From: Octopus vulgaris
Lineage: Eukaryota
Length of the DNA stretch: 64,000 nucleotides
Direction: 5' to 3'
Assembly: GCA_951406725.2 (NCBI GenBank)
Contig: OX597822.1
Span: forward strand, 28,272,001 to 28,336,000
Shown here: positions 1 through 64,000 of the stretch, one piece after another
How the letters are laid out: every line of letters begins with the position of its first letter
Numbering within the stretch: the first letter of the stretch is position 1
Program-made: the position numbers and the translations under genes
Notes under the pieces: generated by a model
The model's input: the letters and a program-made list of their open reading frames with translations, nothing else
Database searches by the model: none
Told to the model about the DNA's origin: nothing

Positions 1-49
1 TTATGTATGTATGTATGTATGTATGTATATATATATGTATATATAACTT

Positions 50-400
50 TGATAGGCTTAGACCAATATAGGCCCAGAGTATGTCTAACGTAACAGCGCC
101 ATCTGAAATATTTTAGTCATATATGGGACACCATGGCCCACTCTAGCAAAGAATTACTATTGTTGGAGGTATATCCGGGCGTAGGAGGTTGGTTCGGGAT
201 TTTCTGAAGAAATATGAATTTTATGGGATCCCTTTCCGTTTTGACGTATTTTGGCATGGTAATAAAGAGAGCTGGACTGGCTGAGGTAAAGTAATTGTGA
301 TGTAATGTTGCTATGTATATCGAGTTGGATTCTTGTAGTGGGCGGATAGCACGGATGCCAAGTCTTAGATGGATTTTAAAATTGATGCCAACATCATTTG
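50..400 (-). mobile_element. 3' end remnant of a CR1/L2-type LINE (RT C-terminal tail)
   Basis: ORF 117..695(-) contains NFKIHLRLGIRAIRP...LHHNYFTSASPALF...KIPNQPPTPGY..NSNSLLEW, homologous to 53086..53409(-); its 5' side is cut by (TA)n. Confidence 0.7.
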
Positions 401-406
401 TCCATG

Positions 407-476
<70 letters not shown>

Positions 477-531
477 TACATATAAGAGAACAAAGTGTAC
501 ATGCGCTGCTATATATATATATATATATATA

Positions 532-702
532 TAATACAAAATGGAACAAGAACGCAAAACATCCGGACAACCGAAATTGCGAGGATAATCTGGTTCTTGA
601 CTGAAGATAAAAAACTTCGAATGAGACGTCCTTGGATGTTTTGTTTCCCATTTTGTATCACCTAGTTGTCCGGATGTTTTGCGTTCTTGTCCCATTTTGT
701 AT

Positions 703-704
<2 letters not shown>
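532..704. repeat. Small foldback element with 40-bp terminal inverted repeats, between (TA)n tracts
   Basis: 532-571 taatacaaaatggaacaagaacgcaaaacatccggacaac is the reverse complement of 665-704 with one mismatch; a third partial arm lies near 633-658. Confidence 0.85.
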
Positions 705-770
<66 letters not shown>

Positions 771-1090
771 TAAGTATGTTACAGGAAGTATGGGATATTT
801 ACAGAGTGCTCGTAGAGGACCAATGCGAAAAAATACAAAGTAGAGGAAATTGAAAACGAAGACATCCTAGCCAGTCAGATTCCCGAACGCATAAATGAAG
901 ACATTCGATCAATGTAAGTGAATCATATATATTTATACACATCAGCATAAATCATGCATGTACGGGTGTAACGATTCTCCAAGGGTATATGCTTTTATAT
1001 TTCTTCTATATTTTTTATGTATGTTTGGTTTTATTCTTTATGCCCTTGGAGAATCTTCATGCCTGTACATGCATGTTTTATGTTGATATA

Positions 1091-1472
1091 TCTCTATATA
1101 TAAACGGCAGTTTGTCTGTGTGTGTTTCTGTGTGTCTGTTTGGTTGTACCCTCACCCTGACCACGGCTTTCAACCGATTCTGATGAAACTTGACACACAC
1201 ATAGCCCAATGTCATAATTCAAAACTAACGCAGCGAAAATTTTGAAAAGCTCCCCCAGTTCTGAAAAAAATCGATAAATTCGACATGGGGTCGAGAATCA
1301 GAAACCCAAACCACAGACCGTCTAGGGGACGCAACTCCACCTTTTTTAACTCTCAAAAAAATTTACCATCATTTTTTTTCCATTTTTTTGCTAATTTTTG
1401 GCTATAACTCTCTAAAAATGCTTTATAGTTATTTCCCTTACAAACCTGAGCAACGCCGGGCGATACTGCTAG
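1091..1472 (+). mobile_element. Non-autonomous Helitron (~380 bp)
   Basis: 5' a^TCTCTATATATAAA; 3' GC hairpin cctgagc-aac-gccggg followed by CTAG^t; inserted between A and T with no TSD. Confidence 0.8.
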
Positions 1473-2710
1473 TGTATAAATATATATAAGTCAATTACAT
1501 TGATTGAATATCTTCATTTATGCGTTCGAGAATCTGTTTGACTACGTAGGATTTGAGTTTTCAATTTCCCCCTTTACATATATATATATATATATATATA
1601 CAGAGAGATACACGTCTATGTAACAGCCTACTATCAAATCTACATGTGTATGTATAAACTGTGGGTATTGGGTTATCACTACCTCCTACGTATATCTCCG
1701 ATTATTGGAGATGTTTCATTTATGAAGACGTACTCCTGTATTTGTCTAAGTGTTGGGTCCTTCGGTTGCTTGGATAAAATGCGGCTGTCAAGTCGACCCC
1801 GTGTGCTTCCATGTTGGTCTTTGGCATGTTGGTAGAGTACTGAGGACTGCTTTTGTCGTCATATTGTGTCAATATGACGACAAATTGTATCCAAAAACAT
1901 AGCCGTAAATTTTTTACAGGTATGTTTTTGGATAAATATTAATTAGCTCTATTTACGAAATCACAAGCACTATCATTCCTCTGAAGTTATTGCCGAGTCT
2001 TGTTATACTTAAGTACTAGTTTTATTATTATTTATACACCCTGGTACCCCTAGGAAAACGATTAACCCACCAATTATTTTTGTAGATTATTTGCTAGTTT
2101 ACTATTTTTGCCCATCGACTCAAGCTTTATACTGCAAAATGGTATGATTCGAATTTATTGGGCCTTCTTTCTGAATCTCGAGGACCTGTTCTTTCCTCTT
2201 CCCTCTTCTTTTAGTATTCGTATTCGCTCTGATGAAGCTGCATGTAGTAGATCGGATTTGCTATAAAGATGACGAATATTATTTTCATAATTTTCCTTGG
2301 AGGCACCGACTGACATTGGTACTGAAACGGCTATAAGCAATGTAAAAGTTTTGTATTAAAAAATGATTAACCGATGTTGGTCAATTTGTTTGCTTCTTGC
2401 TTAAAAGCTTTCAACATTTTCTGCATATTTTAAATTTGATTCATGATAAAAGCTTGTTTATTCTGGTATTTCCTGTACCATATGAACATAGTGTGCTTAC
2501 ATACCCATGCCCAGGGCTAATGTAGGTAATTGATACCGGGAATAAGAACGCATATTCTAATCCGTTAGACGGACGGTTACTCCAGCTGCTAACTCTACTT
2601 ACCTCATATATATACCACATATATATGTGTGTGTGCGTGTGTGCGTGTGCATAACATATATGTATATATGTATATATATATATGCATGTGTGTGTATATA
2701 TATATATATA

Positions 2711-3492
2711 CTAGCTTAAAAGCCGCCCTATCGGGTGGCTGTTACGCTAGCTTCTGTGGAGGGCTCTTCATTAGACCTTGAGCACTACAAAGACACTTCA
2801 TGCATTGAGTACATATTAAATTTTATTAAACTTGAATATTTCTCAAGCAATGAACACTTTTCATCAAAACAATGATATAATTTGTCGACTTGGAACTTAT
2901 TGCGAGGCTGCATGATAAACAACAGTACCATCTCCATCGCCATCAGATCTACCATATACACCATTCAGACGTCTGACGCCACCATCATCAATACCTTTGA
3001 CTTCGCCGCCTTCCCTTCCACCATCCTCACCTCTGTCTTTCAAATCGCTTACTCTCACCGTAATTCCTCACTGCCTCGACTACCACCAACACCACCATAA
3101 TTACCGCTGCATCCGTCTCTATCACAACTACAGCTCATACTATTACTATCATCCCATTACCATTAGTTCAGCATTCTGATTCAGTGTTCAGTCCCTCTTT
3201 CTATCACATACCCATGCATTCTCTCTCTTATTATTACCCCCACTGGCATCACCAACACTGCTACTTTTAATAAAACATCATCAACTCTCTCTAAGCTTCC
3301 TTGTCTCTATCTCTCTCTCTCTTTTTCTTTCTCTCTCTCTTTCTCTGTCTGTCTTAGCCATCACCCTCATCTTCTTTATGCCTCTGTTATTACTCTCACT
3401 CCAGCACGAAGATTACTAGTAGTATCATTGAATAGTGAGAGACGGGTGTCAAAGTGTGACACACAGACACACAGAAATTAGTTTTCGCATTT

Positions 3493-3500
<8 letters not shown>
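2711..3500 (-). mobile_element. Non-autonomous Helitron, second family
   Basis: a^CTAG at 2711 next to hairpin agccgccc-tatc-gggtggct (2721-2740); the other end reads (TA)n-tgataaatgcgaaaactaatttctgtgtgtctg on minus. Confidence 0.6.
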
Positions 3501-3531
<31 letters not shown>

Positions 3532-3568
3532 AATGAAATACAATGAAAAACAGGACACAAAGGATGTC

Positions 3569-3661
3569 GCGGTACATATGTTTCGAGCTTTATAGAATAA
3601 CTTATTCTTACATCAATGCATAATCGACATAACAGATAGTTCAAAAGCCCTCTTCAGCCCC
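3569..3661 (-). ncRNA. Type-I hammerhead ribozyme motif, long stem-II loop
   Basis: Minus: gggg-CTGAAGA-GGGCTTT...AAAGCTC-GAAA-CATATG-TA-ccgc; palindromic stem III, GUA site; stem I weak (one mismatch). Confidence 0.65.
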
Positions 3662-4489
3662 ATGCAATTGCTAAACCAAAAACTTGTACCACATTATGAA
3701 AGGTTTGAGATAAAACAGTTGGTATTGTTTATAATGGTAGGTAAACCGAGTATCACCGGGAAAGTATGATTGTAAATCTTCATAATCAAGTAGGCGTACA
3801 TGGTATTATTAGACTCCAAAAAATCGTCCATACCGTTTTCTCACTCAATATAGAGTGAATACTGGGTAGATTCCGGTTGGGTTTATTCTTCTTGTAAGGG
3901 AAGGAATTGGATGTTGAGAGAAAGAGAAAAAGGGGAAAAGAGGGGAGGGGGAGGAAACGTTAATGAAGTTGGGATGACAAAAAATATATATATAACTATA
4001 AAGGATAATAAAATATAAAATATAATAAAATTAAAGATGTAAAAATGTAAATATATAAAGATATAAATAACGTCAGGTATAGGGTCATAAATTCTAGAAA
4101 TGTATTGTGAAAGTGTAAAAGGTACAAAAAATAAAGAGTAAAAAATAAAAATAACAAAAATAAAGATAAAATGAGATAAAGATAAAAAGATACAAAAGTA
4201 AACAAAGCGGTCGTAAAGGCAAAAGGATTAAGATAGAGAGATAATGGGTTAAAATTCTGAAGCTGTGGAGAGCGTCGTAAATTACTTTTGATTATCGGGG
4301 GCGCGGAAGAGGAGTGAAATATGATATAGTTGAGGCGAGTGGTCAGTTTATAGCAGTCCCACGTTACATGCTTTAAGCCTATCTTGTGTGTCTACATACT
4401 TACCCACTCTCACATATATAAACCTGTCTCCTGCAACTAGGGATATGTCCGGATGTTGGTATCATTACACACCCTATGTCATCCTCAAT

Positions 4490-4592
<103 letters not shown>

Positions 4593-4919
4593 CGTACATA
4601 TACACACACACACACATATATACACGTACACACACATGCATATACACATACATACATATACCTACATATACATATATATACATGCACACATATATATACA
4701 TATACTTACATATATACACATATACACATTTTCAAACACATACATATGCTCCCACCTATATACACATACATATACAAAAGTACACATATGCATACGCGAC
4801 GTATCCATAGATACAAGTATACGCACACATACATGCACACATATGTACATATCTACATATCTACATGCCTATACATTCTCGAATCTATATATATATATAT
4901 ATATATACTTATGCATAGG

Positions 4920-4971
<52 letters not shown>

Positions 4972-6063
4972 CAACTACATACACACTTATATGCATACAT
5001 ACAATCATACATACGTACCCACCAATCACTGGAACTGTAAAAATCGGTCAGACTTTCCAGAAGATTTAGGTATATATGCATGAAAATACATACATAAAAC
5101 AAAACATTCACATTCTGATGTTGTTGAAACTCCAATGAAAGAGACTTGGATCTAGGTTAGAAAGCAGGTCTTTCTGTATTGGCAAGAAATTCTGAAATAA
5201 AACTGAACACTGATACATACATACATGCATACATAAATACATACATACATATCGCACAGTAATATTTGGCCTAAACGGACAGAACTCTGAGGCCGGAAAT
5301 TATCCTCGTTTCACTGGCACTTGCGGGTAGACGATTCCTCCTGTACTGCCTGCAATCAGTTGCAGCGAGTTCGAGTTCATTTAGTGCAAACAGGGCGACA
5401 TAAAGAAAAGGGCGTAGAAAAGAATGCATGCAGAAATGGGGACGAAGAAAAATAGAAATGAGCGTGTGTTAATTGTCGTCTCTTTGTCACAATCTCATGT
5501 CGTTCTCCTTCCTTCCTCTTTTAGGCTTTGTCATGCACCCACACATAGTTGCTCACTACATATATAGCAGGCCGACATCTGGAAGTCGTTGTCACACCCA
5601 TCTTGTAAAAGTTTAATATAAACATGTATTCCGCAAAAATTTATCGAGCAATTCTTTAGTTGAATATTGAATTGTTTTTATATATAACTTGCCATAAAAA
5701 ATTAATATCAATGTGTGTGTGTGTGTGTGTGTGTATGCATATAATTCTTTTGAGAAAGAATAAGATTAATCAGAAATTCTCTCACAAAGTTATGGTTTGC
5801 ACTTAGAAGTTCTCAAGATACATACGTACATACATCGTGTTTGTTTATAAAAATATTATTTATGTAGTATTCAGACAGTTTAAGTATATATTAACTAAAT
5901 TTGACTGAAATTGATGGGTGAGCGTTTGGCCAAGCAGATTCGCAAGGAGCCATGACAGCTACGATTGGTGGATTCGATTCAGGATGAGGGTAGGTCATCA
6001 TTTTTCGGTCATTTGTTTATATTTAAAAATTGTAGCTTCAAAATCGGAGATTAAATATCATTA

Positions 6064-6141
<78 letters not shown>

Positions 6142-6728
6142 CAATTCAAACTTTTTGAAGAGTCCAAAAAGAGAGAAAATAATCTCTAATAAAAATTCAT
6201 CATATTCAGAAATATCCTGCTAAAGCAAACAATAAATATATGAAAATAACAATCGAAAAAGTTCGCTATTGGTGTAAAATACTATGACCATTTATAAAAA
6301 TGGAGAGATGATGTTCAAAATCAAAATTGGATTTAAGAAGCACTACGAACGTTTCAAAAGGCAATACAAATACGTAAGAAAATATCATAATAGTAATTAT
6401 AATTAAAATTATGTATTGTCATTCTCGTGTGTGTGGATCAAAAGACATTTTAAGATCCAGAAAGGTCGGAACTTATCTGCAGTTCTTGGTGTTCCAAATC
6501 GGCTATTCAATGTATGTGGATGTCTTTTCAGAACATTGTCTGGTTTAAAAAGACCACAACAGATGCCATGATGGTTCGAAGATATAGGTACAGGAGGTGA
6601 TTAAACTCTGCATAAGGAGTAGACAACCACCATATATGTATATGTATATGTATGTATATATATATATGTATGTATATATATATATATGTATATATATATA
6701 TGTATGTATATATATATGTATATGTATG

Positions 6729-6759
<31 letters not shown>

Positions 6760-7309
6760 GTATATGTATACATGTATATATATATATATATATTCGTTTA
6801 CTTATTTCAGTCATCTGACTGCGACAAGCCTTGAAAGGTTTGCAAATCAATACCTAGACTTACGTTTTAAAGCCTTGTACTTACTCTATCGGCTTCTTCG
6901 CCGAACCGCTAAGTTAATAGGAGGTAAGCACACCGACACCGGTTGTAGAGCGATGGTGGGAGACAAACAGGGATACAAAGACAAACACAAACTCATACAT
7001 ATATATATGTATGTATATATGTATGTATATATGTATGTATATATGTGAGTGTTTGTGTGTGTGTATATGTGTGTGTATGCGTGTGTGTGTGTATATCAAA
7101 AGAGTTTGATTCAAATTCGTTGGTTCTCTTAAGGTTGAAGCGTGATTCTTGTCGTCAAATTGTTATTTTTTATCCAAGCATATAACTACTATTAAGTTGG
7201 TTGAGTACCCTCCTTTCATTTGTCCACTCACTCGTATATAAAAACCCGAAACCATGTGGTTGGTAAGCAAGCTTATTACGACGCATCCACGCCTGCAAAT
7301 ATATTTATT

Positions 7310-7650
7310 TACAAGGGGAAGGTCGAAATTTTGGATTTTGACTACATTTAATATGAATTTGTACCAATTTTCGTAACCTGTTCTATCTTCGGAAGCTTTT
7401 GTCACTAAATTGATAGCATGCTCAACTCCTTGGCTATGATAGGGAAGAGGTATTGCTGTTAATGGGCCTGAATGAGTTTTAAGAAGATCAACATTTGTAA
7501 AGTTCCGTAAAACTGGAGGGGATGTTATAACTTAATTTTCCCAGTTAATCAAATCAACTTAATCCTGTGCTTCAAAATTAATTTTGCTTGGCATTTTGAA
7601 ATGTCTTAATTCTTCACAAAGCATTCGGAGAAAAGTTCTCCGAAGCACTC
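7310..7650 (-). mobile_element. hAT-type DNA transposase C-terminal relic
   Basis: Minus translation RHFKMPSKINFEAQD*VDLINWEN*...PLPYHSQGVEHAINLVTKASE resembles the P.H.Q.VER.VKLVTEAS C-terminal motif of hAT transposases; contains stops. Confidence 0.6.
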
Positions 7651-7893
7651 GAATTCACTTTACTACCAAGATATGTAAATGACTTCACATAATTTAGGTT
7701 TTTCCCATCAACCTGTATAGGAATGTCAGAGAAATTGTGAAACGGTGTTATGATCAAATTCTAACGTTAGTGTCATGATACGATCAGAAATACCTTTGGG
7801 TAGAAAAAGAAGGAATCTGGCTATTTCTGTCTTGATGGCAAACCAACACCAGACCAGCGAAGTTCGTCCTCACTTCTTCCACGCGTAGAAAAT

Positions 7894-8196
7894 TACGCAC
7901 TAACCTGCTCTGGGTGTCAAGAGCAATACATTGGCCAAACAAAAAACAGTCTACGTAAAAGAATGGCTCTGCTCAGATCCCAGATCAAAACTCTCCAAAA
8001 CAGAAAAATAGCATTCAGCCGACACATCGACATTTGCGCCAATAACAAAAATCCAAGCTTCAGAAATTTTCCACTCTACCAATTCAGAGACGATAGAACC
8101 TATAGCCAACAAATTAGTAAAGAGACTCTCTTTATTACAAAATGCAGACCCCTTTTGAACGCGTCTACAACCAGTCCCTTTTATCATTATAGCTGA
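7894..8196 (+). mobile_element. Penelope-like element GIY-YIG endonuclease fragment
   Basis: In frame with ORF 7963: YALTCSGCQEQYIGQTKNSLRKRMALLRSQI...SRHIDICA...KETLFITKCRPLLN. Confidence 0.8.
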
Positions 8197-9468
8197 ACCA
8201 TCCGACAGAAGAGAAAAAGAAGTGAAGTGACATGTTTATTAGTAGAAATTATACAATTTTACAATTTTAAATATTTGAATGGCTTCCTTACTTTTTCTGC
8301 ATATATTACCCAGTGTCTACATCATGTTTTATGATAATGTATGAATCACTTAGATATTTATATCTAAGTGATTCAAGTAGCGCTGAATGTTCTTTTCCAT
8401 AACCCATTTTGAAGTTGTTGGCAATTCATTAGCATGGTAACAGGTAGAGTTGGTTTTCATATAGGCTGTAGCATTATTGTTAACAAGATGACAATGGAAT
8501 GCGTAGTTAGGAGTTTTGCATATAAATTTTCTATCGTCTGAACAAACAGAGTCGTTTCCGTAATTATTATCATAGAAGCGTTAAAATTCGAAAAAAAAAT
8601 GTCACCTAATAAAATATATATTCTACTTTATACATAGCGCAATTGCCTCTCCGACTATAAATACAAACGTTCACCAATCCAACCTCCTTTCATCCACCAC
8701 CAGCCGCCACAGATTCTCACCAAGTCTGACCTACCACAAACCGCCTTTTCTTCTACTATACCAATTTGTTATCCTTTTACTTTAACCTCAAATGTACTAC
8801 CCTATTTCGCCTTTTGACTTTTCTGCCACTTGCCGCTTATTCCCAAATTCACTTTTGCTTTAAAAGTAGCCGCGACAACCGTGTCTTATTGTTTAGTAAC
8901 TCTTTCTCCACCATACCTGTCTCAAACCAATCCTGACCTATAATTTCTCGTTACAGCTACTCACTGAAACCATCAACCCCACTGTTATTATCAAGAATCA
9001 TTCCATTTTACATCACTATTTCTTTTAGCTACACCTCTACAAGCCTCGTCTATTGCTTTTTTACGTTTCGAACAGTTTTGTCGATGTCTATCCGACTGCT
9101 TCTCGGAGCACATACGAGATATCCAGCTCAACAATGAGCCACCCACTCTCTGTCAATTTCGATCGCGTTTTGCTCCAATTTCGATCGATTTTTGCTCATC
9201 GAATCACCACCGAACACTCGCCACCACAGAAAGAGAAAAGGAGTTTCTCTTCCCTTCAAACTTCTGCCTCTTCACATTGTCTCAATTTGCACATACTTTA
9301 TCTGTAACATACTTTCCATATCAACTTACACATATATATCATAGTCACCTACAGACAAGCACCACACATGCAAAACTAACACACAGACATTCCACGTCCA
9401 CAGCACAAATGCTAATCTCGCATACACACACACACACACATGAATATATATGTATATATATGTATGTG

Positions 9469-9516
<48 letters not shown>

Positions 9517-9611
9517 AGAACACACACTCACACACATGTATATGTATATATCTATCAATCTATCTAACTATATATATATATATATTTATATATATATAGC
9601 AATATATCTAA

Positions 9612-9676
<65 letters not shown>

Positions 9677-10269
9677 AGAACACGCATGCACACACACACA
9701 CACACACACAAATACCGTTAAAATACCAGTCAACACCAACTCAAAAAGGCAACGCATAAAAAAATTCACTCACAAAATACCAACAACACACACAAATAAT
9801 TCAGGAAACAAGTTGAGAAAGAAAAAAAAAGCAATAAGAACCGAAACATATTCGGCAGAGTAACTAAGCTACAAAAACGACAGAGATCAACTATCAACTA
9901 TTAAAGAAAACAAATCACTTTTAAACATGCTAACTGCAGTAACAGAAATTCACAGAACCGTACTGTAAAGCAGCAAACCGCATTAGTAATACTGCGCACA
10001 GTATACCCCTTGTATTGAAGGAGCATAATACAAATACTTTTACAAGGCAAAACACCCCGCTAGGTTTAGATAATTTTATTTAATACAGCTTCGTCTTAGA
10101 GTGTCTTACCCATCAATGACCATAAATGAAGGATTACAGACGTTTTGTTGCAATAATATTATAAAGATTCACCAAATAAAAGATTCACCAAATAAAAATA
10201 CCACACACGGATACAAGATAGAACATAAGACTCATTATATATATACATTATTTACATTATTTACATTAT

Positions 10270-10455
10270 TTTTATTATTTCCATTTGACGGATATTTGTC
10301 CTCGTCTTTGTTGTTAACACAACGTTTCGGTTGATATACCCTCCATCCTTCATCAGGTGTCTTGGGGGTATATCAGCTGGAGGGTATATCAGCCGAAACG
10401 TTGTGTTAACAACAAACAAGATGAAGACAAATATCCGTCAAATGTAAATAATGCA
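10270..10455. repeat. Imperfect palindromic element carrying a hammerhead
   Basis: catttgacggatatttgtc...aacgtttcggttgatataccctcca is inverted as tggagggtatatcagccgaaacgtt...gacaaatatccgtcaaatg; duplicate at ~25190-25375. Confidence 0.85.
10316..10361 (-). ncRNA. Minimal type-I hammerhead motif (Penelope type)
   Basis: Minus: gacac-CTGATGA-a-GGaTG-gagggtatat-CAaCC-GAAA-CG-TT-gtgtt; the opposite arm keeps gctg...cagcc-GAAACGTT but lacks CTGATGA. Confidence 0.65.
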
Positions 10456-10493
10456 AAACATGTACATAATTCCTCATCTCTTAAATATAGAAT

Positions 10494-10532
<39 letters not shown>

Positions 10533-10544
10533 CATACACACACA

Positions 10545-10955
10545 GATGCTGCAAGTTTGACGATTACAAGTGAGTGCAGGTGGTATATTTGTAACCGCTT
10601 TTCTCCTTTGCCTTGCAACCCTAAGTCTGCTAATACCAGTTGCAACGAAGTTTCTTATACCATTTTGACACAACGATCTCCATTTTGTTCGCTCCGAGGC
10701 TATTCGCACAAAAGTGACAAAAGTGTTGTGAGCTATCATCACTGCTGAGAGATTACTCTTCAGCGTGTTCCTATGTCTGACCCATAGTCGACCAACATTC
10801 CGTTATTAGGCTAGATATACATGAGGACTTTGGGTATTTTTTGTTACTCATTCTGATAACATGGCCAGCCCAGCGCAATTGCGACTGCATAAGGAAGCTC
10901 TCGATTCCACCAATCTTAAACTTGCTGAACAGGTCGGCATTTGAAACTCTGTCAT
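10545..10955 (-). mobile_element. RTE-clade LINE 3' fragment
   Basis: Minus translation DRVSNADLFSKFKIGGIESFLMQSQLRWAGHVIRMS...IASERTKWRSLC (LRWAGHV.RM motif); duplicate at ~25484-25894. Confidence 0.8.
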
Positions 10956-10957
10956 TT

Positions 10958-11420
10958 AGTGGGAGAGTGAGGTCGCGCCGATACAGTCATCGATATAACG
11001 ATTGTATAGGTCGGGAGTGGGACCAGGGAATTGTGAGAATATTTGGGCCTCAACGTAACCAGCGAACAGGTTCGCTTAGTTGGGGGCCATTCTCGTTCCC
11101 ATGGCCACTCCTGAGAACGGTTGGTAAAAATCCACCGTGAACGAGACGCAGTTGATGGAGAAAACAAGTTTGGCCAGACAAAGAATTGTGAAGGTGCCAG
11201 GTTGGGGGTCAGGTCGAAGGTCTAGAAAGTATTTTAGTGCAAGAAGTCCTTCGTTGTCTGAGATCGCTGAATATAAACATTTGATATCAAGAATGAACAG
11301 AAATTTAGAGGGGCCAGAAGGTAAGGAGAAAGAATTAAAGAGACGAAGAGCATGGTTTATGTTGTGGATGTGGGAGGGAAGTGGGGGAAGCCACTAGGGG
11401 CCAAGAACACGGTCGAGGTA
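10958..11420 (-). mobile_element. Penelope-like element reverse transcriptase fragment
   Basis: Minus translation FILDIKCLYSAI...SGVAMGTRMAPN*ANLF...YNRYIDDCIG; duplicate at ~25897-26359. Confidence 0.8.
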
Positions 11421-11523
11421 TAAAAATTCAACAAACAATTAAAGATGGAGAAGAAATATTAAAAGTTTTATAAAAATTTTAATCCATGCATAAAGTAAAA
11501 AGGATGAAATTGTACTCAACCTT

Positions 11524-11568
<45 letters not shown>

Positions 11569-12104
11569 CCTGTACGTATACCTATATCAAATTTATATTT
11601 ACGCATATTTATATTTGTATTAAACATGTTTATATATTGAGTTGTGCTTTTTAATGCTAATGCCAATACAGTTGTTATTATGTATGGTATTAGAATATCA
11701 ATAGCCAACCGAACTAAATGCATCTAAATGCCATTTCAAATTTAGTATTTGTCATTAATGCTCTGAGCTCTTTATCAATGAAAATGTTATATAAGCATTT
11801 AAAATCTTAATTTGTAGAGTAAGAGATAGACACATGATAATCCCATGTCATTTTAATCTTATGGTCTCTATTTTGCATATACGTTACTTATGGAATTCGC
11901 TAATTTCCAATTACCAATTATATGACTTTTTTCTAACTTACTTTTCTAATATTACCTTTGCAAATGTCATATTAGAAGCAAAAAGCAATATATTTGAGAA
12001 TGATTCTGTTTGAAGTTGCTTTGGGTTAGGATATTGTATTATCAATATTAATATACTGGTTATGTTCTGCATCATGGTCTTTGTTAAATATTATCTTAAT
12101 ATAT

Positions 12105-12121
12105 ATTTTCTTTATTTTCAG
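12105..12121 (+). promoter_or_regulatory. Probable 3' splice acceptor of a 5'UTR intron (GPCR copy 1)
   Basis: ttttctttattttcAG; the following sequence is homologous to the one after tttctttttttcacAG (55407) upstream of paralogue 3; copy B acceptor at 27061-27062. Confidence 0.6.
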
Positions 12122-12240
12122 ATATGCAACAGTTGATTGCTTCAAAGGAAAAACTGTCTACCTATTTAAGAAACAATATTTTATTATCGAAAATATAAAA
12201 ACACTAACTCAAGGACAAAGTTCTCACACCGGAATTCAAA

Positions 12241-14199
12241 ATGTTCCAGTACTCCAAGAATCTGCTACTCATCTTTATGATAGCTTTTGGCGACGAAGTC
12301 ATTCAACAGTCAAGTTGTTTTACAAAAATTCCTAAATGTAATCAAGCAATGTGTAGCAATTGTTCGTGTGATAAATATTGTTACCTGTATAATGAATGTT
12401 GCTTAGATTGGGTAAATCAAACTAATATAAATCAAAGAACATTGTCAACAGATTACAGTTGCAGGAAAATTGATGCTAATAACAGTTATTTCGTATTTGA
12501 CCGCTGCCCAAGCGACTATTCATTTACAGATCACGTTACTTACTGTGAAACACCAGACGAGAATGACCGATTATACAACATACCTGCTTTGGGAAAACAA
12601 ACTAAAAGACTTTACAGGAATTTGTTCTGTGCTCTGTGTAACGGAGAGGAATACATATTATGGACAGTTCACTACAAATGTAATCAGATGATGGATATAG
12701 ATTTGTCACTCTTCCCTGACAAGATACAGAATCACTGCCAAATATTGTTTGAAGCGCCATCAAACTATAAAGATTACAAATATAACTGTATTCATTACGT
12801 TGCAAAATGTCCTCCAGACGTTGCCAATGCATCCTTAGTTTCTTCGTGTATGTTTGGACCAATGGCTATTGTGAAATCAAATGGAACTAAATTTAGGAAT
12901 ACTCACTGCGCCATCTGCAACGGTTTTCATATTAATGATATTTTCTGTAATGTAACTATCGATGAAAGAACAACATATTTTACCCCGCAATACCCTCTAA
13001 CAATAATATTTAACTATAATGATAATAATTTTGAAGTTTCAAATATGCTCCAACGTAAACTTTATTCGAAACAATTACCCTCTTGTTCACAAGGATATTT
13101 TTACGATGAACAAAAGAAACGATGTCGGCATTTTCACTATAATTCTAGATTAAATTGTACAGCTAAAAGACTGGAAAAATCTGAATATTACATCACTAGT
13201 GATGGAGATCTTTACCTAAATGCTTCCAACATTCTACTCAACCAATCAGCATTCATTCATGATCCACAAGGTATAAGTATTTGTGTAAATAACAGAACAC
13301 ATGGGATGGGAAAATATTATACTTTTGCAAGCTATATCACGTTAGTAGGACTAGTGACATCTATTCCTGCTTTATTCATTACTATCATAGTTTATCTTTG
13401 TATACCTGATCTCCTTACATTACCAGGTAAACTTCTCATTAGCCTTTTATTATCATTGTTTACAGCAGAACTCCTGCTTCTTATCTCACCACAAGTTACA
13501 TCGAGTTCCTTGTGTACAACAATAGCTGTTCTCATGCATTATTTTTTCCTGGCGGCTTTCTTCTGGATGAATGTCATGTCATTTGATGCCTGGTACACTT
13601 TTTCAGGATTTACACCGCTTCGAAGTACAGAAAAAGACACAAAGAGACTTGTCTACTATTCTTTATATGCTTGGATATGTCCACTTATAATTGTGACAAT
13701 CTCACTCGTATTTCAATATGCACCCGGGAACCATGCACTCTCTCCAGAATATGGAAAAGGATTTTTTTGTTGGATTACAAATATAAAATCTCGATTGTGG
13801 CTCTTTGCAGTGCCGCTAATAATAATTTTGTTCCTTAATATATTGTCTTTCATACTCACTGCCAGGGGTCTCTATTTAGCAAGTAAAAACTCATCTAAAT
13901 ATCTGGAAGTAAAGAATAGGACGAAATTTAAGGTTTATTTTAAGCTAAGCCTTGTAATGGGCTTAACATGGATATTTAGCTTCTTTCCAAAATTGAATGA
14001 AATCGGTGTACTTTTTCTCATAGCCTGTATTTTAAATTCCTTCATTGGCTTAATAATTAGCATATCATTTTTATCAACGAAAATTGTAAGACGACATTTT
14101 CATCTTAAATGCTACCAAAGATATTACAAAAAGGAATGCAAACATACTGACATATATACCAGTTCTAACAAAACGCAGTCGACCAATGTACATATATAG
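12241..14199 (+). CDS. Secretin/adhesion-class (Methuselah-like) 7TM GPCR with somatomedin-B-like and Cys-rich ectodomain, 652 aa, intronless CDS
   Basis: Hydrophobic N-terminus, CSCDKYCYLYNECCLD, two RNxxCAxCNG repeats, seven hydrophobic helices with family-B motifs HYFFLAAFFWMNVMSFD, YAWICP, CWI, MGLTWIF. Confidence 0.93.
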   Translation: MFQYSKNLLLIFMIAFGDEVIQQSSCFTKIPKCNQAMCSNCSCDKYCYLYNECCLDWVNQTNINQRTLSTDYSCRKIDANNSYFVFDRCPSDYSFTDHVTYCETPDENDRLYNIPALGKQTKRLYRNLFCALCNGEEYILWTVHYKCNQMMDIDLSLFPDKIQNHCQILFEAPSNYKDYKYNCIHYVAKCPPDVANASLVSSCMFGPMAIVKSNGTKFRNTHCAICNGFHINDIFCNVTIDERTTYFTPQYPLTIIFNYNDNNFEVSNMLQRKLYSKQLPSCSQGYFYDEQKKRCRHFHYNSRLNCTAKRLEKSEYYITSDGDLYLNASNILLNQSAFIHDPQGISICVNNRTHGMGKYYTFASYITLVGLVTSIPALFITIIVYLCIPDLLTLPGKLLISLLLSLFTAELLLLISPQVTSSSLCTTIAVLMHYFFLAAFFWMNVMSFDAWYTFSGFTPLRSTEKDTKRLVYYSLYAWICPLIIVTISLVFQYAPGNHALSPEYGKGFFCWITNIKSRLWLFAVPLIIILFLNILSFILTARGLYLASKNSSKYLEVKNRTKFKVYFKLSLVMGLTWIFSFFPKLNEIGVLFLIACILNSFIGLIISISFLSTKIVRRHFHLKCYQRYYKKECKHTDIYTSSNKTQSTNVHI

Positions 14200-14236
14200 T
14201 ATTATTTATAAACGTATCCTAAACACTTTACGGGTT

Positions 14237-14310
14237 TAAATTAATACTCAGTCTATGGTTAAATTAATACTCAGTCTATGGTTAAATCTAGTCTATGGTT
14301 AAATCTAGTC
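14237..14310 (+). repeat. Short tandem repeat just after the GPCR stop codon
   Basis: (ttaaattaatactcagtctatgg)x2 then ttaaatctagtctatgg-ttaaatctagtc; copy at ~29177-29250. Confidence 0.8.
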
Positions 14311-14964
14311 CACAAATCGCGTACCGTCTTAAAGCAATGTGCTAACATCCATTATTCCTGCACTTTCTCCAAATACGTATGACATTCTCGTGCTGAGTTT
14401 TTCTTGTGAAAAGGCAATTAGTATATGCAATATATCCAACAATTACGGGTGGACGCATTAATTTCGAAATAGTATATCCTGACGATACATGAATTTCTCT
14501 TTATCTCTCTTTTTCTGTCTCGCACCTTCTCGCTCTCTTATTCCCCCTTCTCTTTATCTCACCCCCTCTCACTCTGCTCCATTTTCATTTCAAATCACAG
14601 AGAAGGTGGCCTTGAAAATCAACGTTTAGCAGAAAACTGCCTGCAAGGTTTTATTTCTGCACTACAAATTCCCATTACCTCCCAGATCTAATACTGATTA
14701 CGTATGATAAAACTGCCAAAACCCAAAATTCCAAAGCATGGTAATATTCAACGTCTCCCCAACATCTTTTACTAGAGAGCGTCTAGATAATATTGGTTTA
14801 CCACAAAGCTAGCAATTTTCGTTGAAATACGCTGTCTTTTATTTCAATTAATTTCAAAACTAAAGATTGGTCGGATTTTATTGATCACGTGTGCGATATT
14901 CTAGCGAATCGTGAGGCAATACTGAAAATACTCTGCCGGTTCACTACCTTCGTCTATGTTATAT

Positions 14965-15192
14965 TATTGGTTTCAAATGTTGGCACAAGGCTGGCAGTTT
15001 CGTGAGAGAAGTTAGATAGATTGCATCGACCCCTGTGTTTAATGGATTATTTTATTGATTATTTTATTGTCCCCCAAAGGAATGAAAGGCAAAGTTGACC
15101 CCGGCCGCATTTGAGCCCAAAATGTAAAGACTAACGAAATGCTGCTAAGTTTTTGCCCGATGTTTTAACGATTCTGCTGGTTAGCCGCCTTC
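14965..15192 (-). mobile_element. Degenerate tRNA-derived SINE
   Basis: Reverse-complement similarity to 15350-15563 and to the head/core of 36052-36279; copy at ~29906-30133. Confidence 0.65.
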
Positions 15193-15349
15193 TTGTATGT
15201 TATGGTACTCAAGTTCAAGAAAAGTTTCTTATCCAAAATAGCTAAAACATCATTGCAAATATCTTGAAGTTAGCTATGGTTACCTTTAAAACACTCTAGA
15301 TTCTCAAGTTAAAGAAAAGTTTCTTATGGTATTAGCCAGATATTTTAAG

Positions 15350-15563
15350 CAACCAGCTGGCAAATCCGTGGGCACGCCGGGCAAAATGCTTAACGGCATT
15401 TTGTCTGTGTTTACGTTCTGAGTTCAAACTCTGCCGAGGTCAACTTTATCTTTCATCCTTTCTGAGTCGATAAAATAAGTAACAGTTGAACACTGGGGTC
15501 GATGTAATTGACTTGCTCCGCTCCTGAAATTGCTGGCCTTGAGCCAAAATTTGAAACCAGTAT
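15350..15563 (+). mobile_element. Degenerate tRNA-derived SINE
   Basis: gcacgccgggcaaaatgctt...gagttcaaact (B-box-like)...ctttcatcctttc...gtcgataaaataagt core; copy at ~30291-30504. Confidence 0.7.
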
Positions 15564-16977
15564 CATAACATGGTTCTTTAGACGTCCTACAATCACTTCC
15601 TATCAGCTCTCTACAATGAAGGTTGGATATATAGCTAGTACATACTGAATTTTCCCGAGAAAACCCTTCTCTAGTAAGCGCCTCCAACACAGCAGCAACA
15701 TTTGTAAGTTAGCCTACTAACCCATTCGCAATGTGCACATGTGTTTATGTGCCTTCGTATTATATTTCTCATAAATATGGAGATTTTACATTGGTAGCAC
15801 TATCCACAACCTACACGTTCGAATTAAATACAAATACCTCCTTTGTCAAAAAATTCTGGAAAAATGCCATAACATAGAGATAAGGGCGGTTACCAAAGCC
15901 ACAAAATGAAATATTTGAAATCTGAGGAGTAAACAAATCATTTTGATTTAAAAAGCAAAACGTTAACCAGTCTTATTAATGGTAGAATTATCTAAACTAC
16001 ACTGATTGGCTGATTTCATTAACACAAAAAGTCAGCATCTTCCACAAATTCTCCCCAAGATTTTAGCGTCCAAAATGTAACTGATTCCTTATTTTAACCT
16101 GTTATGATTTTGAATCTTCTGATAATTTGGAAATTGATTTTTAAATCTACAAGGCTATCAGCTGAAAATGGGTAGATATAAAATTGGCTTACTTAATCAG
16201 AAACTTTCCTGCAGAAATTACTAACAAAAAGACATTTTTTCGACCAGAGAGACTTAAATGTGGCGGCCAATTTCACCATTCACGATACACGCATGCGAGA
16301 TCCATTTCACTAAATGAAATATCTACTATCCCGGACGTATAGTTCAGGAGCTTCTATATTCGAATACAAAAGCGCTTCCCCACATGGGCATATCCTTCAA
16401 AAATCACTGCAACACATATAGCCACGGGAAAATGGACATTGCTATCAGCATCAAATTCGCATAAGTAATTTGGAAATGAAAAGAGCATATACAAATTATT
16501 AATAACCTACACGAATTGGATAACATTCACTGGCTACTTTAGCAAATTTGGTTGATCATCGTGCGTACCTGTACTTAAAACCAATAACTTTTCTCTATGT
16601 CATAGCAGCATACTTAAGCTAACAGCATATTGGACACAGATTGAACGCAAACTTTTGCAATTTTACAACTCAACACATGCTTTCTTTGAATTTTGTTCAC
16701 ACAACGCCGCGAGGCTAACTCAAGCTGACAATTATTTTCTCTCTTTATTTTGTCTTCGTGTACATTTGGAAAGAGTTATTCTATCAAGATTATTAAACAT
16801 CTTTAAGGTAATGATTCAAAAGTTTTGTTTTTTTCATTTGTAGTTATTCTCCTATATACTGCCACATTCGAACACGCAAACACATATATATATGTGTGTG
16901 TGTGTAAGTATATACACATATAGGTGTGTGTGCATTTGTGTGAGTGTGTGTGTTAGTGTGTGGTTATGTGTATATGT

Positions 16978-17013
<36 letters not shown>

Positions 17014-17265
17014 ATGCGTGTGCCTGAGTAAGTGAATATGCATTTATTTTATCAAATACATGTTAAATTATCTGTAACATACAACTTTGTAACAAAATGT
17101 TGGTTTCTCACAAATTTAATTACTTGAATGCAATCGAATGTACATTATGCATTGCACGAGCACGCGTGTATGTGTATAGAAACATATAATTCTTGATGTC
17201 TAAAACGTACCAAAAGTTATATTTCGTTACAATCACATTCGGAGTCAACAATAACGAAATGTTTA

Positions 17266-17649
17266 TCTCTATATATAAACGGCAGTTTGTCTGTGTGTGT
17301 TTCTGTGTGTCTGTTTGGTTGTACCCTCACCCTGACCACGGCTTTCAACCGATTCTGATGAAACTTGACACACACATAGCCCAATGTCATAATTCAAAAC
17401 TAACGCAGCGAAAATTTTGAAAAGTTCCCCCAGTTCTGAAAAAAATCGATAAATTCGACATGGGGTCGAGAATCAGAAACCCAAACCACAGACCGTCTAG
17501 GGGACGCAACTCCACCTTTTTTAACTCTCAAAAAAAATTTACCATCATTTTTTTTCCATTTTTTTTGCTAATTTTTGGCTATAACTCTCTAAAAATGCTT
17601 TATAGTTATTTCCCTTACAAACCTGAGCAACGCCGGGCGATACTGCTAG
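17266..17649 (+). mobile_element. Non-autonomous Helitron, junction copy
   Basis: Same termini as 1091-1472 (a^TC...CTAG^t); different left flank, same right flank. Confidence 0.8.
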
Positions 17650-18887
17650 TGTATAAATATATATAAGTCAATTACATTGATTGAATATCTTCATTTATGC
17701 GTTCGAGAATCTGTTTGACTACGTAGGATTTGAGTTTTCAATTTCCCCCTTTACATATATATATATATATATATATACAGAGAGATACACGTCTATGTAA
17801 CAGCCTACTATCAAATCTACATGTGTATGTATAAACTGTGGGTATTGGGTTATCCCTACCTCCTACGTATATCTCCGATTATTGGGGATGTTTCATTTAT
17901 GAAGACGTACTCCTGTATTTGTCTAAGTGTTGGGTCCTTCGGTTGCTTGGATAAAATGCGGCTGTCAAGTCGACCCCGTGTGCTTCCATGTTGGTCTTTG
18001 GCATGTTGGTAGAGTACTGAGGACTGCTTTTGTCGTCATATTGTGTCAATATGACGACAAATTGTATCCAAAAACATAGCCGTAAATTTTTTACAGGTAT
18101 GTTTTTGGATAAATATTAATTAGCTCTATTTACGAAATCACAAGCACTATCATTCCTCTGAAGTTATTGCCGAGTCTTGTTATACTTAAGTACTAGTTTT
18201 ATTATTATTTATACACCCTGGTACCCCTAGGAAAACGATTAACCCACCAATTATTTTTGTAGATTATTTGCTAGTTTACTATTTTTGCCCATCGACTCAA
18301 GCTTTATACTGCAAAATGGTATGATTCGAATTTATTGGGCCTTCTTTCTGAATCTCGAGGACCTGTTCTTTCCTCTTCCCTCTTCTTTTAGTATTCGTAT
18401 TCGCTCTGATGAAGCTGCATGTAGTAGATCGGATTTGCTATAAAGATGACGAATATTATTTTCATAATTTTCCTTGGAGGCACCGACTGACATTGGTACT
18501 GAAACGGCTATAAGCAATGTAAAAGTTTTGTATTAAAAAATGATTAACCGATGTTGGTCAATTTGTTTGCTTCTTGCTTAAAAGCTTTCAACATTTTCTG
18601 CATATTTTAAATTTGATTCATGATAAAAGCTTGTTTATTCTGGTATTTCCTGTACCATATGAACATAGTGTGCTTACATACCCATGCCCAGGGCTAATGT
18701 AGGTAATTGATACCGGGAATAAGAACGCATATTCTAATCCGTTAGACGGACGGTTACTCCAGCTGCTAACTCTACTTACCTCATATATATACCACATATA
18801 TATGTGTGTGTGCGTGTGTGCGTGTGCATAACATATATGTATATATGTATATATATATATGCATGTGTGTGTATATATATATATATA

Positions 18888-19671
18888 CTAGCTTAAAAGC
18901 CGCCCTATCGGGTGGCTGTTACGCTAGCTTCTGTGGAGGGCTCTTCATTAGACCTTGAGCACTACAAAGACACTTCATGCATTGAGTACATATTAAATTT
19001 TATTAAACTTGAATATTTCTCAAGCAATGAACACTTTTCATCAAAACAATGATATAATTTGTCGACTTGGAACTTATTGCGAGGCTGCATGATAAACAAC
19101 AGTACCATCTCCATCGCCATCAGATCTACCATATACACCATTCAGACGTCTGACGCCACCATCATCAATACCTTTGACTTCGCCGCCTTCCCTTCCACCA
19201 TCCTCACCTCTGTCTTTCAAATCGCTTACTCTCACCGTAATTCCTCACTGCCTCGACTACCACCAACACCACCATAATTACCGCTGCATCCGTCTCTATC
19301 ACAACTACAGCTCATACTATTACTATCATCCCATTACCATTAGTTCAGCATTCTGATTCAGTGTTCAGTCCCTCTTTCTATCACATACCCATGCATTCTC
19401 TCTCTTATTATTACCCCCACTGGCATCACCAACACTGCTACTTTTAATAAAACATCATCAACTCTCTCTAAGCTTCCTTGTCTCTATCTCTCTCTCTCTT
19501 TTTCTTTTCTCTCTCTTTCTCTGTCTGTCTTAGCCATCACCCTCATCTTCTTTATGCCTCTGTTATTACTCTCACTCCAGCACGAAGATTACTAGTAGTA
19601 TCATTGAATAGTGAGAGACGGGTGTCAAAGTGTGACACACAGACACACAGAAATTAGTTTTCGCATTTATC

Positions 19672-19675
<4 letters not shown>
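18888..19675 (-). mobile_element. Non-autonomous Helitron (duplicate of 2711-3500)
   Basis: Copy within the duplication. Confidence 0.6.
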
Positions 19676-19706
<31 letters not shown>

Positions 19707-19743
19707 AATGAAATACAATGAAAAACAGGACACAAAGGATGTC

Positions 19744-19836
19744 GCGGTACATATGTTTCGAGCTTTATAGAATAACTTATTCTTACATCAATGCATAATC
19801 GACATAACAGATAGTTCAAAAGCCCTCTTCAGCCCC
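19744..19836 (-). ncRNA. Type-I hammerhead motif (duplicate of 3569-3661)
   Basis: Identical copy in duplication B. Confidence 0.65.
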
Positions 19837-20664
19837 ATGCAATTGCTAAACCAAAAACTTGTACCACATTATGAAAGGTTTGAGATAAAACAGTTGGTAT
19901 TGTTTATAATGGTAGGTAAACCGAGTATCACCGGGAAAGTATGATTGTAAATCTTCATAATCAAGTAGGCGTACATGGTATTATTAGACTCCAAAAAATC
20001 GTCCATACCGTTTTCTCACTCAATATAGAGTGAATACTGGGTAGATTCCGGTTGGGTTTATTCTTCTTGTAAGGGAAGGAATTGGATGTTGAGAGAAAGA
20101 GAAAAAGGGGAAAAGAGGGGAGGGGGAGGAAACGTTAATGAAGTTGGGATGACAAAAAATATATATATAACTATAAAGGATAATAAAATATAAAATATAA
20201 TAAAATTAAAGATGTAAAAATGTAAATATATAAAGATATAAATAACGTCAGGTATAGGGTCATAAATTCTAGAAATGTATTGTGAAAGTGTAAAAGGTAC
20301 AAAAAATAAAGAGTAAAAAATAAAAATAACAAAAATAAAGATAAAATGAGATAAAGATAAAAAGATACAAAAGTAAACAAAGCGGTCGTAAAGGCAAAAG
20401 GATTAAGATAGAGAGATAATGGGTTAAAATTCTGAAGCTGTGGAGAGCGTCGTAAATTACTTTTGATTATCGGGGGCGCGGAAGAGGAGTGAAATATGAT
20501 ATAGTTGAGGCGAGTGGTCAGTTTATAGCAGTCCCACGTTACATGCTTTAAGCCTATCTTGTGTGTCTACATACTTACCCACTCTCACATATATAAACCT
20601 GTCTCCTGCAACTAGGGATATGTCCGGATGTTGGTATCATTACACACCCTATGTCATCCTCAAT

Positions 20665-20743
<79 letters not shown>

Positions 20744-21096
20744 TATACATATATATATATATATACGTACATATACACACACACACACACATATATATAT
20801 ACGTACACACACATGCATATACACATACATACATATACCTACATATACATATATATACATGCACACATATATATACATATACTTACATATATACACATAT
20901 ACACATTTTCAAACACATACATATGCTCCCACCTATATACACATACATATACAAAAGTACACATATGCATACGCGACGTATCCATAGATACAAGTATACG
21001 CACACATACATGCACACATATGTACATATCTACATATCTACATGCCTATACATTCTCGAATCTATATATATATATATATATATACTTATGCATAGG

Positions 21097-21160
<64 letters not shown>

Positions 21161-21654
21161 CAACTACATACACACTTATATGCATACATACAATCATACA
21201 TACGTACCCACCAATCACTGGAACTGTAAAAATCGGTCAGACTTTCCAGAAGATTTAGGTATATATGCATGAAAATACATACATAAAACAAAACATTCAC
21301 ATTCTGATGTTGTTGAAACTCCAATGAAAGAGACTTGGATCTAGGTTAGAAGCAGTGTGTGGATCAAAAGACATTTTAAGATCCAGAAAGGTCGGAACTT
21401 ATCTGCAGTTCTTGGTGTTCCAAATCGGCTATTCAATGTATGTGGATGTCTTTTCAGAACATTGTCTGGTTTAAAAAGACCACAACAGATGCCATGATGG
21501 TTCGAAGATATAGGTACAGGAGGTGATTAAACTCTGCATAAGGAGTAGACAACCACCATATATGTATATGTATATGTATGTATATATATATATGTATGTA
21601 TATATATATATATGTATATATATATATGTATGTATATATATATGTATATGTATG

Positions 21655-21685
<31 letters not shown>

Positions 21686-22237
21686 GTATATGTATACATG
21701 TATATATATATATATATATATTCGTTTACTTATTTCAGTCATCTGACTGCGACAAGCCTTGAAAGGTTTGCAAATCAATACCTAGACTTACGTTTTAAAG
21801 CCTTGTACTTACTCTATCGGCTTCTTCGCCGAACCGCTAAGTTAATAGGAGGTAAGCACACCGACACCGGTTGTAGAGCGATGGTGGGAGACAAACAGGG
21901 ATACAAAGACAAACACAAACTCATACATATATATATGTATGTATATATGTATGTATATATGTATGTATATATGTGAGTGTTTGTGTGTGTGTATATGTGT
22001 GTGTATGCGTGTGTGTGTGTATATCAAAAGAGTTTGATTCAAATTCGTTGGTTCTCTTAAGGTTGAAGCGTGATTCTTGTCGTCAAATTGTTATTTTTTA
22101 TCCAAGCATATAACTACTATTAAGTTGGTTGAGTACCCTCCTTTCATTTGTCCACTCACTCGTATATAAAAACCCGAAACCATGTGGTTGGTAAGCAAGC
22201 TTATTACGACGCATCCACGCCTGCAAATATATTTATT

Positions 22238-22578
22238 TACAAGGGGAAGGTCGAAATTTTGGATTTTGACTACATTTAATATGAATTTGTACCAATTTTC
22301 GTAACCTGTTCTATCTTCGGAAGCTTTTGTCACTAAATTGATAGCATGCTCAACTCCTTGGCTATGATAGGGAAGAGGTATTGCTGTTAATGGGCCTGAA
22401 TGAGTTTTAAGAAGATCAACATTTGTAAAGTTCCGTAAAACTGGAGGGGATGTTATAACTTAATTTTCCCAGTTAATCAAATCAACTTAATCCTGTGCTT
22501 CAAAATTAATTTTGCTTGGCATTTTGAAATGTCTTAATTCTTCACAAAGCATTCGGAGAAAAGTTCTCCGAAGCACTC
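22238..22578 (-). mobile_element. hAT-type transposase relic (duplicate)
   Basis: Copy of 7310-7650. Confidence 0.6.
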
Positions 22579-22821
22579 GAATTCACTTTACTACCAAGAT
22601 ATGTAAATGACTTCACATAATTTAGGTTTTTCCCATCAACCTGTATAGGAATGTCAGAGAAATTGTGAAACGGTGTTATGATCAAATTCTAACGTTAGTG
22701 TCATGATACGATCAGAAATACCTTTGGGTAGAAAAAGAAGGAATCTGGCTATTTCTGTCTTGATGGCAAACCAACACCAGACCAGCGAAGTTCGTCCTCA
22801 CTTCTTCCACGCGTAGAAAAT

Positions 22822-23124
22822 TACGCACTAACCTGCTCTGGGTGTCAAGAGCAATACATTGGCCAAACAAAAAACAGTCTACGTAAAAGAATGGCTCTGC
22901 TCAGATCCCAGATCAAAACTCTCCAAAACAGAAAAATAGCATTCAGCCGACACATCGACATTTGCGCCAATAACAAAAATCCAAGCTTCAGAAATTTTCC
23001 ACTCTACCAATTCAGAGACGATAGAACCTATAGCCAACAAATTAGTAAAGAGACTCTCTTTATTACAAAATGCAGACCCCTTTTGAACGCGTCTACAACC
23101 AGTCCCTTTTATCATTATAGCTGA
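22822..23124 (+). mobile_element. Penelope-like GIY-YIG fragment (duplicate)
   Basis: Copy of 7894-8196. Confidence 0.8.
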
Positions 23125-24396
23125 ACCATCCGACAGAAGAGAAAAAGAAGTGAAGTGACATGTTTATTAGTAGAAATTATACAATTTTACAATTTTAAAT
23201 ATTTGAATGGCTTCCTTACTTTTTCTGCATATATTACCCAGTGTCTACATCATGTTTTATGATAATGTATGAATCACTTAGATATTTATATCTAAGTGAT
23301 TCAAGTAGCGCTGAATGTTCTTTTCCATAACCCATTTTGAAGTTGTTGGCAATTCATTAGCATGGTAACAGGTAGAGTTGGTTTTCATATAGGCTGTAGC
23401 ATTATTGTTAACAAGATGACAATGGAATGCGTAGTTAGGAGTTTTGCATATAAATTTTCTATCGTCTGAACAAACAGAGTCGTTTCCGTAATTATTATCA
23501 TAGAAGCGTTAAAATTCGAAAAAAAAATGTCACCTAATAAAATATATATTCTACTTTATACATAGCGCAATTGCCTCTCCGACTATAAATACAAACGTTC
23601 ACCAATCCAACCTCCTTTCATCCACCACCAGCCGCCACAGATTCTCACCAAGTCTGACCTACCACAAACCGCCTTTTCTTCTACTATACCAATTTGTTAT
23701 CCTTTTACTTTAACCTCAAATGTACTACCCTATTTCGCCTTTTGACTTTTCTGCCACTTGCCGCTTATTCCCAAATTCACTTTTGCTTTAAAAGTAGCCG
23801 CGACAACCGTGTCTTATTGTTTAGTAACTCTTTCTCCACCATACCTGTCTCAAACCAATCCTGACCTATAATTTCTCGTTACAGCTACTCACTGAAACCA
23901 TCAACCCCACTGTTATTATCAAGAATCATTCCATTTTACATCACTATTTCTTTTAGCTACACCTCTACAAGCCTCGTCTATTGCTTTTTTACGTTTCGAA
24001 CAGTTTTGTCGATGTCTATCCGACTGCTTCTCGGAGCACATACGAGATATCCAGCTCAACAATGAGCCACCCACTCTCTGTCAATTTCGATCGCGTTTTG
24101 CTCCAATTTCGATCGATTTTTGCTCATCGAATCACCACCGAACACTCGCCACCACAGAAAGAGAAAAGGAGTTTCTCTTCCCTTCAAACTTCTGCCTCTT
24201 CACATTGTCTCAATTTGCACATACTTTATCTGTAACATACTTTCCATATCAACTTACACATATATATCATAGTCACCTACAGACAAGCACCACACATGCA
24301 AAACTAACACACAGACATTCCACGTCCACAGCACAAATGCTAATCTCGCATACACACACACACACACATGAATATATATGTATATATATGTATGTG

Positions 24397-24444
<48 letters not shown>

Positions 24445-24539
24445 AGAACACACACTCACACACATGTATATGTATATATCTATCAATCTATCTAACTATA
24501 TATATATATATATTTATATATATATAGCAATATATCTAA

Positions 24540-24596
<57 letters not shown>

Positions 24597-25233
24597 AGAA
24601 CACGCATGCACACACACACACACACACAAATACCGTTAAAATACCAGTCAACACCAACTCAAAAAGGCAACGCATAAAAAAATTCACTCACAAAATACCA
24701 ACAACACACACAAATAATTCAGGAAACAAGTTGAGAAAGAAAAAAAAAGCAATAAGAACCGAAACATATTCGGCAGAGTAACTAAGCTACAAAAACGACA
24801 GAGATCAACTATCAACTATTAAAGAAAACAAATCACTTTTAAACATGCTAACTGCAGTAACAGAAATTCACAGAACCGTACTGTAAAGCAGCAAACCGCA
24901 TTAGTAATACTGCGCACAGTATACCCCTTGTATTGAAGGAGCATAATACAAATACTTTTACAAGGCAAAACACCCCGCTAGGTTTAGATAATTTTATTTA
25001 ATACAGCTTCGTCTTAGAGTGTCTTACCCATCAATGACCATAAATGAAGGATTACAGACGTTTTGTTGCAATAATATTATAAAGATTCACCAAATAAAAG
25101 ATTCACCAAATAAAAATACCACACACGGATACAAGATAGAACATAAGACTCATTATATATATACATTATTTACATTATTTACATTATTTTTATTATTTCC
25201 ATTTGACGGATATTTGTCCTCGTCTTTGTTGTT

Positions 25234-25279
25234 AACACAACGTTTCGGTTGATATACCCTCCATCCTTCATCAGGTGTC
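25234..25279 (-). ncRNA. Minimal hammerhead motif (duplicate of 10316-10361)
   Basis: Identical copy. Confidence 0.65.
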
Positions 25280-25408
25280 TTGGGGGTATATCAGCTGGAG
25301 GGTATATCAGCCGAAACGTTGTGTTAACAACAAACAAGATGAAGACAAATATCCGTCAAATGTAAATAATGCAAAACATGTACATAATTCCTCATCTCTT
25401 AAATATAG

Positions 25409-25471
<63 letters not shown>

Positions 25472-26462
25472 CATACACACACAGATGCTGCAAGTTTGAC
25501 GATTACAAGTGAGTGCAGGTGGTATATTTGTAACCGCTTTTCTCCTTTGCCTTGCAACCCTAAGTCTGCTAATACCAGTTGCAACGAAGTTTCTTATACC
25601 ATTTTGACACAACGATCTCCATTTTGTTCGCTCCGAGGCTATTCGCACAAAAGTGACAAAAGTGTTGTGAGCTATCATCACTGCTGAGAGATTACTCTTC
25701 AGCGTGTTCCTATGTCTGACCCATAGTCGACCAACATTCCGTTATTAGGCTAGATATACATGAGGACTTTGGGTATTTTTTGTTACTCATTCTGATAACA
25801 TGGCCAGCCCAGCGCAATTGCGACTGCATAAGGAAGCTCTCGATTCCACCAATCTTAAACTTGCTGAACAGGTCGGCATTTGAAACTCTGTCATTTAGTG
25901 GGAGAGTGAGGTCGCGCCGATACAGTCATCGATATAACGATTGTATAGGTCGGGAGTGGGACCAGGGAATTGTGAGAATATTTGGGCCTCAACGTAACCA
26001 GCGAACAGGTTCGCTTAGTTGGGGGCCATTCTCGTTCCCATGGCCACTCCTGAGAACGGTTGGTAAAAATCCACCGTGAACGAGACGCAGTTGATGGAGA
26101 AAACAAGTTTGGCCAGACAAAGAATTGTGAAGGTGCCAGGTTGGGGGTCAGGTCGAAGGTCTAGAAAGTATTTTAGTGCAAGAAGTCCTTCGTTGTCTGA
26201 GATCGCTGAATATAAACATTTGATATCAAGAATGAACAGAAATTTAGAGGGGCCAGAAGGTAAGGAGAAAGAATTAAAGAGACGAAGAGCATGGTTTATG
26301 TTGTGGATGTGGGAGGGAAGTGGGGGAAGCCACTAGGGGCCAAGAACACGATCGAGGTATAAAAATTCAACAAACAATTAAAGATGGAGAAGAAATATTA
26401 AAAGTTTTATAAAAATTTTAATCCATGCATAAAGTAAAAAGGATGAAATTGTACTCAACCTT

Positions 26463-26509
<47 letters not shown>

Positions 26510-27181
26510 CCTGTACGTATACCTATATCAAATTTATATTTACGCATATTTATATTTGTATTAAACATGTTTATATATTGAGTTGTGCTTTTTAATGCTA
26601 ATGCCAATACAGTTGTTATTATGTATGGTATTAGAATATCAATAGCCAACCGAACTAAATGCATCTAAATGCCATTTCAAATTTAGTATTTGTCATTAAT
26701 GCTCTGAGCTCTTTATCAATGAAAATGTTATATAAGCATTTAAAATCTTAATTTGTAGAGTAAGAGATAGACACATGATAATCCCATGTCATTTTAATCT
26801 TATGGTCTCTATTTTGCATATACGTTACTTATGGAATTCGCTAATTTCCAATTACCAATTATATGACTTTTTTCTAACTTACTTTTCTAATATTACCTTT
26901 GCAAATGTCATATTAGAAGCAAAAAGCAATATATTTGAGAATGATTCTGTTTGAAGTTGCTTTGGGTTAGGATATTGTATTATCAATATTAATATACTGG
27001 TTATGTTCTGCATCATGGTCTTTGTTAAATATTATCTTAATATATATTTTCTTTATTTTCAGATATGCAACAGTTGATTGCTTCAAAGGAAAAACTGTCT
27101 ACCTATTTAAGAAACAATATTTTATTATCGAAAATATAAAAACACTAACTCAAGGACAAAGTTCTCACACCGGAATTCAAA

Positions 27182-29139
27182 ATGTTCCAGTACTCCAAGA
27201 ATCTGCTACTCATCTTTATGATAGCTTTTGGCGACGAAGTCATTCAACAGTCAAGTTGTTTTACAAAAATTCCTAAATGTAATCAAGCAATGTGTAGCAA
27301 TTGTTCGTGTGATAAATATTGTTACCTGTATAATGAATGTTGCTTAGATTGGGTAAATCAAACTAATATAAATCAAAGAACATTGTCAACAGATTACAGT
27401 TGCAGGAAAATTGATGCTAATAACAGTTATTTCGTATTTGACCGCTGCCCAAGCGACTATTCATTTACAGATCACGTTACTTACTGTGAAACACCAGACG
27501 AGAATGACCGATTATACAACATACCTGCTTTGGGAAAACAAACTAAAAGACTTTACAGGAATTTGTTCTGTGCTCTGTGTAACGGAGAGGAATACATATT
27601 ATGGACAGTTCACTACAAATGTAATCAGATGATGGATATAGATTTGTCACTCTTCCCTGACAAGATACAGAATCACTGCCAAATATTGTTTGAAGCGCCA
27701 TCAAACTATAAAGATTACAAATATAACTGTATTCATTACGTTGCAAAATGTCCTCCAGACGTTGCCAATGCATCCTTAGTTTCTTCGTGTATGTTTGGAC
27801 CAATGGCTATTGTGAAATCAAATGGAACTAAATTTAGGAATACTCACTGCGCCATCTGCAACGGTTTTCATATTAATGATATTTTCTGTAATGTAACTAT
27901 CGATGAAAGAACAACATATTTTACCCCGCAATACCCTCTAACAATAATATTTAACTATAATGATAATAATTTTGAAGTTTCAAATATGCTCCAACGTAAA
28001 CTTTATTCGAAACAATTACCCTCTTGTTCACAAGGATATTTTTACGATGAACAAAAGAAACGATGTCGGCATTTTCACTATAATTCTAGATTAAATTGTA
28101 CAGCTAAAAGACTGGAAAAATCTGAATATTACATCACTAGTGATGGAGATCTTTACCTAAATGCTTCCAACATTCTACTCAACCAATCAGCATTCATTCA
28201 TGATCCACAAGGTATAAGTATTTGTGTAAATAACAGAACACATGGGATGGGAAAATATTATACTTTTGCAAGCTATATCACGTTAGTAGGACTAGTGACA
28301 TCTATTCCTGCTTTATTCATTACTATCATAGTTTATCTTTGTATACCTGATCTCCTTACATTACCAGGTAAACTTCTCATTAGCCTTTTATTATCATTGT
28401 TTACAGCAGAACTCCTGCTTCTTATCTCACCACAAGTTACATCGAGTTCCTTGTGTACAACAATAGCTGTTCTCATGCATTATTTTTTCCTGGCGGCTTT
28501 CTTCTGGATGAATGTCATGTCATTTGATGCCTGGTACACTTTTTCAGGATTTACACCGCTTCGAAGTACAGAAAAAGACACAAAGAGACTTGTCTACTAT
28601 TCTTTATATGCTTGGATATGTCCACTTATAATTGTGACAATCTCACTCGTATTTCAATATGCACCCGGGAACCATGCACTCTCTCCAGAATATGGAAAAG
28701 GATTTTTTGTTGGATTACAAATATAAAATCTCGATTGTGGCTCTTTGCAGTGCCGCTAATAATAATTTTGTTCCTTAATATATTGTCTTTCATACTCACT
28801 GCCAGGGGTCTCTATTTAGCAAGTAAAAACTCATCTAAATATCTGGAAGTAAAGAATAGGACGAAATTTAAGGTTTATTTTAAGCTAAGCCTTGTAATGG
28901 GCTTAACATGGATATTTAGCTTCTTTCCAAAATTGAATGAAATCGGTGTACTTTTTCTCATAGCCTGTATTTTAAATTCCTTCATTGGCTTAATAATTAG
29001 CATATCATTTTTATCAACGAAAATTGTAAGACGACATTTTCATCTTAAATGCTACCAAAGATATTACAAAAAGGAATGCAAACATACTGACATATATACC
29101 AGTTCTAACAAAACGCAGTCGACCAATGTACATATATAG
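27182..29139 (+). pseudogene. GPCR copy 2, same sequence as copy 1 but with a 1-nt deletion (T7 to T6, 28703-28708) truncating after TM4; pseudogene or sequencing error
   Basis: ORFs 27182..28726 and 28612..29139 together rebuild the 652-aa protein. Confidence 0.8.
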
Positions 29140-31916
29140 TATTATTTATAAACGTATCCTAAACACTTTACGGGTTTAAATTAATACTCAGTCTATAGTT
29201 AAATTAATACTCAGTCTATGGTTAAATCTAGTCTATGGTTAAATCTAGTCCACAAATCGCGTACCGTCTTAAAGCAATGTGCTAACATCCATTATTCCTG
29301 CACTTTCTCCAAATACGTATGACATTCTCGTGCTGAGTTTTTCTTGTGAAAAGGCAATTAGTATATGCAATATATCCAACAATTACGGGTGGACGCATTA
29401 ATTTCGAAATAGTATATCCTGACGATACATGAATTTCTCTTTATCTCTCTTTTTCTGTCTCGCACCTTCTCGCTCTCTTATTCCCCCCTTCTCTTTATCT
29501 CACCCCCTCTCACTCTGCTCCATTTTCATTTCAAATCACAGAGAAGGTGGCCTTGAAAATCAACGTTTAGCAGAAAACTGCCTGCAAGGTTTTATTTCTG
29601 CACTACAAATTCCCATTACCTCCCAGATCTAATACTGATTACGTATGATAAAACTGCCAAAACCCAAAATTCCAAAGCATGGTAATATTCAACGTCTCCC
29701 CAACATCTTTTACTAGAGAGCGTCTAGATAATATTGGTTTACCACAAAGCTAGCAATTTTCGTTGAAATACGCTGTCTTTTATTTCAATTAATTTCAAAA
29801 CTAAAGATTGGTCGGATTTTATTGATCACGTGTGCGATATTCTAGCGAATCGTGAGGCAATACTGAAAATACTCTGCCGGTTCACTACCTTCGTCTATGT
29901 TATATTATTGGTTTCAAATGTTGGCACAAGGCTGGCAGTTTCGTGAGAGAAGTTAGATAGATTGCATCGACCCCTGTGTTTAATGGATTATTTTATTGAT
30001 TATTTTATTGTCCCCCAAAGGAATGAAAGGCAAAGTTGACCCCGGCCGCATTTGAGCCCAAAATGTAAAGACTAACGAAATGCTGCTAAGTTTTTGCCCG
30101 ATGTTTTAACGATTCTGCTGGTTAGCCGCCTTCTTGTATGTTATGGTACTCAAGTTCAAGAAAAGTTTCTTATCCAAAATAGCTAAAACATCATTGCAAA
30201 TATCTTGAAGTTAGCTATGGTTACCTTTAAAACACTCTAGATTCTCAAGTTAAAGAAAAGTTTCTTATGGTATTAGCCAGATATTTTAAGCAACCAGCTG
30301 GCAAATCCGTGGGCACGCCGGGCAAAATGCTTAACGGCATTTTGTCTGTGTTTACGTTCTGAGTTCAAACTCTGCCGAGGTCAACTTTATCTTTCATCCT
30401 TTCTGAGTCGATAAAATAAGTAACAGTTGAACACTGGGGTCGATGTAATTGACTTGCTCCGCTCCTGAAATTGCTGGCCTTGAGCCAAAATTTGAAACCA
30501 GTATCATAACATGGTTCTTTAGACGTCCTACAATCACTTCCTATCAGCTCTCTACAATGAAGGTTGGATATATAGCTAGTACATACTGAATTTTCCCGAG
30601 AAAACCCTTCTCTAGTAAGCGCCTCCAACACAGCAGCAACATTTGTAAGTTAGCCTACTAACCCATTCGCAATGTGCACATGTGTTTATGTGCCTTCGTA
30701 TTATATTTCTCATAAATATGGAGATTTCACATTGGTAGCACTATCCACAACCTACACGTTCGAATTAAATACAAATACCTCCTTTGTCAAAAAATTCTGG
30801 AAAAATGCCATAACATAGAGATAAGGGCGGTTACCAAAGCCACAAAATGAAATATTTGAAATCTGAGGAGTAAACAAATCATTTTGATTTAAAAAGCAAA
30901 ACGTTAACCAGTCTTATTAATGGTAGAATTATCTAAACTACACTGATTGGCTGATTTCATTAACACAAAAAGTCAGCATCTTCCACAAATTCTCCCCAAG
31001 ATTTTAGCGTCCAAAATGTAACTGATTCCTTATTTTAACCTGTTATGATTTTGAATCTTCTGATAATTTGGAAATTGATTTTTAAATCTACAAGGCTATC
31101 AGCTGAAAATGGGTAGATATAAAATTGGCTTACTTAATCAGAAACTTTCCTGCAGAAATTACTAACAAAAAGACATTTTTTCGACCAGAGAGACTTAAAT
31201 GTGGCGGCCAATTTCACCATTCACGATACACGCATGCGAGATCCATTTCACTAAATGAAATATCTACTATCCCGGACGTATAGTTCAGGAGCTTCTATAT
31301 TCGAATACAAAAGCGCTTCCCCACATGGGCATATCCTTCAAAAATCACTGCAACACATATAGCCACGGGAAAATGGACATTGCTATCAGCATCAAAGTCG
31401 CATAAGTAATTTGGAAATGAAAAGAGCATATACAAATTATTAATAACCTACACGAATTGGATAACATTCACTGGCTACTTTAGCAAATTTGGTTGATCAT
31501 CGTGCGTACCTGTACTTAAAACCAATAACTTTTCTCTATGTCATAGCAGCATACTTAAGCTAACAGCATATTGGACACAGATTGAACGCAAACTTTTGCA
31601 ATTTTACAACTCAACACATGCTTTCTTTGAATTTTGTTCACACAACGCCGCGAGGCTAACTCAAGCTGACAATTATTTTCTCTCTTTATTTTGTCTTCGT
31701 GTACATTTGGAAAGAGTTATTCTATCAAGATTATTAAACATCTTTAAGGTAATGATTCAAAAGTTTTGTTTTTTTCATTTGTAGTTATTCTCCTATATAC
31801 TGCCACATTCGAACACGCAAACACATATATATATGTGTGTGTGTAAGTATATACACATATAGGTGTGTGTGCATTTGTGTGAGTGTGTGTGTTAGTGTGT
31901 GGTTATGTGTATATGT

Positions 31917-31948
<32 letters not shown>

Positions 31949-32322
31949 ATGCGTGTGCCTGAGTAAGTGAATATGCATTTATTTTATCAAATACATGTTA
32001 AATTATCTGTAACATACAACTTTGTAACAAAATGTTGGTTTCTCACAAATTTAATTACTTGAATGCAATCGAATGTACATCATGCATTGCACGAGCACGC
32101 GTGTATGTGTATAGAAACATATAATTCTTGATGTCTAAAACGTACCAAAAGTTATATTTCGTTACAATCACATTCGGAGTCAACAATAACAAAATGTTTA
32201 TGCTAGTATAATTAAAGGAAGTTTGAAATTATTGAAGATGTATTTAATAATTCCTATGGGGTTGAATTGTCCCGACAACACTAGAAGGGATGATGATTAT
32301 ACACATTTCAATGAATATATAT

Positions 32323-32393
<71 letters not shown>

Positions 32394-32566
32394 TTAGAGA
32401 TAAAACCACTATTAGGCAACTCAAACAGTGATAGACATAAACCAAAACATAAAAAACAAAAAATAAATATAAGTAATATAATATATAATATATATATATA
32501 AAATATAAAATTTAAAATTTAAATTATTAAATTTTAAATTTTTGTAAGTTTGGATATACTCCCTAA

Positions 32567-32641
<75 letters not shown>

Positions 32642-34238
32642 CATATATATACTAGCTGGTGTACCCGGTAACTCCCGGATTGGGAGGATAAAGATATTCT
32701 ATTTAAATGCCTTATTGAAAAGCCTTATTATAACAAAGCAATTTCGTTATAACAGTTACAAAAGGTGCCGCTACGTGATACACAATGTTTTGGGTTTTGC
32801 CGTTGGGTGCATAGATGAATAAATTTTCCAGATTTCCAACACATAGAACTGTCCGTGAGAAAGAGCAAGTTCTGCAAGATTAAGGCCTACCACTTCCAAT
32901 GTCTGTCCTTGTGTCTTGTTGATGCTCATTGCAAAGCTTAATCTCAGTTCGAATTGTAGCCATTTGAAATTAATTTGTGTCGGAAGAAATCAGGGGAGTC
33001 TTTGGAATGAAAACATCTTCACCACTTGCTTTTCCAGTGAGTATTGTTACCTCCAATACTGTCTGCATCAATCTTTTGATAATAAGTCTTGTGCCATTGC
33101 ATAAATTGTGGAGGTGGTCGAGGTTTCTTAAAAGCATAACTGGGTCTCCAACATTTAGATGCAATTTATGCGGTGGTATACCTGAAGGAGCAAGGCTACT
33201 GAGAAATTCGGCGGAGTAATGAATAGCGTCATTGGTGTGGAGCACAATATCAATTGACTTTTATATCCCACGATTGTTAGGCACATGTTCCAGACGATGA
33301 CTGTTTACGCCATCGACTGTGACATTTTTGGCGCCAAAATTGCACAGTTTCTCAGTCAACAATGCTCTCTGAATTGTGTGTTCAGATTGAGGAAAATTCA
33401 CGCCAATAGTTCGTGTATATCTGACACCAAATTGCCAAAGGGTAAACTAATCTTCCGATCCTGCTCAACAATTACAGCACCGTTCCCAGTATCCATTAAT
33501 TGTCTGCAGAAGTTCTCCATGTGCGCATTACCATCTAACTGCACTTTCATGCTTGTTGTGAATTTCAACTTTCTAACCTTGTTCCAAAGGTATGAAGATT
33601 TGATGCTCGCATTTACCTCATCTGCTCTCGTTCCCTTTGGAATGACTGGGAGCGTTTGTCGAAAGTCGCCTGCAAGGAGTACTGTTAGGCTGCCCATTAG
33701 CCTTGTGATGCGCCTCAGGTCTTTAAGTAATCTGTCAAGAGCCTCAAAATCCCCCTTATGACTCATTGTCGCTTCATCCCAAATGATCAATTTATACTCG
33801 GTGAGAATGTTTGCTTTTGTAGTGCCACGACTGATATTGCAGGTTGCTATCTCTTTTTTTTGGGGGGGGGGGGCAAGGTCCAGAGGAAATTTGTAGCACG
33901 AATGAGCTATGCGTCCACCGTTTAACGGAGTTGCAGCTATTCAACTTGACACCACGGCAAGTGCTATCTGTTTATTTTGTCGCAGCTTCGCCAAATTAAG
34001 ATTGATAATGAATGATTTGCTGGTTACACCTGGAGAATCGAGAAAGAAGAGATTATCAGTCTCGCTATGAGTGGACGAAATAATGGATTCGAAGCCAGTT
34101 TTCTGATCCTCGTTCAATTTCTGTTCATTATCAGCCACAAACGATGCCATCTTTTCGACGTCGTAATTGATCTCCCGTACATATTCGACTTCAAGGGTTT
34201 CAGGTGATATATCTGGTTTAGGCAACTCTACTGCCACC

Positions 34239-34340
34239 CACGGATTTCACAATGTTGGTAAGCAAGTTATCCTACCAGCAAGCTTCATTGGTTCTCCACG
34301 ATACATGCATCAACGGACCCAGGATGCTATGGCATACATT
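34239..34340 (+). mobile_element. Inverted Helitron Rep N-terminal fragment
   Basis: VGKQVILPASFIGSPRYMHQRTQDAMAYI on +, opposite to the helicase; flanked by ctgccacc/ggtggcag inverted repeats. Confidence 0.75.
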
Positions 34341-34659
34341 GGTGGCAGCCATTGTGTTTAAGATCTAAGGCAAGATAATTTGTCGGTGATGGTAATACTC
34401 TTCTATGATTTGACAACCACTACGTATGAGTCAATCTACATATAAATATATAAGATGTTCTCAATGCTACAAGATGATGTACTGTAGGCAGAAGCGGCAA
34501 CGACTCTCCAGTTGCTTGCACAGCCGAATCCTCTGCTGTTGTTCATCCATGTCAACACCCATGTCAATAATTCCTTTTGACTAAATACAAAATCATTTTT
34601 ACTTAAAATATAATCAATTACGGAAAAGATAAGACAAATGAAGTATTAGTATTAGAGTA

Positions 34660-35001
34660 ATGAAGTATTAGTCCTAGTAAGGGTAAAGACCCCCTTCGGT
34701 CATGAATGACCATAAGATTGCACCTAGAAAGTTACCCTCCTAGACACAAGTCCGGGTAAGGTTGTTTATGGAAGACCAGCAGTCGCCCATGCATACCAGC
34801 CTCCCCTCTCCACGCCACCAGTGTTATCCAAGGGAAAGACAAAGGTCGATACAGCTTTGCACCAGTGACGTCGCAACTCATTTCTACAGCTGAGTGAACT
34901 GGAGCAACGTGAAATAAAGTGCCTTGCTCAAGAACACAACACGCAGCCCGGTCCGGGATTCGAGCTCACAACCTCACGATCGTAAACTCGACGCTCTAAC
35001 C
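34660..35001 (-). mobile_element. tRNA-derived SINE nested in the Helitron
   Basis: Minus head ggttagagcgtcgag...gctcgaatcccgg (A/B-box-like); 12-bp TSD agtattagagta (34648-34659 / 35002-35013). Confidence 0.8.
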
Positions 35002-35565
35002 AGTATTAGAGTATTAATCCTTGTTATGTGTAGTAGTATAAAGAGAGCATGACGAAGATTGTATTTTGGAAGACATTCCACCTAACTTCATTATCAACTC
35101 TGAAACTGTGTGTTATGCTTGAGAAGGCTTTGAAACTGTGAGAGATATTAAGGTAATAGTGTCCGTTTGCTTGTTAATGTATGAATTTGTGTATATACAA
35201 ATACTCACAAACACGCGTCGATAGGATGTGACATGAAAATCTAGTGCAAACGAATAGAGTAGTTTTCTATTTCTGGTAATACTATTAGTTCAGAGAGAGG
35301 GAAGTAATTATAACACATGAAAGAAAGAAGAGGAAAATACTATAGGAAGGAAAAAATAGTTAGGGAATGGCTAGTGAGGGAAATGATTTTGTGTAACTGA
35401 AGAATAAGAGAGGCGAAGTAACGGAGGTGGTAACATTAGTAGGTGAAAGGAGCAACGATCAGATCAAGAGGGAGATAGAAAGAATTCTGGGAGAACTTCA
35501 AGCCAATCCGTTGTGGAGGTGAGGAGTTTATAAACAAGGAAAAGCGATATACACGCATACATGTA

Positions 35566-35641
<76 letters not shown>

Positions 35642-36051
35642 CATACATACATACATACATACATACATACATACATACATACATACATACACACATACAT
35701 ACACACATATATATATATATATATATGTATTTATATTTATATGTGTGTGTATGTATGTATGTATATATGTGTACGCTTATATATACATATAGTTTCCCTC
35801 AAAGACACCAAATGAAAATAACATTTACTTTACTAATATCATGTAAAGGTGAGGCTGGTGTTGGTACTGGTGGTGGTTGGTGGTGGGTGGTGAGTGGCAG
35901 TGGCGGCGGTGGCGGCGGTGGCGGCGGTGGCGGCGGTGGTGGTGGGGTGGCGGTGTCGGTGTCGGTGGCGGTAGTTGGCAGCGGTGATTAATGATGCTGC
36001 TGAAGGTGATGAGACTGGTCGTGATGGTGGAGCTGTTGCTGGTATTATTTC

Positions 36052-36279
36052 GGCGAGTTGGCAGAAACGTTAGCACGCCGGGTGAAATGCTTTGCCGTAT
36101 TTCGTCTGCCACTACGTTCTGAGTTCAATTTCCGCCGAGGTCGACTTTGCCTTTCATCCTTTCGGAGTCGATTAAATAAGTACCAGTTACGCACTGGGGT
36201 CGATATAATCGACTTAATCCGTTTGTCTGTCCTTGTTTGTCCCCTCTGTGTTTAGCCCCTTGTGAGTAGTAAAGAAATA
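36052..36279 (+). mobile_element. Full-length tRNA-derived SINE with a Tx1-LINE-like tail
   Basis: 11-bp TSD ggtattatttc (36041-36051 / 36280-36290); head ggcgagttggcagaaacgttagcacg...gagttcaattt. Confidence 0.85.
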
Positions 36280-36912
36280 GGTATTATTTCTACGTTCTAT
36301 AACCTATTGGATTTTGTAACCAGCCACATTAAAAAAATTCATGTTAGAGTTTATTTGCTTAAAAAAAAAAAACAAAAAAAAACAGCTAAGTTTTCATTAA
36401 TTACACAACTCCGCTGATTCCTATCGCGAAAAGATAAGACTAACCAAGGTCACTATCTTGGTTATGGTTAATGTAAACAATTTTAACGTTAACTGGGCCA
36501 GTTTAGAATAGTAGTTCACTTTGTTTCAGATTTAGCGAAATGAAATTATGAAATAAGTGACAGAGAATTAAAAATATGTATCTTCAAGAAATTTTTTGCT
36601 GTGTTGTTACCGTTTTGTCTGTTTCGAAATTGTTCAAAGTTTTTGTTGGTTCAACGCTTAACTGAATAATACTTGCAAACTTAATCAAAATTACTAAAAT
36701 AGTTACTAAAACAGATTACTAAAATAACAGTTATCGTATATATAGCGTGCAAATATCATAATCCTTGTTCTAATTCATTGACCAATAGAAGAGGTCAAGC
36801 CAACAAGGTTACTTACACATATACACCCTAGATATAGCAACGAAATATCCTTCCAATCACACACTTCCACGTTTGAATATGATCTTGTTGTCCTTGACAC
36901 ACTGACTGAAAA

Positions 36913-37126
36913 AGCAAAGTCTTCAGTGTGAGTATGTGGTTTGTGGGGTCAACCGCGTCCTCCGCTTCATTTTTTTGTAAATCACTCATTCTCATTTAAT
37001 TGCATATATTTTAATTGTTTATTTATTCATACGTTTCGTCTCATTCGATACCCTGACCCCAATGTTTGTTTTGTCTGTCCTCGTATCGTCTCCTCTTTTT
37101 CTCAACCTCATGGTTAATAAAGAAAT
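36913..37126 (+). mobile_element. 5'-truncated retroposed LINE 3'UTR-like fragment
   Basis: 10-bp TSD tgactgaaaa (36903-36912 / 37127-37136); tail tttgtctgtcctcgtatcgtctcctct...aataaagaaat resembles the SINE and Tx1 tail. Confidence 0.65.
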
Positions 37127-37733
37127 TGACTGAAAATGAAAAAGATAGTGTCACCAAGGATACGACAATTTACATCAAATTTTCATTGGATTGAAATTGA
37201 TTGGAATGAAATAATTGTGCTATGGCTGAATTACATGATTCGTTCTTAATTCGGGTGATCATTGATCCAGTTCTCACAATGGTGATGAGAGGCCGTCAGA
37301 GGTTCGAGTCTATAATGAAAACATTTAACATGGAGATGCACATAGCATTTTCATAGTCATACGCATCTAAGTAAGTGAGTTAGTTTATATTTTCGTTATG
37401 TTCTGATTGCGATTGCGATGCATGTTTGTTAAACACCGCCAGACGGTTTAGCACAACGACAGACATGAATATTGTTTCATTATCACAACCCTAGAGTATT
37501 GCAAGAATCACAGAGCGGACGTCCGATAATACACTGCTTTTGGAATTACGAGCACGCAAAAACAAGGAACAATTCAGTCAAGTAATTTTTCAGTAGCAGT
37601 TTTTATATAAGAGATTATTATTACATTTTATCACCTTGCTCAGCCCGTCCCCGATTTTAGTCAAAGAGACATCACACCAAGAGCATCACACGGAGAAACG
37701 TAACGAATTTCGGCAGATGAAAGTAAATACATA

Positions 37734-38128
37734 TGGGGGGGGGGGGGAGCACTCCGTCGGTTACGACGACGAGGGTTCCGGTTGATCCGAATCAACGGAA
37801 CAGCCTGCTCGTGAAATTAACGTGTAAGTGGCTGAGCACTCCACAGACACGTGTACCCTTAACGTAGTTCTCGGGGATATTCAGCGTGACACAGAGAGTG
37901 ACAAGGCCGGCCCCTTGAAATACAGGTACAACAGAAACAGGAAGTAAGAGTGAGAGAAAGTTGTGGTGAAAGAGTACAGCAGGGATCACCACCATCCCCT
38001 GCCGGAGCCTCGTGGAACTTTAGGTGTTTTCGCTCAATAAACACTCACAACGCCCGGTCTGGGAATCGAAACCGCGATCCTATGACCGCGAGTCCGCTGC
38101 CCTAACCACTGGGCCATTGCGCCTCCAC
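37734..38128 (-). mobile_element. Full-length tRNA-derived SINE ending in a poly(C) run
   Basis: Minus head gtggaggcgcaatggcccagtggttagg...ggtttcgattccc; 9-bp TSD aaatacata (37725-37733 / 38129-38137). Confidence 0.85.
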
Positions 38129-38152
38129 AAATACATAATTAGATAGGTAAAT

Positions 38153-38194
<42 letters not shown>

Positions 38195-39328
38195 AAAGGA
38201 TAGCAAAAGATTGGCGTTTTATTTATCGATTTTGGAAGAATACAAAAAAAAAAAAAAAAAACCAACGTTGTGTCCAAGCAGGAGTTGAACTCAAGTAGGT
38301 AGATAACGCAAAGTATTCTGTACGACGCTCTAACGATTCCGCTAATTCCCCACCTGTTATGTAGAATAAACATAGACTAACTGAAAATATATAAATCATA
38401 CTTTAATGACAAACTATGTATAATCAAGTACTAGCATCCAATTCACAGAAATTAACCTGAATACAGAAAATTGTAGTGCAATAACATATGTACCTAAACG
38501 TACATGTGGTAAGCTCTATAATTAACAGGGCAATCAACAGTAATATAAACTAATTTACCTTGATTGCTAAAGAATGTATCCATTATCTAATAATAAACAG
38601 AAAATAAAATAGGACCAACACTGATGAGAAATATAGTTTTTGTGGTCAAACATGACGTAACGAATAGTGTCCTTGACTGACACCTTTTCCTTTTTATCAT
38701 TATTTCCTTTTTATCTTATTTATTGCTACACATTAGTAATTTAAGAAGAAAGATTCAGGAATAGGATTTGTGATTTCAGCAGCCAGAAACTTGTTTACAT
38801 CCCTGGTATACAGACAATGTAAAACAACGAACAACATATCAAACGTACTTTACGGATTTTTTTTTCCTTAATTTTACGAGTGTTATGAAGCTTTGAAATA
38901 GGTTCCTACCACGTAAGTTATCAATTTCTTTATTGATTCACAATGGTTTGTTTACAGCATTTATTTAAAAGTTTTCTTCAGGTGTGAGGGTGTTATTTCG
39001 AAATGAAGCTTTATGTTCTATAACATTTTTGTGTATAAAGCTGCGTGTTATGAAGAAGATAACTGCAAGATTAAGAATAAGGTTGTACGTATTCTTAACC
39101 ATAAATTGAGAATTCAACTCTTCTGAGGGAGGGTGGGGGTGTTTTAAAGAAGAAATAAGAGAAAGGAACTGAAAAAAAAACAAATATAACTCGTTTGTGA
39201 TATTTAATGATTGTGACATTTTAGATGTGGGGTACGTTAGATGGAAAGACATGCACAAACTCATAAACAATTAAGGACAACACACACGCACAGATACAAA
39301 CGTATATAAAGTTATACTTATTTCCATG

Positions 39329-39370
<42 letters not shown>

Positions 39371-39416
39371 AGCACATCTCTCTCTCTCTCTTTTCTCTCT
39401 CTGTATATATATACAT

Positions 39417-39455
<39 letters not shown>

Positions 39456-39512
39456 TATATGTATATGTGTGTGTGTGTGTTTATACATGTATACTTATAC
39501 ATACATATACAC

Positions 39513-39552
<40 letters not shown>

Positions 39553-39696
39553 TATATACATATAATTCTTCATAATAAACAAACACGCGCGAATATAAGA
39601 AAAATAGCTCTTACCTTTGCAAAACCTCAAGTACAGACACTGTACAAACACGCATACACATATATATATATATATATATATATGTTGATATATATA

Positions 39697-39747
<51 letters not shown>

Positions 39748-39911
39748 ATGTATGTATAAAAATACACAGGTATATAAAATAATATATACATATTCACACA
39801 TATATTATACATATATATATATATATATGGTGTGTATATTGGCTCACACACACATACACATATATACGCATACATGCAGAGACACACACACACAAACACA
39901 CAAACACACAT

Positions 39912-40010
<99 letters not shown>

Positions 40011-40289
40011 CACGCACATGTCCGATGAGAGTGGTGATGGTAGTGTTGTTGGTTCTAAATGATTGCGCTAATGTAGAATAGTGGCGGGTGCGGCGGTACT
40101 GCGATAGTGATGGCGATGGTGGAGGTGATGACATGAAATGTTTACTGGTAATGAAAGAAACGCCTGAGGAGGATGGGGGAATGTGATGAAGATGATGTTG
40201 ACGTCAGTAAAACATAATAGTGATCGTGGCGAAATGCTGGTGATATGTTGTGGGAGCGAGTGAGGTACGGAGTTTGGTTGAAGGCGAGA

Positions 40290-40545
40290 TGATGACGATG
40301 GCGATGGTAATGATCACGTGTGTTAGTGTTATTTCGTGCTGCTACTCATGATGATGATGATGATGATGATGGTGGTGGTAGTGGTGGTGGTGGTGGTGGT
40401 GGTGGTGTTGGTGGTGGTGGTGATGATGATGACGATGGCAATGGTAATGGTCACGTATGCGATACTGATGTTAGTGTTATTTCGTGCTGCTACTCATGAT
40501 GAGGATGATGATGTTGATGATGATGATGATGATGATGATGGTGAC

Positions 40546-40579
<34 letters not shown>

Positions 40580-40690
40580 TTGATGATGATGATGATGATG
40601 AGGATGATGAGAATTACGCTTTATTCAGGTGATGATGATGATGAAAGTGATGGTGATGATGATGATAATCATCATCATCATCATCATCAT
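40290..40690. repeat. Compound (GAT)/(GGT)/(CAT) trinucleotide repeat with an internal duplicated spacer
   Basis: Two copies of tgttagtgttatttcgtgctgctactcatga embedded in GAT/GGT runs. Confidence 0.85.
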
Positions 40691-40789
40691 CAAATCGATC
40701 AAAATTAAAAGGAATAAAGCTTCTCCCAAAATTAACAGAAAGATGTTGATAGTTCATCGAAGAAGTGATATTAACCCATACGCATACTC

Positions 40790-41000
40790 TTTACTCTTTT
40801 ACTTGTTTCAGTCATTTGACTGTGGCCATGCTGGAGCACCGCCTTTAGTCGAGCATATCGACCCCGGGACTTATTCTTTTTAAGCCTAGTACTTATTATT
40901 TGGGTCACTTTTTCTGAACCGCTAAGTTACGGGGACATAAACACACCAGCATCGGTTGTCAAGCGATGTCGGAGGGACAAACACAGACACACAAACACAA

Positions 41001-41036
<36 letters not shown>

Positions 41037-41201
41037 GCATATATACGACGGGCTTCTTTCAGTTTCCGTCTATCAATCTACTCACAAAGCTTTGGTTGGC
41101 CCGAGGCTATAGCAAATACTACTTACCCAAGGTGCCACGCAGTGGGACTGATCCCAGAACCATGTGGTTGGTAAGCAAACTACTTACCACACAGCCACTC
41201 C
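40790..41201 (-). mobile_element. Abundant SINE with an internal microsatellite
   Basis: Same family at ~6795-6990, 43865-44118(-), 49329-49830(+), 51140-51410, 54432-54720 and 59610-59750; shared motifs gaaccgctaagttacgggg and cgacgggcttctttcagtttccgtc. Confidence 0.8.
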
Positions 41202-41315
41202 CACATAGATACATACAAACATACACACACAAACACACACACATATATATATGTATGTGTGTGTGTGTGTGTACGTGTGTGTGTGTGTGTGCGTGTGTGT
41301 GTGCGCGTGTGTGTA

Positions 41316-41627
41316 GTGGAGGCACAATGGCCCAGTGGTTAGGGCGGAGGACTCGCGGTTTCGATTCCCAGACCGTGCGTTGTGAGTGTTTATTAAGCGA
41401 AAACACCTAAAGCTCCACGTGGCTCCGGCAGTGGCGGTTGGCGAACCCTGCTGTACTCTTTCACAACAATTTTCTCTCACTCTTTCTACTTGCTTCTGTT
41501 GTTCCTGTATTTCAAAGGGCCAGCCTCGTCACGCTTTGTGTCACGCTGAATCTCCTCGAGAACTACGTTAAGGGCACACGTGTCTGTGGAGTACTCAGCC
41601 ACTTGCACGTTAATTTCACTAGCAGGC
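41316..41627 (+). mobile_element. tRNA-derived SINE (same family as 37734-38128, inverted)
   Basis: gtggaggcacaatggcccagtggttaggg...; ORFs 41438 and 37792 are homologous. Confidence 0.85.
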
Positions 41628-41964
<337 letters not shown>

Positions 41965-42769
41965 CAAAACAGTTTGATTCCGATAACTTACTACTCTGAG
42001 TTTCAAGCGAGTGGTTAGTTTTCGGCTATTGGAGTCAGAATGAGAGACCGATTGAAGGGAATCAATGTTTATTACGGCACATTAACCTGCATTTGGTCGA
42101 GAAAGGTCACGCAGTATTAATATCGGTATTTTAGTATTTAAGCGACGTGGTTAGGGGAACTAGGAATGGGTGGTAGACGTGGGGTATACATGTATATATG
42201 CCCATACATCTGCGTGTATGCATCAGAACTTATACGGGTGTGTATGTATGCTTAGATGTACATTCACACATTCGCATGCGCGCACGCACACACACACATA
42301 CACACACAGACACACACACAAGCGAAGGCACACACAGACACACACACACAAGCGAAGGCACACACATTCACATGTATACACACACGCACGCACAAATATA
42401 CACACGTACACGGACACACACATGTACGCGTGCACAGCTTTATTGCCATGTACATTTGCACCGAGCACGCGCGCACGCGCGCACGCACATCCATGCGTAT
42501 ACATACCCACATGCACTCGTGTGTTCATATACAATGGGTGATGTCCAAGGGGTGAGAATATGCGGGTAGAAAGGAATGTGAAAGTGTTAGGGATTGGTGA
42601 TTTGTTAATGGGTGGGTTATTTGCAACGGTGACCTTGGTGCAGGTGGTGCTAAGGGTGGCTGGTACTAATGAGGTATATCCGGGTTGCCGGCAGCCAGTG
42701 GCTAAAAATTTACCAGATCGGTGTACCTCTGGTGACAGTAATACAACACCTCATATTTTCTTGTTGATG

Positions 42770-43860
42770 GACGCTGCGGGTTGGTAGAGGATATAGAGTT
42801 TTTCGCGCTGGCCAGCTGGCGATTGGGCGGGGCTGGTGAATAAGGTAGCGCTCTGTCGTTAATAGTCCACTTGATGCTGGGTGTTTCATTTCGGCGAAAG
42901 AACGACAAGGAAAGTCTCCAGAGAAAGCGCAACAGGGAAGTGGAGTTCTCTCTATTCCTGGATCTAAATGAAATCAAGTGCTGGGAATATCTTCCTTTGA
43001 ATTCATTGGACGTCATACACCTGTGTAATGCTAATAATATCATCGGGTGGTGTAAGGATGGTTCTGTATACTATAGCTTTTGTGAGGCAGGATCCTCCTG
43101 GAGAGCATGTAGCAGGTTTTCGAGAGTTTCAGGTTTCAGGTTGAGGTATGTGCGTGAGTATGTAAATATGTATGTGCGAGTGTGCTTTTACGTCTGTTGA
43201 TGCGTGCAATGTCAGACGCAATGCTGTTTAGCAGGAGTAGCTTACCTTGACATTATAGGAGTTGAAGAGTTTGTAATACTTATGGTCTCTGGGGAAATAT
43301 TTCTTTATTAACGACAGGAAGCAACTGGATGCGACGGCAGAAATGTTTAGGTTATATGGGGGAGTTATACCAAACTATTTTCCTTTACCTAATTCTCTTG
43401 TGTTGGCGAGAGTAGGTTTGGGTTTCGTTCACACACGTAAGCTGTTCAGAAAATTCGCTCCAAGCCAAAGCATCATTGTAGTGATGTTAAAGATCTCCAT
43501 AATGGCTGACAATTTAAACACCCGATTGCTAACGCCTGAAGCCAGGTTTCTAATTACAGCGGCGTGGGGTGGTCTGAGCTCTTGTGGATATATACTGCTT
43601 CTTCCTTAAATTCTTGTAAGGGTAGTATTTGCCCGTATGCAAGTCTGAGCTTACGTCCAAGAAAGTCAGATTGGTAGTAACAGTTATGGATAGGCCGAAC
43701 TCTTTGAATATTTTTATCAAGTCCTTCCTGAACCATGGCATAGTCTTGCATATCGCTTGAGATAGCCAGACCATTGTCGTGCAAGACAGACAGAAACATA
43801 CACTGACAGAGACAGGGGAAAATGTCACAAGTTGATAAAGTTCGAGACGGCAGATAATAC
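42770..43860 (-). mobile_element. Degenerate Penelope-like element (RT thumb plus GIY-YIG)
   Basis: KDLIKIFKEFGLSIT..NLTFLDV..DLHTGKYYPYK / YIHKSSDHP and SNEFKGRYSQHLISFR..ENSTSL..IKWTI..A.PY. Confidence 0.75.
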
Positions 43861-43922
43861 TTTCTTATTCTTTGTAAGCCTAGTACTTATTCTATTGGTC
43901 TCTTTTGCCGAACCGCTAAGTT

Positions 43923-43953
<31 letters not shown>

Positions 43954-44121
43954 CATATACATATATATATATACGACGGGCTTCTTTCAGTTTCCGTCTA
44001 CCAAATCCACTCACAAGGCTTTGGTAGAAGACACATGCCCAAGGTGCCGCGCAGTGGGATTGAACCCGGAACTATGTGGTTCGTAAGCAAGCTACTTACC
44101 ACACAGCCACTCCTATGCCTA

Positions 44122-44177
<56 letters not shown>

Positions 44178-44183
<6 letters not shown>

Positions 44184-44862
44184 GGGGAAAAAGTCAAGGT
44201 AGGCTATACTAAAATAATTTTATAAAAAAACATTTCAGTATCGGTTTCAGTCATTAAGACTTTTCCGTCTGTCAGTATGGAAAACAATTAAATTTGGGAA
44301 ATACAAATCTTACAAATATCATACCACCTACATTCCTTCTTATTCTTCCTTCTCTTTCTCCTTCTTCTTCGTTTTCTTCCTCTCCGCCACCTCCTTTATC
44401 ACTATTGCTGTTTAGAATAACACCTACGCAAATTTTATAAACAAAACATTCAGAAGAAATGTCTCAAAAATTCAATCACGATTACTATCCACAACAAGTC
44501 ACTTTCAGGGCACCTGACCATTTAACATTCTACTACTATAATGTCACTCCTGCATTCTTCCCTCCTCCTCCTCCTCCTACTTCTCCTTCTTGTTCTTCTT
44601 CCCTGCCAAGAATTCACAACGACCTCGAACCCACAAGAGTAAAAAAGAGAGACAGAGACAGGCAGAAACAAGGAAAATGCCCCTTGTATCTGAATATTAT
44701 GCAAATATTCTTTTAAAAACTTTTCTTTTAATTTTTCCAAAATTTAATTGTTTTCCATACTTACAGTTGAAAAAGTCTCAATGACTGAAACCGGTACTGA
44801 AATGTTTTCTATTAAATTATTTTAGCATTTTCTAACTTGACATTTTTTCCATATATGTATAT
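44178..44862. repeat. Element with ~130-bp imperfect terminal inverted repeats between (TA)n tracts
   Basis: 44178-44310 is the diverged reverse complement of 44728-44862. Confidence 0.8.
44761..44802 (+). ncRNA. Minimal hammerhead motif with U3-A8 covariant core
   Basis: cag-TTGAAAA-AGTC-tcaat-GACT-GAAA-CCGG-TA-ctg; a decayed mirror copy lies at ~44233-44275(-). Confidence 0.6.
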
Positions 44863-44880
44863 GTTCCTTTTCAACATTCT

Positions 44881-44940
<60 letters not shown>

Positions 44941-45053
44941 GGCATTATTATACATACATGCCACACGCTAAGAGGGACGTTAGTCATTTCTACCAAAAAT
45001 TTTACTAATTCAACCCAAATGCAATTTTTCAAAGCAAGACATTTAAAAAATTA

Positions 45054-45102
45054 AGTCTTGTATCACCTGTGATTTCGTACTTACGTACTCATCAGCAAGA
45101 CT
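45054..45102 (-). ncRNA. Canonical type-I hammerhead ribozyme
   Basis: Minus: AGTCTTG-CTGATGA-GTAC-gtaa-GTAC-GAAA-TCAC-ag-GTGA-TA-CAAGACT; all three stems pair and the core is intact. Confidence 0.9.
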
Positions 45103-45513
45103 GGTTCTGAACGTATCATAAATAAACGACCTCGTCTCGTCGAAGCTAAACAGCTAACTGTTCAACAACGAAGCACATGGGGGAGTTTACATATAATACA
45201 TCCGGTAAATGGCAGGCTTCTTCGAATTGCATTTCGGATAGGAAAAGTTTTTTCGGAATAAAATTATTTAACAATTAAGGATAACCTCTTAATAAGGAAT
45301 TTTAACAAGAAATTATCAGGTAGATAGCGTGAAAAACCTCATAAGATAAAAATTTCGAAAATAATTCTTTCTTATTGAACATATTAATTTATATATAGAG
45401 GGCTTTGTTATACATACATGCCACACGCTAAGAGGGACATTAGTCATTTCTACCAAAAATTTTACTAATTCTACCCAAATGCAATTTTTCAAGGCAAGAC
45501 ATTTAAAAAATTA

Positions 45514-45562
45514 AGTCTTGTATCACCTGTGATTTCGTACTTACGTACTCATCAGCAAGACT
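45514..45562 (-). ncRNA. Canonical type-I hammerhead ribozyme, second tandem copy
   Basis: Identical to 45054-45102, 460 bp away. Confidence 0.9.
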
Positions 45563-45933
45563 GGTTCTGAACGTATCATAAATAAACGACCTCGTCTCGT
45601 CGAAGCTAAACAGCTAACTGTTCAACAACGAAGCACATGGGGGAGTTTACATATAATACATCCGGTAAATGGCAGGCTTCTTCGAATTGCATTTCGGATA
45701 GGAAAAGTTTTTTCGGAATAAAATTATTTAACAATTAAGGATAACCTCTTAATAAGGAATCTTAACAAGAAATTATCAGGTAGATAGCGTGAAAAACCTC
45801 ATAAGATAAAAATTAATATGTTCAATAAGAAAGAATTATTTTCGAAATTTTTATCTTATGAGGTTTTTCACGCTATCTACCTGATAATTTCTTGTTAATA
45901 TTCCTTATTAAGAGGTTATCCTTAATTGTTAAA

Positions 45934-45992
<59 letters not shown>

Positions 45993-46088
45993 ATAAAACG
46001 GTAAGATAACAAAAGAAAGAAAGAGACCTCAATATTATGTAAATAGAGGAAATTTATCTATACAATATGTTACATTACTCGGTAGTCA

Positions 46089-46151
46089 AGATAAAACTCT
46101 GAGTTTCAGATGCCGAAGTGGAAATCCACAACACCATCTCTTCGGTTATCT
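46089..46151 (-). ncRNA. Hammerhead-like motif, mirror copy in the left arm
   Basis: Reverse complement of 46717-46779. Confidence 0.55.
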
Positions 46152-46716
46152 GGCTATTTGAAAACGTTATGAAAAAATACCGTTAAAAATGAAGGGAAAT
46201 TACTCTGTTATAACTCTGCTTTGCCTGCGTACTTATACATCGCTCGCATTTTTCGTCATAAAAATTATATAAAAATACATAAAAATATATAAAAATATAT
46301 AAAATCTTCTTGGGACATAACACAGAAAGCATGTTCTATCCGTTTTCTTTAGGGACCAAAAACGTAACAGAAATTTAGTCACATGTGGGCATGATCCGAA
46401 AAGCTTGTCCTTGTATTTAGACATGTGGTAGACCCTACCACATGTCTAAATACAAGGACAGAGCTTTTCGGATCATGCCCACATGTGACTAAATTTCTGT
46501 TACGTTTTTGGTCCCCTAAAGAAAACGGATAGAACATGCTTTCTGTGTTATGTCCCAAGAAGATTTTATATATTTTTATATATTTTTATGTATTTTTATA
46601 TAATTTTTATGACGAAAAATGCGAGCGATGTATAAGTACGCAGGCAAAGCAGAGTTATAACAGAGTAATTTCCCTTCATTTTTAACGGTATTTTTTCATA
46701 ACGTTTTCAAATAGCC

Positions 46717-46779
46717 AGATAACCGAAGAGATGGTGTTGTGGATTTCCACTTCGGCATCTGAAACTCAGAGTTTTATCT
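46717..46779 (+). ncRNA. Hammerhead-like motif (U4C variant) in the right arm of the palindrome
   Basis: AGATAA-CCGAAGA-GATG..GTGG-attt-CCAC..CATC-t-GAAA-CTC-a-GAG-TT-TTATCT. Confidence 0.55.
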
Positions 46780-46808
46780 TGACTACCGAGTAATGTAACA
46801 TATTGTAT

Positions 46809-49329
<2,521 letters not shown>

Positions 49330-49479
49330 AGGCGTAGCTGTGTGCTGAGAAGCTTGCTTCCCAACAAAATGATTCCGGGTTCAGTCCTACTGCGTGTCAG
49401 CAAGTGTCTTCTTCTATAGCCTTCAGCCGACCAAAGACATGTCAGTGGATATAGTTGACGGAAACTGAAAGAATTCTGT

Positions 49480-49557
<78 letters not shown>

Positions 49558-49829
49558 TACATGTATATACATGTGTGTGTGTCTGTGTCCTTGTGTGCCT
49601 CTGTGTGTGTATGTGAGTATTTGTGTCTATGTTTGTTCCCCAGTACCATTGCTTAGAAACTGATGTTGGTGCGTTTACGTCCCCATAACCTAGCGGTTCG
49701 GCAAAAGATATCAATAGAATAAGCATCAAGCTTACAAAGAACAAGTCCAGGGATTGATTTTTTCAACTGAAAGGCGGTACTCCAGTATGGCCACACTCAA
49801 ATGACTGAAAAAGTTACAGAGTAAAAGAG

Positions 49830-49879
<50 letters not shown>

Positions 49880-49888
49880 CAAATGTAC

Positions 49889-49939
<51 letters not shown>

Positions 49940-50075
49940 AGATAAGAAAATGGAGAAATACATCTAAATCAAATATCAATTACCAGATAATACTCAATCA
50001 CATACTTTATTAAACCACCACATAAGAGACAGTAATCCCATGGAGGGTTGCATTTACAACCCCTATCTCAATTTG

Positions 50076-50150
<75 letters not shown>

Positions 50151-50288
50151 ATATAAATTAGAAAAATAAACACCTTTTATCAATTCTATAATGAAAAACA
50201 CTTAATTATACCATTTAGAAAAAAATTACATTTTATAGAAAGATTAAATATAAGATAAAACATATACCAATGATTACGTAGTGTGCAA

Positions 50289-50361
<73 letters not shown>

Positions 50362-50409
50362 TAAACGATCGTACTGCATTACTTCTGGATATCCTTGTTG
50401 CTTATTTTG

Positions 50410-50489
<80 letters not shown>

Positions 50490-50540
50490 ATATATGTGCG
50501 TGTGTGTGTGTGTGTGCATATATGTGTGTGTGTATAAGTG

Positions 50541-50572
<32 letters not shown>

Positions 50573-51091
50573 CGTGTTTGAAGGAAAGCGATAGTTGTTA
50601 ATGTTTCTCCCTAAACGGAAGATTACCAGTTAAATCGTTTAGGTATCACATACATGAAAATTGAAACAGTTATCAGTTGTTTTGCCATGTAATTTTGTTT
50701 TTGCTTTGATCAGGGTAAACGAAACGGAAAGGAAAAACAGATGAGAAAAAACTTACCTCCTTTTTTTTTATTCCCTGCAGTACACAGCAAGAATAATCTT
50801 CAATACACTACTTATATGCCAGCGAAGTGTAATGTGATTGCTTTCATATTTTGAAACGTAATAATATATTAGCTTACATAATGACGTCAGCTGGGAAAAC
50901 TCCCGCCAAAAATATAAAGTTTGCCGACCTATTTGAATTGATTATTCCTCTCTATGGTAACTGAACATGAGGCATGCGAGATATGAAAAATTTTATGTTG
51001 GTGCATATGCGTTTGTGTTTAAACGCTAGTGTATATGTGTTTATGTGTTTGTGTGTGTGTATATATATGTGTGTATATATATATCTATCTA

Positions 51092-51132
<41 letters not shown>

Positions 51133-51519
51133 TTATCTTTTATCTTTTATCTTTTACCTGTTTCAGTCAGGTTTCCGTCATACTGGGGCACGGGTTTGAA
51201 GGGTTTTAATCGACTGAACCGTTTCCAGTAGTAATAACCTATTATATCGGCATCTTATGCCAAGCCTATAAGTTACGGGGCAAGTAAACAAACTACCAAT
51301 GGTTGTCAAGCGATAGTGTGGAGCAAACAGAAACGGGGATACACAGACATGAAGCTTCTTCCAACTTCCGTCCACCACAGCCGCTCACAAGTCTTTGGCC
51401 GGCCACACACACACACACACTGACGTGTTACATTGATCACTCTAATGGTAGCGTGCAACACGATACAACTTCCTATATGTTTGCGAGCTCCATGACATTT
51501 CTCTCTTCCTTCCTACTTC

Positions 51520-51650
51520 GCCGTTGGCTTCGGCAGTCGCGCGCTTTGTTCCGCTGTCGACGCCTTCTAATTTTTTTTTTCTTTTTCCGTCGCGCGGCGG
51601 CCTCGCGCCGATGCTTTCCCTCAGTACGTGTATAAAAGACGTATAAAAGA
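51520..51650 (+). promoter_or_regulatory. CpG-rich patch followed by two TATAAAAG boxes (candidate promoter of GPCR 3)
   Basis: cgcgcggcggcctcgcgccg then TATAAAAG at 51631 and 51642 in apparently unique sequence; no transcript evidence. Confidence 0.3.
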
Positions 51651-52332
51651 ATAACAGGCAGTAATATAACTATTAGACTACCAGACAGATTATTAGTTTT
51701 CAGTGGTGAAGACTTGTGTAGAACCAGGCACACGTTTTCGAAGTGCTTGTAGCAAACCACCCTACTCAAAAAGCAGGTTTGATGGTGTTGCCGCTTTCGA
51801 CGCTTTCGACCCGACCATTGCAACAGGTGATATTGGTTACATGTTACTATCAGCACATTTTTGACAAGCTAGAATATACTAATAGCCTTGAATGGAGGTA
51901 TTCTCTCATTTTTACATCTCTCTGACTTCTCTCTCACTAATGATGATATATTCAGCTTATCGAATCTTTGTCCGTTATAATGATCCACAGAATTGGCTAT
52001 TCTAGAAACAGCTGTAAAGTAACTGCATGTTTATATTCTCTATCTCAATTAAATACCCTTTTCAAGTTATGCCAAACGTTTTGCTTTTTTCATTTTTACT
52101 TTAATCTATATCAGACTGCTCAAGGTAAAACCACTTCCAGCCGTCTCTGATGGCTTTCTCAATACCATACATTCAGTTGCCTCTCAAGCTGGAGGTTTAG
52201 TACTAAATTTAGATGAGCACACACAGTACATACTTATTACTTAACGTCAGTTGACGAAAACTCCTTACACATATCTGTGTGTGTGTTTGTGCGTGTGTGT
52301 GTGTTATGTGTGTGTGTGTATGTGTGTGCGTG

Positions 52333-52376
<44 letters not shown>

Positions 52377-52382
52377 TGCGTG

Positions 52383-52419
<37 letters not shown>

Positions 52420-52929
52420 TTAGTATTTACTGTTGTACACATGCACATATACATACACACACATATATGCATACATACATACGTTCATGAAAAGGGGGCG
52501 GATAAATAGCAACGATATCGAATTCTGCTATTGTTATTTATGCATATTATTTCTGTTACTAAACCATTTTAGGGTTTAATAGCATAAATGTTAGTTGGAG
52601 ATCGGTCAAATAGTTAAGATTGTCAGAATGTTTAATGCTGCCTAAAGTACTGTCGGAATAGAAATTTATGTCAAATATATTTATCTAGAATGAGATGAGA
52701 AGGGAGTAGTCGAGTACCAGTTCTGATAGGTAAATGATAAGGGGAATAACTCTAGAATAATAAACAATTAGGTGGCTGATTATGTCCCTTAGTTCTCGAA
52801 GCCACATTCTAGTACGCACGCATACGCACATGGACGCCTACATATCTCTCCGAGTATTCATTCACACATAGTTATTTTCATCCAATTATGTAACTATATT
52901 CACATACACACACATAGACACACAGATAA

Positions 52930-52980
<51 letters not shown>

Positions 52981-52985
<5 letters not shown>

Positions 52986-53448
52986 TAGACTTAGATAAAC
53001 TTAGATATGTTTCGACCAAAGATTGGTCCAGGCCATGTCTGACTTAATAGCACCACCTGGTATGATTATCTGAATCCTGTTTAAGTCAAGTTTTGTTTAT
53101 GGTCCATTCAAGTAGTGAGTTTGTGTTGGGTGAGTTGTATCCAATTATGGGTGGCTTATCTGGTATTCTTTGAAGGAATCTATCCAGACTCCGTTTAAAG
53201 TTGATGGGATCCTTTTCCTCTTTGATCTCTTTCGGGACAATGTTAGATAGGGCAGGGCCTATTGAGGAAAAGAAATTATGTTGCAGTGTACATGTATGCT
53301 GTGATCTTGAATTGGGCAGGAGACGTATGGCCCGTGGTCCAAGTCTTGGATGAACCTTGAAGCTAATGTTCAGGTCGTTTGGGCAAAGTTGGCGGTATAT
53401 TCTGCACATCGTACAAATGATGTACCGCTCACGGCGACGCTGGAGAGA

Positions 53449-53450
<2 letters not shown>
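52981..53450 (-). mobile_element. CR1/L2-type LINE 3' end with a short-repeat tail
   Basis: SLQRRRERYII...FKVHPRLGPRA...FKRSLDRFLQRIPDKP...NSLLEW; ctaagt-like tail repeats at 52981-53006. Confidence 0.8.
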
Positions 53451-53496
<46 letters not shown>

Positions 53497-53644
53497 GGTT
53501 AAGTAATTGAGATTCTAGTGAATTCTAAAGAATTCACATGAATAAGGTCCTTAACTAGGATGCACCGGATATCAATATGGTGTTAGCCATACGACAAGTG
53601 GGGTGATTATAAATAGGAAAAAAGCAACAAGAATGGATTAAAAT

Positions 53645-53730
53645 CTCGGTACGATCGTTTCGTACGAGGACATCTTTAATAAGCTACAAAAAATGCAGTG
53701 AATACAGATGGCTCGTACTCGTCAGCCGAA
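53645..53730 (-). ncRNA. Type-I hammerhead ribozyme motif
   Basis: Minus: ttcgg-CTGACGA-GTACGAG...CTCGTAC-GAAA-CGATCG-TA-ccgag; palindromic stem III, GUA site; element bounded by (TA)n. Confidence 0.8.
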
Positions 53731-53870
53731 AAAAAAAATATATATATATATATATATTATGTATGGGTGTATATATATAATTATATATATATATATACAT
53801 ATACATAGGTATATCTGTGTGTATGTAAATGTGTATATATATATATATATATATATACATATATATACAC

Positions 53871-53923
<53 letters not shown>

Positions 53924-54829
53924 ATATATGATTAAACGCATAACCTCTTATGCCTCCACACCAACTATATACATGTGTGTGTGTCAGGGTCGTGCACGTA
54001 TACACATGTATCTATACATACACACTCGCACACACATAGATAGAGAGACAGACAGATAGACAGTACATGCAAATAAGCAATCATATACGTACAAAGATAT
54101 ACACACACAGATCCAACAGTTTTGAATAATGTATATTGGTGGTAGACCTCCTATTATGCAACAAATGATTCACTTGTATAGTGTCATATAATATGGTATG
54201 CATTGCTTGTATATTTCCTGCTTCCGTTCATATATTTTTATTACGTACATTACTCTATAAGCATGTCTACGTATGTATGTGTTTGTGTTTGTATGTGGGG
54301 GGAATATATATAGAAACACATAAATACGCACATACTGATGTACATATATTTACAAATATACGTATTTATACGCAGACATACCGCTGTGTCTGTGTAGAGA
54401 GAGAGAGAGGGAGGGAGGGAGAGAGAGAGAGGCGTGTTTGTGTGGTAAGTAGCTAACTTCCCAACCAAACGGTTCCGGGTTCAGTCCCGCTGCGTCGATG
54501 TAACTTACTCATTTCTCAAATGACATCGATAGAATATGAACTAGGTTTTTAAAAAGTACTAGGGTCGATTCATTTGACTAACAATTATTCAAGGCTGTAC
54601 CCCAACATGGCCACAGTTTAATGACCGGAACAAGTAAAAGATAGAAGAGATAAAAGAGAGGCATGGCAGTGTGGTAAGAAGCCTGCTTCCCAACCACTTG
54701 TTTCCGGGTTCAATCCTGCTGCGTTCAGAAAAGAACGGAAACACTGGAATTGAACCCTAAACGTAAGAGATATTTAAACTCTAGGCGGAGTAGTTCCCAA
54801 AAGGGGAGAAATTAAGGGGGACTAATTCT

Positions 54830-55033
54830 AAAAAGGGGAGATGTTGTGGGAGGATTCCGACCACCCCCGTGGGACTAAAAGTGGACTGACACATTGCTAT
54901 AAAGACTTGTGAGCAATAGAAAGCGTTTGACTTGTGAGCCGTTGAGAGAAAGCGTTTAACTTCGTATATCAGAAAAAGTAGTGCGTCGTGTAAATACTTA
55001 TTTCCCCCTGCTAGTTAGATTATTTATCCAGCA
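54830..55033 (+). mobile_element. Probable 3' LTR of an LTR retrotransposon with polypurine tract
   Basis: AAAAAGGGGAGA directly followed by TGTTG...CAGCA (~190 bp), with an internal TATAAAG. Confidence 0.5.
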
Positions 55034-55572
55034 TCAGGATATAAAACATGCATACATACATACATACATACATACATACATACATACATACATACATACA
55101 TACATACATACATACATACATACATGCATGCATACATACATACATACATACTTGCATACATACATACATACATACATACATACATACATACATACATACA
55201 TACATACATACATACATACATACATACATACATGCATGCATTCTCAATTTATTCGAGAATAATCATGTATATGATTTACATTTTGAAATTGCTGTTGGAT
55301 TGGATGAACGTAGTTTATGTGTATGATTATTAATTAGTATATTTTTTCTAATTACGATCTCTATCAGACTACTACTTAACATAGTTTTTTTGTTTCTTTT
55401 TTCACAGATGCAGCAGTTATGAAATAACTTGTTCAAAGGAAAAATTGTAATACTAATAAGAATGAATTTATTACTGCACATACAGACACAATCTTGATAC
55501 CAATAGGCACCAGAAGGATGCTGATGCGAGTGTAACTATCAGAAGTTTATCCTGGATACATCAGAATTTAAA

Positions 55573-57537
55573 ATGATATTCAAGATGGTACTTTACTTCA
55601 AGAATATCTTACAGATTCTTTTGATAGCACTTGGAAACGAAGTTATTCAACGATCATGTTGTTCGGTGGAAAACTCTGAATGTTATCCATCACTGTGTGA
55701 TGCTGAAAGTTTGCGACGAAGATGTTCTTGTCATCAGTATTGTAATTTATATAAAGAATGTTGTTCAGACGTGATCAGGGATACATTAATTGAACATGGA
55801 ACCTCGTCAATAGATTACAGATGCAAGAAAATTAATGATGATGAATTAGACAGCTATTTTCTATTTGACCGCTGTCCTAGCAACCATTCAATTACAAAAC
55901 ACGTCACTTACTGTGAAACACCAGATGGGAATGACCGATTATACAACATACCCGCTTTGGGAAAACGAACTAAAAGACTTTACAGGAATTTGTTCTGTGC
56001 TCTGTGTAACGGAGAGGAATACATATTATGGACAGTTCACTACAAATGTGATCATCAGATGGATATAGATTTATCACTCTTCCCTCACATGCTGAGAAAT
56101 AATCATTGTAATGTATCGATCGAAGCACCGTTGAACTTTAGCGAATACCAATATCCATGTACTGATTATGTTTCAAGCTGTCCCCTAAAAGTTACCAATG
56201 CATCTTTAGTTTCTTCTTGTACGTTTGGACCAATGGCTATTGTAAGATCAAATGGGACTAATTTTAGGAACATTCACTGCGCCATCTGTAATGGTGTTGA
56301 TATTAATGATATTGACTGTAATGTAACTATCTTTATAGAAAAGTCATATAATATAAAAGTGTATAGTCGAACAGTAATATTTAATTACTATAATAACACT
56401 GTTGAAATATTAAATGCAAATAATGAAAGAGATTATTTGAAAGAAGTGCCTTCTTGTTCACATGGATTTGCTTATGATGAACTAAATAATGAATGCCGGG
56501 TAGTTGACTTTAGCTCCATGTTAAATTGTACAACAAAACGACTGAAAGAATACGAGTATAATTTCACTAGTGATGGATCTCTCTATCTGAAATCTTCCCA
56601 AACTTTGTTAAACCAGTCAGAATTCAATCGAGATCCTCAAGGAATAAATATTTGTGAAAAAGATAGTAATGACATGATCCCAGGATATATTTATGTTGTG
56701 AGCGAGATAGTATTAGTGGGCCTAGTGACCTCTATTCTTGCTCTAGCGATCACAATTATAGTTTACCTCTGTATACGGGAACTCCGTACAATACCAGGTA
56801 AACTGTTCATTAGTTATTTATCATCATTGTGCATCGCAGAATTTGTGTATCTTATCTCACGGCAAATTACTTCAAATTCTATGTGTATAGCATTCGCTGT
56901 TCTAAAGCATTATTTCTCCCTGGCAGCTTTCTTCTGGATGAATGTCATGTCATTTGATTCCTGGTACACTTTCTCGGGACTTACACCGCTTCGAGGTACA
57001 GACAAAAATGCAACGAAACTAATCTATTATTCTATATATGCCTGGATATGTCCCCTTGTAATTGTAACAGTGTCACTCGTATTTCAATATGTACCTGGGG
57101 ACAATGGACTTTCTCCAGAATATGGGAAGAAACGGTTTTGCTGGATTACAAATATAAAATTTCGATTGTGGTTTTTTTCAGGCCCAATAATAATAATTTT
57201 ATTACTTAATATATTGGCTTTCATATTGACTGCCAGAGGTATCTATATAGCGAGTAAAAACTCATCAAAATATCTCGCAGTAAAAAATAAAAAGAAGCTG
57301 AAGATTTATTTAAAACTAAGCCTTCTAATGGGGATACCATGGATATTTACACTTCCTCCCTTCGACGAAATCCCTGAAGTTCTTCTCACTGCTTCTATCT
57401 TTAATTCGTTTGATGGATTATTAATTAGCATAGCATTGTTATCAACTAAAAAAGTTAGACGTTATTTTCGACTGAAATGCTCTCATTACTGTTGCAAATG
57501 GAATGGTGTTGACATTTCTACAAGTTCTGATCAATAA
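55573..57537 (+). CDS. GPCR paralogue 3 (Methuselah-like/family-B 7TM with SMB-like ectodomain), 654 aa, intronless CDS
   Basis: Alignable end to end with 12241-14199: CSCHQYCNLYKECCSD, YRNLFCALCNG, FRNIHCAICNG, HYFSLAAFFWMNVMSFD, CWI. Confidence 0.93.
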   Translation: MIFKMVLYFKNILQILLIALGNEVIQRSCCSVENSECYPSLCDAESLRRRCSCHQYCNLYKECCSDVIRDTLIEHGTSSIDYRCKKINDDELDSYFLFDRCPSNHSITKHVTYCETPDGNDRLYNIPALGKRTKRLYRNLFCALCNGEEYILWTVHYKCDHQMDIDLSLFPHMLRNNHCNVSIEAPLNFSEYQYPCTDYVSSCPLKVTNASLVSSCTFGPMAIVRSNGTNFRNIHCAICNGVDINDIDCNVTIFIEKSYNIKVYSRTVIFNYYNNTVEILNANNERDYLKEVPSCSHGFAYDELNNECRVVDFSSMLNCTTKRLKEYEYNFTSDGSLYLKSSQTLLNQSEFNRDPQGINICEKDSNDMIPGYIYVVSEIVLVGLVTSILALAITIIVYLCIRELRTIPGKLFISYLSSLCIAEFVYLISRQITSNSMCIAFAVLKHYFSLAAFFWMNVMSFDSWYTFSGLTPLRGTDKNATKLIYYSIYAWICPLVIVTVSLVFQYVPGDNGLSPEYGKKRFCWITNIKFRLWFFSGPIIIILLLNILAFILTARGIYIASKNSSKYLAVKNKKKLKIYLKLSLLMGIPWIFTLPPFDEIPEVLLTASIFNSFDGLLISIALLSTKKVRRYFRLKCSHYCCKWNGVDISTSSDQ

Positions 57538-57930
57538 TTAAGAAACAATGCTCATAATTAGTGTACTCAATAAACGCAGACTGGATTATTTCAGTCATTT
57601 AAATTAATTTTCAATCATTCATTAAATTGATTCGGCAAATAAGTCACCATTGTAAATATTGTATGTATTAATTTCTTCAATGCTCAAACCCACGACACAC
57701 CGCTTTGTAAATACACGCACGCACTCAAGGCGCATAAGCACACGCACACAGATGAACGCACGGACAAATATGAACGCTCACGCACAGACCATCACACATA
57801 TATACATATATCTATTAACTACAGATAGTTTGAGTGTATCATGCTTGTTCTAACAGCGTATGTCTATAATTCAACGGCTTACAAATATCTCAAATGAGAT
57901 TGTTCTCATTTGAAAAAACGTAAAGCATTC

Positions 57931-57998
<68 letters not shown>

Positions 57999-58254
57999 GA
58001 ATAAATGCGCGAACCAGGATTTACGTATAAGCACTAATTAGAACATCGATGTCTCAGATTCCCGAGAGTGGGTCACACTGAACGAATAGGGTGTTTTCAC
58101 GCCTTTTTACCATAAGAGAGATGCTTTTTTCCACGGTAACTATAGTATATTTGCCTTTAGCAGTTGAAATATGTGACAGACATATTTCAACTAACTTAAA
58201 TTGTGATTATATATCACAAGAAGGTTTGAAAATGCAATTTTAAAAGATGTCTAT

Positions 58255-58299
58255 TTACTTTACCGGTTTCACTCTTTGGAAAAAGATTGTCAAAAGTAA
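58255..58299 (-). ncRNA. Hammerhead motif with U3-A8 covariant core
   Basis: Minus: TTACTT-TTGACAA-TCTTT-ttcc-AAAGA-gt-GAAA-CCGG-TA-AAGTAA; 2 extra nt at the base of stem II. Confidence 0.55.
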
Positions 58300-58351
58300 C
58301 ATGTAAAAGTTTGGTTGCGTTAATTATTGGTTGTTACAAAATGCTACATTA

Positions 58352-58750
58352 CATGTATACAGTCTTTGGTAACAAGGACATGTTAAGGACATAAAAAAGT
58401 TTAACAAGTTCCTTAAAATATTGGGCACGAAAGATTACAAGATAAATATACATTCTCAAGAACATGTTAAAGATAGTTTCCAGAAGGAATTATTAAAAAG
58501 TTCAGTAGGATATTGGTATTGTATCTGTATATTCAAACACGCACAGAATATTGGTTGTCACAGAGTACTACAATACATATATATACATTCTTTGGTGACA
58601 AGAGTATGTTAAGAACATAAAAAAGTTTAACAAGTTCATTGAAATATTGGGCACAAAAGATTACAACAAATATATACATTCTCAAGATAATTTCCAGAAG
58701 GAATTATTAAAAAGTTCAGTGCAGTATTGGTATACACGCACAGAATATTA
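58352..58750 (+). repeat. Diverged ~230-bp tandem duplication
   Basis: tctttggt.acaag...acataaaaaagtttaacaagttc...ttccagaaggaattattaaaaagttcagt...cacgcacagaatatt occurs twice. Confidence 0.8.
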
Positions 58751-58836
58751 TGAGTTCAAAAAGGTTTACATTATAATAGTAGGGAAGCTAAAACTGACTT
58801 GTCCACCATGTTAACGTAACATATATACTTCTACTC

Positions 58837-58894
<58 letters not shown>

Positions 58895-59375
58895 GAGAGA
58901 GAGAGACAGACAGACAGACAGGCAGAAAGACAGACAGACTGACAGCAACAGACCGACAGAGACAGATAAACAGACAGATACAGACAGACAGAGCGGGAGA
59001 GAGAAAGGGAGATCGCACAACAGGAAGTTGGAATATATTTTTTGCATTATTTATTCATCATTGCAAATTTTTCATTTCCTTTCAGGAATCACAAAATTAC
59101 ATGTTGAATAAACATGTAAGAAATTTCTCATTAGCAACTTTTCCGACAGAGAATCAAATATCATAATTATCCATCTTCTTGATTTGTTACATGATAACTG
59201 CGCAAATAGTACTTCCAGAATTTTCGGCGTGAATATGTGCCGCATACGAATGCAACAACGACAACAATAACATCCTGGCTTGTATTGCCAGAATAAGCAG
59301 ATGCGCTTCAAGAGGAAACACCTTGGATTTCCCCTACCACACACAAACACACACTCATATGTATGTAGGTATATA

Positions 59376-59437
<62 letters not shown>

Positions 59438-59511
59438 TGTTATGTATTATGTATTTATGTATATATGTATGTATGTATGTATGTATCTATGTATAAGTAT
59501 ATATGTATATG

Positions 59512-59569
<58 letters not shown>

Positions 59570-59750
59570 CATACATATACATATACATACATATATACAT
59601 ATACATAATACGACGGGTTTCTTTCAATTTCCGTGTACCAAATCCTCTGACAAGGCTTTGGTCGACCCGAGGCTATAGTAGAAGACACTTACCGATGGTC
59701 TCACGCAGTGGAACTGAACCCAGAACCATGTGGTTGATAAGCAAGCTACT

Positions 59751-62700
59751 TTATTTCATATAATTTGCCATTTAGGCATTTACAAAGAGGGGACAAACAA
59801 GGACAGACAAATATAAAGGGTGAAGTAGCTTAACACAGTTACAATTTTCGAATGAAATTACGGATAAGATTATAAACGATGAATTTTACGAAGGCAATGT
59901 TTAAAAATATTAATGATCATGTCGAAGAACGGACACCCAGCCATCCGGGTAGAACCTTTACTTTCTGATCCGGTCACACTTACCTGGTGCCAAACATACC
60001 CATCTTGTTTGCCACAGGCTTCCATCTTTTCACAAACATATCTCGTGACAGACACCTCTTCTCCAGCCTGATTTTGCTACTGAGGTGGTAACTAAAAAAG
60101 TTAATCAACCCCTGGCCGGAGACAAAGGTGCCTGTCACTATACCTTTCGTACGCGTCTTCCATACTGTTTCTTTCAGTATGGCTACTACACAGAAAAAAC
60201 AAGCCTTTCTTTCCCTGTTAAGGAAAGGGGGCGGCACAATCTCGATGATAGACTCAGCTGATAGCTGTACTCTTCCCATCACTGACAACAGTTGTTCAAC
60301 AAAAGCTATCAGTCCCGATAACTCCGGACACTCCACGAATGCGTGCAAGGCGGTCTCCCTATCCTGCTCACATCGCGGGCATGTCGGCGAGACGGCACTA
60401 CCGTGCCTTGACAGCTTGTCGCGAACAGGTAAAGCCGCACGGAAACACTGCCAGGCCAGGGATTTCTGGTAATTATTCAGATACCCCGGCCCGAACGTCC
60501 TCCGGAACAGGTTGACCAACTGATTTTCATCGTAGCCCAGGGTCTCCCACAAGGCGTCTTCGGACTTAATCTCCACTAACCCGCTATAGAAATCCGTGGT
60601 GGAACTCCTGTTGCCGGCGTTGCCCACCCGAGATAGTAGCTGGAGCGCCTGACGGCACTCCAAATGCCATTCACTCAGTTTAGGTCTCCGCTTGATCCAT
60701 GCACCGATGTCCGTTAGGGATGTTAACTGGGGAAGGTAGAACCGGACGTGCGGTGACCACACCTGCTCTCCATCCAGGTAAAGCCAGAGGTGCCTCAACC
60801 TTATGGCGAGTTTGCGCATCCTCAACCAAAGCATCCCTAGCCCACCCTTTAGCGGTTTCTGGCAGCAGACAGAGCGCTTTACAAGTGGCTTTCCTCCTTT
60901 CCACAAAAATCGGAAAAGGATTCTCTCCAACTTGTTCAGCCACAAATCGGGGCAAGGCACCACGGTCAGACGGTAGGTGATTACTGATGCTATAAACATC
61001 TGCACCACCTCCGCCTTCCCTAGCAGGGATAACGCCCGCCCAGACCAGGTCTGGGTTAGAGCGGTCACCTTGTTGGCCACCTCACTCCAATTTTTCTCAA
61101 TCTGGAGGTCTGGCCCGAACCAGACTCCGAGCAGCTTAACAGGACCTTCCGTCCAACGCCCTACGACGTTATTGGACGGCATCGGCTTGCCCCTCCAGGT
61201 GCCGAGTTGCAAACCGACCGACTTGTCCTTGTTAAATTTTGCTCCTGCCACCGCCTCGTAGCTTTTGATTGCCTCTTCCACCACTGGAAGCTGACCTTCG
61301 TCTGCCACGATGATGGAGGTGTCATCCGCATACGCTGTAGCTCCTCTTCCACACCATAGATCATGCGGCGCGCCCCCTAGTGCCTCCAACTTCCGCAGCA
61401 AAGGCTCAAGAGCCAATACGTATAGGAGCGAGGACAGGGGACACCCTTGACGAACTGAACGCTCGATCCTGAACGGCTTCGAAAAGGAACCGTTCACCTT
61501 GACTACAGACTCGATGTCGCTATACAAAGCAGCGATCCAACCTCGAAAGGTCGGGCCTAGGCCAGCCTCTCCGAGGACCGCCGCCAGGTACCGATGGTCG
61601 ACCCTATCAAATGCTTTGGACTGGTCTAAATGTACCAGTGCTCCCCCTGCGCCAGAAAGCTTCCCCACCGTCTCTAAGGAGTAGCGTATAAGGTGGAGAT
61701 TGTCGTAGATAGTTCTGCCGGGGATAGCGCACGTTTGCGCTTCCCCGACAAGTTTGTCCACGACCCGCGCCAACCTTTTTGCTAGCACCTTGGCCAGAAT
61801 CTTTAACTCTGTGTTTAACAGAGTTATGGGCCTGAAGTTCCCTATCTCGTCCCCCTTGTTCGGGTCCTTCCTGATCAACGTCACCGCCCCTCGGCTCGCA
61901 GACTTGGGAATTCTCCCATTCTGCTGCCAGTTGGCGTAGACGCTAGCCAGCAGGTGCCCGAACAAGTCTGGCATACTTCTATAAAATTCATAGGGCAGAC
62001 CATCGAGACCCGGCGACTTCTCCCCGGGGCACTTGCCCAACACCTCGATTACTTCCTCGGCTGTGATTGGCCCTTCACAGCACTCAGCCTCTCGTGTCGA
62101 GAGGCGCGGGCCACCAGACAGGAAGTCCCTAAGGGCCTCACCATGATCCAGCGTCCCGCACCTCCCGAACAACTCGGGGAAGTGCTTGTGAAGTGCCTCA
62201 CACATCTCGTCCCGCTTCTTGATCGTGCATCCGTTTTCATCAACAAGAGACCCAATTGTGGCATCGTTTCCACGCTGTGTTTCTATCGTACGGGCCCATC
62301 CGGCAACATTAATTCCCTCACGGCCCAATGCTCGTACTTTAGCCCGGACTCTACATCCCTCATGTTTGGTTTTGAGGTGACGGTCTAATGCCGTTCTCGC
62401 CGCTAAAATGCAGAGCCCAACCTCAACGCCTCCTCTAAGTTCTTAACTAGTTGCCCTTCTATTCTAGCCCTATCTAGTCTTAGTTGTTTACTAAATCTAA
62501 TGGACTCGAATCGAATGGCTCTTTTGAGGGTGAACCACCACCGGTTATTAACCACGGCTCCGGTTAACGCCCTCTGCACTAACACCTTAATCCGGCTACG
62601 GTATGCCTCGCGTGTCAAAATAGACTTGTTCAGCTTCCAGTAGCCGGTTCCTATCTTAAGTGTGCTATCTATGTCCAGTCTACACGTGACCATTCTATGG

Positions 62701-64000
62701 TCAGTATAGGGCACCTGGACGAGCTGTGGACAACTAAAACTAGACTTATCTCTAGTCCTTATCACTATCCTGTCTAGATAAGACTTGAACCTTCCGTCGC
62801 CACTCATCCAGGTCCACTCTGGGACGTTCGGATGGTCAAGTCTGTAACGATCTGCCAGCTGAAAACGCTTAAGCAGATCCACGAGACGTGAGTTCACTTT
62901 CCTATAGATCGACCCAACGCTATCGATGTGTACGTCAACGATAGCATTAAAGTCCCCTAATATCACTAAAGTCTTCGACGTCACGAGAAAGCCCTCTAGG
63001 CGCCGATAAAAATCAGTTTGGAAACATCTAGCACAAGGTGCGTAGAGTCCGATCAACCTGAAGGCCTTACTGCTGTATGTCACATCAAGGACGACCAGCC
63101 CACCTTCTGGGTCTACATAGACTGTACTTGTCTGTAGAGCCAAGTCTTTACGGATCAGTACCACTACGCCCCCTCGCCCTCCGGTCTGGCCAGGAGACAT
63201 GATTTTCTCGTAGCCATTCAGGAAAGGCGAGAAGGTTTGTAGGCTGTCCAGCTTGGTCTCTGTAGCAACCATCACATGTATATCATGTGATCTGAGGTCT
63301 TCGAGGAAACAAGCCTGCTTCCAATTCGAACTCAGACCACGCACATTTAAACAACCAAGGTTAAGCGAAGCCATTACAAAAAGTAAAAGTTCTACTTACA
63401 TTTCGTTGGAGAGGTGGGGGCCGACCTCACCACACGTTTGTGGGCCCCTTCTTTCTCCTCTTTCTTCAGATAGTCCGGCAAGTTCGCGATATGCCGGATG
63501 GCGTTTGGGTGTCTGTCTTTTAATTGTTTGAACGTTGTTTCCGCAATCCACGCGTGTCTATTTCGATCTTTGTATTTGTTGTACAGTCTTGCTGACTGAT
63601 GCTGAACCACAATATCGTTTATGTATTTGTCTTGTGTGTCGAATTCAATTAATATGAGTTCATTTTCTTTTTTGTCTTCTTTTTCTGGGCCAGTTGAGCG
63701 GGATTTTTTTTCCGTGTCTGTGGTGTGTCTTTGTTTTTATTATTTTTTGTAGGGGATGTGGACGGGGATGCTGCACGAATTCTTTTACGAACTGGTGTAA
63801 ATCCCCCCTCTGATACCTCCATGGTATCGTCTGGGGTGGCAATAGTTTGTTCGGTAGGCGCCGCAGTTTTTAGGGGGGTGGGAGGTTTTAATAGTGTAGG
63901 GGTTTGTGAGTGCGAAGGCTGGGTTTTTTCTTCAGTGTTTTGGGGTTGGCACCGTAACAGCGGGAGTGGGATTTTTTGTTTTTGTAGGGGTAGGTGTGTT
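59751..64000 (-). mobile_element. Tx1/L1-clade non-LTR retrotransposon, nearly intact, continuing beyond the window
   Basis: ORF1 tail (>63390), APE endonuclease 62403-63374, RT 59980-62328, 3'UTR 59751-59979. Confidence 0.93.
59980..63374 (-). pseudogene. Tx1-type ORF2 (endonuclease, RT, Cys/His motif) with a single frameshift near 62405-62412
   Basis: LNVRGL, ETKL, GDFN, YLDRI, TDH, GYWKLN; SPGLDGLPYEFY, FRPITLLN, LDQSKAFDRV, QGCPLS, YADD, CPRC...HAFVEC; the RT frame extends upstream as ILAARTALDRH... to the end of the endonuclease ORF. Confidence 0.88.

What the first reader, a model, noticed from the sequence alone, without database searches (positions are those of the whole stretch)
17255..17285. 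Gene duplication breakpoint sits exactly at a Helitron 5' end joined to an A^T site
Seen: copy A ends ...aatgtttA and runs straight into TCTCTATATATAAA, the Helitron 5' terminus. The equivalent position at the end of copy B is the empty site aatgtttA^Tgctagt (32200/32201). Known: Helitrons insert between A and T and can bypass their 3' terminator. Inference, three models: (1) one-ended rolling-circle transposition, with the 5' end joined to a target 16 kb downstream and copying running through the GPCR gene; (2) unequal crossover between the upstream Helitron and a polymorphic downstream insertion in a heterozygote; (3) an assembly mis-join of two haplotypes through the repeat. Models 1 and 2 would catch Helitron-driven GPCR family expansion in the act.
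Basis: partly seen in the sequence, partly recalled or inferred. Interest (0 to 1): 0.8.

Follow-up and report, generated by a model that had tools for sequence, protein, structure and literature searches.

The report
Helitron-edged tandem duplication of octopus GPCR
In this octopus sequence a 16-kb stretch holding one receptor gene is repeated head to tail with the seam at the start of a small rolling-circle transposon, likely because the transposon's enzyme overran its stop signal and rejoined the strand beside a look-alike stop 16 kb away, though the duplicate is so far seen only in the assembled sequence.

Summary
Observation confirmed. Unit A (1091-17265) and unit B (17266-32200) are a tandem repeat, 9 substitutions in 13,529 masked columns. 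The seam joins ...TTTA to the 5' TC of a 382-bp non-autonomous Helitron, within a 3-nt TA|T microhomology. (1) The 'empty' site begins TGCTAG|T, identical to the element's own last six bases plus T; contigs of three other samples (two species labels) carry this site empty, so the motif is native. (2) The element's terminator hairpin has a stem change (CCT; relatives mostly CCC). (3) All substitutions lie near the unit's ends and a 7,252-column core has none, which fits copies born identical better than two alleles. I favour a RepHel read-through duplication made in cis (about 0.45), over insertion plus unequal crossover (0.2), assembly artefact (0.18) or host repair of a RepHel nick (0.12). 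No read spanning the seam was seen, depth could not be tested, and copy B's gene is frameshifted in a T run. Helitron-linked tandem gene duplication has already been proposed in poplar, so this is a well-resolved variant, not proof that Helitrons expanded octopus GPCRs.

The parts
1091..17265 (+). Duplication unit A (16,175 bp): Helitron, about 11 kb upstream DNA, GPCR gene, about 3 kb downstream DNA
17266..32200 (+). Duplication unit B (14,935 bp), lacking about 1.26 kb present in A
1091..1472 (+). Non-autonomous Helitron-type element, 382 bp, 5' TC, 3' CTAG, between A and T (presumed donor)
   Evidence: related ends
17266..17649 (+). Second copy of the element at the seam; 1 substitution and 2 homopolymer indels from the first
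17264..17266 (+). Seam: 3-nt microhomology TA|T containing the A|TC junction
1445..1460 (+). Subterminal palindrome, 12 nt before the 3' end, with T at 1447 where 37 of 56 related ends have C (same in copy B, 17622-17637)
   Evidence: folds weakly, -2.7 kcal/mol, z 0.62
32201..32207 (+). Native TGCTAG|T directly after the A^T site, identical to the element's last 6 nt plus T; candidate cryptic terminator
   Evidence: present and empty in contigs of X1, X3, X4
12241..14199 (+). Intact single-ORF class B (7tm_2, Mth-like) GPCR, 652 aa, copy A
27182..29139 (+). Copy B of the GPCR, frameshifted by one missing T in a T run at about 28702 (stop at 28726); real mutation or long-read consensus error
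5164..6428 (.). About 1.26 kb present in A only; no TSD or other copy in the window, 1-nt microhomology; likely a deletion in B
32652..33940 (-). Decayed RepHel (PIF1 helicase) remnant of a different Helitron family, 3' CTAG at 32652-32655; a neighbour, no role shown

Best explanation
A 16-kb unit starting at a Helitron's 5' end and holding one GPCR gene stands twice in tandem in this sequence, and it was likely made in one cis event in which a Helitron transposase nicked the element's 5' end, likely read through its weakened hairpin, and likely joined that end to an A six bases short of a native look-alike of its own 3' end. Steps: (shown) seam A|TC, no element at the distal end, TGCTAG|T present once and native, hairpin stem change, identical core. 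(Established for Helraiser) RepHel nicks at A^TC, stays linked to the 5' T, peels the plus strand while the 3'-OH primes replacement synthesis, and often bypasses the 3' end. (Inferred) the enzyme paused at the cryptic TGCTAG|T, and the 5' T was joined to a 3'-OH ending in ...TTTA. That 3'-OH was either the newly made strand trailing the enzyme, which gives X-H-G-H-G-Y directly, or came from a target-type cut at A^T, giving a circle that re-entered the locus by homology. (Inferred) the substitutions at the unit's two ends came later from single-copy homologues, by recombination or by haplotype mixing in the assembly.
For: Seam exactly at TC preceded by A, the junction Helraiser makes (PMC4778049). 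Read-through of at least 1.6 kb in about 11.7% of Helraiser events and at least 36% without the hairpin. Hairpin arm is CCT here against CCC in 37 of 56 related ends and CCT in 3 of 56. TGCTAG is the commonest terminal hexamer of those ends (24 of 56). In the window only 1 of 11,018 A^T sites is followed by TGCTAGT (this one) and 21 of 11,018 have CTAGT within 9 nt. 0 of 56 related insertion flanks have CTAGT within 9 nt (1 has CTAG), so ordinary target choice does not explain it. The site is empty and carries the motif in 3 of 3 runs with a contig. 0 substitutions in a 7,252-column core against 3 in 586 and 6 in 5,691 at the ends, largest-gap P 0.0095. A named O. bimaculoides orthologue is intact across the T run.
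Against: No read or contig carrying the seam was seen; the three contigs run unbroken across the site, and depth had no baseline. The enzyme would have passed 9 other CTAGT, one of them TGCTAGT at 2092. A canonical stop at the motif would leave CTAG|TC at the seam, as in L055, so the off-by-six join is my inference and has no precedent in what I read. Helraiser shows no local hopping. The motif coincidence and the core test were noticed after the fact. A clean core could also come from gene conversion or polishing. The octopus family's own consensus is unknown, so CCT may be normal for it. The 1.26-kb indel must then postdate the event. No active partner transposase was identified.
Confidence: 0.45

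Rival explanations
1. Ordinary insertion, then unequal crossover: a family member inserted at the A^T site on one chromosome, and its 382 bp recombined with the upstream element of a chromosome lacking that insertion.
For: Gives the same structure from two known processes; recombination between near-identical Helitrons is the explanation preferred for Fusarium rearrangements (PMC13342296). In the 3' third, A and B differ by 0.105%, near the at most 0.3% implied by word shares of 0.91 in other runs.
Against: No filled site in 3 of 3 informative runs. Does not explain TGCTAG|T (0 of 56 flanks). Two homologues should differ across the core, which has 0 substitutions in 7,252 columns; published species heterozygosity is 1.22%. 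The seam copy differs from the upstream one at 1 of 382 bases.
Confidence: 0.2
2. Assembly artefact: A and B are two haplotypes of one locus, one with a private insertion at the distal site, joined through the element.
For: Seam not seen in reads; contigs of three samples show a single unbroken site. Six one-base indels, mostly in homopolymer runs, point to long-read consensus error. Divergence is at allelic level. P0001 repeats the ectodomain twice but was probably called on this same duplication, so it is not independent.
Against: It also needs a filled allele, not seen. The substitution-free core is unexpected for two alleles.
Confidence: 0.18
3. RepHel only made the nick; a replication fork collapsed there and host repair joined the broken end to a site 16 kb away through the TA|T microhomology.
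For: Explains the exact 5' breakpoint, the 3-nt microhomology, identical copies and the empty distal site; template switching at transposon ends is described (PMC8277862).
Against: Does not predict the terminus look-alike at the distal end; the shared A and T of the microhomology are what a transposase join gives anyway.
Confidence: 0.12
4. An ordinary microhomology-mediated tandem duplication that starts at the element by chance.
For: 3-nt microhomology in AT-rich DNA.
Against: About 1 in 10^4 for the left end alone (estimate), plus the motif at the right end.
Confidence: 0.03

Closest known systems
Helraiser 3' transduction / read-through (Grabundzija 2016, PMC4778049; 2018, PMC5876387)
   Same: 5' TC joined to A; bypass of the 3' end; downstream host DNA carried; alternative ends overlap the target; aberrant circle junctions are common
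   Different: There the copy lands at a new site and no local hopping was seen; here the copy is in tandem, 16 kb long, and the seam stops six bases before the CTAG
Helitron-paired KCS tandem array of Populus trichocarpa (PMC13253262)
   Same: [quoted passage not shown]
   Different: In the passages read, no breakpoint or empty distal site is resolved; here the seam is resolved to 3 nt with an empty allele, but in one locus only
IS91 one-ended transposition and ISCR1 tandem amplification in bacteria (PMC13181058; PMC10819877)
   Same: HUH rolling-circle element fails to terminate and mobilises neighbours; tandem units each bounded by one element
   Different: Bacterial, autonomous elements; the ISCR1 amplification model is itself stated to be unverified
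DINE-1/DNAREP1 at breakpoints of young Drosophila duplicates (PMC2211543; PMC4067079)
   Same: Rolling-circle element at gene-duplicate boundaries in an animal; mechanism open between NAHR and end bypass
   Different: Helentron-type ends, dispersed duplicates, older events
FoHeli1-associated rearrangements in Fusarium TR4 (PMC13342296)
   Same: Breakpoints align exactly with Helitron ends
   Different: Large deletions, explained by recombination between copies

Membership tests
Non-autonomous Helitron (TC...CTAG type) | 5' TC preceded by A | tested here: met
   Both copies; relatives with the same 3' end start A|TC then a TATA-rich run in L032, L076, L015
Non-autonomous Helitron (TC...CTAG type) | 3' CTRR followed by T | tested here: met
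   CTAG|T at 1472 and 17649; 56 distinct ends of this type among 109 scan rows (the pattern itself required CTAGT)
Non-autonomous Helitron (TC...CTAG type) | Hairpin about 11 nt before the 3' end | tested here: inconclusive
   Palindrome at the right place but with a stem change; folding no better than shuffles, z 0.62
Non-autonomous Helitron (TC...CTAG type) | Insertion at A^T without target duplication, shown by an empty allele | tested here: inconclusive
Non-autonomous Helitron (TC...CTAG type) | Dispersed copies and a RepHel partner in the genome | not testable with these tools
   No genome held; exact-family scan of metagenome contigs found 0; a paper lists 8 recently active Helitron families, 178 insertions, in O. 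vulgaris
Canonical Helitron 3' transduction | Captured DNA ends at an alternative CTRR-like end joined to T at a separate target | tested here: not met
   Copy is in tandem; unit ends at A; TGCTAG stands once. It works like read-through but is not a canonical transduction
Head-to-tail Helitron circle or array junction | CTAG joined directly to TC | tested here: not met
   Seam is TTTA|TC; a canonical CTAG|TC example is L055
NAHR between two element copies | Parental allele with the element at the distal site | tested here: inconclusive
   0 of 3 informative runs; contigs cannot show absence
Haplotypic false duplication | Single-copy total depth and no reads across the seam | not testable with these tools
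   Only contigs were laid; one depth figure per contig, no baseline
Class B (7tm_2) Mth-like GPCR | PF00002 domain above the curated cut-off | tested here: met
   93.5 bits, E 1.6e-26 for copy A; 86% to an O. bimaculoides protein named Mth

The most novel reading that the evidence does not exclude
Helitron transposases make host tandem duplications in one step: after overrunning the terminator they join the element's 5' end to the trailing new strand beside a cryptic CTAG, leaving a recognisable signature (A|TC seam, empty distal end, CTAG a few bases beyond it). If general, short non-autonomous Helitrons upstream of single-exon receptor genes would seed tandem gene arrays in cephalopods without any second repeat copy.
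Probability: 0.22. Interest if true: 0.72.

Novelty: new variant of a known kind. Interest (0 to 1): 0.42.

Why it matters
Rolling-circle elements are often found at gene-duplication boundaries, but whether they act through their transposase or merely as recombination substrates is open (PMC2211543, PMC4067079, PMC13342296, passages). A young seam with an empty ancestral site and a terminus look-alike gives a signature that separates the two and can be counted in long-read data or tested with Helraiser. For octopus biology the gain is modest: one extra, possibly broken, GPCR copy that was not seen in three other samples' contigs.

Tried and rejected
Own genome: none held, so no family consensus, copy number or genome-wide survey. 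Exact-family 3' end scan of metagenome contigs: 0. Other copies of the element in the window: none, only microsatellite matches. Idea that TGCTAG is the stump of a recently deleted element: rejected for the time of this event, since the motif stands in two species labels; no hairpin precedes it. Idea that O. sinensis shares B's frameshift: rejected, P0004 shifts upstream and keeps the T run. Run X20 gave no contig, which can be a filter effect. The neighbouring RepHel remnant found no match among the 109 loci. Earlier findings: none near or by sequence; 8 listed by words, none on Helitrons. Literature searches (listings and abstract starts, plus passages of the papers named) showed no base-resolved Helitron 5'-end tandem duplication with an empty distal site; most subscription papers are outside the library and no supplements were read.

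Full report
Observation. The sequence at 17258-17279 is AATGTTTA followed by TCTCTATATATAAA, and the equivalent place at the end of the second copy is AATGTTTA followed by TGCTAGT at 32200/32201. The 14-mer stands only at 1091 and 17266. Self-alignment shows a tandem repeat: unit A 1091-17265 (16,175 bp) and unit B 17266-32200 (14,935 bp), with about 1.26 kb (5164-6428) in A only. The breakpoint cannot be placed more finely than a 3-nt microhomology, TA|T, which includes the A^T. The window has no N; no whole genome was held.

Organism and gene. The duplicated ORF (12241-14199, 652 aa) is a class B GPCR (PF00002, 93.5 bits). Its best named relatives are octopus Mth-like receptors: P0001 (O. 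vulgaris, 100% over the ectodomain), P0004 (O. sinensis, 96%) and P0002 (O. bimaculoides, 86%, intact). P0001 carries the ectodomain twice and ends in an exon at 39037-39123, so it was probably called on this same duplication and is not independent support. Copy B lacks one T in a T run at about 28702 and stops at 28726. Five other one-base indels between A and B lie in or beside homopolymer or dinucleotide runs, so this frameshift may be a consensus error. The paralogue at 55.5-57.5 kb is about 61% identical and 93% identical to an O. bimaculoides protein, so that duplication is old and has no copy of this element beside it.

The element. It is 382 bp, starts TC after an A and ends CTAG before a T. 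A gapped scan of metagenome contigs for its 3' end returned 109 rows. Keeping gaps of 7-11 nt and AT-rich flanks and removing duplicates left 56 distinct ends; the other 53 rows were dropped. Families of these share the upstream sequence and differ after CTAG, as transposon termini do. Three such loci start A|TC followed by a TATA-rich run, like this element, and L055 shows a canonical head-to-tail CTAG|TC junction. The hairpin arm reads CCC in 37 of 56 and CCT, as here, in 3 of 56. The octopus family's own consensus is unknown, so 'weakened hairpin' is an inference. The palindrome folds no better than shuffles.

The seven bases after the 'empty' A^T are TGCTAG|T, identical to the element's last six bases plus its target T; TGCTAG is also the commonest terminal hexamer among the related ends (24 of 56). 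Among 11,018 A^T sites on both strands of the non-duplicated window this is the only one followed by TGCTAGT, and 21 have CTAGT within 9 nt. None of the 56 related insertion flanks has CTAGT within 9 nt and one has CTAG, so ordinary target preference does not account for it. The coincidence was noticed after the fact and should be discounted for that.

Other samples. Of 24 runs listed for 27149-32312 I laid 4 on 31960-32312. X1 and X3 (organism A) and X4 (organism B) each gave one contig running unbroken across 32200/32201; X20 gave none. There were no loose ends or joints. All three have G at 32191 (copy A's letter) and C at 32081 (copy B's letter). So the empty site, with its TGCTAG, is the common native state, and each copy carries one change of its own in this stretch. 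Neither the seam nor a filled site was seen. This is not proof of absence: Logan contigs come after graph simplification and short contigs are dropped (PMC12424806, passages), and X1 was read to about 80%.

Divergence pattern. Outside simple repeats A and B differ at 9 of 13,529 columns: 3 of 586 at the left end, 0 of 7,252 in the core (1710-11411) and 6 of 5,691 at the right end; a gap that long arises in 0.95% of random placements. Word shares of 0.91 imply at most about 0.3% difference between B and other animals, and published heterozygosity is 1.22% (10.1101/2023.05.16.540928, passages). Two alleles should differ across the core. Copies born identical, whose outer parts were later exchanged with or mixed with a single-copy homologue, give this pattern; gene conversion or polishing could too. 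If all nine changes postdate the event, the rate in PMC13282606 (passages) gives roughly 0.09 million years as a rough upper figure.

Mechanism. From Helraiser (PMC4778049, passages and sections 10-11; PMC5876387, passages): the transposase nicks at the 5' end, stays bound to it, peels the plus strand while the free 3'-OH primes resynthesis, reads through at least 1.6 kb in about 11.7% of events and at least 36% without the hairpin, and makes many aberrant junctions. I infer that it ran 16 kb, paused at the native TGCTAG|T, and joined the bound 5' T to a 3'-OH ending in ...TTTA. If that was the trailing new strand, one reaction yields the tandem product with TGCTAG kept once and no element at the distal end; a target-type cut at A^T with circle re-entry gives the same. 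Against this: 9 CTAGT were passed, one of them TGCTAGT at 2092; a canonical stop would leave CTAG|TC; Helraiser shows no local hopping; no partner transposase was found (the PIF1 remnant at 33398-33940 belongs to another family), although 8 recently active Helitron families are reported in the species. I give this 0.45, insertion plus unequal crossover 0.2, assembly artefact 0.18, host repair of a RepHel nick 0.12 and chance 0.03; these are judgements, not computed values.

Comparison and novelty. Helitrons paired with every copy of a tandem gene array, with end bypass proposed, are reported in poplar (PMC13253262, passages). Breakpoints at Helitron ends are reported in Fusarium (PMC13342296, passages), rolling-circle elements at young Drosophila duplicates (PMC2211543, PMC4067079, passages), and failed termination with tandem amplification in IS91 and ISCR1 (PMC13181058, PMC10819877, passages). 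The structure works like read-through but fails the tests for canonical 3' transduction and for a head-to-tail junction. What is new is the resolved seam with an empty ancestral allele and a terminus look-alike; searches showed no such case, within a library that lacks most subscription papers, and I read no supplements. Verdict: a new variant of a known kind, one locus, unconfirmed in reads; interest 0.42.

Noticed in passing
window 32652-33940 (-), homology probably further up: Decayed autonomous Helitron of another family: PIF1 helicase fragment (E 6.8e-39) and a 3' end with palindrome and CTAG inserted in a TA run, 450 bp beyond the duplication's distal end
   Followed up: partly
window 59980-63395 (-): LINE with long open frames: endonuclease (330 aa) and RT plus zf-RVT (820 aa) in overlapping ORFs separated by one frame change; looks young
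   Followed up: partly
window 47158-49337 (+): Broken LINE reverse transcriptase, 444-aa open stretch
   Followed up: no
window 55525-57537 (+): Intact older paralogue of the GPCR, 93% to O. bimaculoides P0003
   Followed up: partly
window 44937-45814: Second small near-identical direct repeat, 418 bp at 98.6%, 460 bp apart
   Followed up: no
window 39037-39123: Used as last exon of public model P0001, which fuses the ectodomains of copies A and B; likely a mis-annotation caused by the duplication
   Followed up: partly
L055, about 573 bp before its match: Canonical head-to-tail Helitron junction CTAG|TC in a metagenome contig
   Followed up: no
window 14236-14310 and 29176-29250: Short nested tandem repeats (23 and 17 bp units) just after the GPCR stop; one A/B substitution lies in them
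   Followed up: no
P0004 (O. sinensis orthologue): Truncated by its own frameshift a few codons before the T run that is short in copy B
   Followed up: yes
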